A DNA stretch of 64,000 nucleotides from Candidatus Latescibacterota bacterium (GTDB lineage Bacteria > Latescibacterota > UBA2968 > UBA8231), in the NCBI GenBank assembly GCA_965206595.1, contig OZ242214.1, positions 4,768,001-4,832,000 of the forward strand. The letters run 5' to 3'. The translations under genes were made by a program, and so were the position numbers. Below, piece by piece: positions 1 through 64,000 of the stretch. Below the pieces are notes generated by a model. The model made no database searches, was not told the DNA's origin, and was given only the letters and a program-made list of their open reading frames with translations. The number at the start of each line of letters is the position of its first letter. Position 1 is the first letter of the stretch.

Positions 1-1306
1 GCCCGAGGTTCTCGGCGCTCTTTCCTGCCCAGAAGAAGCTCTGGTCGATGATGTGCGGTTCCGATGCCTTGGCCCCTGCCGTCTGGAATGAATGGAGCGA
101 CTCGCGGTAGCGCTCGGCGCAGTACAGCATGAAAGCGGCGCTCCACCTCGCTTCGTCGCTCTTCGGGCTGTCGGGATAGCGCTCCGCGAGGCGGGTGAAA
201 AGATTGCGCGCGCGCATGAAGTCGCTGCCGCGCTCTGTCGCCTTGGCCGCCTGCCACAGGGCATCGTCGGCGAGGCTGTGCCCGGGGTGTTCGGCGACGA
301 GCCGCTCGTAGGTGACGATGGCGTCGTCGTCGCGGTTGCGGCGCACCTGGATCCCGCCGATGCGGTAAAGGGCATCCGGCCTCAGGTGTTTCCTGTACAG
401 CTCCTCGAAGGTTTTGCTGGCGAGCTCGAGTTCCCCGTTTCGCATGTAGGAACGGCCGAGCAGGTAATGGGCTTCGTTGACGCGGTTGTGTTCCGGGTGT
501 TTCTCGATGAACTCGTCGAAGGCCTCGGCGCCGCGACCGTGCCGGTAGAGAACGAAAGCGCGGGCGAAGGACTCTGCGGAAGTGCCCGGGTGCAGGCCGA
601 GGGCCATGTCCAGGGCCTTGCGATGGCCGGCGTGCTCCGTCATCAGCCGGAGCCGGGTCTCGCCGGCGCCGCGGCTGTTGCCCGCCCGCTGCTGGATGAC
701 CGCCATGTCGTAGAGCAGTTCGGCTGCTGCGGGCGGAGTCGCCCGCAGCAGTTGTTGATCGTACAGCGTGACCGCCTTGTCGAACTCGCCGGCTTCTGTG
801 AGAATCGCCGCGAGGTAGAGACGCGCCGAATCGGCCACCACGCCCTCGAAGGTCGACAGCAGATCCTGGTAGCCGAGCCGGGCGCACTGCAGCTCTCCCA
901 TCTCCTCAAGGGCTCGCGCCATCCAGAGTCGGCGGTAGGACTCGAGCTCGGGAATTCCGTCCACGAGCAACTGCAGGCGGTCGTGGGCCTTGCGCGGCTT
1001 TCCCAGACGCCGCTCGCAAACGGCTCGCTGGTAGGCGAGCAGGGGTAGGTCGCCGTCGGTGAGCGACTCCGCATCGACCTCCTGCAGCAGGCGGTAGGCT
1101 GCGTCGAAGTCGCCGCCGGCGATGAGATTCCGCACCGTGCCCGAGACATCGGTCATTTTCGGTGGCTCTTCCTGCTCCTGTCGTAGCGCCATACGGGGGG
1201 CGAAAAGCAACAGCGCCACCGTTGCGGCGAGAGCAAGGCCGGCGAGGACGATTACGGCCCGGAGTCCGTGCCGTTTCTCCTGGTTGGTCGGTCGTGCCCT
1301 GGACAT
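1..1306 (-). CDS. TPR-repeat protein with N-terminal membrane anchor, possibly the N-terminal part of an Slt70-like lytic transglycosylase; partial, runs off the left edge
   Basis: Open minus-strand frame from ATG 1306 to the edge (missing from the ORF track because no stop is reached): MSRARPTNQEKRHGLRAVIVLAGLALAATVALLLF (hydrophobic segment), then TPR-like helices such as NEAHYLLGRSYMRNGELELASKTFEELY, DALYRIGGI, ADDALWQAAK. No catalytic domain inside the window. Confidence 0.7.
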   Translation of the reverse strand, partial: MSRARPTNQEKRHGLRAVIVLAGLALAATVALLLFAPRMALRQEQEEPPKMTDVSGTVRNLIAGGDFDAAYRLLQEVDAESLTDGDLPLLAYQRAVCERRLGKPRKAHDRLQLLVDGIPELESYRRLWMARALEEMGELQCARLGYQDLLSTFEGVVADSARLYLAAILTEAGEFDKAVTLYDQQLLRATPPAAAELLYDMAVIQQRAGNSRGAGETRLRLMTEHAGHRKALDMALGLHPGTSAESFARAFVLYRHGRGAEAFDEFIEKHPEHNRVNEAHYLLGRSYMRNGELELASKTFEELYRKHLRPDALYRIGGIQVRRNRDDDAIVTYERLVAEHPGHSLADDALWQAAKATERGSDFMRARNLFTRLAERYPDSPKSDEARWSAAFMLYCAERYRESLHSFQTAGAKASEPHIIDQSFFWAGKSAENLG

Positions 1307-1343
1307 GTGCTCATCTCTCTGTTTCACTGCTCGAGGACCTGCT

Positions 1344-1514
1344 TCAAGGCTGCGACGGATTGCCGGGCTTTTTTTCCCCCGACTCCTCGAGCTCGCGTAG
1401 GTTTCTGCGAATATCCTCGAGGCAATCGCGGATCTCGCGATCGAGCTCCTCGAGCCGGCGCCGGACCCAGTGTCGCGTCCCGGGAATTCCACATGCTTTC
1501 CGGCACCGATTCAT
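1344..1514 (-). CDS. Small hypothetical coiled-coil protein; start uncertain
   Basis: C-terminal part of ORF 1344..1631 has a heptad-like RRRLEELDREIRDCLEDIRRNLRELEE and is co-oriented with the TPR gene. Confidence 0.3.
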   Translation of the reverse strand: MNRCRKACGIPGTRHWVRRRLEELDREIRDCLEDIRRNLRELEESGEKKPGNPSQP

Positions 1515-1743
1515 CCTGTGTTGCCGCGCTGCCTTCGCTCGCCGTACTCGGCTGATACGACGCCTTCGGGCGCCGTGCGAGCCGCGAGTCCGGGGACCCG
1601 CATTCCACGGGTCTTTCCAGGAGGGCGGCACGGGCAGGCATTCGCACAGGATTGAGGATTCGCTTTCATGTTCACGCTGTTGGGCCCGCTTTCGACCGGC
1701 AGATGATTTCCACCGTGAAACAGCGTTGACCCAAGCCGGCTAA

Positions 1744-1759
1744 TGCAATTGGCATGCCT
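1744..1759 (-). promoter_or_regulatory. Putative sigma-54 (-24/-12) promoter
   Basis: Minus strand AGGCATGCCAATTGCA has GG-N10-GC spacing and is close to TGGCAC-N5-TTGCW. An AT-richer IHF-like tract (about 1790-1830) and an imperfect inverted repeat (about 1878-1913) lie upstream. Confidence 0.5.
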
Positions 1760-1983
1760 GACCGCGTTCCCAGGGGAGAACCGTTCAGGGATATTGTTGT
1801 AACGCCCTGTTTTACAGGGAATTATGAATATTATCGAGGATGCTTCGAGAGCGTGGCGACGCCCGGTGGAGTGGAACTTTTTTCCGGCCGGTTGCAGATC
1901 CTGCCGGGAAAAAGCTGCCGCCGGGACTTTGCCTTGGAGCTTCGGGGGGGCCGTGTCAGGCCGACGCGGCCGTGTGGCGGGGT

Positions 1984-2835
1984 TTAGTGCCCTTCCGTCC
2001 CGTGGAGGGCACTGGATTCGATGAAAAACAGTGCGTAGGCGAGGCCGATTCCCACGAGGAGAGACAGGATGAGTTTGCCGCGGTCGTGGCTGTGGAAATG
2101 TATCTCCGGCAGCAGGTCGCTCAGGGCAATGCAGAGGAAGGCACCGGCGGCGAAGGCCAGGGCATAGCCGACTACCACCCCTCCCTCGGAACCGAGCAGT
2201 CCCACACCGAGGAAACTCGCCATGCCCACCAGGGGGCAGAGCAGGGCAAATGCGAGATTGGCTGCGGTTCGCGTGCGCCGGCTGTGACCGGCGGACTTCA
2301 TCATGCCGATAATGGAGTAGGCATCGAGCGGCTTGTGCAGCACAATGGCGAGGAATACCCCCAGTGCCGGCAGCACACTTTCGTCTTCGTGCGGCAAACT
2401 CGCCTGCATGCTGGTACCGAGGGCGACTCCTTCGGTAACGGTGTGCACCCCCAGGCCGAGGGCGACCCCAATCAGACTACGCGAGTGTATGCCGGAATCG
2501 CCGTGGTCGTGATCGTCGTAGAGATCGCTCGCTTCGTGGCTGAAGTCGTGCTGATGAAAGTGGAAGATACGCAGCAGAAAAATCATCAGGACCATGCCGT
2601 ATACAACCCATGCCACGGCTGTTTCGACAACTTCGGGCCCGCCAATGCGCTCGAGGCTGTGGGGAAAAAGATGGTACATGGCGATGCCGAGGATGAAGCC
2701 GGCCACGAGACTCATCAGAACCTGTGTCCGCGTGTGGGTCATGGTACCCAGGGCCGCCAGTCTTCCGCCGAGAAAGGAAGCGGCAAAGATAGCGGCTGAG
2801 TAGGCCGACAAAACTAGTAGAGCGTTTGCATCCAT
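1984..2835 (-). CDS. ZIP family divalent metal (zinc) transporter
   Basis: 283 aa, multiple TM segments, His-rich loop FHFHQHDFSHE...DHDHG, ZIP motifs HTVTEG and LHKPLDAY, C-terminal DLLPEIH. Confidence 0.9.
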   Translation of the reverse strand: MDANALLVLSAYSAAIFAASFLGGRLAALGTMTHTRTQVLMSLVAGFILGIAMYHLFPHSLERIGGPEVVETAVAWVVYGMVLMIFLLRIFHFHQHDFSHEASDLYDDHDHGDSGIHSRSLIGVALGLGVHTVTEGVALGTSMQASLPHEDESVLPALGVFLAIVLHKPLDAYSIIGMMKSAGHSRRTRTAANLAFALLCPLVGMASFLGVGLLGSEGGVVVGYALAFAAGAFLCIALSDLLPEIHFHSHDRGKLILSLLVGIGLAYALFFIESSALHGTEGH

Positions 2836-3410
2836 GATGGCTATAGCCGGAAACTAGCTGGGCAGCCGGCGATCGCGGTGTCTGCTGGGGTCAATTTCTT
2901 CTTGTATAGCAGGACCTTATCGAGGTATTATACAAAAGGTCGCTATCGAGTTCAGTCTTGGCCACCACTGCGGGCACACCCTGACGGGACGCGGTGCCAC
3001 CAGGCAGGGTGTCATTCATTTGTAATCTCCTTGGACTTTTGCAAAACGCTCAATTATAGGGTGATTTTCGGATGGCTGAGGTAGCACGAACCCGATCGAA
3101 TCTTGGTATTTTGGTAGAAACGAAGGCATCCCCCGCCTTCGTCTCCCCTGGCCATGAGAGAGGTCGTCATGCCAGGCATTATTGCATTTCCCACCGTGGC
3201 CGAAGAGGCGCTGGAGGAGTTTGGCGGGCTGTTTGCCAACGCCCCGGAGCGCCGGCATTTTGGCGAATACCTGACCGGGCTTCTAGTGACGGCGCGTAAA
3301 AACGTATCGGCGATCAACGCTTTGTTTGTCGACACCACGGACCAGTCCTGGCTGGATCGCTGGATTACGCAGGTGTCTTGGGATGAAAAGCAGCTCAACG
3401 AACATCGGTT

Positions 3411-5021
3411 GTAACCGTTCAGTTCCCTGGCAGATTGGGGCCGGGGGCGGAATGGTAGCAGAATATTAACGAATGGCGGAGTGGGTTGAAGGCAGCAGCG
3501 AGGGCGCCGGCTGCTGAGACACGGCCGCGTCACAGGCCATCCTGAGATAGTCGAGGACGTTGCGCTGCTGCTGGCGCAGGGTATCGCGTACCGTGAGCAG
3601 GCGCTCTACGAAACGGCTGCCTTCGGCACTGTGGGTACCGAAGCTGGTGTGACGCCACAACACGCCATGGCGAAGGGCTCGTTCGGCGTCGTTGTTGGTC
3701 GGCTCGACGCCGGGCCGGCGTGCGAAGGTCCACAGGGCCGGCCCGAGGTCGAGGAGATTGGCGCAGGTGGCCGCCGTCTTGGCGTCGGCGAACCGCTGCC
3801 CATAGCACAAATGAAAACGAAAGCGCAGACACAAATCGTCGATATAGTCCTGGAAGCGGGCGCGGGACAGGGTGCCGTCGCGGACTTGATGCCACCAGGT
3901 AAACAGCTGCTCGCTGCGGTCCAACAGGTGGTGACCGACGCGCTCGGCCTCTCCGCCCCGGGCCACGAACTCCTCGAAGGCGCGCCGCAGATGAGCCCAG
4001 CAGACGTGCCGGCGTCGCAGCGGCAGATGCGCGTAGGCCGAATAGCGATCGGAGCCGACCACCGCCGTGTTATCCGCACCCAGCATCTCATCGACGCCGT
4101 CGCGGTTGCGTCTTTTGCGGACGGAGAACACGGTGACGCCGTCCGTCACCGCGGTCCACAACCAAGCCTTGGCGCGGCGCTGGCGCCAGCCGGTCTCGTC
4201 GACGTTGACGAGGCCCTGTCGGCGAACGAAGGCGCGCGCCTCCTCGACCGGAGCCGCCAGGGCCGCGGCCACCTCCCGTTCCAGTCGGCTGACCGTACCC
4301 AGCGACACCTCGAGGCCGAAGGCGTCGGACAACAACGCCCGGATGTTGCGCTTGCTCAGCCGGTAGGCCCCGGCCAGCAGGCCGACCCAGGCTTGCACGC
4401 TGGGACCGAAGGTGTGGCGCGACACGCCCTCGGGCCAACCGGCTGCGGTCAGGCGGTCGCAGTGAGCGCAGCGCAGGGTGTGCAACTGATACTCGATGAC
4501 CTCGGCCCGCAGCGGCGGGATGACGACTTCCTGGTGACGCTGCGGATGAGGATCGTCTCCCGTCAACCGGTGCCCGCATCCGTGGCAATGGCTGGGCTTG
4601 ACCGGGATCCGTTCGTCCACCTGCTCGACCGATACCCACGAGCGGCCGGGTCCTTCGTGCCCGGGCTGTCCGCCCGGCGAGCGCCCCGAGGACCGGCGAC
4701 GGCCGGAGGCATCGGTACGCCGCGTGGAGGAACCCGACGAGGAGGTTTGAGCGCCACGGCGGGATCGCCCCTTGCGACGGGCCAATTCCTGCTCCAGCTC
4801 GGCGATGCGGGACGTCTGTTGTTCCACGATCCGCTCGAGCTGGACAATGCGCTGACGCAAGTCGCCTTCGGAAATCGCACCCTCAGGAGGTCTTTTCATG
4901 GGGGTCGCCGTATCCGGAGAATCTGCAACACACAACCAATCCCGAAAATACCGACGAACCCGAAAACTCGCTGGGTATTTCTTTACATGCGCAAACTACT
5001 GCAGGGAGACTGAACGGTTAC
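3411..5021 (-). mobile_element. IS66-family element, single-ORF (ISBst12-like) type
   Basis: Ends GTAACCGTTCAGT / ACTGAACGGTTAC; 8-bp target duplication CATCGGTT at 3403-3410 and 5022-5029; no TnpA/TnpB ORFs. Confidence 0.9.
3466..4935 (-). CDS. IS66-family transposase (TnpC-like)
   Basis: Coiled coil, zinc finger (CHGC...CAHC), VDETGW, SDRYSAY, CWAHLRR, PTNNDAERALR. Confidence 0.92.
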   Translation of the reverse strand: MCVADSPDTATPMKRPPEGAISEGDLRQRIVQLERIVEQQTSRIAELEQELARRKGRSRRGAQTSSSGSSTRRTDASGRRRSSGRSPGGQPGHEGPGRSWVSVEQVDERIPVKPSHCHGCGHRLTGDDPHPQRHQEVVIPPLRAEVIEYQLHTLRCAHCDRLTAAGWPEGVSRHTFGPSVQAWVGLLAGAYRLSKRNIRALLSDAFGLEVSLGTVSRLEREVAAALAAPVEEARAFVRRQGLVNVDETGWRQRRAKAWLWTAVTDGVTVFSVRKRRNRDGVDEMLGADNTAVVGSDRYSAYAHLPLRRRHVCWAHLRRAFEEFVARGGEAERVGHHLLDRSEQLFTWWHQVRDGTLSRARFQDYIDDLCLRFRFHLCYGQRFADAKTAATCANLLDLGPALWTFARRPGVEPTNNDAERALRHGVLWRHTSFGTHSAEGSRFVERLLTVRDTLRQQQRNVLDYLRMACDAAVSQQPAPSLLPSTHSAIR

Positions 5022-5751
5022 CATCGGTTGGACTGGTTGCAGAGCACCCCTCGACGCGCTATTCGGCGCGCGGGGTGATCGCCATCGACACCTTGGTCGG
5101 ACACAGCGGAGCGAAGATCGAGGATGCGGGTTGGATTTGGGATCACTCCGACAAGCGCCATATGATTGCCCACGACTACGTGATCGCCAACTACGTGTGT
5201 ACGTCAGGGAAACACTATCCGTTGGAGTTCCGTCGCTTTCGCAAGCGCTAAGAGGGCGAGACGGCCACGTTTTTCAAGAACCATACCGAGCTGTTCAAAG
5301 AGCTGGCGGATTGGGTCGTGTGCCGACAGATCCCGGGCGATTACGCCTTTGACTGCTACTTCAGCAGTGTCGACAGTCTTGATCATATCCACCTTAATGG
5401 GCGCGGCTACGTAGGGGCCCCGAAGAGCAACCGCAAGGTCACGTTCCAGGGCCGCGTGATGACGACCGCGCAAGTGGCTGCGAATATCCCACCCGAGGAT
5501 CGCAAACGGGTCTGCATCGGCGAGCGCAAACAATGGTATTTCACCCGCACCATGAGTCTGCCCAAGCTCGAGCACCGGGTTCGCTTGGTGATCCTGGGGG
5601 ATCGAAAAGAACGGCAAGGAAGCGGTCAAGTTTCTACTCACCAATCGGGTGCACTGGGAGATCAGTCGTATACTGAACGTCTATCGCAAACGCTGGACAG
5701 GCACCGAGACCCTTCATCGGGACGGCAAGCACTATCTGGGCATGGAGGACT

Positions 5752-6606
5752 GAACCTATCTCAAAATTGAAATTGTTTAAGTAAAATCAAAATGGATGCA
5801 AGTTGGACGAAGCCAAGAAAATTCTCCGGATACAATTCCCAGCGAGTGATCACTCGACGCTGCCATTGAAGCCAAGCAAAGAATCTCTCAACCATCCAAC
5901 GCCGCACATAACGCCGCAATCGCCGTCCGTCCTGAGTCTTTTTCTTGGTCCGATTCTGGCGATGCGAGGCGATCATCTCGATCCCGTCTTTCTTACGTTC
6001 TTCATCCAACGAATCGCTGTCGTACGCCTTGTCACCGATCAAGTTGTCAGGTTGGTCTTCGATCAGGTAAAAGTCAAAGGTCAACTGAACCAGCGTCACT
6101 TCATGATGGTTCGCTGCATGCGTGCTCACCGACAAGGGAAGCCCATTGCCGTCCACGATCCCCATGACCCGCACCCCCTTACCTCGCTTGGTGTGGCCGA
6201 TATCGGCACCTCCACCCTTGGCCGCCGAGAACATGCCGTCGATGAAAGCCTCCGATTCGTCCAGGCCCCCTTGCTCGTGAAGGGTCTGGGCCAGGTCCAT
6301 GAGAACTTCGCGCACCACCCCTTGACGACACCCGTTTTGAAAACGGCGATGCACGGTTTTGTAGTTCGGATAGCACGGCGGCAACATAGGCCATTGAGCC
6401 CCGGTGTTTAGAATCCAAAGAACGGCTTCAAAAACATCACGGGTGCAAACCGGTTTGCGACCCCGGATGGCTCTTGGGACGAAGTTCTTCAGGAAAGTGA
6501 TGCCGGATTCGTTGCCATTGCATGTCGGTCAGATTGACCATACACCAATGGTACATCACTGTCATTTCGAAAACAAGTTTAAGTTTGCCTATTTTGAGAT
6601 AGGTTC
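5752..6606 (-). mobile_element. IS5-family element (about 855 bp)
   Basis: Perfect 16-bp IR GAACCTATCTCAAAAT (5752-5767) / ATTTTGAGATAGGTTC (6591-6606); CT duplicated at 5750-5751 and 6607-6608. Confidence 0.85.
5761..6541 (-). pseudogene. IS5-family transposase with a frameshift near its 5' end
   Basis: MVNLTDMQWQRIRHHFPEE from 6541 shifts into GRKPVCTRDVFEAVLWILNTGAQW-PMLPPCYPNYKTVHRRF; the DDE region has IDG, GDKAYDS, RWMVERFFAWL. Confidence 0.8.
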
Positions 6607-6919
6607 CTGTCAGTTACGCAGCGGCGAGGGCTAGACCCGGCATATGTACCTCGTGATGCTGACGCACAGTCTGCTGACGGCACAGATGCGGCAGGGCCGT
6701 GCGAGTGACTGGGCTCATACCGTGCTGACGACCATCGGCGAAGCCTGTCGAGCCGTGTCGCGAGAAACGCTCAGTAAAACCAACTCCTGGGCAGTCGACC
6801 AAGCCACAACAGTAGGGTGGACTGAGCAGAGAATTGTCGTATATATGAAACTTGGGTAAAAAAAGTGGAGTTTGCAAAAGTCCAGATCTCCCACGGCATC
6901 CCACAGGAGGGCAAGCGGT

Positions 6920-7189
6920 ATGCATATGCACGCAGAACCCAATGAAAAAATGAGACTTCGGGAAGCCACGGCCATCATCGCTGCAGGTGGCGTCACAAAC
7001 AGCGTACTGGGAGTCGTAAAAATCGTCCTCGGCAGCGTTACCGGGTACCTTCCACTGACTGCTTCGGGGGTCCATTCGCTGTCGGACATTGTATCCGATG
7101 TCATCGCTTGGGTCGCCGTGCGGATAGGATCGCACGCTGAGAAACGGGGGTATATCCGGGTTTTTCAAAGGACAATTTATAGCATGTAA
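6920..7189 (+). pseudogene. N-terminal fragment of a cation diffusion facilitator (FieF-like) transporter
   Basis: AGGAGG RBS at 6905-6910; TM1-TM2 with CDF motif ...KIVLGSVTG...LTASGVHSLSDIVSD; homology ends after about 75 aa. Confidence 0.65.
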
Positions 7190-7298
7190 CAGAGAGAGAT
7201 ATCGAGTGATTCACACGGTACGGAATCGGGTCGGGATCTGCGCAGGGATATCGAGGTCTCCGACGCACAGGTAAATGAGGTCGGCAAGGGCGTCTTAA

Positions 7299-9158
7299 CC
7301 CTTGTTATTCATGGAATTTTAGTGGAGAGGGCTGTACTGGGTGCCTCCCATGCTTAGATTTCAGAGGGAAACACAAGGCAGTATCGCCCTTTGAACCCAT
7401 CACACAGTAGGACACCCAATGGGTGAATTACCGTCACACACCGAGTCCGAGCAAGCCGGGCCGATTCAGCCGTCTTTCAACCGCTCCATCCACATCGAAG
7501 CCCGCCCCACCCACCTTGGCAGCGACACCGGTGCGCTGATGTTGCGTCAACTGCTCGAACACAGCCGGGTTCTGGATTGGCTCGACGCCCACTTCGAGGA
7601 TCTCCGTACCCAAGACCAGATCACGCACCCGCTGCCGGAGCTGCTGCGCACACAGATCGTGCTGCTGGCACAGGGCTGGACCCACGCCGCCGACGCCGAC
7701 GCGTTGCGCCAAGATCCGATCCTGCGTCTGGCGGTCAGCGATCGCAAAGGGCAGGCGCCGTTGCGCAGCGGCGACGAAGACCGGCCGCAGGGACTGGCCA
7801 GTCAGCCGACGCTGTCGCGCCTGCTCGAGCAAGCCTCGACTGCCTATAACCGCGAGGTGTTGGAGGAAGCCGTCCTGCGCAGCGCCCGGTCTCGTTGCCG
7901 GCTGCTGGAAGGACGGATGAAATACGAGGAGTTGGCCGTCGACATGGATGCCCTGCCGATGCCGGCGCACGGGCACCAGGCGGGGGTCGAATACAACGGC
8001 TACTTCCACGCCTCGGGGTACCATCCCCTGCTCCTCGGCTCGGCGCAGACGGGCGATTTCTTCGGTGCCGTGCTGCGGCCGGGCAACGTGCACGCCCATG
8101 AGGGCGCCTCAGAGGCTCTCGGCAAGCGCTTGGACTGGATTCAGTCGCATCTGGCCCGGCGCCTCATCCTGCGCTTCGACGCGGCCTCGGTGAGCGGGTC
8201 TTTCCTGAGTGAGCTGGAAGCGCGGGCCGACACCTCGTACGTGGCGCGCATCAAGAAGAATGCGCGCCTGGAGGAGCTGGCTCGTGCCTGGGTGGAAGGC
8301 TATCAGCAGGAGCTGGCGCAGCACCCGGAAGAGCTGCGGGAAGAGGGTTTTCGCTGTCGCGAGCTGCGCTATCAAGCCAGGTCCTGGGCGCAGCCCCGGC
8401 GGGTGGTGTTGGTCCTGGTCCCTTCCGAGACGGAAGAGCTGCCCATCGCCCGCCACTTCTTCCTGATCACCGACCAGAGTCCCCAGACGATGAGCGGCCG
8501 CGACCTGGTCGCCTTTTATCGTCAGCGCGGCCTTTTCGAGCGCATGCTCGGCGAGTTGAGCTCCACCCTCCAGCCTCAGCTCTCCTCTACCACCCGTCGC
8601 AAGCAACACTACCGGGGTCGAGAGCCGCGTCAGCGCACCCCGTCCCGGGATGCCTTCGCTGCCAACCAGGCGCTTCTGACCTTGAACCTGCTGGCCTACA
8701 ACCTGCTTCACCTGGGCCGCCAGGCCGCCGAACGCGCCGAGGCCCGACGCGGGCGGCCCCGCACATACGGACGCTCGACGACGGCCCTGAGCCTGGACAG
8801 TTTTCGACGGCGCTACCTGCGCCTGCCGTCCCGCGTCACCTTGCATGGGCGCAGGGTGGGCGTCATCCTGACCCAAGGGACGGCGGCTGCCTGGGATCGT
8901 CTGTGGAGATTTCTGGCCACGCTCAAACCGGTGGACGCGGCGATGGCGTAAGCGCAGGCCGGGTCGGTCGGGATGATGGGCTCGCAAAGGCAAGCGTCTT
9001 CGAGAAGGCGTGTACAATTTCAACAAGGTCGGTAGAGATAAGGAGACGGCTCTACCCAAAAAGCCGACTATAGAAGGGACGCAAGCCTCTGAGGCTAAGC
9101 AAAGGGGTCTCGGAAGCGCCTATGTCCGCTTATGCGCGGGTTGAATGAATAACAAAGG
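7299..9158 (+). mobile_element. IS1380-family insertion sequence
   Basis: IR CCCTTGTTATTCAT (7299-7312) / ATGAATAACAAAGG (9145-9158), 13/14 match; no target duplication visible. Confidence 0.8.
7419..8951 (+). CDS. IS1380-family transposase
   Basis: 510 aa; SDTGALMLR, ASQPTLSR, VDMD, HGHQAG..YNGYF...YHPL, LRPGNVH, RFDA, YRQRG..E. Confidence 0.9.
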   Translation: MGELPSHTESEQAGPIQPSFNRSIHIEARPTHLGSDTGALMLRQLLEHSRVLDWLDAHFEDLRTQDQITHPLPELLRTQIVLLAQGWTHAADADALRQDPILRLAVSDRKGQAPLRSGDEDRPQGLASQPTLSRLLEQASTAYNREVLEEAVLRSARSRCRLLEGRMKYEELAVDMDALPMPAHGHQAGVEYNGYFHASGYHPLLLGSAQTGDFFGAVLRPGNVHAHEGASEALGKRLDWIQSHLARRLILRFDAASVSGSFLSELEARADTSYVARIKKNARLEELARAWVEGYQQELAQHPEELREEGFRCRELRYQARSWAQPRRVVLVLVPSETEELPIARHFFLITDQSPQTMSGRDLVAFYRQRGLFERMLGELSSTLQPQLSSTTRRKQHYRGREPRQRTPSRDAFAANQALLTLNLLAYNLLHLGRQAAERAEARRGRPRTYGRSTTALSLDSFRRRYLRLPSRVTLHGRRVGVILTQGTAAAWDRLWRFLATLKPVDAAMA

Positions 9159-9169
9159 ATGACAGAGCC

Positions 9170-10105
9170 ATGTCTGAAGAGAACCCCCACCGCATCGTAA
9201 TAATCGGATCGGGGCCGGCGGGATTCACCGCGGCCCTGTACGCCGCCAGGGCGGACCTCGCCCCTCTCGTATTGGAGGGAGCCCAGCCCGGCGGACAGCT
9301 GACGATCACCACCGACGTCGAGAACTATCCCGGCTTTCCCGAAGGCATCATGGGGCCGGAGATGATGGACAAGTTCCGGGCCCAAGCGGCGCGCTTCGGG
9401 GCGCAGTGCCTCTTCAAGACCGCCACCGCGGTCGATTTCTCCGGGACCCCGTTCCGCGTCGACGCCGAGGGCACCGTCTTTACCGCCGACGCCGTCATCG
9501 TCGCCACCGGCGCTTCCGCGCGGCTCCTCGAAATCGAATCGGAAACCCGGCTGATGGGCCACGGGGTATCCGCCTGCGCCACCTGCGACGGCTTCTTCTT
9601 CCGCGGCAAGGAGCTGATCGTCGTCGGGGGAGGCGATTCGGCCATGGAAGAGGCGACGTTCCTGACCAAGTTCGCCACCAGGGTCGACATCGTGCACCGG
9701 CGCTCCGAGTTCCGCGCCTCGCGGATCATGCTCCAGCGGGCAATGGACAACCCGAAGATCGACTTCATCACCCCCGCGGTGGTCGAGGAGATTCTGTCGC
9801 CGAGCGGCGAGCTCGCCGTGAACGGGGTGCGCCTCAAGAACCCGGATACCGGGAAGACCTGGGAGCGGGAATGCGGGGGGGTGTTCATGGCGATCGGCCA
9901 CGTCCCGAACACGCAGCTGTTCGAAGGCCTGCTCGACATGGACGAGAACGGCTACGTCATCACCGCGCCGGACTCGACGGCGACCAACATCCCCGGGGTT
10001 TTCGTCTGCGGCGACGCCCAGGACCACGTGTACCGCCAGGCCGTGACCGCGGCCGGCACCGGCTGTATGGCGGCGATCGAGGCGGAACGGTTCCTGTCAC
10101 ACTGA
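9170..10105 (+). CDS. trxB: Thioredoxin-disulfide reductase
   Basis: [11 protein letters not shown] motif, [24 protein letters not shown] redox motif, [19 protein letters not shown]. Confidence 0.97.
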
Positions 10106-10316
10106 AGCGGCCTGCGCGCCGCGATGCTGTCCGTCCACTCAGAAGGCCCTTCGGCCGTAATGGTGATTGCCGCATGTGGCGCGGAAATCCAGTTTGCAGA
10201 ATCACAGCGGGTGGGAAAGTCGCCTGCAGGTTTGGCGGCGGGACCTTGGAGGGAACGGTCCGGGCGGCCAGGCAGCCGGAAACCCACCAGACAAGGCAGG
10301 CCCCTGCCCCTGGATG

Positions 10317-11765
10317 TTACGGCCGGGACAGGTTCTCGAAAGCCTCGAGGCCCCTGCGGAACAGCTCCTTCACCTCGTTGCGTTGGCGGTCGTTGTTGTA
10401 GCGGCCGACCGTGTCGATCCAGGATAGCGACTGGTGTATGCCGTCGGCGAAGAACTCGGCGGCAGACTCGCGCTCGAGTTGAAAGCGCCCGCACTCTATG
10501 TAGGTGGGGCTGGTGTGGGCGTAGATCGACTGGTCGAAGCTGTCGCGCGAGTTCCCCCAGAGCCGGGCGGCGACCCAACCGTCCGCCTTTACCGCGGCTT
10601 CACCTCTCAGCGAGCCCTCGCGGGCGCCGCCGGCTAACTCGCACCGCTCCACGACGCGGCCGTTGACCACGATCTCCACTGAGTCGACCGGGTAACAGCT
10701 GCGGAAGGGAACCTCGACCTCGACGCGGCCTCCCTGGGCGCAGGCAACGGTGGAACCGATCGGCTCGCCGTTGACCTTCATGTCGATGGCCGGCCCGTTG
10801 GTGATGTAGGTGCGCCCCGCCTTCATGCCGTCGATCCAGGCGGCGTAGGAGAACGTCTCCGCGGTCTGCACGTAGACGCGGTTGTTCGAGCAGACGAACC
10901 AGTCCGTCCCGGTGGAGGCCGGCAGGCGGATGCCGCAGTTGAGCAGCTTGTACCACAGGTCGTACTCCGGGTCCATCCAGAACGGGTCGAAGAGATTGAA
11001 GGCGTCGAGCTTGCCCAGGGCCGCGGCGACCGGCGCCTCCATGCCGCGGCCGTTGTGGCACCAGATCACCAAGCCCCCCTGCCCGCGGGCGTCGTCGCAG
11101 CAGAAGATGAGCGGAGGATAGTCGGGGTCGAACTGCGCCGTCAGGGTGTGGCCGCGGCTCACCGGCTGCACGAGGTTGCGGATGTTGAGGAACATCACGT
11201 GTCCGTAGCCCATGCCCCAGGGGGACTTTTCGCCGTAGTGGCGGTTCTCCTCGCCGATGTCGAGGACGTGATGGGCGGTGGTGAACTCATTCATCACCCC
11301 GATCGGGTACTTGTTGCTCGCATACGGCAGCTGGCGGCGGTCGAGGATGCTGACCACCGTGACGTTGTACCCTTCGATGCTGCAGTCGACGGCGAGGCGG
11401 TCGTCGGGGCGCGTCTCCTTCTCGTCGTAGTGGATGTGGGTGTTGCCGGGGTACCAGTTGTCCTCCTGCGGGTGATGCCAGCGGCGCAGGGGGACCTCGA
11501 CCTCGACGACTCCCTTCTCCGGGGCCTCGACCACAACACGGGCAGGCTCGTACTCGGTGCCCCGCTCGACGAGCACGTCGGTGCGGCCTCGGGGGACCTC
11601 GATTTCGAAGGCGCCGGCGGCGAAGAAGAACGGCGTCCCGGGACCCCGCTTCAGGAGGGCGTCCGCGGGATGCCGGAACTTCCCGTTCGAGCTCAGGACG
11701 TGGACCTTGGCATCGATCGCCTCGCCCGTGGCTGCGTCTACCGTTCTCCCATGCAGGGTCGCCAT
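10317..11765 (-). CDS. CehA/McbA-family PHP-like metallohydrolase
   Basis: WYPGNTHIH, GEENRH, GHV, WYKLLNCG.RLPASTGTD, GRTYITNGP, terminal AHTSP. Confidence 0.75.
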   Translation of the reverse strand: MATLHGRTVDAATGEAIDAKVHVLSSNGKFRHPADALLKRGPGTPFFFAAGAFEIEVPRGRTDVLVERGTEYEPARVVVEAPEKGVVEVEVPLRRWHHPQEDNWYPGNTHIHYDEKETRPDDRLAVDCSIEGYNVTVVSILDRRQLPYASNKYPIGVMNEFTTAHHVLDIGEENRHYGEKSPWGMGYGHVMFLNIRNLVQPVSRGHTLTAQFDPDYPPLIFCCDDARGQGGLVIWCHNGRGMEAPVAAALGKLDAFNLFDPFWMDPEYDLWYKLLNCGIRLPASTGTDWFVCSNNRVYVQTAETFSYAAWIDGMKAGRTYITNGPAIDMKVNGEPIGSTVACAQGGRVEVEVPFRSCYPVDSVEIVVNGRVVERCELAGGAREGSLRGEAAVKADGWVAARLWGNSRDSFDQSIYAHTSPTYIECGRFQLERESAAEFFADGIHQSLSWIDTVGRYNNDRQRNEVKELFRRGLEAFENLSRP

Positions 11766-11787
11766 TGCGGTACCCTTTCCGCTCAGT

Positions 11788-12843
11788 TCAGTTCAGGTGG
11801 TAGGTTTCGTAGGGGCTTTTACACGGGTTGCCGCGGCTGACCTTCATCCGGCCAGCGCCGACGTCGATGATCACCGAGAAGACGGAGGTCCAGAAGCCGT
11901 TGTCGGGGTGGTCGTTGGCATGACGGCAGATCGAGTGCGGGTGACCGTCGTGATCGCTGAGGATCTCCCGGAGAGAGGCCTCGGTCAGGGGGCTCGGTGC
12001 CCGGCGCAACAGCTCGTCGACTCGGCACTTGCGCGGCCCCGACTGAATCAGCTCCGGGAAGTCGTTGTTGACCGGCGCCAGGTCGGGGTGAACGCAGTGG
12101 TTGGTATGGGTGACGATGCCGCTGCCGTCGTCGCGGATGACGTGGACGTCGCCGACGGTGATTTCGAAATCGGCCAGCCCGTCCGGCGCCGCCAGGATCA
12201 CGTTCGCGGGAATGGCCCGCTGCGCCCGGCGCACCGCCTCCAGCGCCGCGTCGAGGGTTCCCGTCCGGTACATCCCGCGAACCGTGAAGTAGTGGGGAAC
12301 CCCGAGCGGACGGCTGGGGGCCGGCAGGGTGTTCATGCAGATGCCGACCCCGGCTTCGCTCACCCCGATGTAGGCGACCAGCCCGGCCTGGGTGATGCTC
12401 ATGAAGGCCGGCTCCCCTTCGGGCCTGCGGGTCAGCACGATGGTGAACGGATCCAGCGCCGGGTCGTTGTCCCAGTTCTGGCCGACGAAGGCGCCGATCG
12501 CGGCCGGCCGCGAGAGGGCGAACGAGGTGCAGCCGCCGCCGTCGGGACACAGCTGATTGCGGATCTGCAGCAGCATCAGGCGCTCGGCCGGCACCCCGGA
12601 AGAGGCGGCCATGCCGTTGAGCTCCTCGAGCATTTCCGGAGCGTACCCGGCGACGCGCTCGATACTGTCGGCGGCGACGGCGAGAGCACGTTCCTCGGAG
12701 ACCGCCATGGTCAGGTTGACGCGCTCCAGCGCCACGGCGTCGAAGCCGCGGATCTCCTCGCGCGCCCCCTCTCCGAGCTGCTCCCCCATCTGCCGCGGGG
12801 AGCCGTCTACTTCGATCTCCCGGTAGCGGGTCGATGCACTCAT
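11788..12843 (-). CDS. C45 family Ntn-hydrolase/acyltransferase
   Basis: True start MSASTRYREIEVDGSPRQMGEQLG lies inside the long ORF; GGCTSFA autocleavage site, GQNWD, THTNH, SICRH. Confidence 0.85.
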   Translation of the reverse strand: MSASTRYREIEVDGSPRQMGEQLGEGAREEIRGFDAVALERVNLTMAVSEERALAVAADSIERVAGYAPEMLEELNGMAASSGVPAERLMLLQIRNQLCPDGGGCTSFALSRPAAIGAFVGQNWDNDPALDPFTIVLTRRPEGEPAFMSITQAGLVAYIGVSEAGVGICMNTLPAPSRPLGVPHYFTVRGMYRTGTLDAALEAVRRAQRAIPANVILAAPDGLADFEITVGDVHVIRDDGSGIVTHTNHCVHPDLAPVNNDFPELIQSGPRKCRVDELLRRAPSPLTEASLREILSDHDGHPHSICRHANDHPDNGFWTSVFSVIIDVGAGRMKVSRGNPCKSPYETYHLN

Positions 12844-12848
12844 GGTTT

Positions 12849-13818
12849 CTACTCCCTCACGGCAAGCACGACCTTGCCGATGTTGCTGTTTGCGGCGAGC
12901 CTGCGGTGCGCCTCCCCGGCCTCGGTGACCGGCAGGACGCTGTCGATCACCGCTTCGATGCGGCCGTCCTCGAGCCTTGCCCACAGGCGCTCTTCGAGCT
13001 TCTCCTTGATCGCCGCCTTCTCGGCGACCGCACGGCTGCGCAGCAGCGAGCCGGCGATGCGCAGCCGCTTGCGCAGGAGGGCCCCGACGTCGAGGGGTCC
13101 CTCGGTGCCCCCGAGAACGGAGATGACCACCAGCCTGCCCTTGTGCTTGAGAACCTCGACGTTCCCGGGCAGCGAGCTGGCGCCGGCGATGTCGAGGATG
13201 ACGTCGACGCCGTCGCAGTGGGCGAGGACCGCGGCGGCGAAATTCTCTTCCTTGTAGTTGACGGCCAGCTCCGCCCCCAGGCGCCGGCAGCACTCCAGCT
13301 TGCGTTCGCTGCCGGCGGTCGCCAGGACGCGGCAGCCGGACTGCTTCGCCAGCTGAATCGCCGCCGTCCCTACGCCGCTGGCGCCCCCGTGGACGAGGGC
13401 GGTTTCCCCGGGCTGAAGGCCGGCTTCGAGAAACAGGTTGACGAACGCCGTGTAGAAGACCTCGGGAACGGCGGCACCGTAAGTGAAGTCCCAGTTGTCG
13501 GGCATGCGGTGCAGGAGGCTCAGCGGCACCGCCACCCGCTCGGCGTAGCCGCCGCCGCTGAGCAGGGCGCAGACCCGGTCCCCGGGCCGCCATTCGCCCC
13601 TACCCCCGACTTCCGACACAACCCCTGCCATCTCCAGGCCGAGGTACTCGGGCGCCCCGAATGGCGGCGGGTACTTCCCCGACCTCTGCAGCAGGTCGGC
13701 GCGGTTGACCGCGGTGGCGTGGATGTCGACGAGGACCTCGTCCGGGCCAGGTTGCGGGTCGGGCACGGTCTCCCCACGACAGGTCGCGGCTGCGGGGATC
13801 GACGACGATGGCTTTCAC
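12849..13818 (-). CDS. NAD(P)H:quinone oxidoreductase (PIG3/zeta-crystallin family); one apparent frameshift at 13772-13775
   Basis: AVNRADLLQRSGKYPPP, GLEMAG, GGGYAE, HGGASGVGTAAIQ, IGKVVL. N-terminus MKAIVVD (GTG 13818) is one frame off at a G4 run. Confidence 0.85.
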
Positions 13819-13860
13819 GGCGCAGGCATGCTCCGTTGATCGGGACCAGTGCGGCTCGGG

Positions 13861-13900
13861 GTCAATACGTCAATACGTCAATACGTCAATACGTCAATAC
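13861..13900. repeat. Perfect tandem repeat (GTCAATAC)x5
   Basis: Read directly; lies in the divergent region between the oxidoreductase and zapA. Confidence 0.95.
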
Positions 13901-14046
13901 GGTGATCGATTCGGCGGGGTGTTGCAAGGACCGCCCCGGGACTGGATTCCCGCCGCCGCGGGGCTTGCTGTTTGCGCTGCAGCGACCTAGATTGGAACGC
14001 CTTGTGCCGGCAGGCGTTACGGAAAACCAGGAACGGATACGGTGCC

Positions 14047-14433
14047 ATGGGGGAACAAGAGAAGCAGTTCGAGGGGGTCGTCGTCGAGATTTTCGGCCAG
14101 AGCTACCGGATCGGTGGAGAGCCCGAGGAGATTCAACCGGCCGCGGAGCACATCGACAGCAAGATGCGTGAGATCTCTGAAGGCCACGGGGGCCGCCTGT
14201 CGACCTTGCAGGTCGCCATCCTCTCCGCCATGGAAGTAGCCGCAGAGTTCCTCCGCCTCGATAGAGAGCGCCAGGAGTTCGCCGACAAGGCCAACGAGAG
14301 CCTGGATCGCCTGACGCAACGGGTCGAAGAACGCGCCGACATTCCCGCCAGCGGAAGCGCCGACCAGGATCTTCCGGCCGAACGGCGGATTCGCGACATC
14401 CTCGGCGTGCAGGACTCCTCCTCCGCCTCGTAG
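14047..14433 (+). CDS. zapA: Cell division protein ZapA
   Basis: VVVEIFGQSYRI...AAEHIDSKMREI...LQVAILSAMEVAAE followed by a coiled coil. Confidence 0.85.
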   Translation: MGEQEKQFEGVVVEIFGQSYRIGGEPEEIQPAAEHIDSKMREISEGHGGRLSTLQVAILSAMEVAAEFLRLDRERQEFADKANESLDRLTQRVEERADIPASGSADQDLPAERRIRDILGVQDSSSAS

Positions 14434-14453
14434 CCGCAGCCGCGGCTGCGGCT
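14432..14453. terminator. Palindromic hairpin between convergent genes, possible bidirectional terminator
   Basis: AGCCGCAGCCGCGGCTGCGGCT is a perfect 22-bp palindrome; no U-tract. Confidence 0.35.
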
Positions 14454-14467
14454 CGCCGCCCCCTTCC

Positions 14468-15856
14468 CTACGCTGCCCCGCCGGGGGACTCCCCGGCCTC
14501 GTCCAGCAGCGACTCTGCCTCATCGCACAGCTGTTTCGCCTCGGCCGGGGTCTCCGCTTCGGCTATGATGCGCACGACCGGCTCGGTATTCGATGTCCGC
14601 AGGTGAATCCACGGACAGGAGAGTTCCCCGTCCATGTACAGCTTGACGCCGTCCGGCACAGGGTGGGCCCATGCCCCGGGGTGGCGGCCTCTCAAATCGG
14701 CGACGGCCCCCTGCAGCTGCCCGGAGCTGCAGGTGAGCTTGCGCTTCTCGATGGAGTACTTCGGCAGGGAGGCGACCAAGTCCGGAAGCGATGCACCGCT
14801 GACCGCCAGCGCCTCGAGCACGACGGCGACGGCGGCAGCGGCGTCCCGGCCGGGCCCGACCTCGGTCAGGATAACCCCGCCGTTTCCCTCGCCCCCAATC
14901 ACAGCCTGCTCCTCGAGCATCTTCTCGACGACGTGCACCTCGCCGACCGCGGTCAGGGTCACCGGGCAGTCGTTCCGCCCGGCCGCGTCGCTGACGATCT
15001 GCGAGGTCGAAAGGGTGGTGACCACCGGACCGGGGCGCCGGGCGGTGACCGCGGCGACCGCCAGCGCCAGAGTGTAATCCTCCCCCAGGGGGACGCCGTC
15101 TGGGCCCACCAAGGCGACGCGGTCGGCGTCCGGGTCGACGGCGAGACCGAGGTCTGCCCCTTTTTGGCGGACCGTCTCTCCGAGCTGCTCGAGGTTGGCG
15201 GGAAGGGGCTCCGGTTCATGGGCGAAGTTCCCGTCAGGGGTGGCGTTCACGAAATGCGCCTCGACCCCGAGCCGCGACAGCAACCCCGGCAGCTCCAGGC
15301 ATCCGGCGCCGTTGCAGGGATCGACCGCAACCCGCAAGGGGGCCTCCTGAATGGAAGCGGCGTCTATCTGTTCCAGAACACGGTTTACGTGCAGCTCGCT
15401 GACGGCGGCGGAATCGAGTGAGGTTTCCGACCCCCCGGGGAGCTGGCGCGATTCCCCGGCGCGGTAGCGGTCCTCGACCCCGGCGGCCTGGCCGGCGTTC
15501 AGGAAGATGCCGTCGGAACGGGCCAGCTTGAGGCCGTTCCAGGGAACCGGGTTGTGGCTCGCAGTGACCACGATCCCCCCGGACGCGGCCAGTTCGGTCA
15601 CCATCAGCTTCGCCGCCGGCGTCGAGCAGACGCCGCAATCGACGACCCGGCAGCCAGCCGCGCGCAGGGCCGCGGCCGCGGCCGCGGCGAAGCCGGCGCC
15701 CGAGGGGCGGGTGTCGCGCGCCAGGACGACGGCGGCACCCGGCTCGAGCGAGATGGCGAAGGCCGCGGCATAGCGGCGCACCACCTCCTCGGTGAAAGAC
15801 TCCCCGGCGATGCCGCGGATGCCGGAGATGCCGGAAATCAGGGGCGCCCCGGTCAC
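14468..15856 (-). CDS. Phosphohexomutase (phosphoglucosamine mutase/phosphomannomutase family)
   Basis: GTG start overlapping the upstream stop; ISGIRG, TASHNP phosphoserine loop, DPDADR metal loop, GGEGNGG, RTSNTEP. Confidence 0.9.
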   Translation of the reverse strand: MTGAPLISGISGIRGIAGESFTEEVVRRYAAAFAISLEPGAAVVLARDTRPSGAGFAAAAAAALRAAGCRVVDCGVCSTPAAKLMVTELAASGGIVVTASHNPVPWNGLKLARSDGIFLNAGQAAGVEDRYRAGESRQLPGGSETSLDSAAVSELHVNRVLEQIDAASIQEAPLRVAVDPCNGAGCLELPGLLSRLGVEAHFVNATPDGNFAHEPEPLPANLEQLGETVRQKGADLGLAVDPDADRVALVGPDGVPLGEDYTLALAVAAVTARRPGPVVTTLSTSQIVSDAAGRNDCPVTLTAVGEVHVVEKMLEEQAVIGGEGNGGVILTEVGPGRDAAAAVAVVLEALAVSGASLPDLVASLPKYSIEKRKLTCSSGQLQGAVADLRGRHPGAWAHPVPDGVKLYMDGELSCPWIHLRTSNTEPVVRIIAEAETPAEAKQLCDEAESLLDEAGESPGGAA

Positions 15857-16653
15857 GGTCTCTCCCGTTCGACGACGACGGAAGCCCGCCGCTGCAGCTG
15901 CAGAACCTTCGACCCGTTCCCCCCATTTACCGCCAGCTCCAGCAGACCGCAGCTGCCGACCACGGCCACTGGCGCTCCTCTCTCGACGTCCGCATAGGTT
16001 GCGGCAACGGGGACCTGCCGGGACCCGGCCAGAGCCTTCAGGCCGCGGCGGCTCCCCGCGGTTTCTGCGAGCCGGTCGAGATCCTCGCCGGCTATGTTCG
16101 TGATAGCATTGCCGAAGTGGTCGACATGGATCACCTGCCCGGCGACGCAGCCGCTGTCGACGGCGGGCTGCGTCTCCGACAGGATTTCGGCGCCGGATAT
16201 CCGCGGGCCGACGCCCGCAAAGGGAAACCCCGCGGCCAGGCGCGCGGCACAGGGGGCGAACAGGTCGCGGCCGTGGAAGGTCGCGCTCAACCTCCGGCCG
16301 CGCAGGGCCGCGGCTGTTATTTCGCGGGTCACGGCTTCCGGATCCTCGAGGGGGAAGCTGAGCAGCCCGTTGTCGGGGCCCACCCACAGGGATCCTCTGC
16401 TGCTCACCGCGATCGCGCGACGGCTCGAGCCCACCCCCGGGTCGGCGACCGCGAGATGGATCGACCCCGGCGGAAACTCGGCCGCGGCGTTGCGCAGCAC
16501 GAAAGCGCCGGCGAGCACGTCGCCGGGCGGGATGGCGTGGCTGATGTCGACGATGGTGAGCCCCGGATGGATGGACAACAGCACCCCCTTGACGGCGCCG
16601 ACGTAGTAGTCGCGCTCGCCGAAGTCGGTGGTGAGTGTGATCACGGGTGTCAA
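15853..16653 (-). CDS. SAM hydroxide adenosyltransferase (DUF62, chlorinase/fluorinase superfamily)
   Basis: ITLTTDFG..D.YVGAVKG, VADPGVGSSRR, GPDNG, TFHGRDLF, DHFGNAITN. Confidence 0.9.
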   Translation of the reverse strand: MTPVITLTTDFGERDYYVGAVKGVLLSIHPGLTIVDISHAIPPGDVLAGAFVLRNAAAEFPPGSIHLAVADPGVGSSRRAIAVSSRGSLWVGPDNGLLSFPLEDPEAVTREITAAALRGRRLSATFHGRDLFAPCAARLAAGFPFAGVGPRISGAEILSETQPAVDSGCVAGQVIHVDHFGNAITNIAGEDLDRLAETAGSRRGLKALAGSRQVPVAATYADVERGAPVAVVGSCGLLELAVNGGNGSKVLQLQRRASVVVERERP

Positions 16654-16797
16654 AATCGCAGGGCAGGGTGAGGCGATTCCGCGGGCGGGGGTGCGCCATT
16701 TTTTCCCGTTCCCGGAAACGCGGGGAATGTACGTCCGCCTTCCTCAGGCATCCACATAACTCCAGCTTTGCGAGGGGGTTCGTGCGATTCTCGGAAA

Positions 16798-16826
16798 TTG
16801 ACACTCCCCGGACCGCCCTGTACCAT
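16798..16826 (+). promoter_or_regulatory. Sigma-70 promoter
   Basis: TTGACA (16798-16803)-N17-TACCAT (16821-16826), ending 9 nt before ATG 16836. Confidence 0.6.
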
Positions 16827-16835
16827 ACTCGATGG

Positions 16836-18137
16836 ATGCCATCGATCGTTCTGTTTGCGTGCGCATGGGTGCTAGGCTCGTGCGCATTACCATTTTTCAG
16901 CAGCAAACCGCCCGTGGTGCCGCCTCCCCGCCTGACGGTCGGATTCCACAGCGTCTCCGCGGCGGCCGACCTGGCCTGGGACGCCAGCCCGCAGCAGCGC
17001 TTTCTTCAGTACAGCATCCAGCGCTCCCGCGCCGGGCGGGAGTTCCAGACCATCGCCGCGATCGCCAGCCGCCTCGACACCACCTACCGGGACAGCGGCC
17101 TGCTCGCCAACACCACCTACCGCTATCGCGTCGTCGCCGAACGCATCGGCAAGCCCGGGGCTGACGGGAAGCCCCCCTCCGTCGCCAGCGAGCCGGCCGC
17201 CGGTGGAATTCACCGCCTCGTCAACTCCTGGAGCCTTTCGGGCGATTTCCAGCCCACCCGCATCGCCATCGACCAGCTGGGCATTCTCAACGTCGTCGGC
17301 GCCGGCGCCGGCTGGGTCGAGCGCTTCGACCGCGGCGGCCATTCCCAGGGGCGCTGGCAGTTCGCCGATCTGCCGAACGCCTGCCTCGAAACCGGAACCC
17401 TCGACGGGCCGGCCATCGCCCTCGACGCCGACGGGAACCTGTTCGTCACCTTCAACACTCTTCCCGCGGTGGGGGCGCCGCGCCCGGCTTGGGCGAAGTT
17501 CGACTCCAACGGGAAGCTGTTGTGGACGCGCCCCCTCGAGGGGGTGTTCGCGCGCCACATCGCCGTCGACGGGGAGCGCGTCTTCATCGAGAGCATCAGC
17601 CGGCTGCACCAGTTCTCCACCGACGGCACCCCGGTCATCGAGTACCGCGTGCCGGCTCTCCTGGTCTCGAGCCTGCGCTTCTGGCGCGGCTGGTTCGCCG
17701 CCCTGGTCGAGCCCCTCGACGTCGTCGAAACCGGCTGGCGAGCCCCGCGCCTCGTCCTCTACAGAAGCGCCGAACGAGAGGAGATCGACCTCGTGCTGGG
17801 ACGAGACCCGCTTTCCGACGAGGATCGCGGCGCCGGCCTGCTCTCCCGCCCGAGCGACTTCGCCTTCGACGAAAAGAACAACAGGGTCTACGTCGTCAAC
17901 GCGGGGTTCGGCCGCATCGAGGTCTTCCGGGAAGGGGAGTACCTGACGCGCTGGGCCTCCGGCGGCGAGGACGGGGAGGCCTTCCGCTTCGGCGGCACGG
18001 TCACGGTGGTCGACGATCTCGGCCTCGGCTCGACCACGGGCCGCAAGGTCCTGGCCGGCGGCGTAGCCCTCGACTCCGAGGGCTACATCTACGTCGCCGA
18101 CACCTTCAACAACCGCATCCGGAAGTTCCACCCGTGA
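16836..18137 (+). CDS. Lipoprotein with fibronectin type III domain and NHL-repeat beta-propeller
   Basis: Signal peptide with lipobox LGSC; YRDSGLLANTTYRYRVVA (FN3); NHL repeats IALDADGNLFVT, GVALDSEGYIYVADTFNNRIRKF. Confidence 0.75.
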   Translation: MPSIVLFACAWVLGSCALPFFSSKPPVVPPPRLTVGFHSVSAAADLAWDASPQQRFLQYSIQRSRAGREFQTIAAIASRLDTTYRDSGLLANTTYRYRVVAERIGKPGADGKPPSVASEPAAGGIHRLVNSWSLSGDFQPTRIAIDQLGILNVVGAGAGWVERFDRGGHSQGRWQFADLPNACLETGTLDGPAIALDADGNLFVTFNTLPAVGAPRPAWAKFDSNGKLLWTRPLEGVFARHIAVDGERVFIESISRLHQFSTDGTPVIEYRVPALLVSSLRFWRGWFAALVEPLDVVETGWRAPRLVLYRSAEREEIDLVLGRDPLSDEDRGAGLLSRPSDFAFDEKNNRVYVVNAGFGRIEVFREGEYLTRWASGGEDGEAFRFGGTVTVVDDLGLGSTTGRKVLAGGVALDSEGYIYVADTFNNRIRKFHP

Positions 18138-19078
18138 CCCCCCTCCCCCTTGTCGTCGTTGCTGCGGTCTCGGTCTCCTCGCTGGCGCTCCGCGAGCTCG
18201 CCGCCGAGGGCAAGGAGCGCTACGACATGTGGGCGAAGGAAAAGGTCCGCTACTTGGCGGACCGCGTCCGCATGGACCCCCGCAACGCTCAGCTCCGCGT
18301 CCTGCTCGGAAACGCCCTCTACGAGGACGGCCACCATTACGAGGCGGAGTCGCATCTCCAAAAGGCGCTCGAGCTGCAGCCCCGCTATGCCGAGGCCCAC
18401 TGCAATCTCGCGGTGATCCTGCACTCCGAGTCCCGGCTCGGAGAAGCGGAGAGCCATTACCAGGCAGCTCTCGATGTCGACACCTCTCTGGTCGAGGCCA
18501 AGGCAGGCCTGGGGGCGCTGTGGTGCCGGACCAAGCGCCACAACGAGGGGATCGCCCTGCTCGAAATGGTGGTCGCCCTCGATCCGAGCCGCATCAACGC
18601 CCGCTACAACCTCGCGGTGGCGTACCACAAGGTCGGCGACTACGCCAAGGCGATCGCCCACCTCGAGGCGGTCCTGGAGCAGAGTCCCACCTATCCCGGC
18701 GCACGCCGCGGGCTTGCCCAGGCCCGGTTCAGCAGAGGGCTGATCCTCCTCACCGGCAAAAAGCTGCAGGACGCCCTGGTCCAATTCGACGCCGCGGTCG
18801 GCCTGGTGAAGGACGACGCCGACATCTACTACGCCCTGGGGATCGCCCACATGCGGCTCGACCAGCTCGAGCCCGCGGAGCGCGCCTTCACTGCCGCGGT
18901 CGAGCTCGAGGAGGACCACGTTCCGGCGCTGCACAACCTCGGCACGGTGATGGAAAAGGCGGGCCGCAAGACGGAAGCGGAGTACTACTTCATTCAGGTA
19001 CAGGCGCTGACCCCGCACCTGCACACCATCGAGGCGGCGCGCGATGCGACCTACAACGAGGAGTACCTGATGCACTGA
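18134..19078 (+). CDS. Tetratricopeptide repeat protein
   Basis: GTG overlaps the upstream TGA; repeated TPRs (YAEAHCNLAVIL, ARYNLAVAYHKVGDYAKAI, ALHNLGTVM). Confidence 0.85.
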   Translation: MTPLPLVVVAAVSVSSLALRELAAEGKERYDMWAKEKVRYLADRVRMDPRNAQLRVLLGNALYEDGHHYEAESHLQKALELQPRYAEAHCNLAVILHSESRLGEAESHYQAALDVDTSLVEAKAGLGALWCRTKRHNEGIALLEMVVALDPSRINARYNLAVAYHKVGDYAKAIAHLEAVLEQSPTYPGARRGLAQARFSRGLILLTGKKLQDALVQFDAAVGLVKDDADIYYALGIAHMRLDQLEPAERAFTAAVELEEDHVPALHNLGTVMEKAGRKTEAEYYFIQVQALTPHLHTIEAARDATYNEEYLMH

Positions 19079-19103
19079 GGCGGATCCGGCTGCAACAGGT
19101 TCG

Positions 19104-19132
19104 TTGACTTCGCGATAGGCATTCCGTAACCT
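19104..19132 (+). promoter_or_regulatory. Sigma-70 promoter upstream of the infA leader
   Basis: TTGACT (19104-19109)-N17-TAACCT (19127-19132). Confidence 0.55.
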
Positions 19133-19210
19133 TAACCGGTCTTGAAAAACAGGATCGACAAGCAAGGCATTTTATGACTCTCTGAGATTCCGGCGGGCTG
19201 TGGGAAACGC

Positions 19211-19262
19211 AAGCGAGCGAAGCTTCCGGGAAAGGAAGCCTCGGCTCGCTTTTTTTATTTTT
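19211..19262 (+). terminator. Intrinsic terminator in front of infA
   Basis: Stem AAGCGAGC..GCTTCC-GGGAAA-GGAAGC..GCTCGCTT followed by a long T-rich tract. Confidence 0.75.
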
Positions 19263-19311
19263 GTGGACCGTCCCGAAATGGAATCTTCGAGTTACCGATC
19301 TGCGGGAGTTC

Positions 19312-19530
19312 ATGGCCAAGGAAGACGCGATAGAAGTCCAAGCCGTTGTCAAAAAGGCCCTGCCCAACGGCTTCTTCAAGGTCGAGATGGAGAACGGTCA
19401 CGAGATCCTGGCGCACATCTCGGGGAAGATGCGGAAGTACTACATTCGCGTCCTGCCCGGTGACCAGGTGACCGTCGCCCTGTCTCCCTACGACCTGACG
19501 CGGGGACGCATCACGTTTCGCAATCGCTGA
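19312..19530 (+). CDS. infA: Translation initiation factor IF-1
   Basis: 72 aa MAKEDAIEV...[41 protein letters not shown]. Confidence 0.98.
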
Positions 19531-19547
19531 GCCTCCCAGGAGCTGCG

Positions 19548-21104
19548 ATGGGCGAATACAAGGCTTGGCCGTTCCGGGAAGCGGGCCGGATCGCCCGCCG
19601 CGACCCCTGGAAGCCGGGTGCGGTTTTCCAGACCGGGTTCGGGCCCAGCGGCTTTCCCCATGTGGGCCACTTCTCCGAGGTCGCCCGCACCACCTGGGTC
19701 CGCAACGCCTACCAACATCAGTACGAAAAACCGACCATCCTGATCTGCTTCAGCGACGACATGGACGGGCTGCGCAAGGTTCCGCCCAACCTGCCGCAGC
19801 CCGACATGCTGGCCGCCAACCTCGGGCGGCCGCTGCACGCGGTACCGGATCCCTTCGGCTGCTGCTCGAGCTTCAGCGACCACATGAACCTGAAGCTGCG
19901 CGAGTTCCTCCACTCGTACGGCTTCGACTACGATATCCGAAGCTCGCGCGACGCCTACGCCAGCGGGGTGTTCGACAAAGGGCTCTCGGTGCTGCTCGCA
20001 AAGGTCGACGAAGTCAAAGAGGTGATACTCCCCACCCTCCGCGAGGAGAACCGCGAGCACTGGTCCCCCTTCTTCCCGGTCTGCCCCGGCTGCGGCTCGA
20101 TCAACGCGACGCGGGTGACCTCCTACCGTCCGGACCGCGACAGCGTCGGTTTCGCCTGCGACATCCGCACCGACAGGTACCGCGGCTGCGGCGAGAGCGG
20201 CGAGCAGTCGGTTCTCGGGGGCCTGGCGAAGGTCGGCTGGAAGGTCGACTGGGCCCTGCGTTGGTACGCCTACGAGGTCGACTACGAGATGTCGGGAAAG
20301 GACCTGGTCGACTCGGTGAGGCTGTCCGGGCGCATAGTGCGCATCATGGGGAAGCAGCCGCCCGCGGGAATGACGATCGAGATGTTCCTCGACGAGGAGG
20401 GACGCCGGATCTCCAGCAGCGCCGGAAGGATGGGGGTCACCGTCGACGAGTGGTCGCAGTACGCGCCGCTCGAATCCCTGCTCTTCTTCCTGTACCAGAA
20501 TCCCCAGCGCGCCAAACGCCTGCACTGGGGCATCGTGCCCAAGTGCGTCGACGACTACCTCGCCGCCCTGCGCTCCTACCCGGAGATCCCCGGGGAGGAG
20601 CGCCCCGAGAGCGAGTTGTGGCACATCCACGGCAAGGGGGAAGGCGTGCCGCGGTACGGCTCCGGCGTCGACTCGACAACGGTCAACAACCTGATATCGG
20701 CGCTGGGGATCGACTCGACCGGGCTGCTCAAGGAGTACCTGCGGCGCTACGACTCCACCGTCGCCGACAACGAAGCGGTAGTCGAGGAATTGATCGACAA
20801 GGGGATGAACTACTACAAGGACCGCGTCCTTCCCGGCAAGAAGTACCGGGCGCCGTCGCCGGAGGAGCGGGGGCTGCTGGCCGAAATCCGGGTGCAGCTA
20901 TCCCGCTGCGAGAACGGGGACGAGGAAACCTGGCAGGCGATCCCCTTCGAGGTGGCTCGCGCCGCCGGCAAGGAGCCGAAGGAGCTGTTCCGCGCCTTCT
21001 ACGAGGTCCTGCTCGGGCAGGAGCGGGGGCCGCGGTTCGGGTCCTTCGTCAGCCTGGTCGGGAAAGAGCGCGTCCTCGAGATGCTGGCGGAGAAGACCGT
21101 CTGA
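19548..21104 (+). CDS. lysS: Lysine--tRNA ligase, class I (LysRS1)
   Basis: AWPF, TGFGPSGFPHVG (HIGH-like), SDDMDGLRKVP, K..WKVDWALRW...VDYEMSGKD, C-terminal GPRFGSF. Confidence 0.92.
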   Translation: MGEYKAWPFREAGRIARRDPWKPGAVFQTGFGPSGFPHVGHFSEVARTTWVRNAYQHQYEKPTILICFSDDMDGLRKVPPNLPQPDMLAANLGRPLHAVPDPFGCCSSFSDHMNLKLREFLHSYGFDYDIRSSRDAYASGVFDKGLSVLLAKVDEVKEVILPTLREENREHWSPFFPVCPGCGSINATRVTSYRPDRDSVGFACDIRTDRYRGCGESGEQSVLGGLAKVGWKVDWALRWYAYEVDYEMSGKDLVDSVRLSGRIVRIMGKQPPAGMTIEMFLDEEGRRISSSAGRMGVTVDEWSQYAPLESLLFFLYQNPQRAKRLHWGIVPKCVDDYLAALRSYPEIPGEERPESELWHIHGKGEGVPRYGSGVDSTTVNNLISALGIDSTGLLKEYLRRYDSTVADNEAVVEELIDKGMNYYKDRVLPGKKYRAPSPEERGLLAEIRVQLSRCENGDEETWQAIPFEVARAAGKEPKELFRAFYEVLLGQERGPRFGSFVSLVGKERVLEMLAEKTV

Positions 21105-21127
21105 CCCCGGGGGCCGGCCGCAAGCGG

Positions 21128-21508
21128 TCAGACGGAGCGGACGCGCCGCATGCGCCGGCGCACCTGCCGCCGGACGATCTCCTTGAGAACGCCGCGCGTG
21201 CCGGGCAGAAGGGCGGCGAAGCCGATGATGTCGGTTAGGAAGCCGGGCGTCAGCAGCAGCAGTCCCCCCATCAGGATCAGCACCCCATCGAAGATCTCGT
21301 CTCCGGGAAAGGCGGCGCCGGAGGCGGCACGCATCAGGCGGCGCAGGGCCAGCAGACCCTGGCTGCGGGCCAGCAGCGCCCCGGCGGCCCCGGTCGCGAC
21401 GACGATGGCGATCGTCGGCAGGACGCCGAGGCTCTGTCCGACCCGGATCAACAGGGCCAGCTCGACGACCGGGGTCACCGTGAAAACCAGGAAGAGCCGC
21501 CACCACAT
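21128..21508 (-). CDS. fxsA: FxsA family membrane protein
   Basis: P.VEL.LLI.VG..LG...TI...V.TG..GA.LARSQG ... GGLLLLTPGFLTD. Confidence 0.9.
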   Translation of the reverse strand: MWWRLFLVFTVTPVVELALLIRVGQSLGVLPTIAIVVATGAAGALLARSQGLLALRRLMRAASGAAFPGDEIFDGVLILMGGLLLLTPGFLTDIIGFAALLPGTRGVLKEIVRRQVRRRMRRVRSV

Positions 21509-21777
21509 GGGGCGGGCAATATACCCGGAGGTCGGAACCCTGTCGACGGCCGCTTCCCCGGTTACGGACAGGTTATGAAGTTGCCCTGAAGCCGGGCCTA
21601 GCCATCCCGTAGGATCGGAACGCTCTTCGAGCGCTTCAGGGAAACGGCGAAGCCGTTCCCGACACGAACCCTTCGGGTTCGCGGCATCGAGGGCCGACCA
21701 CGGCCTGGGTGGACCATTTCAACGGGCTGAAATGTCCTGCCCCGGACAGGTGGAACGGGTTTTGCCTCTGACCCGGG

Positions 21778-24180
21778 GTGCTGACAGCCATCTTCCGGGG
21801 CCGGCGCCCGGCCCTGTGGGCAGCGTTGGCCTGCGCCGCGGGTATCCTCGCCGGCTCCGAAGCTCCCTTCTCCTGCGAACACTGGACGGTCGCCGCGGCC
21901 GCTGCCTTCGCCGCCGTCCTCCTGGCCCGGTACACCGGTTGGGCGGAAACGGCCCCCTGCGTCTGCTGCTGCCTGCTGCTGACGGCCTGTCTCGGGGCTG
22001 CGCGTTACCGCGCCGCTACGGAACTGTTACCGGCCGACCACGTTTCGAGATCGGAGCTGTTCGGCGAGCGCCTCCGACTGCGCGGGGCCCTGGCATCCGA
22101 TCCCGAGGTCGGCGGCGAGCGCACCCGCTTCGCCGTCGACCTGTCCGCAGTCGAGCTCGATAAGGGGCGGGTGCGGGCCTCGGGGCGGGTGCTGATCGTG
22201 TCCGCCGTCCCCGTTGCCGCCGACTACGCCGACAGTGTGGTCCTGGACCTGCGCCTGCGGCGTCCCTCGCCGGCGCGCAATCCCGCGGCCTTCGACTACC
22301 GCGCCTTTCTGCAGCAGCGGGATATCCATGCTGTCGCCTCGGTTCGGCGCCGGGACCAGGTGCTGGAGACCGCCCCCCGCACCGGGGCCTGGCTCCAGGA
22401 GCGGGTGCTGCGGCCCGCACGCACCGCCATCAGGGAGGCGATCGAGGCCAACCTGTCCGGGGCCCCCGCCGGCCTGCTCCTCGGCATGCTGCTCGGCGAG
22501 AAATACCGCATACCGGCCGAACTCAAAGACCTGTTCCGCAGCACCGGACTGGCGCACGCCCTGGTGGTCAGCGGGCTCCACGTCGGCCTGATCGCGCTGT
22601 TCTTCCTCTTCGGCCTGCGCACCTGCCGCCTGCCCGACCGGGCCGCCGCGCTCGCCACCACCGCGGTCCTGGCCCTCTACGCCCTGATTACCGATCTGCA
22701 GCCCCCGGTAGTGCGCGCCGCGATCATGGCCGGGGTGGTGCTCGTCGGGCGCGCCCTCGACCGCCAGGGGGACGTCTACAACTCTCTCGGTCTGGCAGCC
22801 CTCATCATCCTGCTGGCGTGGCCCGCCAGCCTGCTCTCCCTCAGCTTCCAGCTTTCGTTCGCCGCGACCCTGTCGATCGTCGGCCTGCACGGGAACCTCA
22901 CCGCCCTCTTCCCCTCCCGCTGGCGCTCGGAGGAGAGCGCCGCCGGCAAGTGGCTCGTCGCCCCTCTCTGCGTCTCCATCGCCGCCCAGGCCGGCACGAG
23001 CCCGTTGATCGCCTACCACTTCCAGCACTTCGCGCCGGTGTCGCTGCTGGCCAATCTCGCCGTCGTGCCGCTGCTGACCGCGGCCCTCGCCATGGGGGTC
23101 GCCGCCGCCCTGACCGGCTGGTGGCTGCCGGCCGCGGCCACCGCGTTCAACGCCTGCGGCTATCTCGCCCTGAAAGGGATGATGGGAGCGGTCGAGCTGT
23201 TCGCCAGCCTGCCGTACGCCTCGGTGACGACGCCGAGACCCTCCCTGCCGGCGCTGGTGACCGCCGCCTTCCTGACCTTTCTCCTCACTCACTGGCGGGA
23301 CCACGCCGGGGCCCGCAAGCTGATCCTCTTCACCCTCCTGATCGCCGCCAACGCCGCGGCCTGGGGAGCCGCTCTCGAACGCCGCGAGGTCGAGATCTGC
23401 TTCCTCGACGTCGGCCAGGGGGACGCCGCCTTCCTGCGCTTCCCGAACGGCCGCTCCATGCTCATCGACGGCGGCAGCCGCAGCTTCCGTTTCGACTACG
23501 GGCAGCGGGTGCTGTTGCCGTTTCTCAAGGCCCACAACGTCGGCACTGTCGACGCGATGGTGGTGTCGCATCCGCACCTCGACCATATCGGCGGCCTGGT
23601 CACGGTGCTGGAGCAGCTAGAAGTGCGCCACCTGCTGGACGCCGGCCAGAGCTACGACTCGTGGGCGGCGCAGCGGCTGCGCGAGCTCGCCGCCGCGAAG
23701 GGGACCCGCTATCACCGCGTCGCCGCCGGCGACAGCATCGCAGGACTGGGCGGAGCCGGCATGCTGGTCCTGCACCCGACGCCGGAGTTCGTCGACGCCG
23801 GGGGGGCCTCTCCGCACGGACTGAACAACGGCTCGGTGGTGCTGCTCCTGACCTACGGAGGGCACCGCTTCCTGTTCACCGGCGACGCCGAACGCGCCGC
23901 GGATCTGGCGCTGGCGAGGTGGGGGGAGCGGCTGCAGGCGGACCTCCTGAAGGTCGGACACCACGGTTCCGACACCTCGACCCACCCGGCGCTGCTCGCC
24001 TGGGTCAGCCCCGAGGTGGCAGTGATCTCCGCCGGGGAGTTCAACAAGTTCGGCCACCCGTCGGAAGAGGTGCTGGCGCTCCTGACAAGCCGCGGGACGA
24101 CGGTGCTGCGCACCGATCTTCGGGGCGCAGCCATCGTCACCTCGGACGGCAGACGGCTCCGCTTGCGGACCATGATGTGA
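21778..24180 (+). CDS. comEC: DNA internalization competence protein ComEC/Rec2
   Basis: RNP..FDY, TGLAHALVVSGLHVG, SFQLSFAA, FLDVGQGDA, SHPHLDHIGG, LKVGHHGS, FGHPS. Confidence 0.95.
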   Translation: MLTAIFRGRRPALWAALACAAGILAGSEAPFSCEHWTVAAAAAFAAVLLARYTGWAETAPCVCCCLLLTACLGAARYRAATELLPADHVSRSELFGERLRLRGALASDPEVGGERTRFAVDLSAVELDKGRVRASGRVLIVSAVPVAADYADSVVLDLRLRRPSPARNPAAFDYRAFLQQRDIHAVASVRRRDQVLETAPRTGAWLQERVLRPARTAIREAIEANLSGAPAGLLLGMLLGEKYRIPAELKDLFRSTGLAHALVVSGLHVGLIALFFLFGLRTCRLPDRAAALATTAVLALYALITDLQPPVVRAAIMAGVVLVGRALDRQGDVYNSLGLAALIILLAWPASLLSLSFQLSFAATLSIVGLHGNLTALFPSRWRSEESAAGKWLVAPLCVSIAAQAGTSPLIAYHFQHFAPVSLLANLAVVPLLTAALAMGVAAALTGWWLPAAATAFNACGYLALKGMMGAVELFASLPYASVTTPRPSLPALVTAAFLTFLLTHWRDHAGARKLILFTLLIAANAAAWGAALERREVEICFLDVGQGDAAFLRFPNGRSMLIDGGSRSFRFDYGQRVLLPFLKAHNVGTVDAMVVSHPHLDHIGGLVTVLEQLEVRHLLDAGQSYDSWAAQRLRELAAAKGTRYHRVAAGDSIAGLGGAGMLVLHPTPEFVDAGGASPHGLNNGSVVLLLTYGGHRFLFTGDAERAADLALARWGERLQADLLKVGHHGSDTSTHPALLAWVSPEVAVISAGEFNKFGHPSEEVLALLTSRGTTVLRTDLRGAAIVTSDGRRLRLRTMM

Positions 24181-24509
24181 GGCGACCGCCCGGTGTTGTG
24201 CGGCGAACGAGAAGCAACCCCGGGAGTCCGGGGAAAGTGGAGCGCGAGCCGGGAGCACCTCGCCGGCAGTCTCCCTCTCTCCCGAGCGTTCAGGCGCCCC
24301 GGCGCTTGCGCCGAGGCCGCTTCCTTCGGCGTTCATCCCTCCCAGGTGATGACCAGCAGACAAGGGAGCTGCTGACGACGAACGACCGCCGGTGGCGGTG
24401 CAGCTTTCGCTGACACGGACAGACCGCGGAGAACCCGCGATTCCATGCACACCTGGCACCCGGCGCGGTAATCGGGAACATCCGCGATGCCCCCGGCCAA
24501 CCGCGGCTG

Positions 24510-25697
24510 CTACCGGTCCCTGCGTTCCAGCACGTAGACGCGCGGATAGATACCCCCGGTCTCGACGACGCGGACGTGAACTTTTCTGAACAGCCGCAGG
24601 CCGCGGTTGGCGCGGTCGATGGCGCCGCGCTTCCAGGCAATCAGGACGAGCCGCCCTCCCGGGAGCAGCACCTCGGCCGCCTGCTCGAGGAAGCGCCGGT
24701 AGAACCGGACGAAGTCCATGCCGCGGCCCTGGCGCACTCCGTACGGCGGGTTTGTGACGATCGCCTGGAAGCGGGTGCTGCCGTACTCCTCCCCCATTGT
24801 GCACGCGTCGCACCGGCGCAGTCTCAACCTGCCGGAGGCGACCAGGGCTCCGAGGTTGTCCGCGGCCCCGGCGATCACCTTCTCGGAGTAGTCGCTGCCG
24901 AACAGCTTCATCCCCGGGAAACACCGGGAGGCCTCCCACAGGATGGTGCCGGAACCGCAGAACGGATCGAGCAGCGGTCCTCCGTCCCCCCGCAGGCGGG
25001 CTAGATGAATCAGGGCGAAGGCGACGTTGGGCCGCAGCGAGGTACGCGCGGAGAAGGGGCGCAGGCGCCGGTCGCTCAGGGGGCTCCGCGTGAGCTGCAG
25101 CCCGACGACGCAGATCGACCCGAAAAGGTCGACGCGCACGTTGCAGTCGAACCCGGTCAGGTCGACCATGGCCCCGTAGCGCTCGACCAGGGCCGCCCCT
25201 GCCCGCCGCTGCACGTCGAGGCGCGTGAAGGGGTGGTCGCCGCTGCGTTTCGTGGTCACGCGAAAGGAGCGGGATTTCTCCATCCCGGGAATCCCGCGGC
25301 CGGCTACCTGCGAGTAGATCTCCTCGAGACCGCGCTCGCCTGCGGCCGGCTCCTCCTGCGTCGGGACCCCTGCCGGGATTTCGAAGCTGTAGAGAGGTTG
25401 CACCACGTGATGGGCGGAACGGGACTCCAGGACCAGGTCCCACAGGCCGGCGCCGGAACCGCCTTGCGCTTCCCCCTGCCCGCGTTCGCCATCCGGCACC
25501 AGGGCGAGGACGTGCCCGCCGAACCCGAACGGCTCGAGGTCGAACCGAGGCGCCGGAAAGCCGGCTGCCGCAAGGAGGCCGGCAAACTCGTCGGCGACGA
25601 TGTCTTCCAGGCCGGGGTTGGTGGTGAACAGGACCGCGGTTTCGCCGCCGTCCGGGTCCATCCCGTTCCCTTCGAGACGGGGGCGCGCCTCGGGCAT
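24510..25697 (-). CDS. THUMP-domain RNA methyltransferase (Trm14/TrmN/RlmL-like)
   Basis: FTTNPGLE, THUMP (SFRVTTKRSGDHPFT), LLDPFCGSGTI, IVTNPPYG. Confidence 0.85.
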   Translation of the reverse strand: MPEARPRLEGNGMDPDGGETAVLFTTNPGLEDIVADEFAGLLAAAGFPAPRFDLEPFGFGGHVLALVPDGERGQGEAQGGSGAGLWDLVLESRSAHHVVQPLYSFEIPAGVPTQEEPAAGERGLEEIYSQVAGRGIPGMEKSRSFRVTTKRSGDHPFTRLDVQRRAGAALVERYGAMVDLTGFDCNVRVDLFGSICVVGLQLTRSPLSDRRLRPFSARTSLRPNVAFALIHLARLRGDGGPLLDPFCGSGTILWEASRCFPGMKLFGSDYSEKVIAGAADNLGALVASGRLRLRRCDACTMGEEYGSTRFQAIVTNPPYGVRQGRGMDFVRFYRRFLEQAAEVLLPGGRLVLIAWKRGAIDRANRGLRLFRKVHVRVVETGGIYPRVYVLERRDR

Positions 25698-25704
25698 GCG
25701 AGGA

Positions 25705-26901
25705 TCACCAGGCGGCGGCCGGCACCGCGAGCAGCGGCACCAGCATCTCCTCGGCCGTCATCCCCCCGTGAGAGCCGCGCTGGGTGTGAATTCCCGACCC
25801 GAAGTCGTAGACAAGCTGGATGGTGTCCCCCGGCAGCGAGACGACGTCGCCGAGGCGGGAACGGAACCTGCCGCAATCTCCCCCGAACCAGCCGCGGGCG
25901 ACCGCCTCGTCACTGTACACCCAGTCGACGTCCGGGTGCGCCAGGAAGTCGCTGCCCACCAGCTTCCCCAAGTCGTCGGCGGCAAGGTACCAGGCCCTGC
26001 GGCCGCCGCCCGGGGGGTAGCGCAGCGCCTCCGCCGCGGGCCCTTCCAGGAGCAAGGCATTCTCCGGGTCGAGCAGCACCTGGCCGTGATCGGCGGTAAC
26101 TACCAGCGAGCAGCCGTGGCCTCGGCAGACCTCGGCGATGTGGCCGATCATCAGGTCGATGAACTCGAACTCCAGCAGGCAGGCGCGCGATTCTTCCCTC
26201 GTCGAGACCGGGCCGTACTGGTGGGCGAGGGTGTCGATCATCGGCCAGTAGAGGAAGTGGAAGCTGCGGCCGACGCTCTTCTCCAGGCAGGTTTCAAGCA
26301 GGTGCGGGAGCTCGGACTGCGCGCGGTATCCCAGGTAGGTGGCGCCCCTGCTCAGAAGCCCGGTGAACGCCGTTCCTTCGTAGTCCGCGGAGCTGATGAG
26401 GTTCGAGGAGACGCCCGCGGCGGCGAGCAGCTCGTAGACCGTCGGCACGGCGCGAACCACCTCTTCGTCGAACGCCTCCGGCGGCTCCGAGCCGCTGGTG
26501 AACCGCAGCATGTTGCAAAGGCTTCCCCGCTCCTCGAGCCAGAGCCGGTGGCCGAGCATCCCGTGATCGCAGGGAGCCCGCGCGTTGCTGAGCGAGGTCA
26601 GGGCGGCCGTCGTCGTCGAGGGAAAGACCGAGGTGAGCTGCCGCAGACCTCCCGGAGCGGCCTCGGCGAGGCGGCAGAGATTCGGGGTGCGCCCCGCCTC
26701 CATGGCGCGCTGCAGCTGGTGCAGGCCGGCGGCGTCGCAGACCACCAGCGCGACATCCCCCCCGGCGGCAAGCGCTTCCGCGGGAAGCAGGCCGTCCCGG
26801 CAACAGGGGGCCGGAGGCTCGACTCCGAAAGCGGCCACCAGCGACGCGGCCAGGTTGACTATGCTGCCGCCGCCGTAGTCGGGTGCGACCCGCTCACTCA
26901 C
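25705..26901 (-). CDS. Alkaline-phosphatase-superfamily nucleotide pyrophosphatase/phosphodiesterase
   Basis: PDYGGGSIVNL, TSVFPSTT, IDTLAHQYGP, VTADHG, GSHGG...EEMLVP. Confidence 0.85.
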   Translation of the reverse strand: MSERVAPDYGGGSIVNLAASLVAAFGVEPPAPCCRDGLLPAEALAAGGDVALVVCDAAGLHQLQRAMEAGRTPNLCRLAEAAPGGLRQLTSVFPSTTTAALTSLSNARAPCDHGMLGHRLWLEERGSLCNMLRFTSGSEPPEAFDEEVVRAVPTVYELLAAAGVSSNLISSADYEGTAFTGLLSRGATYLGYRAQSELPHLLETCLEKSVGRSFHFLYWPMIDTLAHQYGPVSTREESRACLLEFEFIDLMIGHIAEVCRGHGCSLVVTADHGQVLLDPENALLLEGPAAEALRYPPGGGRRAWYLAADDLGKLVGSDFLAHPDVDWVYSDEAVARGWFGGDCGRFRSRLGDVVSLPGDTIQLVYDFGSGIHTQRGSHGGMTAEEMLVPLLAVPAAAW

Positions 26902-27512
26902 TCGGCGGCTCCTTCCTCCACGGCCCCGAGATCGATCCAGTAGCGCAGCTTGCGCACCAACTCGCCGCGGCCGCGCCCTTCATCCTTGAGGGCCCGGCCG
27001 TTCATTTTCATGGCGCTCTCGAACTCGCCGCCGTTGCGCTCGATGATCTTCTTCGAGGCAAGGTTGTCCGAATCGCAGGTAACCAGCAGGCGCGCCAGTC
27101 CCATGGCGCTGCATTCCCTCAAGGCCAGGGAGAGGATGATCTGCCCGTACCCGCGGCGGCGAAGCCCCGGGCGAATGCTGTAGCCCACGTGCCCGCCGTA
27201 GGTCACCAGGTATGGGGTGCCCAGCTCCGGGCGCACCGACAGCTGGCCCACGTACTCATCCCGGTCGATCAGCCAGAAGACGCGGTCCTGGTAGCCGGAA
27301 TAGCTGCCGGGGCGTTTCTCGCCGAGCTTGCGCAGGTCCCACACGAAGGAGGAGAAACGCCTTTCGAGCTTCCGCAGGTCGTAGCCGAGGAGCGCCGCGT
27401 ACGTCGAGTCCAGCCTGCCTTCGCGGAGGAACTCCGCAGCGCCGGCCAGGAAGCTGTTGCGGTAACGTTCGGAGGGCCGGTCGAGAAAACAGGAGTGCGT
27501 CCTGCCGTTCAT
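26898..27512 (-). CDS. GNAT family N-acetyltransferase
   Basis: C-terminal part of the long ORF: GGHVGYSIRP..RRRGYG...LVTCDSDNLAS.KIIERNGG...LRYWI. Confidence 0.85.
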   Translation of the reverse strand: MNGRTHSCFLDRPSERYRNSFLAGAAEFLREGRLDSTYAALLGYDLRKLERRFSSFVWDLRKLGEKRPGSYSGYQDRVFWLIDRDEYVGQLSVRPELGTPYLVTYGGHVGYSIRPGLRRRGYGQIILSLALRECSAMGLARLLVTCDSDNLASKKIIERNGGEFESAMKMNGRALKDEGRGRGELVRKLRYWIDLGAVEEGAAE

Positions 27513-27833
27513 TGGCACGGGTCTCGCTCGCGGAATGCTCTTCTGCAGATCGGCAGCAGCCTGGGTGAAAAGGCGCCCGCAGGCGAGGCGGGCGAATCGG
27601 GAAGTTTGCCCGGCTGCGGGCAGATAGGGGTAGCGCCGAGGCAGCCCGGTGTCAAGCCGCCGGGACCCACGGTCCCGAGTTGATGCGGCGCGGGAGGGCC
27701 GCCATATTCTGCCCCTCGCCGCCCTCTCCTTCCCCCCCGAATCCTCAGAATAGTCAAAAAAATGGACAAAGTAACTCTTCCCGGAATCGGCGGTAGTCGT
27801 TCTCGAAGCCTGAATCCGCAGATTCGTCAGTAA

Positions 27834-29291
27834 ATGGACAAAGTAACGGTACCGCCTCTCAAAGGAGTCTACGCCGAGCCCTGGTCCCTCAGGCGGGTCC
27901 TCGCCATGCTCTCCGCGTTCGGTCCGGCGGCGATAGTCGCATCGGTGAGCATCGGCGCCGGAGAGACCATCGTCGTGGTGCGCCTCGGCGCCTGGTCGGG
28001 GTACGACCTGTTGTGGCTGATCCTGCTCAGCGTGCTGGCGAAAAGCATTTTCGTCACCTATCTCGTCGGCCGCTACACGGCGATCAGCGGCGAGTACATC
28101 GGCCACCGCCTCGTCCACCTGCCCGGTCCGCGCGGCTGGCTCCTGATAACGCTGATCGTCCTCGAGCTGTCGGTGGCGCCGCTGGCCTGGGTGGCGATCT
28201 CCAAACCGTGCGGCGACCTCGTCCACCACCTGTTCATCGCCTCCGCCGGAAGCGTCGACGCCGCCGAGAAGTTCTGGGAAAACGGCATCTCCACCTTCTT
28301 CATCGCCGTGGCGATGCTGTTCGGCATCCGGCTTTCTTTCGAGCGTCTCGAGAAACAGCAGTTGGCGATCTGCGGCATTCTCGTCATCGGAACGGTGATC
28401 GGCACTCTGATGGTGCGGCCCGACTTCGTCCAGGCCCTTCTCGGCAGCTTCGGCATAAACGGAATTCCGGACTTCCCGTCCTGGGCACCGGCCGACGCCA
28501 TCGAGTATCCGCTGCTGACCTTGGCCACCGCCTTCGGCTACGTCGGCGGCGGCGTCTTCACCTACCTCGCCTATTCCAACTGGGTCGGCCTGCATCGCTG
28601 GGGCATGACCGGACACGACGACATCGACCGCATCCGCGAGCACGCCTTCGCCAGCAGGGAGATCGACTACCTCCCGGAGGACGACGAGCAGGTGAGCCGC
28701 CTGCGGCAGTTGGTGGCGCCGCTGCGCTGGGACGTCGGCATGGGCGCCATCGTCCTGTTCATCGTCAGCGCCGCTTTCCTGATATCCGGCGCCGCGGTGC
28801 TGATGCCGCTGCAGACCCACTTCCAGGGCTGGAGCCTGCTGACCAACCAGGCGCACGTCTGGGCGAACATTCACCCGACGCTGGTGTGGATCTACTACGT
28901 GTGCATAGTCGCCGCCCTGTGGGGGACGCTGCAGGCGCTCCCCGAGATGTACGCCCGCGTCGTTCAGGGATTCACCTCGGCCGTATGGCCGGACCGGACA
29001 TGGAACTTCGACAGCCTGAAGCGGTACATCTGCCTGTACATGTTCGCAGTCGCCACCACCATCATCTGGCTCGACATCCCTTTCAACACTCTCATCCAGA
29101 TAGCCGGCTTCATCCTCGCCAACCTGGCGATCGCGCTGCTGATGCCGGCAGCCATCTACCTGAACTTCATGCTTCCGCCCCGCTACCGGACCCGCCCCGC
29201 GGTGCTGATCGGCGCCCTGCTTTCGGGTGTGGTCCTCTTCGTTTTCGCCTGCATCAGCGGCTGGGGCCTGTCGCTCAAGCTGTTCGGATAG
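27834..29291 (+). CDS. Nramp-like (APC superfamily) membrane transporter
   Basis: About 11 TM segments; FGPAAIVASVSIGAGE...GA..GY.LLW, GRYT..SGE. Confidence 0.75.
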   Translation: MDKVTVPPLKGVYAEPWSLRRVLAMLSAFGPAAIVASVSIGAGETIVVVRLGAWSGYDLLWLILLSVLAKSIFVTYLVGRYTAISGEYIGHRLVHLPGPRGWLLITLIVLELSVAPLAWVAISKPCGDLVHHLFIASAGSVDAAEKFWENGISTFFIAVAMLFGIRLSFERLEKQQLAICGILVIGTVIGTLMVRPDFVQALLGSFGINGIPDFPSWAPADAIEYPLLTLATAFGYVGGGVFTYLAYSNWVGLHRWGMTGHDDIDRIREHAFASREIDYLPEDDEQVSRLRQLVAPLRWDVGMGAIVLFIVSAAFLISGAAVLMPLQTHFQGWSLLTNQAHVWANIHPTLVWIYYVCIVAALWGTLQALPEMYARVVQGFTSAVWPDRTWNFDSLKRYICLYMFAVATTIIWLDIPFNTLIQIAGFILANLAIALLMPAAIYLNFMLPPRYRTRPAVLIGALLSGVVLFVFACISGWGLSLKLFG

Positions 29292-29574
29292 GACCGAGCC
29301 GGGCCTTCTCGTTCTCCGGGAAGGGGTGCCGTAGAAGAGCTTGACCTGATGCGGCCCGTGCCCGAACCCCTATTCGCTGGTGTCGGTGGTCATAAAGCGC
29401 TTCCAGTCAATTACCCGTCAATTTAGCAACTACAGCAAAATCAGCTAGTTACGGAATTCCAAGGACTGTCCGACGGTTCTCGATCAATTACCTGTCAATC
29501 AGGTCGGAGACTCGACACCGATTGCGCGTCACGTTTTGTGACGATCTCCGCGAGGCGTTCTCCGGCCCGGGACG

Positions 29575-31074
29575 TCAGGCCCAGAATGGGACGTATTTCA
29601 TGAATTTCCGGCCGGCATTCTCGTCAAACGGCTTGATCATGCCGGCGTCCACGGCCTCACGAATGCGGCGAGAAGCGATCGCCTTGTTGTTCTGCCTGAT
29701 GCCGAACCTTTCCCGAAGTGATGCGTTGGTCAGGAAATCCCGCATCACATATTTCAGGCAGGCGTGCAGGTAACAAGCCCGCAGGCGCTCCGCTCCATCC
29801 ATGTCGGCCAAATCCTTGTAGGCAAACAGAACCGCACGGGTAAACCCAGGCGGAGCTTCGAAGAGCGGGGCCGGCAAGTGGAGCAACTCGACCTGCAAGA
29901 CAACCTTGTCGACCCCACTGCCTCGTTCCTCAAAAATGCGAGCTCGGCGCATCAGGGAAGCCAGGGTCTCGTTTCGGGACTTGGGCGGTGTGTCGAGAAA
30001 GCGTTGCGTATCCACAAGCGGCTCACCGGGGTTGGTGATCTCAATGCGGTCATCGAAGATCTCGATCATCGGTCCCGCACCGGTGACGGAGAAGTCCTGA
30101 TGGATGAGCGCGTTGGCTACGAGCTCGCGGATGGCCAGGTCGGGGAACATCGGCACTGTCCTTCGCAAGGCCTTCCCGATCATCTCGTTAGCCGGTAGTA
30201 TGCCATCTATGTATCCGATCAAACCTTCAAAGCCGCAGGCGTATCCTTTGCCACCCTCCTGTTCTCTGAACGTCTCCGTCCGACCCTTGCCGCGGTACTG
30301 GATGACCCTTACGGACTTGCGCTTCAGATGCGGGAAGTCACCGAGCTTTTTGGCGAACAGAATGGCGCCCAGGTTCGTGATGTCGAAGCCGCCCGCTACG
30401 CTGGGGGAAATGAGCCGATCGCTCTGCAATGCGTGCAGTATGGCGTCACGACCGTCAGGAAGCGGCATTTCAAGCAGGTCGAAGTACGCCGGGTAATCGA
30501 GCTTCAACAGGATATCCTCGTCACTTACCCGTTCGGCGGCGATACCGTCCTCGAAGCTCACCCGGTCGAACACGCGCCAAAGTGCCCGTTCCTTCTCTTT
30601 GTAGTCTTTGAGCTTTCTCTTGCTGCTGCCTACCCGGATAAACTCGACGCCTTCGAACGCGACGGGGTGCTGGGACGCACGGTCAATCTCCATGATTACG
30701 ACCCGCTTCCCGTCAATCATTACTTCGTGAAAACGGAAGTCGATGCGCGGATTCATGAGCCGGAGCAACCAGGTCTCGAGCGGCTCGTTTCCCTTCTTCG
30801 AGAGCGCGGGCGAGAAGTCTGTTCCGACAACGGCGTGCGTCCCGTTCTCGATACCCCACAGGATGTATGCGTGAACCTTGTCGTGCAGGGCGGCCGCGTT
30901 GGAAAGCGCCGAGACGTACTCACCGACGGTTTGCGGATTGCGGTGATTGACTTTGAACTCAACCCACTCGGTCTCATGTGGCAGGTTGCACAGCTCACGT
31001 ACCAGGCCGAGAAGGTAGTCCTGGCTTTTATCAGTTGTCATGAAACCCTCCGGCGCGTCGAATTCATTGTTCAT
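29575..31074 (-). CDS. Schlafen/AlbA_2 domain + HATPase_c_4 + winged-helix protein
   Basis: ETEWVEFK, YVSALSN, AYILWGIEN (AlbA_2); AIRELVANALIHQD, DRIEITNPG, SRN, EERGSG; C-terminal TNASLRERFG. Confidence 0.85.
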   Translation of the reverse strand: MNNEFDAPEGFMTTDKSQDYLLGLVRELCNLPHETEWVEFKVNHRNPQTVGEYVSALSNAAALHDKVHAYILWGIENGTHAVVGTDFSPALSKKGNEPLETWLLRLMNPRIDFRFHEVMIDGKRVVIMEIDRASQHPVAFEGVEFIRVGSSKRKLKDYKEKERALWRVFDRVSFEDGIAAERVSDEDILLKLDYPAYFDLLEMPLPDGRDAILHALQSDRLISPSVAGGFDITNLGAILFAKKLGDFPHLKRKSVRVIQYRGKGRTETFREQEGGKGYACGFEGLIGYIDGILPANEMIGKALRRTVPMFPDLAIRELVANALIHQDFSVTGAGPMIEIFDDRIEITNPGEPLVDTQRFLDTPPKSRNETLASLMRRARIFEERGSGVDKVVLQVELLHLPAPLFEAPPGFTRAVLFAYKDLADMDGAERLRACYLHACLKYVMRDFLTNASLRERFGIRQNNKAIASRRIREAVDAGMIKPFDENAGRKFMKYVPFWA

Positions 31075-31175
31075 CTACGTCTCTCAACGCATTCAACCGA
31101 ATGGGCGCAAGGCCCCGCGGCATCATACCGGTTATGAAGACTTTCGAACAATCCTTTATTGCGACAATACCGGCC

Positions 31176-32336
31176 TCAAGTCGCCTCGGTTCCTTCGCCG
31201 AGTGTGGACAGGTAGCGGTCGTAGACGAACAGCCGGTCCCGGCGCTTGCCGGTGATCTCCCGGGCGATTCCCTCGTTGGCCAGCAGTTCCATTGCCGAGG
31301 CGGCCGTTCGAAAGGAGAGCCTGGTCAGGCGGGACGCAGCGGGAACAGACAGGATCGGCTGCGACATGAGAGCCTCGTGTACCCGCAGCGCCGAACCTGC
31401 CCTGCGTCCCCCGGCTTCCTCAATTCGATCCGCGTCGCTATCGAACATCCCGGAGAGGCGTTCAGCGGTCTCTACGGCGCCATCTGCCGTCTGGGTCACG
31501 CCTTCGAGGAAGAAGGCGAGCCAGGCTTCCCAATCGCCCGTTCGGCGAATCTGGTTCAACAGGTCGTAGTAGGTCTCCCGGTGTTGCTTCAAATACAGAC
31601 TCAGATACAGGAGCGGCTGGCGCAGCACCCCGGCGTGGAACAGGAGCAGGGTTATGAGCAGCCTGCCCACGCGCCCGTTACCGTCGAGGAAGGGGTGGAT
31701 GGTCTCGAACTGCTCGTGCGCGACCCCTGCCTTCAGCAGCGCGGACTGCTCCTCCGAGTGGAGGAAACGCTCGAGCGCCGTCATGCAGTCGGGCACCTCG
31801 GTGTGCGGCGGCGGCACGAAGACCGCGTTTCCGGGGCGGGTCCCTCCGATCCAGTTCTGCGAGCGCCGGAACTCGCCGGGGTTTTTTTCGCTGCCCCGCC
31901 CACTCGCCATCAACACGCCGTGGATCTCGCGGATCAGGCGATTCGACAGCGGAAACCCCTCCCGCAGGCGGCGCAGACCATGTTCGAGCGCGGCCACGTA
32001 GTTCGAGACCTCGCGCACATCCTCGAGTGGAACCCCGGGCGCCTGCTCCAGCTCGAAGAGCAGCAGGTCCGACAGCGACGACTGCGTGCCTTCGATCTGG
32101 GAGGAAAGCACCGCTTCCTTGCGCACGTAGGCGTACAGAAACATCTCCTCGTCCGGCAGCAGCTTCGCGACGCCGTCGAGGCGGCCAAGCGCCAGTACTG
32201 CGGACTCCAGTGCCTTCTGCAGCGAACCGTCCAGAACCACGGGCGGCTTCGGTGGCAGCGGCGCCGGGACAAAGGCGCTGACTCGCTCGCCACCGACGAA
32301 CGTCACTGCATGGCTGCCGCTTTCTCCGCGCCGCAT
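31176..32336 (-). CDS. Fic family protein with N-terminal autoinhibitory motif and C-terminal HTH
   Basis: Canonical HPFLDGNGRVGR; EAVLSSQIEG inhibitory motif. Confidence 0.92.
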   Translation of the reverse strand: MRRGESGSHAVTFVGGERVSAFVPAPLPPKPPVVLDGSLQKALESAVLALGRLDGVAKLLPDEEMFLYAYVRKEAVLSSQIEGTQSSLSDLLLFELEQAPGVPLEDVREVSNYVAALEHGLRRLREGFPLSNRLIREIHGVLMASGRGSEKNPGEFRRSQNWIGGTRPGNAVFVPPPHTEVPDCMTALERFLHSEEQSALLKAGVAHEQFETIHPFLDGNGRVGRLLITLLLFHAGVLRQPLLYLSLYLKQHRETYYDLLNQIRRTGDWEAWLAFFLEGVTQTADGAVETAERLSGMFDSDADRIEEAGGRRAGSALRVHEALMSQPILSVPAASRLTRLSFRTAASAMELLANEGIAREITGKRRDRLFVYDRYLSTLGEGTEAT

Positions 32337-32483
32337 GATAGCAATCCTTATTCGCGATTGTGCAATAGCAGGATTTGCTAATTCACTTTCGGATCTAAAT
32401 TACAATAGCTCACCTTCACCATCGCAAGGGGACGCAGAGTGTGTCCCGCGCTGCCCTCACCTTCGTGAAGGCCAGGATTTCCG

Positions 32484-32513
32484 TCGGAGATAACCGATTC
32501 GGAGATAACCGAT
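32484..32513. repeat. Tandem 15-bp duplication (TCGGAGATAACCGAT)x2
   Basis: Read directly in the fic / Ldh_2 intergenic region. Confidence 0.85.
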
Positions 32514-32611
32514 GAAGTAGATTGGCGGGGTCCGGCGCTTGGGCCCCGAACCGCTGCTGGGCATCCCGGGCTGAGCCAAGTTCACAAAACCGCAATACAA
32601 GGACCCCTCCC

Positions 32612-33682
32612 ATGAACCGAACCATCTCCAGCACCTCCCTGCGCCAGCTGATGCTCGACGTCTTCGGGCACCTCGGGGTGCCTCCGGAGGACGCGGCCAC
32701 AGTGGCCGGCATCCTGTGCGAGGCGAGCCTGTCGGGCTACGACTCCCACGGGGTGGTGCGGGTGGCGATGTACGCCGGCGACCTGCGGCAGGGCCGGACC
32801 CGGCCGAAGGCCGAGATGAAACTGCTGCGCGAGTCCGCGGGTTCGGCCCATCTCGACGCCGGCTTCGCCCTCGGCCCGCTCGCCTGCGTCAGGGCGTTCG
32901 AGATCGCCGCGGAGAAGGCGCGTGCCTCCGGGTGCGGCTGCGTGACGATCCTCAACTGCACCGACGTCGCCCGTCTCGGCAGCTACGTCGGCGATCCGGC
33001 ACGGCAGGGGCTGATCGCCCTGATGATGGTCAACGACGCCGGCGGCAATCCCGCGGTGGCCCCTCTGGGAGGCTCGGCCCCGTTCTTGAGCACCAACCCG
33101 GTCGCCGCCGGCATCCCGTGGCAGCCGGGGAATCCGATTTTGATGGATTTCTCCACGAGCGTCGCCGCCGCCGGCAAGGTCAAGATGGCGGCGCGCTCCG
33201 GCGAGCCGACCCCGGAGGGATGGCTCATCGACGCCAGCGGTGAGCCGACCCGCGACCCGGCCGACTTCTCGATAGACGGCAGCAAGGGGGCGCTGCTGCC
33301 GCTCGGGGGGCCAGCCGCCGCTCACAAGGGGTTCGCCCTCAACCTGCTGGTCGACGTGCTCGCCGGCGTGCTCAGCGGCGCCGGGGCCAGCACCGGCCTG
33401 CAACCGCAGGAGGACCACAACGTCAACGGCGTGTTCGCGCTCGTAGTCGACCCCGACCACTTCGTGTCCCGCGGGGTTTTCGAGGGAGCGGTCGGCGAGC
33501 TGGCAGCCGGGCTCAAGGCCTCGCGCAAGGCCCCCGGGTTCGACGAAATCCTCGTGCCGGGAGAGCGCTCCCACGGCGAGCGCAGGCGGCGCGAGCGCGA
33601 GGGAATTCCCCTCGACCCGGAGACCAGCGCCGAGCTGGGGCGGCTGCTCAAGGAGCTGGGCCTGCCCGATAGTTACGACTGA
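32612..33682 (+). CDS. Ldh_2 (type 2 malate/L-lactate dehydrogenase) family oxidoreductase
   Basis: A.L.GYDSHG, STNP...GIP, MDFSTS..A.GK, LLPLGG...HKG, ILVPGE. Confidence 0.88.
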   Translation: MNRTISSTSLRQLMLDVFGHLGVPPEDAATVAGILCEASLSGYDSHGVVRVAMYAGDLRQGRTRPKAEMKLLRESAGSAHLDAGFALGPLACVRAFEIAAEKARASGCGCVTILNCTDVARLGSYVGDPARQGLIALMMVNDAGGNPAVAPLGGSAPFLSTNPVAAGIPWQPGNPILMDFSTSVAAAGKVKMAARSGEPTPEGWLIDASGEPTRDPADFSIDGSKGALLPLGGPAAAHKGFALNLLVDVLAGVLSGAGASTGLQPQEDHNVNGVFALVVDPDHFVSRGVFEGAVGELAAGLKASRKAPGFDEILVPGERSHGERRRREREGIPLDPETSAELGRLLKELGLPDSYD

Positions 33683-33780
33683 CCCGGTGCCTCCGGGCAC
33701 CCGACCTCAAAAAGCGCAGCTGTTCCCGGTTTCCGAACTCCCGGGCGGCTCCGGCTGCGGCACTGCCATCAGGACCTGAC

Positions 33781-35022
33781 CTACACCTCCACCGCCCACT
33801 CGCCGCCCCGCATCACCGCCTCCCTGGTGCCGTCGGAAAGCACCCCGTCCATATCCATCTCCTCCGAGCCGATCATGAAGTCGACGTGCACGACGCTGCG
33901 GTTCCCGCCCGCCGCGGAGAACTCCTCCTCCGCCATGGCGGCGCCGTTCTCCAGGCAGACGTTGTACGCCTGCCCGAGGGCGACGTGGCTCGAGGCGTTC
34001 TCGTCGAACAGGGTGTTGTAGAACAGCCGCCCGAACTGCGAGACCGGCGAGCTGTGGGGAACCAGGGCGATCTCCCCCAGCCTCGCGGCGCCGTCGTCGG
34101 TCTCGACCAGGTTGCGCAGAATTTCCTCCCCCTGCGCCGCGGCCACCTCGACGATGCGGCCCTCCGCGAAGGTGACGGAGAAATCCTCGATCAGAGAGCC
34201 CCCATAGTTGAGCGGCTTCGTCGAGCGCACCCTGCCCTCGGTGCGGCGGCAATGGGGCATGGTGAACACCTCCTCGGTCGGGATGTTGGGAACGAAGAGG
34301 GTCCCGGCGTCGCTGCGGTCGATGCCGCCGCGCCAGACGTGCCCTTCCGGCAGCCCGACGGTCAGTTCGGTGCCGGGAGCGCGGTAGTGGAGTGAGGTGT
34401 AGGCCTTCTCCGTCAGCAGCTCGCGCCTCCTTTCGAGGTGGTCGATGTGCTCCTTCCAGGCGGCCGCGGGATCGCCGGCGTCGATGCGGCACATACGGAA
34501 GATCGCATCCCACAGCAGGCCGACCCGGTCGGCCGCGGGCGCCTCGGGAAAGACGCGCGCCGCCCACGGCGGCACCGCCGCGGAGATCACGCACCAGTTG
34601 ACCGCCATGCGGGTGATGTAGTCGAGCAGGGGCCGCGACTGCTCCGAGGCGATCCTGCGCGTCAGCGAAATCAACTCCGGATCCTGGCCCTTCAGAAGGT
34701 CGGGGTCGTCGCCCGATACGCGCAGGAAGGCGTCCCCTTCCCCGGCGCGCCCGGCCAGCCCCTCAACCTGCCAGGACGGGTACTCCTCGAACGAGTCGCG
34801 CGCGGCGTGCTCGAAGCGGATCAGCTCGAGCTGCTCGTCCCCGTAGAGGACGTCGACGTAGCGGCAGCCGAGGTCGTAGGCCGCGGCGGCGACGGCGCGG
34901 ACCAGCTCCGCGGCGTCGATCGGAGCGCGCACGATCAGCCGCTGATCCGGCTGCAGGTTGAGCCCGACCCGCACCGCCAGCTCGCCGTACTTCTTCAGGT
35001 TGCTCTCGAAATCGCCAGGCAT
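33781..35022 (-). CDS. M29 family aminopeptidase (AmpS/PepS)
   Basis: PNIPTEEVFT, LGEIALV, YNTLFDENASSH.ALG, N.S.VHVDFMIG. Confidence 0.92.
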   Translation of the reverse strand: MPGDFESNLKKYGELAVRVGLNLQPDQRLIVRAPIDAAELVRAVAAAAYDLGCRYVDVLYGDEQLELIRFEHAARDSFEEYPSWQVEGLAGRAGEGDAFLRVSGDDPDLLKGQDPELISLTRRIASEQSRPLLDYITRMAVNWCVISAAVPPWAARVFPEAPAADRVGLLWDAIFRMCRIDAGDPAAAWKEHIDHLERRRELLTEKAYTSLHYRAPGTELTVGLPEGHVWRGGIDRSDAGTLFVPNIPTEEVFTMPHCRRTEGRVRSTKPLNYGGSLIEDFSVTFAEGRIVEVAAAQGEEILRNLVETDDGAARLGEIALVPHSSPVSQFGRLFYNTLFDENASSHVALGQAYNVCLENGAAMAEEEFSAAGGNRSVVHVDFMIGSEEMDMDGVLSDGTREAVMRGGEWAVEV

Positions 35023-35369
35023 TCGGGACTTCCCTTTCAGATAACAGTCAGTCGATGGAGTTGCTTTTTCAGGCGAGGCCGCCAAGGCCGCCGAAGACAA
35101 GGGGCGCGGCCGGGTCTAAGCGCAGAAGATTCGGGGAGTGTCGCAACCTCGGCTGCTGGCCTCGGGACCGGTCGCAGTCCGTATGGCTTTTCACCGGAAC
35201 TTACAAGGTAATTGTTATGCAGCAGCTCTCATCGAGACGACCGCAGACGGCCGCGCTTCCCTTTCTCCAGCAGGTTGGATCTCCGTCCACCTGCCTCGCG
35301 GTTTGGCCCGCGCCTGCGGCGATCCTGTAAATCCTGCGCAGCCGTAAGCCAGCCATCGGAGGAGGAACC

Positions 35370-36110
35370 ATGACTTCAGACGGACGCACACTCGAAGGCA
35401 AGGTGGCCGTCATCACCGGGGCGGGGCGCGGCATCGGCCGAGCAATCGCCGCCGGGTACGCCGCCGCGGGGGCCGCGGTGGTCTGCGCCGCACGCACCCG
35501 CGCGCAGGTCGAGGAAACGGCCGCGGCCATCGCCGAATCCGGGGGCCGCGCGCTCGCCGCGGCCGCGGACGTCACCCGGGAGGAGGAGGCCGGCCGCCTG
35601 ATGCGCCGCGCGGCGGAGGCCTTCGGCGGCATCGACATCCTCGTCGCCAACGCCGGGACCACCGCCCACGGTCCGGTCGAAGGCAGCGACCCGGAGAAAT
35701 GGTGGCGCGTGCTCGAGGTCAACCTGCTCGGCGCCTACCTGTGCGCCCGCGCCGCCATCCCGCATCTGAAGGCGCGCGGATCCGGCAAGATCATCACCAT
35801 CGGATCCGGGATGGGACAGCGGGCCTACGCGGAGGCCTCGGCGTACGGCTGCTCCAAGGCCGGCCTGTCGATGCTGACCCGGGTGCTGGCCGCGGAGCTG
35901 TGGGAGCACGACATCAGCGTCAACGAGCTGATCCCCGGCCCCGTGATCACCGCCATGAACCCAGTCGGCCCTGGCAGTCCCTCGCGGTTCGGGGAGATCG
36001 AGTGGAACAAGAAACCGGAAGACGTCGTTCCTCTGGCTCTATTCCTGGCGACCCAGCCGGCGCGCGGACCGACGGGTCAGAAGTACAGTCTCACTAGGCG
36101 CGACCTTTAA
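35370..36110 (+). CDS. Short-chain dehydrogenase/reductase
   Basis: TGAGRGIG, ILVANAG, YGCSK; GGAGG RBS. Confidence 0.9.
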   Translation: MTSDGRTLEGKVAVITGAGRGIGRAIAAGYAAAGAAVVCAARTRAQVEETAAAIAESGGRALAAAADVTREEEAGRLMRRAAEAFGGIDILVANAGTTAHGPVEGSDPEKWWRVLEVNLLGAYLCARAAIPHLKARGSGKIITIGSGMGQRAYAEASAYGCSKAGLSMLTRVLAAELWEHDISVNELIPGPVITAMNPVGPGSPSRFGEIEWNKKPEDVVPLALFLATQPARGPTGQKYSLTRRDL

Positions 36111-36135
36111 GGGAGTTGCCGCCCCGGAGGATGCC

Positions 36136-36762
36136 TCAGCCCTGCTGTTCCAGGGAGCGTCTCAGATGTTCCAGGAGATCCTCGGCCGCTCCCGCCTCGC
36201 TGTCGGGGACGAGCTTCCGGTAGCGGGACAGGGCGTCGATGGCGAGCTCGAACTCCTCGTCGATCGCCAGCACCAGGCCGAGGTTGAAGTAGATGTTGCG
36301 GAATCCCGGCTCGATCTCGGCGGCGAGCTCGTAGTGCACCCGGGCAGGCCGGAACTCCTCGGTGTCGAAGTAGAGGTTGGCGAGGTTGTAGTGCGATTCC
36401 CAGTGCTGCTGGTCGTGTTTGAGGGCGTTGCGGAAGCAGTCGAAGGCCTGCTCGACACCACCCGCCTTCGATTCCATCACCCCGAGGTTGCAGTAGGCGT
36501 CGGGAACCGAGTCCCCTTCGGAAACCGCTTTCTCGTAGAGCCTGCGGGCCGCGGCCTCGTCGCCGCCGTCCTCGAGCGCCAGGGCCTCCTCGAACGGCCC
36601 GGGGCCGGCAGCGGCGGGAAACTCGATCAGCTTGCCGCCGCTGCGGCCGGCAAACAGGTCCAGCTGGCCCTTGTCCTCCCGGTCCCGCTTGCGAACCCGC
36701 TCATACCCGAACTTCGAGGGACTGCGCGCCTTCGCCGCGGGGAACTGAAGCAGCTTGCTCAT
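36136..36762 (-). CDS. TPR protein, third gene of the NHEJ operon, with a QLDLF motif
   Basis: TPRs DAYCNLG, ESHYNLANLY, NIYFNLGLVL; 43 bp downstream of ku on the same strand. Confidence 0.8.
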   Translation of the reverse strand: MSKLLQFPAAKARSPSKFGYERVRKRDREDKGQLDLFAGRSGGKLIEFPAAAGPGPFEEALALEDGGDEAAARRLYEKAVSEGDSVPDAYCNLGVMESKAGGVEQAFDCFRNALKHDQQHWESHYNLANLYFDTEEFRPARVHYELAAEIEPGFRNIYFNLGLVLAIDEEFELAIDALSRYRKLVPDSEAGAAEDLLEHLRRSLEQQG

Positions 36763-36805
36763 GCCCCGGTCCGCTCGCGGGCCGCCGAGAAAGGGAACCG
36801 TCGGG

Positions 36806-37699
36806 TCATGCGACCTTCCTCGCCTCGGCAGCCGGCTTCTTCGCCGCCTTCTTCGTGGCCGGCGCCTCCCTCTTTTCCTTGGCCTCCGCCTTCTCCCCTT
36901 CTGCCCGCTCCATCGGCTTCTTCACGGTTTTCGCCTGCTCGATGCTCTCCTTGAGGGCGGACATGATGTCGACCACCGGCTTCACCTCCTCGGCGACGGC
37001 GACGATCTCCTGGCCCTCCACCTTGGCGTCGATCAGCTCCTTCACCGCCTCGCGGTAGGAGTCCTTCATCCCGATGTCGGCGAACGAGGTCGTCATCGAG
37101 TCGACGAGGCTCTGCGCCAGCTTCAGCTCCTCGGCGGCGACCTCGACCTGCTCGGTGTCGGGGACGTCGCCGATGCTGCGCAGGAACTCCGGGTAGCGGA
37201 CCTTGTAGATGACGAGCCCGCCCTCCTGCTGGCCGATCAGCACCATGTCCTCGCGGTCGCGCATCACCACCTTGCCGACGCCGACCTTGCCGCTGGCCTC
37301 CAGGGCCCCCGCCAGCAGGCCGTACACCTTCTTGGCGACTTCGCCGTCGGGCCCGGCGTAGTAGGGGGTTTCGTAGAGCATCTGGTCGACCTCTTCGGCG
37401 TCGACGAACCCCTCGATCTCGATGATGCGGGTGCTGGCGAGCTTGATCTTCTGCAGGTCCTCATCCTCGATGATGACGTACTCGTCCGGGGCGTACTCGT
37501 ACCCCTTGACGATGTCGTGGTTGCTCAGGGCCTCGCCGCAGCTCTTGCACTTCTTGTCGTAGCCGACGCGGCCGTTGTCTTCCTTGTGCAGCTGGTTGAA
37601 GCGGATGGTCGATCCGGAGTCGACGGCGTTGTACAGCCGCACCGGGATCGTCACCATCGAGAACCTGATGTGCCCCTTCCACAGGGATCGCATGTTCAT
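36806..37699 (-). CDS. ku: Non-homologous end joining protein Ku
   Basis: RSLWKG.I.FSMV.IPVRLY, DIVKGYEY, VVDIMSALKES, basic tail; AGGAGG RBS. Confidence 0.95.
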   Translation of the reverse strand: MNMRSLWKGHIRFSMVTIPVRLYNAVDSGSTIRFNQLHKEDNGRVGYDKKCKSCGEALSNHDIVKGYEYAPDEYVIIEDEDLQKIKLASTRIIEIEGFVDAEEVDQMLYETPYYAGPDGEVAKKVYGLLAGALEASGKVGVGKVVMRDREDMVLIGQQEGGLVIYKVRYPEFLRSIGDVPDTEQVEVAAEELKLAQSLVDSMTTSFADIGMKDSYREAVKELIDAKVEGQEIVAVAEEVKPVVDIMSALKESIEQAKTVKKPMERAEGEKAEAKEKREAPATKKAAKKPAAEARKVA

Positions 37700-37739
37700 T
37701 TTCACCTCCTGTCGCTTGCGGGCGCGCGCTGGCGCCACG

Positions 37740-40076
37740 CTACTGTTCCGGTTCCATGTCGGGGCGCAGGCGAACGAAAGCAGGTTCGCGCAGCGTTCCC
37801 ACGGGGGTCATCGACGCGTACTCCACCTCGCAGTACAGCCGAGGCTCGATCCAGGTGGTCTGCGCGTCGTCGGGCGGTTTCACGGGAATCGGCCGCTCGA
37901 CCTCGGGAAAGCGGCGAAGTTCCTTCATCACCGAGGTCATGGTCCGGGCGTTGAAACCGGTGCCGACCTTGCCGAGATAGTCGAGGCCGGGGCCGTTGCC
38001 CGCGGCCGCCAGGTGCAGGGCTCCGAACTGGCTCTTGCGGTCCCCCTTGCCCGCGGTGTAGCCGACCACCAGGCACTCCATGGTCTGCCGCACCTTGATC
38101 TTCAGCCACCTGTCGGAGCGTTTTCCCGGAAGATACGGGGCCTCCCGCAGCTTCGCCACGATCCCCTCCAGCCCGGCCTGTCTCGTCGCTTCGAACAGGG
38201 CGTGCCCGTCGGCGACCACCTCGCTGACCCGGTACGGGGACTCCGGCTTCAGGGCGCTCTCCAGCCACTCCCGGCGCCGGCTCAGGGGCTCGTTGACGAC
38301 CGGCCGCCCGTCGAGGTAGAGGCAGTCGAAGAGGTAGCAGTGGGCGGGGTGGCGCTGCCGCGCCTTCTCGATGCCGCGCTCGCCGCGCGCGTGCAGGCGG
38401 CCCACCGCGTCGGTGAAGACCGGCCGGCCCTCGTCGTTCAGGCAGACGATCTCCCCGTCGAACAGGGCCGACGAGGCGCGGAAGGCCTCCTCGGGCAGCC
38501 GCAGCTCCGGGAAGTGTTCGGTTACGTCCCGGCGGCTGCGGGTGCGGATGCGCACCTCCCCCTCGTCGAGGGCGATCGAGGCGCGGATGCCGTCCCACTT
38601 GAGCTCGTACAGGTAGTCGCCGCGGTCCGGCACTTCTTCGCGGTTCTCGGCCAGCATCGGCTCGACGAACTCCTCCAGCCAGTCGACCTGCGGGTTGTCG
38701 AGGCGCTCGAGCAGCCAGTCCTTGCCGCGGGTGTTGATCAGCCGGAACTCGGCGCTCAGCTGGCGGCTCTGCAGGCGGAAGTAGAAGCTGTCCTTCTTGT
38801 CGTTGGTGACCTCGTAGCGGCCGAGGGCGTAGACCCACATCGGGCCGGCGCCGTACTCCCCCTTGGGGATGCGCCCCTCGAAGGTGAGGTACTCGAGCGG
38901 GTGGTCCTCGACCTGGACCGCCAGCCTCTTGATGCCCGGCCGCGGCGGCAGCCCCTTCGGCACCGCCCAGGACCTGAGCACCCCGTCCCGCTCGAGGCGC
39001 AGGTCGTAGTGCAGGCGGGAAGCGTGGTGGCGGTGGACGACGAAGGCGTTGCCGTCCCCTGCCTCGACATCCGGGGCCGGCTCCGGCGTCTTTTCGAAGC
39101 TGCGCCTGCCGGCGTAGGACTCGAGCTGGTCCGGGGTCTTGTGGGTTCTCGACCGGGCGGGGGCCCGCTTCTTCTTCGCCGCCTTGCGGTCGGTGTGCAG
39201 GCGCACGGCGTACGCCCCCATCCCTTCCCACGGGTCCCCTTCGCTCAGCACCTTGTCGGCCGCGGTGTGCAGGTTGTACTCGACGGGATCGCTCAGCTGC
39301 TCGAGCTCCTCCCATGCCAGCGGCATCGACACCGGGGCGGCGGCGGAACCGCGCACGCTGTAGGCGGCGACGATGGTCTGCGCCGTGCGGTTGCGGAACA
39401 CGTCGACGAGGACCTTGCCCTGGCGCGCCTCCTTCTTGATGTGCAGGGTCGTCGTCGCGGCGTGGGCGCGGACGAACGGCTGGAACATCCCTTTGGCCGC
39501 GGCGAACACCGTCTCGAAATCCCACTTCGGCTCGATCGGCGCCACCACGTGAATCCCCTTGCGGCCCGTGGTTTTCGCGAACGGGTGGTAGCCGTGCGAC
39601 TCGAGGTGCTCCCTGACCTCGAAGGCGAGCTCGACGACGTCGGGGAACGGGTACCCTTCCGGGGGATCGAGGTCGACGACGAAGTAGTCGGGCTTGTCGA
39701 AGTGGGGCCGCCGCGAGTGCAGGTGGTGGACCTCGATGCAGGCGTGGTTGGCGATCCAGACCATCGAGGCCTCGTCGGAAGCGAGCACGTAGTCGAGGGA
39801 GTCCCCCGCTTCGCCGATCACCTCGTGATCGAGCCACGCCGGCGCCCACCTGGGGCGGTTCTTCTGGAAGAAGCTCTCGCCGTCGATGCCGTCCGGGAAG
39901 CGCACGAACGACAGCGGCCGCCCCCTGAGATGGGCGAGGATGGTCGGGGCGATCTTGAGGTAGTACTCGATCAGCTCCGCCTTGACGATGCCGTCGTTGG
40001 GCCACAGCACCTTGTCGAGGTTGGTTATCTCGAGCTTGTGTTTTCCGACCTGGGTCAGCTGTGCTTTTCTCGGCAT
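37740..40076 (-). CDS. ligD: LigD with polymerase, phosphoesterase and ATP-dependent ligase domains
   Basis: Polymerase (RFPDG, FFQKN, DLDP, KTTG.KG.H); phosphoesterase (H.ASRLHYDLRLE..GVLRSWAVPKG, VEDHP); ligase (ELKWDG, DGE, EG...K, WLK.K). Confidence 0.95.
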   Translation of the reverse strand: MPRKAQLTQVGKHKLEITNLDKVLWPNDGIVKAELIEYYLKIAPTILAHLRGRPLSFVRFPDGIDGESFFQKNRPRWAPAWLDHEVIGEAGDSLDYVLASDEASMVWIANHACIEVHHLHSRRPHFDKPDYFVVDLDPPEGYPFPDVVELAFEVREHLESHGYHPFAKTTGRKGIHVVAPIEPKWDFETVFAAAKGMFQPFVRAHAATTTLHIKKEARQGKVLVDVFRNRTAQTIVAAYSVRGSAAAPVSMPLAWEELEQLSDPVEYNLHTAADKVLSEGDPWEGMGAYAVRLHTDRKAAKKKRAPARSRTHKTPDQLESYAGRRSFEKTPEPAPDVEAGDGNAFVVHRHHASRLHYDLRLERDGVLRSWAVPKGLPPRPGIKRLAVQVEDHPLEYLTFEGRIPKGEYGAGPMWVYALGRYEVTNDKKDSFYFRLQSRQLSAEFRLINTRGKDWLLERLDNPQVDWLEEFVEPMLAENREEVPDRGDYLYELKWDGIRASIALDEGEVRIRTRSRRDVTEHFPELRLPEEAFRASSALFDGEIVCLNDEGRPVFTDAVGRLHARGERGIEKARQRHPAHCYLFDCLYLDGRPVVNEPLSRRREWLESALKPESPYRVSEVVADGHALFEATRQAGLEGIVAKLREAPYLPGKRSDRWLKIKVRQTMECLVVGYTAGKGDRKSQFGALHLAAAGNGPGLDYLGKVGTGFNARTMTSVMKELRRFPEVERPIPVKPPDDAQTTWIEPRLYCEVEYASMTPVGTLREPAFVRLRPDMEPEQ

Positions 40077-40245
40077 CGGCGGCGGTTCGGTTCCGGGGCG
40101 CTGGATTGGAGCGGTAACTGGTTCAGGGACATAAAGATAATACGGGGAACGGGGTTTCAGTTAATGCCCTTCGAACATCCAATCTGATATGCAAATCGAG
40201 GTTTTCCTTGCTGTTGCATGCTGCATATGATGTCTTAGCAGTCAT

Positions 40246-43200
40246 ATGACATCATTTATAAACAGCCTGCCCGAAAAAACCCCGGAACCGGGTCAGCTGG
40301 TCCTGGTTCGCTCCCGCCGCTGGTTGGTCGAGGAGGTGGTGGCCAACGGAGCCGCATCCCCGCTCGTGCGTCTCGCCTGCGCTGACGACGACGCCCAGGG
40401 CCAGAGCCTCGAGGTCTACTGGGACTACGAGATCGACCGCCTGATCCTCGAGGAAGAGGGCTGGGCCGATCTCGCGTCGAAAGGGTTCGACTCGCCGCGG
40501 CAGTTCGCCGCCTTCCTCCACACCCTGCGCTGGAACTGCGTCACGGCGACCAACCCGAACCTGTTCCAGTCCCCCTTCCGCGCCGGCATCAAGATCGACG
40601 CCTACCAGATGGAGCCCCTGCGCAAGGCCCTGCGTCTGCCCCGGGTGAACCTGTTCATCGCCGACGATACCGGGCTCGGGAAGACGATCGAGGCCGGGCT
40701 GATCGCCCGGGAGTTGCTGTTGCGGAGGAAGGCGAAGACCATCGTCGTCTCGGCTCCGCCCTCGGTGATCGAGCAGTGGAGGGGGGAGTTGGAGGAGCGC
40801 TTCGGACTGGTGTTCGAGATCCTCGACCGGCGCTACCTGGCGCGGGTTCGCCGCGAGCGGGGATTCGGGGTGAACCCGTGGCGGACGCACAGCCGCTTCC
40901 TGGTTTCTCACAACCTGCTGATCGATCCGACCTACGCCGACCCGATGCGGGAATGGCTGGGCGGGTTGCTGCCGGGGAGTCTGCTGATCCTCGACGAGGC
41001 CCACCACGCGGCGCCTTCCAGCGGCGGCCGCTACGGGATCGAGACCAAGTTCACGCGCGCCATCCGGGATCTGTGCGGCCGCTTCGAACACCGGCTGTTC
41101 CTCTCCGCCACGCCTCACAACGGCCACTCGAACAGCTTCTCCACCCTGCTGGAACTGCTCGACCCGTACCGGTTCACGCGCGGGGTGAAGATCCGCGGCA
41201 AGGGCGAACTCGAGGAGGTGATGGTGCGCCGCCTCAAGGAGGACATCCGCGAGATCCAGGGAGGGTTCCCAAGGCGGATCGTCGAGAGGATGGGGATCGA
41301 CAACCTGCCGCCCGAGGCTCCCGAGATCCTTCTGTCGGAACTGCTCGATCAGTACCGCACCGCCCGGGAGGAGCGGCACGCGACGACCTCGCTGAGGTCG
41401 CAGGCCGCGGCCGGGCTGCTCGTCGTCGGGCTGCAGCAACGGCTGCTCTCATCCATAGAAGCCTTCGCCCGCACCCTCCAGGTGCATCGCCGCACCGTAG
41501 TGAAGCAGTGGGAAAAGCAGCAGGAAGCGGAAGCCGAAATCCCCGAATCCGAAGAACAGGACAGCCTGCTGCGGACGGCGCCGGACTCCGACGACGAGCG
41601 GGGGGAGTGGGAAGAGGATCAGCTCGAAGCCGAAGAAGAAGCCGAGGTCGAGGCGATGACGGTCGCGGCCGAGGCAGGGGGACTGCGAGACGAAAGGACG
41701 GAGGAGCTGTGGAACCGGGAGCAGAAGCTCCTGGACCGCATGGAGAAAATCGCCGAGGAGACGCGGTACCTGCCCGACGCCAAGGTGCGGCGGCTGATCC
41801 AGTGGATTCGAGAGAACCTCTGCCCCGGGCTCCCTTCCTTCGGCGAGATAGCGCAGGGTGAGCCGGCCCCGTGGAACGATCGCCGGGTGCTGATCTTCAC
41901 CGAGAACCGGGAAGGGACGAAGCGCTATTTGAAGACCATCCTGGAGGAGGCGATCGCAGGGACAGACCTGGCAGACGAGCGCATCGAGGTGATAGACGGA
42001 CTGGTCAGCTCGACCAATCGGCGGGAGATCCAGAAGCGCTTCAACACCCACCCCGCCAAGGACCCGCTGCGCATTCTGCTGGCGACGGACGCGGCGCGGG
42101 AAGGACTGAACTTCCAGGCGCACTGCACCGACCTGTTCCACTTCGACCTCCCCTGGAACCCGGGACGGATCGAGCAGAGGAACGGCCGTATCGACCGCAA
42201 GCTGCAGCCCGCCCCGGAAGTGCGCTGCCACTACTTCGTCCTGCCCCAGAGAGCGGAGGACCGCGTGCTCGAGGTGCTTGTCCGGAAGACGGAGAGGATC
42301 AAGCGGGAGTTGGGCAGCCTGTCGAAGGTTATCGACGACGACGTCGAAAGGCTGCTTCGCGGAGGCATCCGCCACGCGAACGCCGGCCGCCTCGCCGAGG
42401 AGATCGAGAGGGCGGACCTGGATGAGAATCGGAAACAGGTAGCAGAAGAGGAATTGGAAGGCGCCCGCGAGCGCCGGGAGGATCTGAAGGTGCAGATCTC
42501 CCGCTGCCAGACGCTGCTCCAGAACTCGCGCGGATGGGTCCGCTTCGAAGAGGGTGCCTTCCGGGATGCGCTTTCCTGCTCGCTGGAGCTGCTGGGGGCG
42601 AATCCGCTGGAGGAGACCCGCGACCAGGAGGGACGGCGGGTGTGGAGATTCCCGGCTCTCGACCAGAAAGCGGAAACCGACGCCAGCTGGTCGTCCACGC
42701 TCGATACGCTGCGGCAGCCTAAAAAGCCCGATCAAAAGGTGACCGAGTGGCGCCAGCAGGCGCCGATCCGCCCGGTCGTTTTCGAGGACCCCGGCGCGGT
42801 CACCGAGGACAGCGTGCATCTGCACCTCGAGCAGCGCGTGGCACAGCGGCTGCTGGCCCGGTTCCGGGCCCAGGGCTTCATCTACCACGACCTGTCGCGG
42901 GCCTGCCTGGCGCAGGCCAGGGATTCGATACCGCGGGTGATCCTTCTCGGACGGCTCTCCCTGTTCGGCCGCGGCGCCGAGCGCCTGCACGAGGAGCTGG
43001 TTCCGGTTGCCGCAAGATGGGTCGAGGCCTCGAAGCGGAAAGGGCCGCTCAGGGCGTACGCCCGGGAGACGGAGCTGCGAACGCTCGACCTGCTCGAAGA
43101 AGCGCTGACCGGTGATGGGATGCGGGTGCCGCACGAGACGATCCGGCGCCGGCTTCTGGAGACCGCCGCCCGGGATATCGAGGAACTGCTGCCGCAGCTG

Positions 43201-43539
43201 GAACCCCGGGCCGAGGAGCTGGCCGCTATCGCCGTCGAGCGCCTGACCGAGCGCGGCAACCGCGAGGAGCAGGATCTGCGGGAGACGCTCGAGCGCCAGC
43301 GCGCCCGGGTGATCGAGGAGCTGGAAAATTACGATCGCAAGTTCACTCAGCTGACCCTGGACTTCAACGCGGAGGAGAAAGGCCAAGTCGAGGCGAACAT
43401 GCGTGGGTGGCGTCATCGTCTCGAACAGTTCGAGAAGGACCTTGAAGTGGAGCCGGCCCGCGTGCGCGAGTTCTACGAGGTCCGGGCGACCCGGGTGGAG
43501 CCGGTCGGCCTGGCCTACCTGTGGCCGGAGACCAACTGA
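40246..43539 (+). CDS. drmD: DISARM SNF2-family helicase DrmD
   Basis: ADDTGLGKT, DEAH, SATPH, WNPGRIEQRNGRIDR; first gene of the drm cluster. Confidence 0.9.
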   Translation: MTSFINSLPEKTPEPGQLVLVRSRRWLVEEVVANGAASPLVRLACADDDAQGQSLEVYWDYEIDRLILEEEGWADLASKGFDSPRQFAAFLHTLRWNCVTATNPNLFQSPFRAGIKIDAYQMEPLRKALRLPRVNLFIADDTGLGKTIEAGLIARELLLRRKAKTIVVSAPPSVIEQWRGELEERFGLVFEILDRRYLARVRRERGFGVNPWRTHSRFLVSHNLLIDPTYADPMREWLGGLLPGSLLILDEAHHAAPSSGGRYGIETKFTRAIRDLCGRFEHRLFLSATPHNGHSNSFSTLLELLDPYRFTRGVKIRGKGELEEVMVRRLKEDIREIQGGFPRRIVERMGIDNLPPEAPEILLSELLDQYRTAREERHATTSLRSQAAAGLLVVGLQQRLLSSIEAFARTLQVHRRTVVKQWEKQQEAEAEIPESEEQDSLLRTAPDSDDERGEWEEDQLEAEEEAEVEAMTVAAEAGGLRDERTEELWNREQKLLDRMEKIAEETRYLPDAKVRRLIQWIRENLCPGLPSFGEIAQGEPAPWNDRRVLIFTENREGTKRYLKTILEEAIAGTDLADERIEVIDGLVSSTNRREIQKRFNTHPAKDPLRILLATDAAREGLNFQAHCTDLFHFDLPWNPGRIEQRNGRIDRKLQPAPEVRCHYFVLPQRAEDRVLEVLVRKTERIKRELGSLSKVIDDDVERLLRGGIRHANAGRLAEEIERADLDENRKQVAEEELEGARERREDLKVQISRCQTLLQNSRGWVRFEEGAFRDALSCSLELLGANPLEETRDQEGRRVWRFPALDQKAETDASWSSTLDTLRQPKKPDQKVTEWRQQAPIRPVVFEDPGAVTEDSVHLHLEQRVAQRLLARFRAQGFIYHDLSRACLAQARDSIPRVILLGRLSLFGRGAERLHEELVPVAARWVEASKRKGPLRAYARETELRTLDLLEEALTGDGMRVPHETIRRRLLETAARDIEELLPQLEPRAEELAAIAVERLTERGNREEQDLRETLERQRARVIEELENYDRKFTQLTLDFNAEEKGQVEANMRGWRHRLEQFEKDLEVEPARVREFYEVRATRVEPVGLAYLWPETN

Positions 43540-43541
43540 GC

Positions 43542-46500
43542 ATGGCCAAGCTGGACCCACAGGTACTCAGGCACCTCGAGTGGATCGGCTTCGTCCAGCC
43601 GAGCGGTCTCGTCGTCTCCGCGCCGGCGCTGGTGCGCGCAAGTGCCATCCTCGACCGGCAGGACGCCGAAGGGCAGCGGCGGCTGCGCGACTGCGTCGAG
43701 GAAAGGGCGTTCCCGCAGGACCGCGATCCGGAGCCGTGGTTGCCCGACTTCGAGACCTTCGCGAGGACCGTTCTGGAGTGGAACTTCTCGCCGAGAGGCT
43801 ACGCCGGCACCACAGAGAACCCCATCCCTGAGGACCTGATAGTGACCGCCGCGGATGGGGAAACCCTCGCCCCCGACTTCGCCGTCCGCGAGCGCAGCCC
43901 CGGGGAAGGAGAGTCCGACTGGCAGCTCCTCGTCCAGGTCCTGGAGCCGGGGCAGGCATTCGACAAGGAAGTGAAGGGCTCCGGAACGCTTGAAGCCTCC
44001 CCGCACAGCAGGATGGAGCGGCTCCTGCGGCGCACCGAAGTGAAGGCCGGCCTGCTGTTCAACGGCCTGGCAATCCGGCTGATCTCGGCGCCTCGGGGCG
44101 AAAGCTCCGGCTGGATGGACTTCCGCGTGGCGGAGATGGTGCAGACCTCCGGCCGGCCGATCTGCGCCGCCATGCGGCTGCTCTTGAAGGAAAGCCGGCT
44201 GTTGGCCATGCCCGCCCCGCAGCGGCTGGCGGCCCTGCTCGTGGACAGCCGCAAGTTTCAGAACGAGGTCAGCGAGCGGCTGGCTGAGCAGGTGCTGCAC
44301 GCCCTCTACGAGATGCTGCGGGGATTCCAGGCGGCGCACGACGCCTCGCACGGAGAGCTGCTGCGACGGACCCTCGCTGAGAATCCCGACCGCGTCTACC
44401 ACGCCCTGCTGACCATGATCCTGCGGCTCGTGTTTCTGCTCTACGCCGAAGAGCGGGACATGCTACCCAAGGACGGGACCTTCCAGCGCTACTACTCCCT
44501 CCTGGGACTGTACGAGCGCCTGCGCGAGGACGCGGCCCTGTTCCCCGACACCATGGACCAGCGCTACGGCGCCTGGGCGCAGCTGCTGGTGCTGTTCCGC
44601 CTGATCCACGACGGCGCCGAGACCGGGGCGATGAGCCTTCCCAGGCGGCACGGCGTCCTCTTCGACCCGGACCGGTTTCCGTTCCTCGAGGGTCGGCCGG
44701 ACATGGTGGCGCGCCAGATTCACGAGCGCATCGAGCCGCCCCTGGTAGCGGACGGCACCATCTACCGCGCCCTGGAGAAGCTGCTGGTGCTCGACGGCGA
44801 GCGGATCTCCTACCGGGCCCTCGACGTGGAGCAGATCGGCTCGGTCTACGAGACCATGATGGGGTTCCGCCTGGAGACCGCGAGCGGAAGGTCCTTGGCG
44901 ATAAAGGCCGCGAAGAAGCAGGGCGCACCCACGACCGTGGACCTGGAGGCGCTCGCGGCGGAACCGGGAACCCGGCGTGACAAGTGGTTCCGGGACCGCG
45001 CCGACCGGAAGCTCGGCGACAAAGTGAAGAAGGCCGTGAAAGAGGCGGAGAGGCTGGAGGACCTGCACGCGGCCCTCATGCCGGTGATCGAGGTCGACGC
45101 CACGCCCGACCTCGTGCCGCAGGGGGCGATGGTGCTGCAGCCCAGTGAAGAGAGGCGCCGCTCCGGTTCGCACTACACGCCGCGCGAGTTGACCGAGCCG
45201 ATCGTGCGCACGACGCTGGAGCCGATTCTGGGGCGGCTGCAGGGAGGGAACGGAAATCCCCCGCGGCCCGAACAGATCCTCGACCTCAAGGTCTGCGACC
45301 CGGCCATGGGCTCGGGCGCGTTTCTGGTTGAGGCTTGCCGCCAGCTTGGAGACGCCCTCGTCGAGGCTTGGCGCGCCCACGGCGAGGTGCCGGAAATCCC
45401 GCCCGACGAGGACGAGGGGATCTTCGCCCGCCGGCTGATCGCCCAGCGTTGCCTCTACGGGGTGGACCGCAACCCGATGGCGGTCGACCTGGCCAAGGTT
45501 TCGCTATGGCTCGCCACTCTGGCCAAGGATCACGCGTTGACCTTCGTCGATCATGCCCTGAGAGATGGGGATTCCCTGGTCGGCCTGTCCCGAAAGCAGA
45601 TAGAGACGTTTCACTGGGAACGGGAGGAATCGCCCTCGTTCATGCTGGGCTTCGAGACCATGCGGGTTCGGGATCAGGTGCAAGAGGCCGCCGAGTTGCG
45701 AGAGCTCATCCGGGAGGCGGGCGAGGAAACCGCCGACTGGGAGTTGCGCGACCTGTGGAACCGGGCGCAGTTCGCGTTGCGCAAGGTGCGGCTTTTCGGA
45801 GACCTGGCCACGGCGGCCTTTTTCGACGGGCCTAAGCCGAAGCAGCGGGAGGCGAAGCGCCGCGAGTACGGCGAAGCGATATTCGGAGGCAAAGCCGAGC
45901 AGTACCTGGATTGGCTCGACGAGCGCCGCAAGGTAGAACCGCCCCTGGCGCCGTTCCACTGGGAGGTCGAGTTCCCGGAGGTGTTCGACCGCGAAAACCC
46001 TGGGTTCGACGCAATCGTGGGGAATCCGCCGTTTCTTGGTGGTACAAAGATCTCGTCAACTCTCGGCAAGAACTTCCTTGATTGGCTGCTTGGCTTGCAC
46101 GAAGGATCCCATGGTAACGCCGATCTCGTAGCCCATTTCTTTCGACGTGCATTCTATCTCGTCCGCACGGACGCCAGCTTCGGTCTAATCGCCACCAACA
46201 CCATCGCCCAAGGGGACACGCGTTCGACCGGCCTGCGCTGGATCTGCAACCATGGGGGAGAGATCTATCACGCGCGCCGGCGGGTCAAATGGCCAGGGGT
46301 CGCAGCAGTAGTTGTGAGCGTTTTGCACCTTTGGAAGGGATCGTCGTTAAGTGTTCTTAAGAAACTCGACGAAAAGGAAATGGATATGATTACGGCATTC
46401 CTTTTCCACCGAGGAGGTCACGATGATCCGAGCCGGCTCTCGGCGAATGTCGGCAAGAGTTACACGGGCTCTAAGGTTTATGGTCAAGGCTTTACCTTCG

Positions 46501-47570
46501 ACGATGCGGACAAGAAGGGCGTCGCATCATCGCTCGCGGAGATGCGTCGAATCATCGAGCAGAACCCTCGTAACCAAGAGGTGATTTTCCCCTACATTGG
46601 AGGGGAGGAGGTAAACACAAGCCCAACCCATTCTAACCACCGGTACGTCATCAACTTCCACACCTTTCCGCTGCGCCGGGAGGACTTGGGCGAACGGTGG
46701 CTGAACGCAGACCCGAATCAGTGTCGTGAATGGCTTCAGAGGGGAATCGTGCCCCTCGACTATCCCGGACGCGTAGCGTCAGACTGGCCGGAACTGCTGG
46801 CCGTTGTGGCGGCGAGAGTGAAACCAGATCGCGCCAAGCTCACACAAAACCCCATTGGACGAAAGCGCGCTGCCTTCTGGTGGCAGTACGGATCGCATGC
46901 CAATGAACTATACAGCGCCATTACCGGCATGAAGCGCGTGTTGGCTAACTCGCAAGTCAGCCAAAGAGTGCAGTTCGCTTTCTTGCCAGCAGAAATGGTG
47001 TACTCACATGCCTTGAATGTATATCCAATTCAAACTTACGCCGCTTTTTGCGCACTCCAGTCCCGCCCCCACGAGACCTGGGCACGGTTCTTCGGGTCGT
47101 CAATGAAGGATGACCTCCGCTACACCCCTACAGATTGTTTCGAGACATTCCCTTTCTCCGATGGCTGGGAAACCGACCCGGCCCTCGAAGTCGCAGCCCA
47201 AGCCTACTACGATTTCCGCGCCAGCCTTTTGGTCCGGAACAACCAAGGGCTGACCAAGACCTACAACCGCTTCCACGACCCTGACGAAGACCACCCCGAC
47301 ATCGCCAAGCTCCGCGACCTGCACGCCGCGATGGACCGGGTCGTACTCGATGCCTATGGTTGGAACGACATCCCCACCGACTGCGAGTTCCTCCTCGACT
47401 ACGAGATCGACGAGGAAGAGTGGGGCAAACGCAAGAAGCCCTACCGCTACCGCTGGCCCGACGACATCCGGGACGAAGTGCTGGCGCGGCTCCTCGAACT
47501 GAACGCCAAGCGCCCCAAACGAGAGACAGGTACCAAACCAGCGTACTGGGAAGACGACGATGACGAATGA
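43542..47570 (+). CDS. drmMI: DISARM class I DNA adenine methyltransferase DrmMI
   Basis: SGSHYTP, DPAMGSGAFL, GNPPF (N6 methyltransferase), TRD-like C-terminal region, RYTPTDCFETFPF; starts 2 bp after drmD. Confidence 0.88.
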   Translation: MAKLDPQVLRHLEWIGFVQPSGLVVSAPALVRASAILDRQDAEGQRRLRDCVEERAFPQDRDPEPWLPDFETFARTVLEWNFSPRGYAGTTENPIPEDLIVTAADGETLAPDFAVRERSPGEGESDWQLLVQVLEPGQAFDKEVKGSGTLEASPHSRMERLLRRTEVKAGLLFNGLAIRLISAPRGESSGWMDFRVAEMVQTSGRPICAAMRLLLKESRLLAMPAPQRLAALLVDSRKFQNEVSERLAEQVLHALYEMLRGFQAAHDASHGELLRRTLAENPDRVYHALLTMILRLVFLLYAEERDMLPKDGTFQRYYSLLGLYERLREDAALFPDTMDQRYGAWAQLLVLFRLIHDGAETGAMSLPRRHGVLFDPDRFPFLEGRPDMVARQIHERIEPPLVADGTIYRALEKLLVLDGERISYRALDVEQIGSVYETMMGFRLETASGRSLAIKAAKKQGAPTTVDLEALAAEPGTRRDKWFRDRADRKLGDKVKKAVKEAERLEDLHAALMPVIEVDATPDLVPQGAMVLQPSEERRRSGSHYTPRELTEPIVRTTLEPILGRLQGGNGNPPRPEQILDLKVCDPAMGSGAFLVEACRQLGDALVEAWRAHGEVPEIPPDEDEGIFARRLIAQRCLYGVDRNPMAVDLAKVSLWLATLAKDHALTFVDHALRDGDSLVGLSRKQIETFHWEREESPSFMLGFETMRVRDQVQEAAELRELIREAGEETADWELRDLWNRAQFALRKVRLFGDLATAAFFDGPKPKQREAKRREYGEAIFGGKAEQYLDWLDERRKVEPPLAPFHWEVEFPEVFDRENPGFDAIVGNPPFLGGTKISSTLGKNFLDWLLGLHEGSHGNADLVAHFFRRAFYLVRTDASFGLIATNTIAQGDTRSTGLRWICNHGGEIYHARRRVKWPGVAAVVVSVLHLWKGSSLSVLKKLDEKEMDMITAFLFHRGGHDDPSRLSANVGKSYTGSKVYGQGFTFDDADKKGVASSLAEMRRIIEQNPRNQEVIFPYIGGEEVNTSPTHSNHRYVINFHTFPLRREDLGERWLNADPNQCREWLQRGIVPLDYPGRVASDWPELLAVVAARVKPDRAKLTQNPIGRKRAAFWWQYGSHANELYSAITGMKRVLANSQVSQRVQFAFLPAEMVYSHALNVYPIQTYAAFCALQSRPHETWARFFGSSMKDDLRYTPTDCFETFPFSDGWETDPALEVAAQAYYDFRASLLVRNNQGLTKTYNRFHDPDEDHPDIAKLRDLHAAMDRVVLDAYGWNDIPTDCEFLLDYEIDEEEWGKRKKPYRYRWPDDIRDEVLARLLELNAKRPKRETGTKPAYWEDDDDE

Positions 47571-47692
47571 CAGCTTACACCTTTGGCCGTAAGTGCGTGG
47601 ACTCCTTGGGACGCATCGGAACAGGACATGGTACTGCCGTCAAAGCTGTTCGCCCGCAATCGAGGCACACAGCTATCGTTTGTAAGTCCCAG

Positions 47693-49849
47693 ATGACTGA
47701 AAAAATCCTTCAGGATCCTCCCGGTGTAGTGGATTACATCGACCAGATTCGTCAACTCGCAGATGACAATAGGTCCTCTCTCGGTTTTCTCCCCGCAAGT
47801 GCCTATACAGAAGCCGCAATGAAAGGACACCTCTGGATCGCCATCGACAGGAATACGAAGAAACTACGTGGTCATCTGTTCTTTGGCGGAAGCTATCCCC
47901 ACCTCAAGGTCTTCCAAGTCCATGTTCTCCCTGAGTATCGATTTGAAGGCGTAGGAGGAAGACTGGTCGGGGCGCTCAAGGAATACGGGGAAGACAACAG
48001 TTGGTTGACCATCCGTTCCAGAGTGGCTTCGGACTTGGAGGCGAACAAATTCTGGCAGGGGTCGGGGTTTCGAATTGTACGCCAGATCCCTGGAAAATCG
48101 AAAAGGACGATAAACGTTTATGAACTCGAACTGGACGTCCCATCCCTTTTCGGTAGGAGACAGTTTCCCGGGGCATCCAGTGGTGATGACGGAAGGCAAA
48201 TAGCCTACGCCAGGCCCCTGTTGCCCACGCCCTCCTATGTGATCGATCTGAACGTATTCTTCGATGCTGTGAGGCAACGGGATGCGGGAGAGTCAGCTTT
48301 CATATTCTCCTCGGCTCTAAACGGCGAAATACGTGTCAGGGTCACCCCTGAATTCAGGAGGGAACTGGAACGTCGCTCGCCAGATGTGTCCGACGACCCT
48401 GTTCTGGAATTTGCCAGAACCCTCCCGACCTTGCCAGAAATATCGCCAGGAATACTGGCGCGTCTGATTTAGGATCTGAAAGACAAACTTTCGGTGGCTG
48501 ATACAAGAACGGGTAAGTGGGCCGCAAATGAGCAATCGGATCTTGTTCACTTGGCATCGTGCATTCATCATAAAGCCTTCGGTTTTGTAACTCGCGACGC
48601 CAGAATTCTTCGACACAGCGGGACACTTCTGGAAAAGTACAGCCTGAGAGTTATATCACCCCTTGACCTCAGGGAACCGTTCGGGGAGGTGGACACATAC
48701 CTGCCTGAGTTCTCGGTAGCTGTTGGCCAAGAGGAAATCAGGGTTTCAAATCTTGATGAAGGCGATGCGGGGGCCGAGAGCTTCCTGAGAGAGATGGGGA
48801 TTGATGAAACCGCTATATCCTATTGTCTTGCCGCTGGAACAACGCAGTCTCCGAGGACGAGATTGGTTGTACGAACGGGGGAGGGAATAGTAGGAATAGG
48901 ATCATGGGAGGCAAGAACCAGTTTGTCCAGGAAGGCGGACGCATACCTATATGTCGACGAGGGGAACTGGAATGCTGACAGAGCGATCGATTACCTGTTG
49001 GAATCCATGACCAACCGGGGGCATCAGGGACAACTATTCTCGTTCGACCTGAAGACGGGGCCAGGGCAAAGACTGACCCGAGAAGTGGCAATCCGCAGGG
49101 GATTCCAGCCGATTCGAGGTGAAGAAGGAAATGCTTTACAGAGTCTCAGGAAGGTGTCCCATAGAGGAGTAATTACAAATGACAATTGGGAGTCCTTCAG
49201 AAATGACTTCAAGGAAGCTACTGGTTTTGAACTTGCTCACAGCATGCCAAAGCACGATGAGTTGTCCAACACCGGCATTGTCTTTAATAACAGATCTTGG
49301 CCTATAACGCTTTCCCTTTTCGACTTCGAAACCTTGGTGTCTCCCGGCTCGATCATTTGTCCCGGCCGAGGCGGCGTAATTGTGCCCATTAGGGAGAGAT
49401 TTGCCCATGAATTGGTACCCCCGACCGATAGTCAGACATCATTTCTTCCTGGTAAGGAAGCTGCATTGCGGTTGGAAAGGGCCTATTTCTGCCGGGTCGG
49501 GACCCAGAGAATGGTCGGACGGGGCACAGTGTTGGTCTTCTATGTCAGCGGCAGACAGAAGGCGGCCGTTGCCATTGCGAGGGCTACCTTCTGTGACAAG
49601 CTGACGAAGACCCAAGCGGTATTGAACCTCCGGAGGCAAGGAGTATTATCGGAGGAGGAAATAGGCCAGAGGGCAAATTCTAATGGTGAGCTCACGGCGA
49701 TGACCTTTGATAACCTGTTCCTTTTCCGCAGAAGTATTCCTTACCGGGACCTGAAGCAGATGGGATGTGTGGGAGGAGCGAATCTGGTTACAGCACAGCG
49801 ACTTTCCCATGAAGCACTTTCCGCAATCGTGGAAAGAGTATTGGATTGA
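47693..49849 (+). pseudogene. GNAT-PIN-GNAT-like-EVE/ASCH multidomain protein interrupted by a single in-frame TAG (48470-48472)
   Basis: ORFs 47567..48472 and 48494..49849 share a frame. GNAT (V.PEYRFEGVG, ANKFW...GF); PIN acidic residues on both sides of the stop (VIDLN, ELE | SDLVH, VTRD); PUA-like C-terminus (IVPI...F, RAYF, VFYVS). Confidence 0.75.
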
Positions 49850-49856
49850 AGAGTTC

Positions 49857-50318
49857 ATGGACCAAGCCATAATTTCTCTTAAGCCTCAATACGCGAACCT
49901 GATTCTGTCTGGGGAAAAGACGGTAGAACTCAGGAATAGAACTGTTAGATTGAAATCTGGAACCACGATTTGGATATACGCAACCCAACCTGTGGGCAGG
50001 ATAGTCGCTAATGCGAAAATAAAAACGGTTTCTCATGGAATCCCTGCCGAAATATGGGACCGCTACGGTGAAAAAATCTGCATCGAAAAAACACACTTCG
50101 ATTTCTACATAGGAAATAGTCGGCAGGTATCGGCCTTGGTCCTTTCCTCGGTAAAGAGAATCCAGGATCCTTGCACCCTGGAAAACATTCGTCAAGTCGT
50201 TGAGGATTTTCACCCCCCACAGTTTTATTCTCATCTACCTTCGGATGACCTGCTATTCGGAACTCTGAACAGTTTAGCGAACCATTCTGTTTCACGCCGG
50301 CGAAGGTCGTCCGGGTAA
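49857..50318 (+). CDS. ASCH domain protein
   Basis: IISLKPQYANLILSGEKTVELR, IYATQPVG, PPQFYS. Confidence 0.88.
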   Translation: MDQAIISLKPQYANLILSGEKTVELRNRTVRLKSGTTIWIYATQPVGRIVANAKIKTVSHGIPAEIWDRYGEKICIEKTHFDFYIGNSRQVSALVLSSVKRIQDPCTLENIRQVVEDFHPPQFYSHLPSDDLLFGTLNSLANHSVSRRRRSSG

Positions 50319-50502
50319 GGATCCTGGCAAACGCCCAACCCCTGAAAAAATTCGTTCGCTCCCTAACAGAACCGGATTTGGGAGGCTTTCGTAACGCGGA
50401 AAAAGCCCGTGATCGAAGAGGAACGGGAAAAGCAGCACCACCTGCTCCTGGAGGACTTTGGAGACCATTCTCTATGGCCGCCCATCCACTAAATCCTTTT
50501 GG

Positions 50503-50807
50503 CTCCTGCAAGATGCTCCACGCCTACGGAGGCCGCTGCCTCCTCATCCCCGCCACCAACCACGAGGGTCTCCTCGATACCGCCATCTGGCGGGGCTTCG
50601 AGGAAGTGCTTTCCTCAAGCCGCCTACGCTTCGCTGTGCCGGCTACTTGCGGTCAAGCTGCGCGGTGGACGACGGGGTTTCGAGGTGGTGGAGATCGCCG
50701 GGCGGGGCCGGTTCAAGGGCGCCAGTCATGCCGACGTCGGGCGCTTCGTGCGCCGGGCAGTGAAGGAGATGGTGCTGGAAGGTGAGGCTCCGGGTGCAGC
50801 ACCTTGA
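50503..50807 (+). pseudogene. Frameshifted C-terminal relic of a classical AAA ATPase
   Basis: Across frames: LLQ/ML..YGGRCLLIPATNHEGLLDTAIWRGFEEVL (degraded second region of homology) then RLLAVKLRG...GASHADV.RFVRRAVKEMVL. Confidence 0.6.
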
Positions 50808-50874
50808 GTCGGCGCGACAGTCGGACAACTTCCCCTGGCGCGTAACGTACTTGCGGAACAGGGGTGGGTGACAA

Positions 50875-51255
50875 ATGGCTGAGAACGACTGGTACGAAGA
50901 ACTTCCGGAGGACTGCCCGCCAAGAGACGCGGGGGCGCCCGTTTCTGAACCGCACTTCCGGGTCGTTCGGACGATTCCCCCGACTGACTGCGATTTCGTT
51001 TCCCAGAGAGCACTCTACCCGGAACGACCGTTCTCGGTACCTGAGTGCCAGGCACGGGCGGTATCGCTTTTCCCCGTTCGCAAGAGCGCCAGTGGGGTCT
51101 TGAAATTGCCACGGTTCAAGGGTGGAGCGATCGTTTCCCTTACTCTTCCTCCAACCGCTGGCGTTACCAAGAAGACCGGTGGCAAGCCGGGCCACGTGTC
51201 CTGGTGGCGCCGCGCCAACTTCGACCCGGTCCCATTGGCCTTGCCAGTTAGCTGA
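50875..51255 (+). CDS. Small hypothetical protein, candidate ADP-ribosyltransferase/RES-like fold
   Basis: 126 aa; LP..CPP, HFR, DF.S, C.A.AVSLF, GHVSWW; 15 bp before the next gene. Confidence 0.55.
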   Translation: MAENDWYEELPEDCPPRDAGAPVSEPHFRVVRTIPPTDCDFVSQRALYPERPFSVPECQARAVSLFPVRKSASGVLKLPRFKGGAIVSLTLPPTAGVTKKTGGKPGHVSWWRRANFDPVPLALPVS

Positions 51256-51270
51256 AGCGGGGGCTCAACA

Positions 51271-52440
51271 ATGCGCAGATCCGTCCGGCTTGTGCGAACC
51301 CTGATCTACTACGATGGACCTCAGGTGATCGTGGCCAGTGATGAGGTGGGACAACTCTATCTCGGATTGCTGGTCCAGGCCCCGGACGGCGGGGATGCAT
51401 ACCTGCTGACGCCCATCTCAGCAAGTCGGTTGTATCAACTGGAGACCGGTATTCTGGACGTCCGCGGTGCGCTTACGATCCCTGAAGTTGACGAGTACTA
51501 TACTGCGGCGCTCACTGGTGACACCGAAGTGGAGGACCGCTTGCCGCTGTCTCCAGTGGGTCACCCCCCTGAGAAGTGGCTCCCCGAGCCCGACCTTCGA
51601 GTGTCGGACTTCGTGGAGCCGGACGCTGTGACGCAGGAGGTAACGTCCCGTGGCAAGGCCGTCTTGCACCTTCGGATGAGCCCTCCCGAATCCCACATCG
51701 CGGCACAGATAGGTGTTACCAACCTGGCCATATGTCTGTCACTTTTCCAGAATCTGGTTGGCCAGGCATATCGGAAGGTTCTTCGCGATGTCGGCCCCGA
51801 TACACGAAAAATGATTGCCGATGAGTCTAACTGGATGATGGACGTCTCTGGCTTTTCCCACGGGTCCTTCACCATCCATTTGCAGTCGAGGGCGGAGCCT
51901 GACTTGCTCGGATACGTAGGTCTGTCCCGGGCCCTGGATCGGGTCGATGCCCTGACCGAAGGCATCGATGCACCGGAGGCAGGACTTTCGACTATGCGTC
52001 AGAACAGGGGTCACCTCGTAGCTGCCTATCGGCGATTGCTGAAGTTCCTGGTTGACTCGGAATCGGCCCTTGGATACCAGTGGTCGGCACCGGACCGGAC
52101 GTTCTCATCCACCAGGGCGATTTCTCGAGATTCCGCAGAGAGACTCTACAGCTTGATCGTGGCGCAGAAGGACTTGACGGTCGAGGAGGTCAGTCTCAGG
52201 GGTGTCTTCATACACGTCAACGTGGAATCGGGCCTCTGGACCCTGCGGGACGACGAAGGGATCTCGCATCACGGCCGTTCCGCCAGTGACTTGCAAGGCG
52301 CGCTGAGTGGTTTGATCGTGGACACTCAACGATACGAGGTGGACTGCATTGAACGAGTTGAAGAGACTGGAGTTGGCGAGATCCGGACAAGTCTTGAGTT
52401 GAAGGGGATCGAGCCACTCGAAGGGATAACTACTGCATGA
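51271..52440 (+). CDS. DUF6575-like N-terminal domain protein
   Basis: 389 aa; L.YYDGPQV....D..G..YLG....YL..PIS..RL..L..G..DVR, LPEPD, GSF; family recognised from memory. Confidence 0.55.
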   Translation: MRRSVRLVRTLIYYDGPQVIVASDEVGQLYLGLLVQAPDGGDAYLLTPISASRLYQLETGILDVRGALTIPEVDEYYTAALTGDTEVEDRLPLSPVGHPPEKWLPEPDLRVSDFVEPDAVTQEVTSRGKAVLHLRMSPPESHIAAQIGVTNLAICLSLFQNLVGQAYRKVLRDVGPDTRKMIADESNWMMDVSGFSHGSFTIHLQSRAEPDLLGYVGLSRALDRVDALTEGIDAPEAGLSTMRQNRGHLVAAYRRLLKFLVDSESALGYQWSAPDRTFSSTRAISRDSAERLYSLIVAQKDLTVEEVSLRGVFIHVNVESGLWTLRDDEGISHHGRSASDLQGALSGLIVDTQRYEVDCIERVEETGVGEIRTSLELKGIEPLEGITTA

Positions 52441-52558
52441 GTGCCGGGGAGAACAGCGGTTGTGAGTCGCCCCAGAGGAGCCTCTGGGCCAGCCTGGCGA
52501 GCTCGACTGGTCCGCGATCGCTACGGCACTGGTTACTTCTAACGCGGAGGAAGATGGG

Positions 52559-53131
52559 ATGGTAGAGTACAAGACAGGCAACATCCTCGACGAGGATGTG
52601 GAAGCCCTCGTAAACACGGTCAACTGCGTCGGCTTCATGGGCAGGGGAATCGCCCTGCAGTTCAAGAAGTCCTGGCCTGATAATTTCAAGGCATATGAAG
52701 CTGCCTGTCGCAAGAAGGAAGTTCAGCCTGGACGCATGTTCGTGTTCGAAACGGGACAGTTGGTTTCGCCTCGCTACATCATCAACTTCCCGACCAAGCG
52801 GCACTGGCGGGGCAAGTCCAGGATCGAAGACATCGACTCGGGTCTGAATGCGCTGATTGCCGAAGTCCGGTCTCGGAAAATCTGCTCCATCGCGATTCCT
52901 CCCTTGGGCGCTGGGCTCGGCGGACTTGCCTGGGCAGATGTACGGGTGCGGATCGAAAGGGCAATGCAGGACCTTCCGGACGTACGGACGATAGTGTTCA
53001 AACCCCATGATGCTCCTGATCCGGTGGAACCAGCAACTGCGAGAAGGGTGCCCGGGAGGCAGCAAATACCATCGGACAAGCCATCCATTCCCGCAGGCAA
53101 TGCCAATGGAATCAAAGCTCAAACATCTTGA
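52559..53131 (+). CDS. DarG-type macrodomain (ADP-ribose glycohydrolase) lacking the C-terminal domain
   Basis: ALVNTVNCVG.MGRGIALQFK, IINFPTKRHWR..S, SIAIPPLGAGLGGL.W; homology ends at about aa 165; GGAGG RBS. Confidence 0.85.
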   Translation: MVEYKTGNILDEDVEALVNTVNCVGFMGRGIALQFKKSWPDNFKAYEAACRKKEVQPGRMFVFETGQLVSPRYIINFPTKRHWRGKSRIEDIDSGLNALIAEVRSRKICSIAIPPLGAGLGGLAWADVRVRIERAMQDLPDVRTIVFKPHDAPDPVEPATARRVPGRQQIPSDKPSIPAGNANGIKAQTS

Positions 53132-53534
53132 ATTGATCCAAGGAGTGGTCAACCGCCTTGCGACCGACTCGTTCCGCGTGAAGGGGTGGATCGTGGTTCT
53201 GGTCACTGCCTTGTTCGTCCTGTTGGCGATAGAGGATCGCCTCCATGCTGCCTACATCGCATTGGCACCTGTCCTCGTCTTCTGGGGCCTCGACGGCTAC
53301 TACCTGTGGCAGGAGCGCCTGTTCCGGGCGCTTTACGACCGTGTCCGGGTGGTGGACGAAAGTGAAGTCGACTTTTCAATGGCCACCGCTGCGTTCCGAA
53401 CGGGTTGGAAGCGCTCTTGGCTTGGCTCAACCTTGTCGATAACGCTGGTTCCGTTCTACGGAGCTCTCATCATCGCGATTGTTCTGGTCGTATTCTACCT
53501 TCCAGGAGAACAAGCTATTAATAACGGCTCGTAG
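53106..53534 (+). CDS. Small multi-TM protein of the type found next to ThsB-like TIR genes
   Basis: KLKHLELIQGVVNRLA..SF..KGW, FWGLDGYYL.QERLFRALYD.VR; three hydrophobic segments. Confidence 0.7.
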   Translation: MESKLKHLELIQGVVNRLATDSFRVKGWIVVLVTALFVLLAIEDRLHAAYIALAPVLVFWGLDGYYLWQERLFRALYDRVRVVDESEVDFSMATAAFRTGWKRSWLGSTLSITLVPFYGALIIAIVLVVFYLPGEQAINNGS

Positions 53535-53637
53535 AGGCCGGGACGGCGTCGCCGATTCCGTACAAAGGCGGATAGGTTTCTTTACCTACCCTTCCGGATA
53601 GCACCCCTTTCCGTCTTGCTTTCGAGAGGATACAACG

Positions 53638-55215
53638 ATGCGTTTTTTCAGCACTGCTGGTCCGGTCAAGCCCGAAAAGCACCACTGCATCCCGCCGTTG
53701 GACCGGCTGAACCTCGCCGAGGTGCTCGCGTTGGTGCGGGACGAGAAGTACTTCGTTTTGCATGCGCCGCGTCAGACGGGCAAGACGTCGGTCCTCCTGG
53801 CGCTGCGCGACCTGCTCAACGCCGGAGTGGCCTATCGCTGCGTGTACGTCAATGTCGAGGCCGGGCAAACCGGGCGCGAAGACGTGGAACAGGTCATGCG
53901 CACCATTCTGGGAACGTTGGCGTTGCGAGCGAGCGTGACCCTGGACGACGAATTTCTGCTCGCGGTCTGGTCGGACATCTTAGCCGAGTTCGGTCCGCAC
54001 GCCGCTCTGCAAGTGGCGTTGACGCGCTGGTCCAAGGCCGACCCGAAGCCCTTGGTGCTGCTCATCGACGAAATTGATTCCTTGATCGGCGATTCCTTGC
54101 TGTCGGTGCTGCGCCAGTTGCGGTCGGGATACGATCTGCGGCCAGAGGGTTTTCCGCAGAGCGTGGTGCTGTGCGGGGTGCGCGACGTGCGCGACTATCG
54201 CATTCAATCCACCGCGGAGAACGCCATCATCGCCGGTGGCAGCGCGTTCAATATAAAAGCGGCATCCCTGCGGTTAGGGGACTTTTCCCGGGAGGAGGTG
54301 CGGGCGCTGCTCGGTCAGCACACCGAGGAGACGGGGCAGGTGTTTACCCCCGAGGCGCTGGAGACGGTCTGGACGCAGACACAAGGGCAGCCGTGGCTGG
54401 TCAACGCGCTGGGCGACGAAGCCTGTTTCCAGGGCGAATGTGCGCAGGCGTGGCATCGTCCGGTCACCGCCGAAGCCATCCGCGCCGCCCAGGAGCAGCT
54501 CATCCTGCGGCGCGAGACGCATCTGGACCAGTTGGCCGACAAACTCAAGGAGGAGCGGGTTCGCCGGGTTGTCGAGCCGCTGTTGAGCGGCGGAGAGGAA
54601 CGCCACTTCGCCGACCGCGACATCGAGTATGTGCGGGATCTCGGGCTGGTCGCACAAGACCTGCCGTATCGCATCGCCAACCCGATCTATGCCGAGGTGG
54701 TGCCGCGCGAACTGACGTGGGTGGTGCAGGGGGAATTCGAGCAGGACGCCGCCTGGTATGTGGATGCCGGGGGGGGGCTGGACGTGGTCAAGCTGCTGTC
54801 GGCGTTCCAGGAGTTCTTCCGCGAGCACTCCGAACACTGGGTCGAGCGATTCGAGTACAGGGAAGCCGGCCCCCAGTTGCTGCTGCAGGCGTTTTTGCAG
54901 CGGATCGTCAACAGCGGCGGTCGCATCGAGCGCGAGTACGGATTGGGGCGGATGCGGACGGACTTGCTGATCGTGTGGCCGCAAGGAGAGCGGACGCGCC
55001 GGTTCGTCGTCGAGTGCAAGGTGCTGCACAGGAGCTTGGAGCAGACGATTGCCGAGGGATTGGAACAGACGTTCGAATACATGGATCGCTGCGGAGGGGA
55101 GGCGGGCCACCTGGTGATTTTCGACCGGCGTGAAGGTCGGCGTTGGGCGGACAAACTGTTTCACTGCCGCCGGGTGTCGGACAGCGGGGTCGAGATCGAT
55201 GTGTGGGGGATGTGA
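53638..55215 (+). CDS. AAA-like ATPase with C-terminal PD-(D/E)XK nuclease-like domain
   Basis: Walker A APRQTGKT, Walker B LLIDEID, REYGLGRMRTDLLI...VVECK. Confidence 0.8.
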   Translation: MRFFSTAGPVKPEKHHCIPPLDRLNLAEVLALVRDEKYFVLHAPRQTGKTSVLLALRDLLNAGVAYRCVYVNVEAGQTGREDVEQVMRTILGTLALRASVTLDDEFLLAVWSDILAEFGPHAALQVALTRWSKADPKPLVLLIDEIDSLIGDSLLSVLRQLRSGYDLRPEGFPQSVVLCGVRDVRDYRIQSTAENAIIAGGSAFNIKAASLRLGDFSREEVRALLGQHTEETGQVFTPEALETVWTQTQGQPWLVNALGDEACFQGECAQAWHRPVTAEAIRAAQEQLILRRETHLDQLADKLKEERVRRVVEPLLSGGEERHFADRDIEYVRDLGLVAQDLPYRIANPIYAEVVPRELTWVVQGEFEQDAAWYVDAGGGLDVVKLLSAFQEFFREHSEHWVERFEYREAGPQLLLQAFLQRIVNSGGRIEREYGLGRMRTDLLIVWPQGERTRRFVVECKVLHRSLEQTIAEGLEQTFEYMDRCGGEAGHLVIFDRREGRRWADKLFHCRRVSDSGVEIDVWGM

Positions 55216-55373
55216 GCGGTGGGGTTCTGGTTGACCCTGAAGTCGGATTTCACCGATGCCCATCGCCGGCACTGGTCAGACGCTGAACTGCTCTTCCAGT
55301 GATGCATCAAAGACAGCCAAGAAGTAAGTCCCCGTGACCGACAAACCCCAGACCCGCAAACCCGGTAGCTGCA

Positions 55374-55763
55374 ATGGTCGTCCGCAACAGCTGGGTGACG
55401 CAGGGAAAGGAGGCAGCGGGTTTTGTTGACGCTGCTGATTTCGAGAAGATCAAGCGACAGGGGGATGCGGCCATTGAGCGATGGATCGACAACCAACTCC
55501 TTGGCACCTCCGTAACCGTCGTATTGGTAGGAGCTCGCACCTGTTCAAGCAGGTGGGTAAAGTACGAAATAGAGCAGAGCAAGAAGCGGAACAACGGTTT
55601 ACTTGGAATCGACATCGGCAAAATCAAGGATCTGGATGGAAACACGACTAAACGGTGCGGCAAAATACCGGCTGGTTACCCGTTCTATCTCTGGAATAAA
55701 CATGATGGCTACAACAACATGGACGATTGGATAGAGGAAGCGGCCAGGGACGCAGGGCGCTGA
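55374..55763 (+). pseudogene. ThsB/MTH538-like TIR domain (DUF1863) lacking its first beta strand
   Basis: VRNSWV, WIDNQL.GTSVTVVLVG..T..S.WV.YEI..S..R.NGLLGI, WIEEAA; the usual MARR-VFFSF N-terminus is absent. Confidence 0.75.
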
Positions 55764-55820
55764 AGCGTATTGGGATTGGACGACGGACGAACTATACACC
55801 ATTAGCGGATCAGATAAAAA

Positions 55821-57053
55821 ATGACGGAAACGTCCACGACATCTGAGTTCGATCCAAGGATCATCACCCGGGTCGCTCTGCGAAACTACAAGAGCATCGC
55901 CGCCTGCGACGTCGAGCTAACGCCGCTGACGATCCTGGTGGGCGCAAACGGCGCCGGCAAGAGCAACTTCCTCGACGCCCTCCGCTTTACCGCCCAGGCC
56001 CTGCGCTTCTCCCTGGATCACGCCCTGCACGAGCGCGGCGGCATCAACGAAGTCCGGCGGAGGTCCCGAGGTCATCCGAATCACTTCGGCGTCCGTCTCA
56101 ATTTCCGGCTTCCGGAGGCAACTGGCTGGTACGTGTTCGAAGTAGGCGCCCGGCCGAAAGGGCGCTACGTCGTGCGGAAAGAAGAGTGCGTGGTCAAGTC
56201 CGCGGACAGCGACCGGACGGGACTCTTCCGGGTAGAGAACGGGCGTCCGATCACCACTTCATTCGCCCATCCGCCCGGGGCGGGAGACGACCGTCTCTAC
56301 CTCATGCAGGTAGCCGGTTACCCGGCGTTCCGTCCTGTCTACGACGCGCTCGCCGGGATGGGTTTCTACAACATCCATCCCGAACAAGTCCGGGATCTGC
56401 AGTCCCCGGATCCCGGCGACCTCCTCAAGCCAGACGGAAGCAATATCGCCAGCGTGCTCGCGAACCTGAAGTCCGAGGCGCCGGAGAGTGCGGCGCGCGT
56501 CGGTAAGTATCTCTCCAAGGTAGTCCCGGGAACGGTGGACGTGGAGTCGAAGACGGTGGGACCCAAGCTGACGTTGGAGTTTCGCCAGGAAGTCCGCGGC
56601 GACCCTCATCCCTGGCGTTTCCTCGCCAACAACGTTTCGGACGGAACGTTGCGCGTTCTCGGAGTGCTCATTGCCCTCTACCAGGGCGCCGGCATGGAGT
56701 CGGGAAAAGCGAAGCTGATCGGCATCGAAGAGCCGGAGGGCTCCCTCCATCCAGCCGCAGCGGGTGTGCTGACCGACGTGCTGCGCGAGGGGAGCGAACG
56801 CGCGCAAGTGATCGTCGCCAGCCACAGCGCGGACCTTCTGGATCGGGAGACAATTCCGTTGGAATCCATCCTGGCCGTGGTCTCGGAGGATGGAGAGACG
56901 CGGCTAGCCCCGCTGGACGAGACGAGTCGGGCCATGCTTCGAGACCATCTTTTCACTGCAGGTGAGCTGCTACGCATGGATCAGTTGATACCCGATCCCG
57001 CGCTCTCGAGGCCGAACCAGCTAAGTATGTTCGGCGGCGAAACTGACACCTGA
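55821..57053 (+). CDS. ABC-type (AAA_21-like) ATPase
   Basis: NYKSI, GANGAGKSN, signature VSDGT, Walker B IEEPE..LHP, ASHS. Confidence 0.88.
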   Translation: MTETSTTSEFDPRIITRVALRNYKSIAACDVELTPLTILVGANGAGKSNFLDALRFTAQALRFSLDHALHERGGINEVRRRSRGHPNHFGVRLNFRLPEATGWYVFEVGARPKGRYVVRKEECVVKSADSDRTGLFRVENGRPITTSFAHPPGAGDDRLYLMQVAGYPAFRPVYDALAGMGFYNIHPEQVRDLQSPDPGDLLKPDGSNIASVLANLKSEAPESAARVGKYLSKVVPGTVDVESKTVGPKLTLEFRQEVRGDPHPWRFLANNVSDGTLRVLGVLIALYQGAGMESGKAKLIGIEEPEGSLHPAAAGVLTDVLREGSERAQVIVASHSADLLDRETIPLESILAVVSEDGETRLAPLDETSRAMLRDHLFTAGELLRMDQLIPDPALSRPNQLSMFGGETDT

Positions 57054-57054
57054 C

Positions 57055-57627
57055 ATGGTGAAAATCGCCGCTATTGTCGAAGGGGACGGCGAAGTGGAGG
57101 CCGTCCCCGTGTTGATTCGGCGGATCAGCACGGAAGTTTCCCCACTTGCCCCGCCGAATGTGTTGAGACCGATCCGCGTGCGTCGCCAGAGAATTCTCAA
57201 GGAGGGCGAGCTGGAACGATACATGAGCCTGGCAGCGGCCCGCGTCGGTGACGGGGGTTGCATATTGGTTTTGCTGGACGCCGAGGGAGAATGCCCGGCT
57301 GAACTCGGTCCAGATATCCTGCAACGCGCCCGCGATGCCAGACCGGATCGCCAAATCGAAACAGTGTTGGCGAAGTACGAGTATGAGACCTGGTTTGTGG
57401 CGGCGTCCGAGTCGATCGCAGGCTCGGGGATTTCACAGGATGTATCTCCCCCGCCAAATCCGGAATCCATCCAGGGCGCCAAGGAGTGGCTACGCCGAAT
57501 GCTTCCGGCCTACAGTCCGACAGCTGATCAAGCTGCCTTGACCGCTCGCTTTGACATGGAGCTGGCGCGCCAACGCTCCCCCTCATTTGACAAGATGTGG
57601 CGGGCGGTGGCCAAGCTGTTGCAATGA
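57055..57627 (+). CDS. DUF4276 family (TOPRIM-like) protein
   Basis: IVEGDGE..AVP.LIRR, VLLDAE..CP, EYETWF.A, PE....AK.WL, Y....DQ, SPSF; 1 bp after the ATPase. Confidence 0.8.
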   Translation: MVKIAAIVEGDGEVEAVPVLIRRISTEVSPLAPPNVLRPIRVRRQRILKEGELERYMSLAAARVGDGGCILVLLDAEGECPAELGPDILQRARDARPDRQIETVLAKYEYETWFVAASESIAGSGISQDVSPPPNPESIQGAKEWLRRMLPAYSPTADQAALTARFDMELARQRSPSFDKMWRAVAKLLQ

Positions 57628-57759
57628 CCTTTCGCATTGGGGCATTTGCCGGCGGCGCAAGGCTATGCGACCGGAGAAACGGCGGTGAAACCGACCTACC
57701 TGGAATTCTAGTCCGGTTCCATCGACTCATCGAAGCCAACCCCGATACAGGAAGTCCTC

Positions 57760-60700
57760 GTGACTGACAAACCCCCGAACCGCCAACCCGGTAGCTCTGC
57801 CGAAGTACGCAAACGCCTGATTGAGGCCCTGAATCTCGATCTGGTTGGGCCCTGGGTCGGCCACTCCCTGGCCGACGAGCGCCTTCCAGGATGGCGGCGG
57901 CCATCGAACTGGTACCTGGCCGGTTTTTTGATCCCGTCTGGGTCCGCAGCTGATACGAGCGCCGACGCGGACGAAGATGACGACATGGACGGGGAAGTCC
58001 CGGAGTCCGCTGGCCTTGCCGAAGAGTCGACCGAGGAAAAGAAAGCTGCCAAGAAGGGTTATTTCCCTTCCTCCATGGGCTTGAGCTTCCTCGTCCCGGA
58101 AGACGCGGACTCGGTGGAGGTGGCCGTCTCCTGGGGCGACTACGCCCCGGAGGAAGTCGAAGATGACGGCGGCAAGGCCCTGTCCGTCTGGCAGCGGACC
58201 CCCCGCCTGGAGGTGCTCACCCTGAAGCTCACCGAATCCGACGATCCTGTTGTCTGCGATGTCCCTGAGTCCGGCGGTCTCCTGCTCCATGTTGTCGAGC
58301 GCAAGGTCGTCGCACAGGACCTCGAGAAACACATCCCTCCGGGAACGCGGTCGGTTTCGGTTTTCCTGGTCAACAACCGGACCCCTGTGGAGGCCGATGC
58401 AGACCGCGCCTATGTCTTTCAGCCTGAGCTCAAAGTGAGCGGTAGACGCCCGTTTGTCCCGCGGCCGGACCTGCGGGGAACGCGCGCCGATCGCTGGGAT
58501 GATCGAGTGGCCGACCTCCACTACGCGGACACCCCCTCGTACGCTACCGGCCACGGCGTATCGGCAGACTGGGAGATCATCGACGGCGAGTGCCGTCTCC
58601 TGCGGACCGCGTGGATCCCCCGTGCCGAGGTGGAAAAGACGGAGACCGCCGAAGTGCCGGGGGTCGAGTTGACGATGGAGGCACTTGGCTCGCTGCCCGA
58701 CGGGGCGGCAGCCGAGGACGCTCTACGGCCGCTCGTCGACCAGTACCGCACCTGGGGCGAAGCGAGGCAGGCGGAACTCGAGGATTTGGAGGGAACTCGC
58801 CGTGAGACAGCAGCGGAGCTGCTGCGGTTGGCCGACCTCGCGGCTGACCGGATCGAGCGCGGGATCGCGGTATTGGCGGCCGACGAAGACGCGCTCGATG
58901 CATTCCGGGTGGCTAACCGGGCGGTGGCGCGGGCGCTGCGCCAGCGTCTGGGCATCGAAGAGCCGGGCTGGCGGGCGTTTCAGCTCGCCTTCATCCTGCT
59001 GAATCTCCCCGGGCTGATTGACCCGGCCGACAAGGATCGCGAGACGGTGGACCTGCTGTTCTTCCCCACCGGCGGCGGCAAGACCGAAGCCTATCTCGGC
59101 CTTGCGGCGTTTGCCATGGTGCTGAGAAGACTGCGCCATCCGGATGCGCAGGGATGTGCGGCCGCCGGGGTGAGCGTGATCATGCGCTATACCCTGCGAC
59201 TTCTGACCCTCGATCAGCTCGCGCGCGCCTCGGGTCTGGTCTGTGCACTGGAGCTGGAACGTGCCGAGGCGGGAGGCCGCTACGGCGACTGGCCCTTCGA
59301 GATCGGGCTCTGGGTAGGCAAGGCGGCAACACCCAACCTTCTCGGAAAAAAAGGGGACGGCCGCTCGGATTCCGCGCGCACCAAGGTGAGGCAGTACAAA
59401 GCAGACCCAAGAGGAAAGCCGTCGCCGGTCCCGTTGGAGAGCTGCCCCTGGTGCGGAGATCCGTTCGGACCGGACTCGTTCGCGCTGCTGCCCAACGATG
59501 ACCAGCCGCGCGAGCTGCGGATCGTGTGCATGAACTTCGAGTGCGACTTCAGCGGTGACCGTGCATTGCCGATCCTGGCCGTCGACGAGCCGATCTACCG
59601 GCGGCTGCCCGCCTTTCTGATCGCCACGGTGGACAAGTTCGCATCGCTGCCCTGGATGGGACCCTCCGGCGCACTTCTGGGCGGAGCCGACCGATATGAC
59701 GGGAGCGGCTTCTACGGCGCCACCGACACGGGAAGAGGAACCCGGCTGCCTGCCCCGCTGCTGCCGCCCGACCTGGTGATCCAGGACGAGCTGCACCTGA
59801 TCTCCGGGCCATTGGGAACGATGGCCGGGCTGTACGAAGCGGCGATCGAAGCGCTGTGTGTGCGCGGGACCGGAGGGAATGCCGTCCGGCCCAAGATCGT
59901 CGCCTCCACGGCCACTGTAAGGCAGGCGCAGGACCAGATCCAGGCGCTCTTCGGCCGCTCGCTGACACAGGTTTTCCCCGCCCCCGGCCCGGATCGGCGC
60001 GACTCCTTCTTCGCGCGCACGGCGACCTCCAATGTGCCCGGCCGGGTATACGTTGGGATCGCGGCCCAGGGCCGGAACCCCAAGGTGATCATGCGCAGGG
60101 CCTGGCTGGCGCTGATGGGAACCGCCCAGAAGGCCTACGTGGAAGCGGGAGGGCGCCCCAACAAGGAGAACCCCGCCGACCCGTACATGACGGTGCTGGG
60201 CTACTTCAACAGCCTTAAGGAGCTGGGCGGCGCCCGGCGCATTCTCGAAGAGGAAATCCAGAACACCATCAAGGGCTACGGAATCCGCAAGCGAATCGGC
60301 GAGACGACCGGGCTGTTCCGGGACCGGAGGACCTTCTCCGAAGTGTTGGAGCTGACGTCGCGCGTCTCCACGGACAAGGTGGCCGAGGCCCGCCGCCGGC
60401 TGGAGTGCGGCTTCCACGAGAATGACCGCGTCGACTGCGCAATCGCCACCAACATGATCTCCGTGGGACTGGACATCCAACGGCTCGGCCTGATGGTCGT
60501 GCTGGGGCAGCCCCTGCGCCACGACGAGTACATCCAGGCCACGAGCCGCATCGGTCGCGACGACGAACGGCCGGGCCTGGTGGTGAGTCTGCTCAACATC
60601 CACAAGCCCCGGGACCGCTCTCACTACGAGCGGTTCCGTCACTACCACGAGACCTTCTACCGCTCCGTCGAGGTCGGCAGCGTCACGCCGTTTTCCGCGC

Positions 60701-61167
60701 GCGCCCTGGACCGGGGGTTCGCCGGGGCCCTGGTAACGCTCGCTCGACACGGGCGGCCAGAGCTGACACCGGCATTGGAGGTGAAGCGGATCGGCGAGGT
60801 GCGCGCGGAGTTGGAACGCTTGCTGCTCGATGCCTTCCTCGAACGGGTGCGGCAGCAGCCGATCACCGACGAGGAAGAGCGCGAGCAGTATTTGCGCAGC
60901 GTGCAGAACCGCGTCGTCGACCTGCTCGACTCCTGGACCAAGGTGATCGACGACTACCGGTCGGCCGGAGTCGAGGTCCAGTATCAGCGCTACGAAATCC
61001 CGGGGCTCCGGCATCCCCGGCCGCTGCTTCGCGAAATCCTGGACAAGGAATTCGAAACCGAGCATCACGCGAAGTTCCGGGCCAACCGTTCCATGAGAGA
61101 TGTCGAACCCAGCGTAAACCTGTTCCTGGAAGACCTTGGTGGATTCCGGAGAAAAGCGGACAGATGA
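57760..61167 (+). CDS. drmA: DISARM SF2 helicase DrmA
   Basis: FPTGGGKTEAY, MRYTLRLLT.DQ, CPWC zinc motif, QDELH, ASTAT, QATSRIGR. Confidence 0.92.
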   Translation: MTDKPPNRQPGSSAEVRKRLIEALNLDLVGPWVGHSLADERLPGWRRPSNWYLAGFLIPSGSAADTSADADEDDDMDGEVPESAGLAEESTEEKKAAKKGYFPSSMGLSFLVPEDADSVEVAVSWGDYAPEEVEDDGGKALSVWQRTPRLEVLTLKLTESDDPVVCDVPESGGLLLHVVERKVVAQDLEKHIPPGTRSVSVFLVNNRTPVEADADRAYVFQPELKVSGRRPFVPRPDLRGTRADRWDDRVADLHYADTPSYATGHGVSADWEIIDGECRLLRTAWIPRAEVEKTETAEVPGVELTMEALGSLPDGAAAEDALRPLVDQYRTWGEARQAELEDLEGTRRETAAELLRLADLAADRIERGIAVLAADEDALDAFRVANRAVARALRQRLGIEEPGWRAFQLAFILLNLPGLIDPADKDRETVDLLFFPTGGGKTEAYLGLAAFAMVLRRLRHPDAQGCAAAGVSVIMRYTLRLLTLDQLARASGLVCALELERAEAGGRYGDWPFEIGLWVGKAATPNLLGKKGDGRSDSARTKVRQYKADPRGKPSPVPLESCPWCGDPFGPDSFALLPNDDQPRELRIVCMNFECDFSGDRALPILAVDEPIYRRLPAFLIATVDKFASLPWMGPSGALLGGADRYDGSGFYGATDTGRGTRLPAPLLPPDLVIQDELHLISGPLGTMAGLYEAAIEALCVRGTGGNAVRPKIVASTATVRQAQDQIQALFGRSLTQVFPAPGPDRRDSFFARTATSNVPGRVYVGIAAQGRNPKVIMRRAWLALMGTAQKAYVEAGGRPNKENPADPYMTVLGYFNSLKELGGARRILEEEIQNTIKGYGIRKRIGETTGLFRDRRTFSEVLELTSRVSTDKVAEARRRLECGFHENDRVDCAIATNMISVGLDIQRLGLMVVLGQPLRHDEYIQATSRIGRDDERPGLVVSLLNIHKPRDRSHYERFRHYHETFYRSVEVGSVTPFSARALDRGFAGALVTLARHGRPELTPALEVKRIGEVRAELERLLLDAFLERVRQQPITDEEEREQYLRSVQNRVVDLLDSWTKVIDDYRSAGVEVQYQRYEIPGLRHPRPLLREILDKEFETEHHAKFRANRSMRDVEPSVNLFLEDLGGFRRKADR

Positions 61168-62954
61168 ACCGCGCGCACGGACAGATTCGCAGCAGCCAGG
61201 TGATCACGAGCTACGGGCCCGGGGCACTGATCGACCTGCCCCAGGACTCCGCGATTGTCGGCGGCCTGGAGACCTGGCCGAGGACCGGCGACCTCGAAGA
61301 GATCCAGGAGCCGAGACTGGCGCGGAAAGTCCGGAATATGACCGCTGTGACTGCGCCGAGGCTGTACGCGCCGCCACCGGAATCGACCGACCCGAGCCAG
61401 CCTGTCCGGGGAATCGGTGTCTGGCGCTTTCCCGAGTGGTTCGTGGTGCAGGAAGGGGGAGACGGCGACAAGCCCGAGCAATCGCGCCGGCTTGTGCACC
61501 GGAAGGGATTGGATCAGAGAAGGAGATTCGACGGCCGCGAGGTGGTTGCCACCCGCTTCGTCCGGGCATGTCCCAACGGGCATGTGGACGATCTGGACTG
61601 GTGGTATTTCGTGCATGGGGAGAACGCCGCCTGCAAGAGGCAGTTGTGGCTGGACGAGCGCAGCACCGGGGGGGACCTCGCTGACCTCGTCGTCCGGTGC
61701 GGATGCGGGAAGCGGAGGAGTTTGTCGGAGGCGACGCAGCTGGAGATGAATCCCCTCGGGACCTGCCTGGGGGCCAGGCCCTGGCTGGGCCGCAATGCCA
61801 ACGAGGCCTGCGGTCAGCCGAGCCGGCTGCTGATCCGGACGGCGTCCAACGCCTACTTCCCGCAGGTCGTCAGCGTGCTCTCCCTTCCGGACCGGGGTAG
61901 CGACGTCGGGCAGGCAGTGCGGGAACTGTGGGACGACCTGTCGATCGTCGAGGAGGCCGGCGATCTCGCGTTCGTGAAGAGGAAGCCGAAAAACGCCGAG
62001 GCCCTGGCAGCTTTCGACGACCAGGAAATCCTCCAGGCCATCGAGGAGATCAAGACCGGAAGCAGCGAAGAACGGCCCGTGAAACAGGTGGAGCTGGAGG
62101 CCATCCTCGCGGCCCCCGAGGGGTACGGCGACGACGTGCCGGTCGATCCCGACTTTCACGCCCGGCGTCTTCCCGAGCCGCTGTGGCGCACCTCGGAGTT
62201 CGCCGCCGGGATCGCCGCGGTGATCCAGTTGCACCGGCTGCGGGAAGTGCGGGCGCTGACCGCGTTCTCCCGTTTCGAGGCGGTGATGCCGGACATCAAC
62301 GGCGAGTACGACACCGACGTGGTGCTCGCCCAGCTGGCGGTGGAGCCGGAGTGGTTTCCCGCTACGGAAAACCGCGGCGAGGGCATCTTCCTGCAGCTTC
62401 GCCCGGAGGCGGTGCGGTCATGGCTCGCCAGAGATGCCGTCCGGCAACGGCTGGATCAGTTGGAAAGCGGACACCGGCGCTGGATGGAGGAGCGGCAGTC
62501 GGAGAGATCCTTTCCGGGAGGTCCGTACCTGCTTCTCCACACGCTGTCCCATCTGATGATCCAGTCGCTGGCCATGCGCTGCGGATATCCTGCAAGCTCG
62601 ATCCGCGAACGGGTCTACGTCGGCGGTGCGGGCGAGGACTACGGCCTGCTCCTCTACACCGCGAGCCCGGACGCGGAAGGGACCCTCGGCGGCCTGGTCC
62701 AGCAGGGCCGGCACATCGAGGACCACCTGTTCCAGGCGCTTCTCATGAGCGAGCTGTGCTCGAACGACCCGATCTGCGCACACCACCAGCCGGGAGAGAG
62801 CATCGAAGGGAGATTGCTTCACGGTGCGGCCTGCCATGGATGCGCCCTCGTGGCGGAGACCTCCTGCGAGATGCGGAACGACTACCTGGACCGCGCCCTC
62901 GTCGTGCCGGTAATGGGAGTGCCGGACGCGGCCTTCTTCGAGCCGCCCGGGTGA
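61164..62954 (+). CDS. drmB: DISARM DrmB (DUF1998)
   Basis: R.SQVIT.YGPG, LHTLSHL, GTLGGL, CSNDP.C...ACHGC...ETSCE; 4-bp overlap with drmA. Confidence 0.92.
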   Translation: MNRAHGQIRSSQVITSYGPGALIDLPQDSAIVGGLETWPRTGDLEEIQEPRLARKVRNMTAVTAPRLYAPPPESTDPSQPVRGIGVWRFPEWFVVQEGGDGDKPEQSRRLVHRKGLDQRRRFDGREVVATRFVRACPNGHVDDLDWWYFVHGENAACKRQLWLDERSTGGDLADLVVRCGCGKRRSLSEATQLEMNPLGTCLGARPWLGRNANEACGQPSRLLIRTASNAYFPQVVSVLSLPDRGSDVGQAVRELWDDLSIVEEAGDLAFVKRKPKNAEALAAFDDQEILQAIEEIKTGSSEERPVKQVELEAILAAPEGYGDDVPVDPDFHARRLPEPLWRTSEFAAGIAAVIQLHRLREVRALTAFSRFEAVMPDINGEYDTDVVLAQLAVEPEWFPATENRGEGIFLQLRPEAVRSWLARDAVRQRLDQLESGHRRWMEERQSERSFPGGPYLLLHTLSHLMIQSLAMRCGYPASSIRERVYVGGAGEDYGLLLYTASPDAEGTLGGLVQQGRHIEDHLFQALLMSELCSNDPICAHHQPGESIEGRLLHGAACHGCALVAETSCEMRNDYLDRALVVPVMGVPDAAFFEPPG

Positions 62955-63733
62955 CGGAGTCCCTGTTTCGGTTACCGGCCCACGTGCGCCGCGGCCTGGC
63001 GAGCGCACTCGAGTCGGGCATGCTGCCGCTTCCCTGCACACCTGCCGCAGTCAATTCGGTACTCAATCTGCGCGAGGGAGCGGAGGACGTGATCGCAGTA
63101 GTGGAGGAGTTGAGCGCCAATGGGATTGACGGGAAAGCGGCAGGTGCCTGGATCCGAACAGTCGAGGAAGCAGTAGCGCGCGTGCCTGCGCCCGACCTCG
63201 TCTGGTCGGGCCCGGAAGTGCCAGGATTGCACGCCAGGGACACCCGCCGGGTGTACGAGGAACTGCTGGGACAGGCGGCGAAATCGGTGTGGGCGTCGAC
63301 TTTCGCGTACTTCGACGGACAGCGGGCCTTCGAGGTGCTGGCGCGGCGGATGGACGAGGTTGGCAGCTTGCAGGTGAAGCTGCTGCTCAACATCCAGCGG
63401 GGCGTCAGGGATACCACTGAGCAGGAACATCTGGTGCGGCGGTTCGCCGACCGGTTCTGGTCCGAGGACTGGCCGGGAGAGCGCCGTCCGGAGGTGTTCT
63501 ACGATCCCAGGTCGCTCCAGCCGGACGGCCCGGCGGGGGTGCTGCATGCCAAGGCGGTGGTGGCCGATGAGGAGACGGTGTTCATCACCTCGGCGAACCT
63601 GACCGAGGCGGCGCTGGACCGGAACATCGAAATGGGGCTGGTGGTGCGGGACCGCGCCCTGGCGGCGAGTGTGACGAGGCATTTCCGGGGGCTGATCGAG
63701 CGGGGATTGTTGCGGGCGTTGCCGCGGGATTGA
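62951..63733 (+). CDS. drmC: DISARM phospholipase-D-like nuclease DrmC
   Basis: GTG overlaps the drmB stop; LVWSGP, LHAKAVVAD (HKD), TSANLT, N.E.G. Confidence 0.9.
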   Translation: MTESLFRLPAHVRRGLASALESGMLPLPCTPAAVNSVLNLREGAEDVIAVVEELSANGIDGKAAGAWIRTVEEAVARVPAPDLVWSGPEVPGLHARDTRRVYEELLGQAAKSVWASTFAYFDGQRAFEVLARRMDEVGSLQVKLLLNIQRGVRDTTEQEHLVRRFADRFWSEDWPGERRPEVFYDPRSLQPDGPAGVLHAKAVVADEETVFITSANLTEAALDRNIEMGLVVRDRALAASVTRHFRGLIERGLLRALPRD

Positions 63734-63864
63734 TCCCGAGGGCCGCTGTTCGGACCGCATATTCAGCATTTCGCCGTTCACCTTCCTTGTAAAAAGCAAC
63801 CCAACTTGATACCCCGGGCGGGCTGCAATAACCTGTTGCCTCCCCAACCCACGGGAGAAATCGC

Positions 63865-64000
63865 ATGCACTGGAGAAGAGCCGGCGCCCTTCTGGCGGTT
63901 CTGTGCGCCGGCGTTCCGCACCCCACCCCGGGAGATTCAGACGTGAGCTCGGTTACACGGGATACCTTGGGAACGATGAGCGACGGCCGCGCCGTCGACC
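63865..64000 (+). CDS. 5' end of an exported protein, possibly aldose 1-epimerase; partial
   Basis: GGGAGA RBS; MHWRRAGALLAVLCAG signal-like segment, then VTRDTLGTMSDGRAVD resembling the GalM N-terminus. Confidence 0.4.
   Translation, partial: MHWRRAGALLAVLCAGVPHPTPGDSDVSSVTRDTLGTMSDGRAVD

Follow-up and report, generated by a model that had tools for sequence, protein, structure and literature searches.

Anchor-gene scars in the cargo slot of a class 1 DISARM operon suggest imprecise recombination with sister copies of the operon

The window analysed here, a stretch of 64,000 nucleotides from a Candidatus Latescibacterota bacterium, carries a DISARM operon whose five genes are all open frames and match the PADLOC models for DrmD, DrmMI, DrmA, DrmB, and DrmC:

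40246..43539, + strand: drmD, SNF2 helicase, open frame (PADLOC DrmD, 1017 bits; NCBIfam NF038317 above cut-off)
43542..47570, + strand: drmMI, N6-adenine methyltransferase, open frame, upstream anchor of the slot (PADLOC DrmMI, 1285 bits; GSGAFL and NPPF motifs)
57760..61167, + strand: drmA, helicase, open frame, downstream anchor of the slot (NCBIfam NF038325, 1126 bits against a cut-off of 950)
61164..62954, + strand: drmB (DUF1998/MZB), open frame (NF038324 above cut-off)
62951..63733, + strand: drmC, phospholipase D, open frame (NF038319 above cut-off; HxKxxxxD motif)

A profile search of the window proteins thus places DrmD, DrmA, DrmB, and DrmC above their NCBIfam cut-offs, and the drmA-drmB-drmC core with drmD and drmMI ahead of it bears out the class 1 assignment of the first-pass annotation. 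Class 1 DISARM, as described in the text of bioRxiv 10.1101/2021.12.28.474362, comprises drmD, drmMI, drmA, drmB, and drmC; the same five genes are found here in the same order and on the same strand, the differences being 10.2 kb of cargo inserted between drmMI and drmA and the lack of a drmMII among the genes scanned from 40.2 to 63.7 kb. The DISARM of this genome is probably working.

The gap between drmMI and drmA measures 10,189 bp, in agreement with the initial estimate of about 10 kb, and contains the following genes and remnants:

47567..49849, + strand: GNAT-PIN-(EVE-like) gene, PDC-M11A-like, broken (weak Pfam matches to GNAT and PIN_3; PDC-M11A E 7e-14)
49857..50318, + strand: ASCH gene, PDC-M11B, intact (Pfam ASCH E 3e-8; PDC-M11B E 3e-27)
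50318..50783, + strand: ietA AAA ATPase remnant, internally deleted and frameshifted (tblastn with the L039 protein, residues 13-67 and 229-320; PADLOC identifies that protein as IetA, E 6e-95)
50826..50876, + strand: last 17 codons of darG, overlapping the next start (tblastn with G020 DarG residues 330-346, E 3e-6)
50875..51255, + strand: ADP-ribosyltransferase-fold protein, 126 aa, PD-T4-10A-like, intact (family model matches; predicted structure)
51271..52440, + strand: DUF6575 protein, PD-T4-10B-like or PDC-M63B-like, intact (Pfam DUF6575 E 5e-7)
52499..52543, + strand: probable (weak) darT 3' remnant (8-residue match to G020 DarT, E 0.006)
52559..53020, + strand: 5' half of darG, macrodomain only (PADLOC DarG model positions 1-155 of 329)
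53106..53534, + strand: membrane protein (TM), PDC-M50A, intact, parted from its TIR partner (PDC-M50A E 2e-45)
53524..53536, + strand: first four codons of the former TIR gene after TM, start codon now ACG (TM/TIR overlap in G001 and G002)
53638..55215, + strand: AAA ATPase, putative nuclease part at the C terminus, passenger gene present in several copies (Pfam AAA_22 and AAA_35)
55246..55296, + strand: HEPN-like PDC-M28A gene, 17 codons remaining (tblastn query: the L053 protein, a PDC-M28A; 88% identity, E 5e-12)
55294..55370, + strand: drmA copy, diverged, covering the upstream region plus the first 12 codons from the GTG at 55334 (similarity to 57717-57796)
55371..55763, + strand: ThsB-like TIR gene, PDC-M50B, without codons 1-17 (ThsB and PDC-M50B models matched from position 19-20)
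55821..57053, + strand: ABC ATPase, HEC-01A, intact (E 3e-156)
57055..57627, + strand: DUF4276 (TOPRIM-like) protein, HEC-01B, intact (HEC-01B E 1e-70; Pfam DUF4276)

About 5.8 kb of the interval consists of intact genes and about 3.8 kb of scars or broken genes. Several features first read from the interval were recovered: every cargo gene identified sits on the DISARM strand, GC content is mixed (46% in the ASCH gene to 64% in the AAA gene, against 64-67% in the drm genes), and neither integrase nor transposase was detected, the cargo proteins scanned having no Pfam match to these families and four transposase queries against the interval, a weak test, finding nothing. Misassembly, which had been allowed for, is unlikely. 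Contigs of run X1, the best-matching run and possibly the source sample, show zero differences across key junctions (47501-50812, including the TAG discussed below, 50787-52798, 52787-54176, and 55334-55976, the last reaching 37 letters beyond the joint between the drmA copy and TIR), the whole stretch being spanned by no single record. The gene order is also the same in the nearest relative (G001), which was assembled separately.

The first-pass annotation had counted at least five unrelated modules, and the cargo does map to known or candidate systems (PDC-M11-like, PD-T4-10-like, DarTG, PDC-M50, and HEC-01), but several of these are broken, and pieces of ietA, darG, darT, a HEPN gene, and drmA, missing from the first list, lie between the genes. 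In the proposed GNAT-PIN-EVE and ASCH module, GNAT and PIN (weak Pfam matches) and ASCH hold up, but the larger gene, whose true start is likely near 47693, is interrupted by an in-frame TAG at 48470-48472, and the EVE label is putative, the C-terminal part matching PDC-M11A. This stop is strain-specific: GAG replaces it in G001, where the gene is intact, and in contigs of runs from three other studies, while G020 has an intact homologue (744 aa, 70% identity). A complete PDC-M11 was rejected, since only the B gene is intact and the broken A gene is matched over its C-terminal part only. The text of Bell et al. 2020 (PMC7641849) describes (PIN)-GNAT-EVE + ASCH operons that share GNAT, PIN, and the ASCH partner with this locus, as well as an adjoining methylase-based defence system; unlike them, the window gene has a GNAT at its N terminus, is longer, at about 740 aa, and is stop-broken.

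The macrodomain read as a further module is present, but only as the 5' half of darG (74% identical to residues 1-165 of intact G020 DarG), without DarT; its frame continues to 53131 through unrelated sequence. Nucleotide similarity to the G020 darT-darG junction begins at 52526, and remnants resembling the darG tail at 50826 occur ahead of the same ADP-ribosyltransferase-fold gene in G002 and G020. An intact DarTG, as found in G020, was rejected on account of this half gene and the at most short darT scar. The grouping of TM and TIR as one module did not survive either. An intact TIR gene lies directly 3' of the PDC-M50A gene in G002 and L066; here the AAA gene and the drmA copy intervene, and the TIR gene (97.7% identical to residues 18-147 of the intact G001 protein) lacks its first 17 codons, so that, with 1.8 kb between the two, a complete PDC-M50 was rejected. 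The four-codon TIR remnant behind TM comes from direct reading of the sequence and is too short for statistics. The AAA ATPase, whose putative C-terminal nuclease part may be PD-(D/E)XK, has no PADLOC match at E 0.1 and occurs three times in this genome (G000), in unrelated places, the other copies being 79% and 67% identical. Downstream, the ABC ATPase followed by an adjacent TOPRIM-like gene constitutes HEC-01, which gave no protection in the assays reported in the text of Payne et al. 2024 (bioRxiv 10.1101/2024.01.29.577857). With three named modules broken, HEC-01 non-protective when assayed, and the AAA gene multi-copy and unmatched in PADLOC, the idea of five working, unrelated second-line systems in this genome is not supported, and gene-level counts overstate the working cargo.

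The only other complete two-gene module resembles PD-T4-10, an E. coli system that acts abortively against T-even phages, and in which B is toxic and A neutralises it, as shown for the E. coli system only; the text of Vassallo et al. 2022 (PMC9519451) assigns neither protein a function. In both cases, a small gene precedes a larger DUF6575 gene, and family members match the models: PD-T4-10_A is matched by 88 of 128 members of the small-protein family (best 2e-13), PD-T4-10_B by 19 of 91 DUF6575 family members (best 1e-5), and PDC-M63B by 36 of these 91. The pair is nevertheless distant from the system in that text, as the two window proteins themselves match neither PD-T4-10 PADLOC model, there is no overlap between the genes, and B is similar to PDC-M63B as well. 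The structure model of the 126-aa protein (pLDDT 94) has KptA/Tpt1 as its best fold match (Z 7.3, rmsd 2.7, 88 aligned), followed mostly by ADP-ribosyltransferase (ART)-fold entries, and R29, S64, and H107 are invariant in its family. Residues 304-385 of the DUF6575 protein match SSB/PriB (Z 9.9, rmsd 2.1, 77 aligned), giving a predicted C-terminal OB fold. Both folds come from models made in the present analysis and not from PMC9519451, and no ART or OB assignment for PD-T4-10 proteins was found in those parts of the literature searched. These predictions may offer a starting point for working out how PD-T4-10-like systems act.

Beyond this genome, the drmMI-drmA gap exceeds 300 bp in 25 of 28 measurable DISARM loci (range 85 bp to 9.3 kb), against 10/77 for the other three junctions (4/15, 4/36, and 2/26), counts that are not independent because the surveyed loci are related. 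An intact-looking PADLOC system match (representatives scanned, others assigned via clustering) was obtained in 20 of the 25 loci with a larger gap, plus a fragment only in one further locus, compared with 2 of 25 other window genes serving as a control. The cargo types include Gabija, IetAS, Dsr2, Hachiman, DarTG, and a retron. In related intervals, the DISARM strand, which the ORF picker slightly favoured, holds 70 of the 79 higher-scoring ORFs. One related interval (L050) contains an IS transposase, so transposition contributes at times. Modules are shared in different orders between G000, G002, G020, G165, and G126; the cargo of G001 equals that of the window except for 366 extra bp and an intact GNAT-PIN. 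Turnover is, therefore, visible between more distant genus genomes (G002), not between these two. Extra co-oriented genes that lie between system genes, vary, and are mostly defence-related are embedded cargo in the sense of Payne et al. 2024, and the drmMI-drmA junction is such a slot, variable and defence-rich, as the first-pass annotation had proposed on both counts. Its suggestion that the slot be mined for new systems is not new, as genes embedded in DISARM were mined by Payne et al. 2024, and such mining mostly returns systems already in PADLOC.

How the cargo arrives may be read from the scars. The drmA copy in the window is 77.5% identical to 57717-57796 over 80 bp (E 2e-8). Its G001 counterpart extends over 360 bp at 89% identity to live drmA, has no stop or frameshift over 106 codons, and continues in frame into the final 15 codons of a second TM gene, with an intact TIR following. 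At 26 sites where copy and live drmA differ, the allele of three outgroup genomes is found in the copy 12 times and in the live gene 13 times, a near-equal agreement that fits two functional alleles rather than a decayed duplicate. The third-position excess between copy and live gene (20/34) is significant against pure neutral decay only (p 0.002), not against a mixed model (p 0.09), and variants are shuffled among the drmA copies of G000 and G001. The diverged copy behaves as a sister allele, not as a decayed duplicate. Copies of drmA 5' ends also occur in G019 (103 bp, 87%) and L057 (107 bp, 83%), and other anchors have left scars too (a drmMI-tail copy of 37 bp, 92%, in L036; a drmB 3' copy in L032). 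Among 38 loci screened, drmA 5' repeats were seen in window/G001 (one event) and L057, with G019 in addition; this frequency is not above background, as a direct repeat within the 10 kb ahead was also found for 21 of 300 stretches drawn at random from this genome. A comparable fusion exists in type I R-M loci of one other genus, where an hsdR 5' copy (71-82% identical, about 250 bp) joined to an hsdS-like 3' end precedes the same PD-T4-10-like pair and live hsdR in four of five loci examined; the four fusions probably represent one event.

These observations suggest that the cargo builds up when sister copies of the operon recombine imprecisely with it. The favoured explanation, held with somewhat better than even confidence, is homology-anchored capture from sister DISARM alleles into the slot, with an illegitimate second joint and subsequent deletion. 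No recombinase of its own was found for the slot, and sister alleles among related bacteria would be the cargo source. Incoming DNA would pair via conserved drm homology on one side and join illegitimately inside a gene on the other; alternatively, a tandem integration could later be trimmed by deletion, which would give the same product as homology-facilitated illegitimate recombination. Each event would add a module beside the anchor, truncate the resident module at the joint, and leave a diverged anchor-gene end. The last would have joined [cargo A ... AAA - drmA codons 1-106] to [TM 3' end - TIR - HEC-01 - drmA], the state seen in G001. Comparison shows that this genome subsequently lost 366 bp, which took away the TIR start and most of the drmA copy, and that a nonsense change broke GNAT-PIN. 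The PD-T4-10-like pair and HEC-01 are the only complete two-gene modules left and, going by their homologues, most likely serve as back-up defences, with expression from the operon. The anatomy and the allele comparison fit the expected homologous anchor, joint inside unrelated sequence, and remnant from a different allele; microhomology was not clear at the two joints inspected, and no donor allele with TM-TIR-HEC-01-drmA alone was found. A comEC gene in the window passes its cut-off and counts in favour of this explanation.

An unlikely but still credible alternative, named as a hypothesis in the text of Payne et al., is a genomic sink: the junction would merely tolerate insertions, brought by IS, by selfish AAA-nuclease genes, or by local tandem duplication without any shared route, and these would decay, with most cargo of no current benefit and the drmA copy a local duplication. 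The roughly 3.8 kb of broken sequence, the three scattered AAA genes, the commonness of direct repeats (21/300), and the IS in L050 agree with it. However, a local duplication would not bring the end of a second TM gene, to which the copy is fused, nor does the sink sit well with outgroup alleles as frequent in the copy as in live drmA, or with the defence-specific cargo (20/25 against 2/25). Less probable still is plain allele replacement, in which a double homologous crossover in drmMI and drmA swaps whole blocks, and scars that arose once in an ancestor travel with them. It is the commoner route according to the text of Kirchberger et al., the whole block is shared between G000 and G001 at 94-100% per 500 bp, and along the drm genes the identity to G002 and G020 is uneven, as recombination would give; yet it cannot produce a block in which the drmA start and the TM end each occur twice, or reorder modules among G000, G002, and G020, and it probably acts alongside homology-anchored capture. 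A dedicated integron-like system, inserting cassettes at the drmA start with a recombinase in trans, is very improbable: cargo-flanking drmA 5' repeats in three lineages (window/G001, G019, and L057) and co-oriented cargo would suit it, but the repeats differ in length (about 100, 107, and 360 bp), joints fall inside genes at differing positions, other anchor ends are duplicated too, and an integron-like array was rejected, as no shared inter-cassette repeat family was found, no repeats between cargo genes bar the drmA copy, and no integrase among the cargo proteins.

Homology-anchored capture may extend further. A tentative broader proposal, rated somewhat below an even chance, is that DISARM and type I R-M operons both gain their embedded defence cargo by this one integrase-free route, which leaves datable fused gene ends, and that the slot holds a distant PD-T4-10 relative with a presumed antitoxin of ADP-ribosyltransferase fold (invariant R-S-H) and a presumed toxin ending in an SSB-like OB fold. 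If so, one genome would suffice to work out the order of gains and losses, and in the PD-T4-10 relative the toxin may be neutralised enzymatically, with single-stranded nucleic acid as a possible trigger.

Compared with known systems, the hotspot is an ordinary case of a published phenomenon. The guilt-by-embedding approach of Payne, Hughes, Fineran, and Jackson (2024, bioRxiv 10.1101/2024.01.29.577857) searched BREX, DISARM, and type I R-M loci for embedded genes, gave rise to the HEC and PDC models, and, according to its text, found 96.7% of embedded genes co-oriented. The present locus likewise has co-oriented defence genes inside a DISARM operon, matched by HEC and PDC models; the main text makes no mention of the drmMI-drmA junction by name (Fig. 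S8 and Tables S3-8 may), leaves remnants untreated, and leaves open how genes become embedded without a recombinase, a question to which the scars offer a testable answer. A similar mechanism, sequential displacement through homology-facilitated illegitimate recombination, has been proposed, by inference, in the text on Vibrio cholerae T6SS effector-immunity arrays (PMC5361080), where modules are also added beside a conserved anchor, older ones are shifted or truncated, and no integrase is involved. Unlike those arrays, as that text presents them, the anchors here are defence-operon core genes on both sides, entire systems unrelated to each other make up the cargo, and the anchor gene leaves its own end behind as a scar.

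Five open frames of the window operon match DrmD, DrmMI, DrmA, DrmB and DrmC and keep their catalytic motifs, which makes it a class 1 DISARM operon in the sense outlined in bioRxiv 10.1101/2021.12.28.474362. It belongs to a single-contig genome of 7.05 Mb (G000), and its closest drmA relatives are found in Candidatus Latescibacterota. The slot between the end of drmMI (47570) and the start of drmA (57760) spans 10,189 bp, and the first-pass annotation had described this stretch (47571..57759) as a variable defence-cassette hotspot of at least five unrelated modules. That inventory was roughly right, but three of the modules are incomplete and the scars had been overlooked. Intact genes account for about 5.8 kb, against about 3.8 kb of broken genes and scars, and GC content per cargo gene ranges from 46 to 64%. 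In this genome the slot is part arsenal, part graveyard.

Cargo of the drmMI-drmA slot, from left to right
GNAT-PIN gene with a PDC-M11A-like C-terminal part, stopped by a TAG at 48470
ASCH gene (PDC-M11B), intact
ietA remnant, deleted and frameshifted
darG end, 17 codons
126-aa gene, then DUF6575 gene
probable darT scar, then half of darG
membrane gene (PDC-M50A), then four codons of a TIR start
AAA gene, then 17 codons of a PDC-M28A gene
copy of the drmA start, 80 bp
TIR gene without codons 1-17, then an intact HEC-01A/B pair

Misassembly was checked using contigs of the best-matching sequencing run (X1), which show zero differences over 47501-50812, 50787-52798, 52787-54176, 55334-55976, 55958-56901 and 56876-57764; this run is possibly the source sample, and no one record covers the whole stretch. 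Both the TAG and the joint between the drmA copy and TIR lie within these difference-free contigs. The nearest relative, G001, of the same genus, has an identical gene order at about 97.5% identity. The hotspot is real. The stop in the GNAT-PIN gene is strain-specific, since position 48470 is G in G001 and in runs from three other studies. Read-through or recoding of the TAG was ruled out, the codon being GAG in G001 and those runs and CAG in G020, a member of the same family. A promoter and terminator scan of the slot (6 and 8 sites, versus 3.7 and 10.7 expected) was uninformative.

Other features of the window
3154-8948: clustered IS701, IS5 and IS1380 transposase genes or pieces
21778-24177 (+): ComEC/Rec2 competence gene, exceeding the NCBIfam cut-off
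29578-32336 (-): SoFic-like Fic gene beside a 499-aa gene lacking an NCBIfam match, in a lower-GC patch; reads as a second small defence-like insertion
36136-40076 (-): putative Ku, LigD and TPR protein genes, back to back with drmD
45800-47200: part of drmMI where identity to G001 drops to 68-75%, versus about 95% elsewhere, as expected if target-recognition regions were swapped between near relatives

The variability claimed for the slot holds across relatives. Among 41 loci retrieved with DrmA, the drmMI-drmA gap was measurable in 28, the other 13 being dropped for a contig end, a gap above 10 kb or decayed genes. It measures 85-109 bp in 3 of the 28 and 1.0-9.3 kb in the remaining 25, while the other three junctions exceed 300 bp in only 4/15, 4/36 and 2/26 loci; the loci are mutually related, and these counts are descriptive. 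The cargo is also rich in defence genes, a PADLOC-type gene being present in 20 of the 25 cargo-bearing loci, with one more holding a fragment only. The tally rests on a PADLOC scan of 54 representatives, made up of 53 cargo ORFs out of 123 and one window gene, and of a few more; the remaining cargo was assigned by clustering. At the same threshold, 2 of 25 control genes from window 1-40 kb match PADLOC, namely SoFic and the ComEC metallo-hydrolase domain. The systems found include Gabija, IetAS, Dsr2, Hachiman, DarTG, a type XI retron RT-protease, GmrSD, PD-Lambda-4A, HEC-01, PDC-S28, S64, M28, M11 and M50, and toxin-antitoxin pairs. The slot of G002 (same genus) carries a 339-aa gene, TM, TIR, Gabija, the 126-aa/DUF6575 pair and a pentapeptide gene; that of G020 carries GNAT-PIN, ASCH, DarT, DarG, TM, a TIR scar, a darG scar, the same pair and a putative HNH-like gene (CxxC and HVPPK motifs). 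Compared with the window, they show the same modules recurring in varied orders. Spirochaete loci (L043, L047-L050, L056) share another recurrent cargo module, a 122-aa gene just before drmA that has no Pfam or PADLOC match at the thresholds used and often has a 128-aa neighbour; it is duplicated in L047 and L050 at 83-88% identity.

The AAA gene has no PADLOC match and is best read as a passenger. Two paralogues exist elsewhere in G000, one amid defence-like genes and the other within an array of tandem genes for secreted-looking proteins; similarity to them ends at the coding sequence, with no conserved ends around the gene. Its summed contig depth in X1 is 20-40x that of single-copy cargo, presumably owing to homologues in other organisms. 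The third AAA copy of G000 lies in a defence-like cluster (G000:C1:4049655-4059935), together with apparent TIR-like, PIN-like with ATPase and HTH-helicase genes.

The window 126-aa and DUF6575 proteins have no direct PADLOC match, and a new system was suspected. The suspicion was dropped after family-level scans: 88 of 128 relatives of the former match PD-T4-10_A, and among 91 relatives of the latter, 19 match PD-T4-10_B and 36 PDC-M63B. Vassallo et al. (PMC9519451) show that PD-T4-10 acts abortively as a toxin-antitoxin pair whose toxic member is B, and list DUF6575 among the domains of new systems, the system holding it going unnamed in the text. The small gene, whose family comprises 873 clusters at 50% identity, was found in 12 places across 168 genomes of the phylum, immediately upstream of DUF6575 in 11, and every occurrence with examined surroundings lies in a DISARM or type I R-M locus; a plasmid search gave no DUF6575 match. 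A Pfam scan matched none of the 128 family members. R29, S64 and H107 of the small protein are invariant. The predicted structure (pLDDT 94) resembles ADP-ribosyltransferase folds, with KptA/Tpt1 as the best match (Z 7.3), an intermediate score that gains weight from the many ART entries ranked below. For the DUF6575 protein, the predicted C-terminal end is an OB fold resembling SSB (Z 9.9), residues 1-300 being barely covered by the comparison; Foldseek returned no hit at E <0.001 for either model. On these predicted folds, enzymatic neutralisation of B by A might be put forward, purely as a hypothesis.

The scars bear on how the cargo was gained. In G001 the drmA copy measures 360 bp and shares 89% identity with the live gene. 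After its codon 106 it continues in frame into the final 15 codons of a second TM gene, and a complete TIR follows; G000 has lost 366 bp of this region. At 26 sites where the G001 copy and live gene differ, the outgroups G002, G020 and G165 side with the copy at 12 and with the live gene at 13. Since most derived changes would be expected in the copy if it were a decayed local duplicate, a second functional allele is the better reading. Over its 37 coding bases the G000 copy is identical to the live gene of G001, and the live gene of G000 has several variants in common with the G001 copy, a sharing that points to recombination among copies. A codon-position test of copy versus live gene was indecisive (p 0.002 or 0.09 by model).

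In the simplest history, two DISARM alleles with different cargo would have been joined, through homology within and past drmA on the right-hand side and by an illegitimate joint on the left, to which end joining by the Ku/LigD-like genes could add. Scar anatomy and the allele test together make such capture from sister operons moderately probable. Comparable scars involve the drmA 5' end in G019 and L057, the drmMI tail in L036 and the drmB 3' end in L032.

Features of other loci
L027:13185-14831 (G019): collapsed DISARM with drmD, drmA and drmC pieces; antitoxin-PIN pair between two 100-bp drmA starts
L032:15170-15615: small antitoxin/toxin-like pair flanked by drmB and a second copy of its 31-codon end, ahead of drmC
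L057:5071-10000: drmA 5' copy, then CBASS-type cyclase, RmrA-like gene and live drmA
L035:9617-13321 and L037:9617-13336 (also G141): DUF6575 N-terminal domain (about 115 aa) fused in frame to the start of an intact DrmA; this may be a deletion joint that is tolerated, or a variant of DrmA that has gained a domain
L097:7394-9500 (G093) and L076-L078: type I R-M loci in which an hsdR 5' copy runs into an hsdS-like 3' end, followed by the PD-T4-10-like pair

The type I R-M locus of G093 offers a parallel, its putative genes running hsdS, cargo A, the hsdR/hsdS-like fusion, the 126-aa/DUF6575 pair and live hsdR. Four of the five loci inspected for this genus carry the hsdR repeat, which probably stems from one event. 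In G093 the upstream cargo resembles Vsr, a C5 methylase, a GHKL ATPase and a response regulator.

Integration in tandem with a later deletion would give the same product as capture from sister operons. Against capture, an IS sits in the L050 interval, and drmA repeats amount to 2 events in 38 loci, plus G019; they are no commoner than nearby direct repeats at random stretches of G000 (21/300), and their frequency was discarded as support. Microhomology was not evident at the inspected joints. An integron-like cassette array was rejected, repeat searches of the slot finding none between cassettes.

The hotspot is ordinary in kind and was previously mined in print: Payne et al. 2024 (bioRxiv 10.1101/2024.01.29.577857) mined BREX, DISARM and type I R-M for embedded genes, 17,432 in all, of which 96.7% are co-oriented. 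The HEC and PDC models matched by the window cargo stem from that work, where HEC-01 is reported to give no protection in the assays described. The present analysis adds the scar anatomy with its allele test, and the fold assignments for the PD-T4-10-like pair. Literature searches at the level of titles and listings found no publication that describes such a recombination route for embedded defence cargo. The same type of route as that envisaged for the DISARM slot, homology-facilitated illegitimate recombination, has been proposed for V. cholerae T6SS arrays (PMC5361080).

Follow-up and report, generated by a model that had tools for sequence, protein, structure and literature searches.

A two-gene (PIN)-GNAT-EVE + ASCH cassette with an additional N-terminal acetyltransferase domain, inactivated by a nonsense codon within a probable class-1 DISARM operon of a Latescibacterota bacterium

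The two adjacent genes at positions 47693 to 50318 of the window, by which is meant the whole stretch of 64,000 nucleotides analysed from a Candidatus Latescibacterota bacterium, very probably constitute a cassette of the (PIN)-GNAT-EVE + ASCH kind, PADLOC candidate PDC-M11, and so are not new in kind. Overall, intact copies are best explained as a toxin/antidote-type defence module, a reading to which a probability of about 0.5 is assigned. The copy at hand is a different matter, as its effector gene, A, has recently been inactivated by a nonsense mutation and is a pseudogene in this strain.

Layout and identity of the cassette

Gene A (47693..49849, plus strand) is a single frame of 718 codons running from ATG at 47693 to TGA at 49847-49849, with one internal stop codon that is dealt with below, and encodes a GNAT-PIN-degenerate GNAT-PUA-like putative effector. 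After a gap of 7 nt it is followed on the same strand by gene B (49857..50318), intact and encoding a stand-alone ASCH protein of 153 aa recognised by both Pfam and PADLOC. The GC content is 0.46-0.53 over 47500-50500, whereas drmD and the first two thirds of drmMI have 0.66-0.70; the 3′ part of drmMI, from about 46000, already has the low value and, in an identity profile, diverges from the relative L001. A first-pass annotation of this DNA had described a lower-GC block with a 718-codon gene and an ASCH gene 7 bp after it, every coordinate of which was reproduced, and had placed the module right behind a DISARM methylase; the upstream gene (43521..47570, plus strand) is indeed drmMI, for an MmeI/Eco57I-type N6-adenine methylase (PADLOC PDLC02643, DrmMI, 1285 bits, with Pfam in agreement). 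ATG 47567, in overlap with the stop codon of drmMI, was considered as an alternative start for A and rejected, since the majority of the 34 homologues in the alignment start at the equivalent of 47693. A scan of 47300-51400 for promoters and terminators gave counts not above those in shuffled sequence.

Operons of (PIN)-GNAT-EVE + ASCH composition were reportedly already described by Iyer et al. 2013, as cited in Bell 2020. The connection that the first-pass annotation had drawn to PIN-GNAT-EVE/ASCH neighbourhoods was right, both with regard to PADLOC, where PDC-M11 is a candidate defence family (Payne et al. 2024 preprint), and to the PIN-GNAT-EVE + ASCH operons that are described, beside restriction and defence systems, in Bell et al. 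2020 (Bell, Wolf & Koonin, BMC Biol 18:159). What is shared is the order PIN, GNAT and PUA-like domain followed by a stand-alone ASCH gene, the embedding in or beside restriction-type defence systems, and matches of both genes to PADLOC models. What differs is that the present sub-family has, before the PIN domain, one more canonical GNAT, about 150 aa long, that its internal GNAT lacks the acetyl-CoA motif, and that the window's copy carries a premature stop. Four PDC-M11A models match A (best E 7.9e-14) over residues 536-709 only; that is, models of 376-501 positions find just its C-terminal domain, though in long-form relatives, such as the G012 protein, the PDC-M11A model also covers the PIN part. 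The literature search found no report of activity, toxicity or phage protection for this cassette.

Domains of protein A

The assignment of four domains to A made in the first-pass annotation is supported by Pfam matches across the family and by fold matches. The N-terminal GNAT domain (aa 1-146; 47693..48130, plus strand) is identified by Pfam Acetyltransf_1/7/10, by alignment A1, by a model with pLDDT 82-92 and by Foldseek, and the Pfam matches recur in 33 of 34 family members. It has the canonical RxxGxG/A acetyl-CoA motif as R83-F-E-G86-V-G88, together with N118/F120/W121, and R83 is kept in at least 90% of the 34 sequences. Its closest resemblance in Foldseek is to the N-alpha protein acetyltransferases Ard1 (TM 0.82) and RimI, while TmcA is only weakly similar (E 2.2e-4); the likeness to Ard1 and RimI says nothing about a nucleobase substrate.

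The PIN domain (aa 182-326; 48236..48670, plus strand) matches Pfam PIN_3 at 182-303, as do 31 of 34 family members at theirs, and has invariant columns and an alpha/beta topology in the model. Its acidic residues D185, E220 and D283 never vary, and at 302 there is either D or E. A profile of the region (alignment A4, 24 sequences) found nothing meaningful among PDB sequences (best E 0.047, to TFIIB), and no PIN structure is among the listed Foldseek matches of the whole-protein model, which are filled by GNAT entries; what identifies the domain as PIN is accordingly the Pfam match, the set of conserved acidic residues and the topology of the model. On the sequence alignments, the motifs for catalysis look intact family-wide in both the N-terminal GNAT (RxxGxG/A) and the PIN domain (D185/E220/D283).

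A second GNAT fold is internal (aa 340-494; 48710..49174, plus strand), has no Pfam match, and is called from a VIA Z of 11.4 to RimI 5isv and from Foldseek GNAT matches. It is without a conserved R/QxxGxG/A: its consensus is LYVDExHxxSDxAIDHxLES, with no conserved Gly between strand 4 and helix 3 (VDExHxxSDxAI). The likely active writer is the extra N-terminal GNAT and not the internal one. The C-terminal domain (aa 560-718; 49370..49846, plus strand) is PUA-like, of ASCH/EVE-like type, as indicated by PADLOC PDC-M11A (E 8e-14), by VIA and by hhalign. It superimposes on ZmASCH 5guq with Z 16.7 (rmsd 2.2 over 138 residues), on the EVE protein 2ar1 with Z 11.9 and on THYN1 with Z 11.3, and hhalign relates it to the B family with a probability of 88.7%. 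F616-Y617-x-S619 is conserved, Y617 being a pocket residue. There is, however, no GxKxxExR motif and the Lys/Glu/Arg pocket is missing, making this domain likely a reader only.

Protein B

B matches Pfam ASCH PF04266 (E 3e-8) and, over nearly the whole profile, PADLOC PDC-M11B (E 3.1e-27). Invariant in its family are S7, G19, K21, E24, R26, W39, Y41 and Q122, with S7, K21, E24 and R26 unchanged in 24 of 24 sequences. According to the EOLA1 preprint, the catalytic pocket of the N4-acetylcytidine (ac4C) deacetylase comprises the triad Lys21, Thr/Glu24 and Arg26, plus Ser/Thr7, and the numbering is directly comparable in that B residues 10-58 align collinearly to positions 10-58 of the YqfB model. 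With the ac4C amidohydrolases YqfB of E. coli and EOLA1 of humans, B shares the fold and a same-position pocket (K21, E24, which is T24 in YqfB, R26 and S7), yet overall similarity is marginal: B scores 13 bits against the curated YqfB model NCBIfam NF003443, far below its cut-off of 93, and among PDB chains searched with a B profile, YqfB comes out at E 0.087, 9kyf at 0.98 and EOLA1 5y7d at 0.78. Further, YqfB and EOLA1 act on free nucleoside and without a partner acetyltransferase-nuclease.

The same profile aligns full length to ZmASCH (ZMO0922, PDB 5GUQ) with E 1.1e-30, positions 2-131 to chain residues 8-136, and it is this fold that the C-terminal domain of A also has. ZmASCH, the nearest relative of B with a solved structure, is reported as an Mg-dependent single-stranded RNA RNase, not a deacetylase, and from its mutagenesis Tyr47, Lys53 and Ser128 matter for nucleic acid binding or cleavage. 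The pocket residues Tyr47 and Gln127 correspond to invariant Y41 and conserved Q122 of B; Lys53 and Ser128 are replaced in the window's B by G47 and F123, at positions that are variable in the B family. By sequence, then, B is a full-length homologue of ZmASCH that keeps the EOLA1 pocket residues S7/K21/E24/R26. The proposal in the first-pass annotation that the ASCH protein is an eraser gains from the pocket being present in all 24 sequences, and loses from the shortfall against the YqfB model and from ZmASCH being reported as an RNase.

Pairing of A and B and recurrent decay of A

At least 150 homologues of A were found at E <= 0.001, most being of about 720 aa among the 120 matches listed, and the four-domain sub-family amounts to 875 clusters at 50% identity (E <= 1e-30). 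A tblastn search with A of 72,556 plasmids gave one record, and of 50,697 phage records no match at E <= 1e-5. A and B are an obligate pair: each of the 37 related loci has B immediately after A, as does a plasmid of Caulobacter rhizosphaerae KCTC 52515, on which WP_163233878.1 is followed by an ASCH gene that is not annotated. The A stop and B start codons overlap in 26 of the 37 loci with a gap of no more than 20 nt in 10 more, and in L037 the two are fused as one frame of 858 codons. Prediction of an A-B complex scored 0.00, which counts neither for nor against binding. The ASCH gene is the sole conserved partner, and no Pfam match to an RHH, DUF1778 or VapB-type protein was found in the flanks of A and B.

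With L031 and L035 left aside as cut by contig ends, the window and 35 loci provide 36 assessable copies of A, and in six of these it is disrupted, at a different site each time (the window, L009, L016, L036, L013 and L028). From its repeated decay A appears toxic or costly. B is disrupted in one of 38 copies (L033), but A is 4.7 times longer than B and the comparison of six broken A with one broken B is therefore not statistically informative.

In the window, the disruption is an in-frame TAG (48470..48472, plus strand) at codon 260, within the PIN domain, where relatives have GAG for Glu. It is a real allele and not an assembly slip, because T is at the stop position in Logan contigs of runs X3 and X5 (one sample, possibly the source of the window), G is there in those of runs X6 and X8 (other samples from other studies), and the relative L001, which is 95-98% identical, has GAG at codon 260. 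(In two sponge-metagenome runs, X1 and X2, just 6-7% of sampled words were present.) Of the 718 residues of the window's A, 714 are identical to those of the intact protein P0006. Programmed read-through or other recoding of the TAG was considered and ruled out, as relatives have GAG and other decayed copies differ in both the identity and the position of their stop codons (TAG at codon 85, TGA at 273, TAA at 57 and TGA at 73). The first-pass annotation, in speaking of a repaired allele, had given no more than a hint of this, and the interruption is now pinned to the TAG. Since that codon truncates A inside the PIN domain, the cassette is not expected to work in this strain.

DISARM and wider defence context

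The probable class-1 DISARM set of the window comprises drmD, for an SNF2 helicase (40246..43539, plus strand; PADLOC DrmD, 1017 bits), drmMI, and drmA and drmB (57760..62954, plus strand; 885 and 279 bits), with no drmC in the 1 kb between drmB and the window end. A second embedded cassette, HEC-01A and HEC-01B, for an ABC ATPase and a TOPRIM-like protein, is also present (55821..57627, plus strand; 519 and 236 bits). The cassette under consideration occupies a variable slot of the operon, between drmMI and drmA.

Class-1 DISARM is present at 14 of the 37 related loci. In 13, the gene immediately before A encodes an MmeI/Eco57I-type methylase, which is DrmMI in nine; the other four loci are L008, L018, L025 and L032. 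Most of the loci that lack DISARM have genes for MmeI-type, type ISP, Shedu, GmrSD, AAA_21/RloB, retron-like or HipA proteins within two ORFs; among the 35 loci of sufficient length, six have no recognisable defence gene in that range (L006, L010, L019, L034, L036 and L037). Within DISARM itself the position varies: in L016 the cassette separates drmD from drmMI, and in L027 it follows drmMI at a distance of 4.7 kb. Because 23 of the 37 cassette loci are without DISARM, and because of this variable placing, an embedded independent cassette fits better than a component of DISARM. The notion in the first-pass annotation of a module backing up DISARM draws on genomic context only, and the window's copy is inactivated.

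Function of intact copies and competing explanations

For the toxin/antidote-type module favoured here, a mechanism with writer and eraser is plausible and is put forward tentatively. A would be the effector, its PUA-like C-terminal domain holding nucleic acid, most likely RNA or tRNA, via a flipped-out base; the N-terminal GNAT would put an acetyl group on the nucleic acid so held, the PIN domain would cut RNA, and the internal GNAT fold, its cofactor motif lost, is probably a scaffold. B, with the Ser/Lys/Glu/Arg pocket of N4-acetylcytidine deacetylases, may remove or limit the acetyl mark, and its action would spare the host until infection upsets the balance. In DarTG, the toxin ADP-ribosylates DNA and a macrodomain antitoxin takes the mark off. 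The logic proposed here, in which a writer toxin is countered by an antidote that enzymatically erases the mark, likewise in the setting of defence, is alike by analogy only; folds and chemistry are unrelated, and no membership is claimed. Distinctly less probable is the stricter version, a reversible nucleobase acetylation system in which A writes an N-acetyl mark, e.g. N4-acetylcytosine, on RNA or DNA, reads it via the PUA-like domain and links the reading to cleavage by PIN, with B as the enzymatic eraser. The write-read-erase idea, present already in the first-pass annotation, draws on the canonical motif of the N-terminal GNAT and the pocket residues of B, against which are to be set the missed YqfB cut-off and the RNase activity reported for ZmASCH.

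Some of the same features are open to being read in terms of tRNA without any base acetylation. A would then be an abortive-infection toxin: its GNAT would act like TacT and AtaT, on the amino group of aminoacyl-tRNA, its PIN domain would cut tRNA in the manner of VapC, and its PUA-like domain would keep hold of the tRNA. B would not act as an enzyme but as an antitoxin or regulator, by binding either to A or to the same RNA. Likeness of the N-terminal GNAT to N-alpha acetyltransferases, the conserved PIN acidic residues, and PUA-type domains being, as Bell 2020 has it, typical of tRNA enzymes are all pertinent, as is the tight coupling of A and B with its one fusion. So too are neighbouring genes: one with a CCA-adding/poly(A) polymerase head is directly upstream of A in L006, with a fragment downstream in L034, and the Caulobacter plasmid has in the upstream position an 815-aa gene annotated as NTP pyrophosphohydrolase. 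The catalytic domain families are indeed shared with the GNAT (TacT/AtaT) and PIN (VapC) type II toxins, but those toxins consist of one domain and have small antitoxins that bind DNA, whereas A joins both domains to a PUA-like reader and has an ASCH protein as its partner, with none of the RHH, DUF1778 or VapB-type antitoxins. A complete hydrolase-type pocket in every B sequence would moreover be superfluous for a mere binder, and this explanation is considered rather unlikely.

A role against phages whose hypermodified DNA escapes DISARM or restriction, with the cassette as an accessory arm in which the PUA-like domains read a modified base and B perhaps strips it, triggering A or restoring the neighbour's substrate, is suggested by the frequency of A immediately 3′ of a methylase gene and by precedent. 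Type IV restriction enzymes are described as using EVE and ASCH domains to sense modifications (Bell 2020; END-nuclease preprint), and BapA, a ZmASCH-like hydrolase, is described as stripping glucose from glucosyl-5hmC DNA, widening the range of a defence glycosylase. Yet PIN_3/VapC-like domains usually act on RNA, there is no pointer to DNA binding here, in L019, L034 and L036 no methylase is anywhere near the cassette, and its place inside DISARM differs, as in L016 and L027; of all the explanations dealt with, it is given the least credence. Only slightly more is given to the absence of any immune role, whether the cassette is a selfish addiction module stabilising the island or its PIN domain degrades tRNA with B salvaging the ac4C nucleosides released. 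Coupling of the gene pair together with recurrent decay of A is typical of toxin-antitoxin pairs, salvage is what the EOLA1 preprint proposes for bacterial ASCH proteins beside endoRNases in restriction operons, and HEC-01, the type of the neighbouring embedded cassette, gave no protection in the tests described by Payne et al. As a counterpoint, association with defence islands extends across at least six phyla, and neither variant accounts for the conserved acetyltransferase and reader domains.

Significance

As a recent pseudogene, the window's copy is an ordinary finding as far as this one genome is concerned. Cassettes of the type have been noted by comparative genomics from 2013 onwards and are listed as candidates in PADLOC; the four-domain form is common and accompanies class-1 DISARM across several phyla. 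The write-read-erase idea is now stated residue by residue, in testable form, and, if true, the cassette would be an acetyl counterpart of DarTG, taken up time and again by DISARM and MmeI-type restriction loci.

A disrupted gene pair in a DISARM locus

Gene A, which encodes the GNAT-PIN-GNAT-PUA-like protein, can be read as a single frame of 718 codons on the plus strand (47693-49849, with ATG at 47693 and TGA at 49847-49849), and gene B, the stand-alone ASCH gene of 153 codons, begins 7 nt past its stop, at 49857-50318 on the same strand. GC content across 47500-50500 is 0.46-0.53, against 0.66-0.70 in the upstream genes, and the lower-GC block, 718-codon frame and ASCH gene 7 bp on that the first-pass annotation had described are confirmed in coordinates and composition. 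At codon 260 the frame carries an in-frame TAG (48470-48472, plus strand). Since a protein identical to A at 714 of 718 residues has Glu at this position, since the codon is GAG in L001 (a locus in another genome with the same layout and 95-98% nucleotide identity), and since Logan contigs divide between T and G, the TAG is a single-base nonsense allele, a real strain-level mutation rather than an assembly slip in the window. T is found in the contigs of runs X3 and X5 (one sample, possibly the window's source) and G in those of X6 and X8 (two other samples and studies), the contigs being independently assembled and representing the prevailing base, beneath which minor variants may occur. Over the whole of gene A, 14 of 2157 bases differ between L001 and the window.

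Domains and catalogued relatives

Domain boundaries were taken from AlphaFold models (mean pLDDT 80 for the C-terminal half and 76 for the whole protein), in which an N-terminal GNAT (residues 1-146) and a disordered linker (155-179) are followed by a PIN domain (182-326), a second GNAT fold (340-494), a small linker domain (499-554) and a PUA-like barrel (560-718). Pfam matches to the window's own A are weak, to GNAT at 44-130 and PIN_3 at 182-303; in the alignment of 34 homologues, hits to GNAT families are present in 33 and to PIN_3 in 31. Catalytic motifs are conserved in that alignment: the N-terminal GNAT has the canonical acetyl-CoA motif R83-x-x-G86-x-G88, and the PIN acids D185, E220 and D283 are invariant, while position 302 is D or E. 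The N-terminal GNAT is most like N-alpha acetyltransferases (Ard1, TM 0.82, and RimI), and its best PDB profile matches, phosphinothricin acetyltransferase (E 1.2e-5) and the GNAT of TmcA (E 2.2e-4), do not indicate its substrate. Among the many acetyltransferases that the second GNAT fold resembles is RimI (VIA Z about 11; Foldseek E about 3e-5). The earlier label for this fold, 'degenerate GNAT', is fair because the motif A site (family consensus VDExHxxSDxAI) lacks a conserved glycine. For the C-terminal domain the best match is ZmASCH (Z 16.7, rmsd 2.2 Å over 138 residues), followed by the EVE proteins 2ar1 (Z 11.9) and THYN1 (Z 11.3); this domain and gene B are distant paralogues (hhalign probability 88.7%), and the homologue alignment shows no GxKxxExR motif in the domain.

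The PADLOC models of the candidate defence system PDC-M11 match both genes, PDC-M11B gene B (E 3e-27) and PDC-M11A gene A (E 8e-14, over the C-terminal domain only). According to Bell, Wolf and Koonin 2020, who credit Iyer et al. 2013 for these modules and describe none as characterised as of then, (PIN)-GNAT-EVE proteins with an ASCH partner occur next to defence systems that include type I RM; they are the PIN-GNAT-EVE/ASCH neighbourhoods to which the first-pass annotation had rightly linked the pair. A literature search found no experimental test of the (PIN)-GNAT-EVE + ASCH or PDC-M11 cassette.

Gene B encodes an ASCH protein (Pfam E 3e-8), and a profile of 24 homologues gives a full-length match to ZmASCH (PDB 5GUQ and related entries; E 1e-30). 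ZmASCH is reported to be a Mg-dependent ssRNA ribonuclease in which mutagenesis implicates Tyr47, Lys53 and Ser128; the equivalent of Tyr47 is invariant in the B family, as Y41, whereas the residues matching Lys53 and Ser128 vary. More informative is a set that is invariant in all 24 B sequences: S7, G19, K21, E24 and R26. As residues 10-58 of B align with positions 10-58 of the NCBIfam YqfB model, numbering is collinear. A 2026 preprint on human EOLA1 assigns the catalytic pocket for N4-acetylcytidine (ac4C) deacetylation to K21/T24/R26 in YqfB and K21/E24/R26 in EOLA1, and describes Ser/Thr7 as universal across the TRIP4-like clade of ASCH domains. By these correspondences B has every pocket residue of an enzyme whose deacetylase activity has been demonstrated, although its overall similarity to YqfB and EOLA1 is marginal (the YqfB model gives 13 bits where its cut-off is 93; E 0.09-0.98 for YqfB/EOLA1 PDB chains against the B profile). 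The same preprint notes that restriction-modification operons often encode bacterial homologues, beside endoRNases.

Pairing and decay

A full-library profile search with A yielded 875 representative clusters (50% identity) at E <= 1e-30; about nine in ten of the best 150 measure 700-775 aa and match over nearly their full length, so the four-domain form is common. A scan of species-representative genomes gave 37 loci (Latescibacterota, Acidobacteriota, Gamma- and Alphaproteobacteria, Spirochaetia, Desulfobacterota, NC10 and others), and a cultured carrier is Caulobacter rhizosphaerae KCTC 52515, on whose plasmid A is 30.6% identical, with an unannotated B gene behind. The pairing is obligate, with translational coupling: B is immediately 3' of A in 37 of 37 loci, A stop and B start overlapping by 1, 4 or 8 nt in 26 and being at most 20 nt apart in ten. 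The one other (L037 9983-12559, from an alphaproteobacterial MAG) has A and B as one 858-codon frame, either a natural fusion or the product of a lost stop codon.

Decay of A is recurrent. In addition to the window's copy, there is a TAG at codon 85 in L009, a TGA at codon 273 in L016, and two stops and a frameshift in L036; the first 104 residues are absent from L013, and only residues 523-714 remain in L028 (this count of A leaves out L031 and L035, cut by contig ends). B is broken, by a stop, in L033 alone. Disruption positions differ, and therefore these are independent losses of A; recoding of in-frame stops is ruled out. Such losses are consistent with A being costly or toxic; since A is 4.7 times longer than B, the asymmetry between the two is not significant on its own.

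Defence-island setting

In the window drmD-drmMI (40246-47570) lie upstream of the cassette and drmA-drmB (57760-62954) downstream, and the slot between drmMI and drmA holds A/B, the PADLOC-listed pair HEC-01A/B and several unassigned genes. DrmMI, an MmeI/Eco57I-type methylase, occurs at 55% identity or more in 14 of the 37 loci. Its best match ends less than 150 nt from the A start in nine of these and 0.9-1.6 kb upstream in L004 and L013; in L016 the cassette is between drmD and drmMI, in L027 drmMI is followed, 4.7 kb on, by a cassette from another A lineage (41% identity), and in L028 A is a remnant. Among the 23 other loci, A is immediately 3' of an MmeI-type or Eco57I-type methylase gene in L008, L018, L025 and L032, and about ten more have a type ISP, GmrSD, Shedu, HNH, AAA_21/RloB, retron-like RT, HipA or SbcCD gene at most two ORFs away; six have no recognisable defence gene near A, and two further contigs are too short to judge. 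Rather than a core part of DISARM, A/B looks to us like an independent cassette that restriction-type systems have repeatedly captured in their variable slots, with an apparent bias towards MmeI-family methylase loci.

Several neighbours merit separate mention. The 3' third of drmMI (46000-47500) is 70-86% identical to L001 between flanks at 94-99.8%, and the GC drop starts within this stretch; the divergence looks like a between-strain exchange of the target-recognition part of the methylase. Four ORFs between gene B and HEC-01 (50319-55215) have no PADLOC match and may be further embedded defence candidates: two without Pfam match on the minus strand (50713-51195 and 52430-53206), a DUF6575 protein (51271-52440) and a 525-aa AAA_22/AAA_16 ATPase (53638-55215), the first three being common to the Latescibacterota relative L005. 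HEC-01A/B (ABC ATPase and TOPRIM-like; 55821-57627) also accompanies the cassette in L001, L016, L017, L027 and L028; Payne et al. observed no protection by HEC-01. Neither Pfam nor PADLOC matches any of the three ORFs 5' of drmD (36166-40187; 262, 399 and 870 aa), of which the 870-aa one is conserved in L001. Beyond drmB, the stretch up to the window's end (62955-64000) contains no candidate drmC ORF on the plus strand. Elsewhere, the gene immediately 5' of A in L006 (7090-9525) encodes 812 aa with a poly(A) polymerase/CCA-adding 'head' domain, an 815-aa gene annotated as NTP pyrophosphohydrolase has the same position on the Caulobacter plasmid (L046, 6435-8882), and a PolyA_pol fragment is 3' of A in L034 (9563-10279), which taken together is a hint of some connection with tRNA 3' ends.

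Possible mode of action

A would be an effector: the PUA-like domain would hold a nucleic acid, the N-terminal GNAT would acetylate it, and the PIN domain would cut RNA. B, with its deacetylase-type pocket, would reverse or limit the acetyl mark; we give this mechanism a probability of about 0.3. DarTG, a toxin with an enzymatic antidote, has comparable logic. A rival is that A acetylates aminoacyl-tRNA and cuts tRNA as a toxin for which B is a plain antitoxin. The cassette might instead sense or erase hypermodified phage DNA, widening DISARM or RM range, for which BapA is a precedent, or serve a non-immune addiction or salvage role. What the first-pass annotation observed stands, and its interpretation, an acetylation write-read-erase defence or TA module or a sensor of modified phage nucleic acid backing up DISARM, is partly supported, its mechanism being a tentative proposal.

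Whichever mechanism applies, the TAG takes away half of the PIN domain and all sequence beyond, and the cassette should therefore be inactive in the window's strain. To the catalogued but experimentally uncharacterised candidate PDC-M11, A/B adds a new variant in architecture and a new member that is broken.

Follow-up and report, generated by a model that had tools for sequence, protein, structure and literature searches.

The DNA analysed here (the window, 64,000 nucleotides) comes from an uncultured Latescibacterota genome with a completeness of 92.9%, and contains a pair of closely spaced open reading frames on the plus strand. The first, gene A (50875–51255; 126 aa), encodes a putative antitoxin (neutraliser) that is PD-T4-10A-like and predicted to adopt a minimal ADP-ribosyltransferase (ART) fold; the second, gene B (51271–52440; 389 aa), encodes a DUF6575-domain protein that we regard as a putative toxin (effector). 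The two are separated by a gap of 15 bp, with the small gene first, and are followed on the same strand by a truncated darG open reading frame (52559–53131; 190 aa), the macrodomain part of which (52559–53053) corresponds to DarG residues 1–165. An earlier note on this DNA had described just such a tight pair with a DarG-type macrodomain behind it, and the list of open reading frames confirms this layout. Pfam and PADLOC scans of the window place defence genes on either side of the pair. The same note took these neighbours to be decayed, which holds for the PDC-M11A gene, with an in-frame stop codon at 48470–48472 where the related genome L002 has a sense codon, for a ThsB-like TIR gene (55374–55763) that has lost its N terminus and for the truncated darG, but not for PDC-M50A, an ASCH gene, an AAA_22 ATPase and the HEC-01A ATPase, all of which are open. 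Both A and B evolve under purifying selection, with dN/dS values of 0.12–0.17 against the related genomes L001 and L003.

The macrodomain reading frame is a genuine DarG that has lost its C-terminal, DarT-binding half. It matches NF048014 at profile positions 1–162 of 338 only (E 7e-80) as well as the PADLOC DarG model, and shares 74.5% identity over residues 1–165 (tblastn) with the DarG of L003, a genome that carries a full darT-darG with a DarG of 349 aa. Past this region the truncated gene reads through into sequence that is found downstream of darG in L003. As had been noted for this macrodomain, it has a ribosome-binding site of its own (GGAGGA, 8 nt before the ATG) and is not accompanied by an intact darT: none turned up in the window, nor anywhere in the genome when PF14487 and the L003 DarT were used as queries, a search that recovered its positive control in genome G107. 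A darG 3′ remnant, identified by tblastn with the L003 DarG and by aligning four loci at the DNA level to the 3′ terminus of an intact darG, lies on the plus strand immediately ahead of gene A (50826–50882; codons about 330–346, then two codons and TGA). Its stop codon (50880–50882) and the start codon of A (at 50875) share the 8-nt stretch ATGGCTGA. L001, L002 and L003 carry this remnant in front of A as well, and its position abutting A in four related genomes suggests a former darT-darG-A-B operon.

This history bears on the reading that the earlier note put forward, in which A would be a toxin (an NADase, or an ART acting on protein or nucleic acid), B its antitoxin or a sensor, and the macrodomain an eraser retained alongside them. 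The darG remnant, with its 8-nt stop/start overlap with A in the four genomes, lends this some support. However, outside the window's own family neither DarG nor DarT occurs near the A–B pair in the fetched flanks, which covered 12 IMG/VR loci, two plasmids, two metagenome contigs and four genomes of genus g24, and the macrodomain in the window is the product of a deletion. By these sequence comparisons the macrodomain is a remnant of a deleted darTG and not a conserved part of the A–B module, so that the idea of its retention as an eraser is not supported. A conserved macrodomain partner for A–B was also considered as a candidate and rejected, as neither DarG nor DarT is present in the fetched flanks of the pairs outside the window's family. 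The locus does share with DarTG, an ADP-ribosylation-based toxin–antitoxin (TA) and defence system, an adjoining DarG macrodomain and a darG remnant that runs into the start of A. It differs from it in that darT is missing here and in that A, which has no PF14487 match and is only middling in its structural likeness to DarT (Z 4.0–4.6), is predicted to be the antidote.

Gene A belongs to a family of 1466 representative clusters, with members in Cyanobacteria, Actinomycetota and Latescibacterota. A family alignment of 65 sequences (identities of 35–58%, with four closer relatives at 47–96%) has eight invariant columns, namely L10, C14, P15, R29, S64, G96, H107 and W111, and D40, E57, C58, S109 and W110 are further conserved. 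The PHFRVV, RAVSLF and GHVSWW motifs to which attention had been drawn in the small protein are all present, and Arg29, Ser64 and His107 within them account for three of the eight invariant columns. The AlphaFold model of A has a pLDDT of 92.5 and resembles ART-fold proteins almost exclusively. Foldseek places Tpt1/KptA, RES, pertussis S1, cholera A1, Tse2 and ParT at the head of its list. All 50 rows listed by VIA-align are likewise ART or ART-like proteins, the best being the NAD-binding lobe of KptA (9ld3_A; Z 7.2, rmsd 2.7 Å over 88 aligned residues). Scabin scores 6.1, the RES toxin VPA0770 5.7, Xre-RES 4.6, ParT 4.3, DarT 4.0–4.6, MbcT 3.9 and NatT 3.3. These Z-scores are middling, at most 7.2, and the nearest named cluster in the Atlas, Arr at 0.78, is a weak lead. 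Taken as a prediction from the model, a split β-sheet ART fold for A is supported by both structural comparisons, and the ART-like fold guessed earlier for the small protein agrees with it. In the model R29 lies on strand 1, S64 on strand 2 and H107 on strand 5, as assigned by strand order. The canonical triad (R-S-E or H-Y-E) is absent, with the invariant His107 rather than a Glu at the strand-5 position; the correspondence of R-S-H to R-S-E rests on strand order, as does the clustering of these residues in a pocket.

At the level of sequence, the protein encoded in the window has no match in Pfam, including PF14487 (DarT), or in NCBIfam, PADLOC or PHROGs, and the 65 family members gave scattered chance matches only against Pfam and NCBIfam, none of them (0/65) matching the RES profile (PF08808) at E up to 1. 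A profile of A searched against PDB sequences returned one chance match (E 1.3), and hhalign probabilities for the A family were 0.04% against KptA and 0.14% against RES, each represented by a shallow template of 20 sequences from the phylum. Taken together, the Pfam and NCBIfam scans and hhalign do not connect A by sequence with any ART family known to be active. The comparison with Tpt1/KptA is one of structure: the closest structural match to A is this ART-fold enzyme, which uses NAD to act on the ends of nucleic acids. A lacks the N-terminal RNA lobe of KptA and shows no sequence-profile similarity to the shallow KptA template. The window genome encodes its own KptA elsewhere. With RES-Xre, ParST, MbcTA and NatRT the pair shares fold similarity and the combination of a small cytoplasmic ART-fold protein with a cognate partner. 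Here, in contrast, the roles appear reversed, with the ART-fold protein as the predicted neutraliser, and the partner is a multidomain protein of 380 aa rather than an Xre or COG5642-type antitoxin. To our knowledge, the ART-fold components of characterised TA systems (DarT, ParT, MbcT, RES and NatT) are all toxins. This background, together with the fold and the invariant R, S and H set, speaks in favour of a toxic A.

The partner gene had been called DUF6575-like, and B indeed matches the Pfam DUF6575 profile (PF20215) above the gathering score, reaching 29.7 bits over residues 13–82 where 26.6 would suffice. For B, 262 relatives were found; most relatives carry PF20215, and the Oscillatoria neighbour is annotated as a DUF6575 protein. 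The model of B (pLDDT 84) divides into three parts on the plus strand. An N-terminal β-rich domain (51271–51618; residues 1–116) contains the DUF6575 core and the predicted docking site for A, and bears a nearly invariant motif, T10-L11-x-Y13-Y14-D15-G16-P17. It is followed by a central α/β domain (51625–52170; residues about 119–300, delimited by the secondary structure of the model) with conserved E123, R127, E140, Q160, D191, S199, D226 and H248. An Atlas search with residues 105–300 supplied no fold name for this domain, returning DUF6575 or unnamed clusters only, at 0.88 or less, and the BFVD matches of B are uncharacterised phage homologues. The C-terminal part (52177–52425; residues about 303–385) is modelled as an OB fold of the SSB/PriB type, which VIA-align superimposes on PriB and Rim1 with a Z of 10.0 and an rmsd of 2.2–2.5 Å over 78–82 residues, and which Foldseek relates to SSB, RPA, IF1 and CspA with a probability of 1.0 (E about 4e-3). 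The presence of this OB fold suggests that B may act on single-stranded nucleic acid.

The two genes travel together. A search of 168 Latescibacterota genomes found A in 12, in eight of which it is followed by B, and the same order occurs in all 12 IMG/VR loci, in both plasmid matches and in two of three metagenome contigs, the third of which ends 400 bp past A; these three loci came from a narrow A alignment. In related loci A and B frequently share 4 or 8 bp at their stop and start codons, and gaps are at most 15 bp. Elsewhere the pairs reside on prophages (as morons) and on plasmids. The pairing seen in the window extends widely, through Latescibacterota, IMG/VR, plasmids and metagenomes. 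Its decay is also informative. Two genomes (L012 and L013) retain an intact A with a B that is reduced to its N-terminal ~148 residues, and in two others both genes are broken; no locus has an intact B beside a broken A. The survival of A where the effector part of B has been lost argues against a toxic A, since no cell would tolerate a toxin that had lost its partner.

A named counterpart of the pair is PD-T4-10 from Escherichia coli ECOR65. According to its description (Vassallo 2022, PMC9519451), PD-T4-10B is toxic and is neutralised by A, A could not be deleted, deletion of B abolished defence against T4, and the phenotype is abortive infection (Abi), with protection directed against T-even phages (PMC9519451). 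The paper gives neither protein a predicted function, and names DUF6575 among new defence domains with the system unspecified (PMC9519451). We found no assigned function for either PD-T4-10 protein in the literature searched; from the Pfam and PADLOC profile matches, we infer that PD-T4-10B is a DUF6575 protein. The PADLOC model PD-T4-10_A (PDLC04023) is matched by 45 of the 65 A-family members (best E 2.2e-13), with matches that cover almost all of the profile (positions about 22–140 of 148). These members are in turn linked to the A of the window at E 1e-22 or better. PD-T4-10_B (PDLC04024) is matched by 23 of 49 B-family members, in the N-terminal part only (residues about 3–134; profile positions about 16–134 of 353), while 30 of the 49 match PDC-M63B over residues about 115–376 (best E 2.7e-13). 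The window's own A and B have no match to PD-T4-10_A or PD-T4-10_B in the window or in the whole genome, so the link to PD-T4-10 runs via intermediate sequences; an IMG/VR pair compared with E. coli genomes by blastn gave no match, nor did tblastn against a phage collection.

Judged by these profile links, the A–B pair is distantly related to the anti-phage TA pair PD-T4-10, a named system, which speaks against the earlier impression of an unrecognised combination, even though the PADLOC models miss the window copy. The two share a pair of tightly coupled reading frames with the small A first and a B of roughly 350–390 aa second, and both are found in a defence or prophage context. They differ in host (E. 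coli as against an uncultured Latescibacterota), in the ART fold of A and the OB fold of B, which are predicted here and not in the paper, and in that B-family members match PDC-M63B rather than PD-T4-10_B in their central and C-terminal regions. The likeness to PD-T4-10_B is confined to the first third of B, so the effector part may differ, and with it the putative toxicity. The PADLOC candidate PDC-M63 has component-B profiles that match the central and C-terminal region of B relatives. Its partner, however, seems to be a different one, as PDC-M63A was matched by no A relative, and the window's own B falls below the PDC-M63B models.

For the question of polarity, the E. coli system is the closest guide. 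There toxicity resides in the large protein and protection in the small one (PMC9519451), which, with the retention of A beside a cut-down B in L012 and L013, runs counter to the proposal of a toxic role for the small ART-like protein. That B is toxic and A protective is the most likely arrangement by analogy; this polarity, like a defence directed against T-even phages, is carried over from this one homologue, a distant relative. We consider a toxic A partnered by an antitoxin or sensor B and a macrodomain eraser to be improbable.

A prediction of the A–B complex offers a candidate route to neutralisation. The complex reached an ipSAE of 0.82 against 0.00 for the best control. Among 157 solved complexes 116 attain this mark, as do 2 of 215 mismatched pairs; at least 59% of the contacts are shared between prediction runs, with a partner pLDDT of at least 83. 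On B the predicted interface comprises residues 7–20, 33–36, 42, 81–83 and 102–116. On the side of A, S64 contacts B residues 13–16, where the expected errors are lowest, and H107 and the loop preceding strand 5 (101–106) also fall within the interface. Conserved columns are not enriched at the predicted interface (permutation p of 0.46 for A and 0.14 for B), and C14, P15, R29, D40, C58, W110 and W111 of A lie outside it. That so many conserved residues of A are placed off the interface hints at a further function of A, in ligand binding or catalysis, that a model of docking alone would leave unexplained.

Such a function would be supplied if A were a catalytically active, minimal R-S-H ART, an enzymatic (type VII-like) antitoxin that keeps its cognate toxin inactive by ADP-ribosylating the DUF6575 domain, probably within the conserved YYDGP loop or close to it. 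In a variant of this idea A would continuously reverse or cap the nucleic-acid product of B, as Tpt1/KptA does with NAD; in either form, neutralisation would depend on NAD and on the R29/S64/H107 site rather than on binding alone. The invariance of these three residues in 65 sequences and their placement on strands 1, 2 and 5, in R-S-E order, fit an enzyme, as do the conserved D40, E57, C58, S109, C14, W110 and W111, which amount to more polar conservation than a scaffold needs. The predicted contacts of S64 with B 13–16, the location of H107 and its loop in the interface, and the NAD-binding lobe of KptA as best structural match point the same way. On the other hand, the strand-5 catalytic Glu is replaced by His, A has no sequence link to active ART families, the R/S/H pocket follows from strand order, and no ADP-ribosylating antitoxin was found in the literature searched. 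We therefore regard catalytic neutralisation as possible but rather unlikely. If true, it would make A the first ADP-ribosylation-based (type VII-like) antitoxin, tie release of the OB-fold effector to NAD supply or to phage anti-ART factors, and give the former darT-darG-A-B operon the sense of linking a writer-type antidote with an eraser.

The reading that we favour, and hold to be somewhat better than evenly supported, is that the pair forms a PD-T4-10-like TA (abortive-infection) module in which B is the effector and A an ART-fold protein that neutralises it by docking on the DUF6575 domain. It draws on the fold of A, the domains of B, the conservation of the pair, the profile links and the controlled in-silico interface from this analysis. 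In the window the module is part of a defence island; other copies are borne by prophages and plasmids. B would be a growth-arresting effector whose activity probably resides in the central domain, with the N-terminal DUF6575 domain as a regulatory handle. A would dock on this handle through the face that an ART uses for NAD and substrate, including the invariant S64 and H107, and B would be kept inactive for as long as A is present. Phage infection may then remove or outrun neutralisation by A, upon which B would stop the cell. The target of B and the trigger of its release are our inference, and A may act by binding alone or also by catalysis.

A further trigger can be imagined, in which A would be a decoy or guard that mimics an ART such as DarT, so that phage anti-ART factors bind A and release B, as a backup to darTG. 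An ART fold in the antitoxin role and the past association with darG in one operon, seen in this lineage, would suit such an arrangement. So would the protection that PD-T4-10 gives against T-even phages and the counter-defences that T4-like phages are reported to carry against DarTG1 (PMC9519451 and PMC11825919, respectively). DarT is, however, only a middling structural match to A (Z 4.0–4.6) and the pair occurs without darTG almost everywhere, which leaves a guard function highly improbable.

Seen as a PD-T4-10-like module, the pair suggests that current detection models capture only a small part of this family, in both its size and its distribution, and that an ART toxin plus macrodomain eraser is an appealing but probably wrong reading of the locus. 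The toxin is predicted to join DUF6575, as a docking domain, to interchangeable effector parts with an OB fold at their C-terminal end. An ART-fold antitoxin with an invariant R, S and H set would reverse the part that this fold usually plays in TA systems and may provide an unreported mechanistic lead for a validated anti-phage system.

On the forward strand, gene A (50875-51255, 126 aa), gene B (51271-52440, 389 aa, starting 15 bp 3' of A) and a macrodomain ORF (52559-53131, 190 aa) stand in series, the same ORFs laid out in an earlier note made from the sequence alone. Read directly, the sequence carries a purine-rich stretch 5' of each start, which is GGAGGA for the macrodomain ORF. No PADLOC model matches the window's own A or B. 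Among their relatives, however, 45 of 65 A sequences match PD-T4-10_A over nearly the full profile (best E 2.2e-13), and of 49 B sequences, 23 match PD-T4-10_B over its N-terminal third only and 30 match PDC-M63B through the central and C-terminal regions of the protein. B would thus have its A-binding N-domain in common with PD-T4-10_B and its effector part in common with PDC-M63B. As described by Vassallo et al. 2022 (PMC9519451), PD-T4-10 of E. coli ECOR65 consists of two overlapping hypothetical ORFs, neither with a predicted function, and acts via abortive infection; its B is toxic and fully neutralised by co-expressed A, A could not be deleted, and deletion of B abolished protection against T4. 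A 2024 preprint still gives the two genes as of unknown function. The earlier note had cast A as the toxin and B as antitoxin or sensor; the homologous system assigns these roles the other way round, and B would most likely be the effector and A its antidote.

Scans of the window's A against Pfam, NCBIfam, PADLOC and PHROGs gave no match, and a word-based search found only four close relatives. Used as query in a full HMMER scan, the profile of these four recovered a family of 1466 representative clusters at E ≤1e-3 (517 at E ≤1e-10), with members nearly all of 115-150 aa. In an alignment of 65 sequences, none with a meaningful Pfam or NCBIfam match, L10, C14, P15, R29, S64, G96, H107 and W111 are invariant; the polar residues R29, S64 and H107 are those the earlier note had singled out. 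Foldseek with the AlphaFold model (pLDDT 92.5, pTM 0.85) returned E-values of 0.24 or worse, the first rows being Tpt1/KptA, RES toxins, pertussis S1, cholera A1, Tse2 and ParT. In a Foldseek-independent search of 48,161 chains, at least 45 of the 50 matches listed are, judged by their titles, ADP-ribosyltransferases (ARTs), ART-fold NAD-using toxins or Tpt1/KptA, with Z-scores of 7.2 for KptA (rmsd 2.7 Å over 88 residues), 6.1 for Scabin, 5.7 for the RES toxin VPA0770, 5.3 for TreX, 4.9 for Arr and 4.0-4.6 for DarT. The other listed matches (BC2332, CC0527, AvrPphF ORF2, Tse2 and SAIP) are probably ART-like. A is predicted to adopt an ART fold, as the earlier note had supposed; the Z-scores alone are middling, and it is the uniformity of the match list that argues for the assignment. 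Profile-profile comparison of the A family against alignments of KptA and RES proteins of the phylum revealed no similarity at the sequence level, and the assignment therefore comes solely from the predicted fold. Going by strand order, R29 would belong to strand 1 and S64 to strand 2, and H107 would immediately precede strand 5, at the position of the catalytic Glu in R-S-E enzymes.

The DUF6575-like character suspected for B is borne out by residues 13-82, which reach the Pfam gathering score. A ten-sequence profile search found 262 relatives of ~380 aa, most with PF20215, and BFVD contains full-length homologues from phages, none of them characterised. The structure model (pLDDT 84) has three parts: a beta-rich N-terminal domain (residues ~1-116), an alpha/beta central domain (~119-300) and a C-terminal OB fold (~303-385). 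The last matches PriB, SSB and Rim1 (Z 10.0-9.3, Foldseek probability 1.0), which suggests single-stranded DNA or RNA as the target of B. For the B homologue on a Rhodococcus plasmid (L077, 3366-4589), the match to the partner profile covers positions 4-261 only, so a different effector module may make up its C-terminal part.

Complex prediction for A and B gave an ipSAE of 0.82, against 0.00 for the best control. In calibration, 116 of the 157 solved complexes and 2 of the 215 mismatched pairs scored as high, counts that are only rough given the custom alignments used. Contact agreement between runs was at least 59% and partner pLDDT at least 83, and the controlled prediction supports binding of A to B. 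On B, the predicted interface lies in the DUF6575 domain (residues 7-20, 33-36, 81-83 and 102-116), with the YYDGP motif, which hardly varies, in the first stretch. An interface there agrees with the modularity seen in the profiles, where the N-domain is as in PD-T4-10_B and the effector part as in PDC-M63B. On A, the interface occupies one face, formed by strand 2, which carries S64, by the helix and loop at 70-82 and by the loop 101-107 with H107. ARTs hold NAD and substrate at the corresponding face. Conserved columns are no richer in the interface than in the rest of either protein, and several of the invariant residues of A are not part of it, so that A probably has a further role in ligand binding or catalysis. 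An enzymatic antitoxin, with A ADP-ribosylating B, is conceivable but unlikely.

Both genes occur together on three related MAG contigs. A is present in 12 of 168 Latescibacterota genomes, eight of which hold the intact pair, four of these eight belonging to another family (identity ~45% for A, ~33% for B). Two others keep A intact with B reduced to its first ~148 residues, and in two both genes are disrupted, in one case with a DDE transposase gene next to the break, in the other through a deletion that fuses A to B; intact B with broken A occurs in none of the 12. At the cut-down loci (L012 1073-1863 and L013 1073-1863, minus strand), the B sequence 3' of intact A ends after its first ~148 codons, which encode the DUF6575 docking domain. 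Such a locus may represent an antitoxin left orphaned beside a stump of its toxin, or else a small A-binding protein of a new kind. For A as for B, dN/dS within the window's family is 0.12-0.17, and start-stop overlaps of 4 or 8 bp are frequent among related loci. Full-length B lies directly 3' of A in all 12 IMG/VR loci collected with an A alignment (8 distinct sequences), between terminase and portal genes or beside integrases, Bro-N/antirepressor genes or tail genes, and these copies look like prophage cargo. The pair is also present in both plasmid matches, one from Oscillatoria, with its B annotated as a DUF6575 protein, the other from Rhodococcus, and in two of three metagenome contigs, the third ending too soon after A to tell. 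The gene-neighbourhood comparison proposed earlier thus finds A and B together in Latescibacterota genomes, IMG/VR loci, plasmids and metagenome contigs.

Pfam and PADLOC scans show that the pair's surroundings are a defence island. A methylase-restriction ORF of MmeI/Eco57I type (43521-47570, 1349 aa), with Eco57I/MmeI methyltransferase and MmeI target-recognition domains, may be either type IIG/IIL restriction-modification or BREX PglX-like. PDC-M11A and PDC-M11B are present; the PDC-M11A-like gene (47567-49849; GNAT, PIN and C-terminal domains) is split by an in-frame stop at 48470-48472 into ORFs of 301 and 451 aa; in L002, a near-identical locus, a sense codon stands there and the 729-aa ORF is unbroken. 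A candidate pair of PDC-M50A, a membrane protein, and PDC-M50B, a ThsB-like TIR (53007-55763), encloses an AAA_22 ATPase (53638-55215, 525 aa); in locus L015 the two adjoin. The TIR ORF lacks ~18 N-terminal residues seen in L002. A HEC-01A ATPase is also found. The neighbours, described earlier as decayed, are so in part: PDC-M11A, the TIR gene and the truncated darG are damaged, but others are open. Between the ASCH gene and a darG remnant, ~500 bp of 65% G+C (50320-50825) hold only short overlapping ORFs without Pfam matches.

The macrodomain is indeed DarG-type, matching DarG profiles over the macrodomain half only (positions 1-162 of 338), and darT was found neither in the window's genome nor in its two congeners, the positive-control genome G107 giving E 4.9e-150. 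In the related locus L003, darT (215 aa) and darG (349 aa) are both intact and are followed by PDC-M50A and then the pair; in the window, only codons 1-165 of darG are preserved at the macrodomain ORF, and the frame continues into sequence found downstream of darG in L003. Because a darG 3' remnant (its last 17-100 codons) directly precedes A in all four related loci (window 50826-50882, L001 7516-7605, L002 7556-7606, L003 7400-7597), this lineage probably once had darG and, after it, the pair in a single operon; in the window the remnant's stop codon overlaps the ATG of A. Outside the lineage, the 1.5-5 kb flanking the pair contain neither DarG nor DarT. With darG truncated as well, the macrodomain is read as a relic and not as a component, and the eraser role first proposed for it is not supported. 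The order is darT-darG-M50A-pair in L003 and pair-darG(1-165)-M50A in the window, and L001 carries a Gabija-like ATPase and helicase 5' of the pair; together with a dS between window and L003 of ~0.2 for M50A and ~1.1 for the pair, this suggests that cassettes have been shuffled within the island.

In a search of open-access literature text, neither the ART fold predicted for the antitoxin nor the OB fold predicted for the toxin of this system was found in print. Judged by homology, the locus is a previously undescribed version of an abortive-infection toxin-antitoxin system already known and validated, and current defence-finding profiles miss it.
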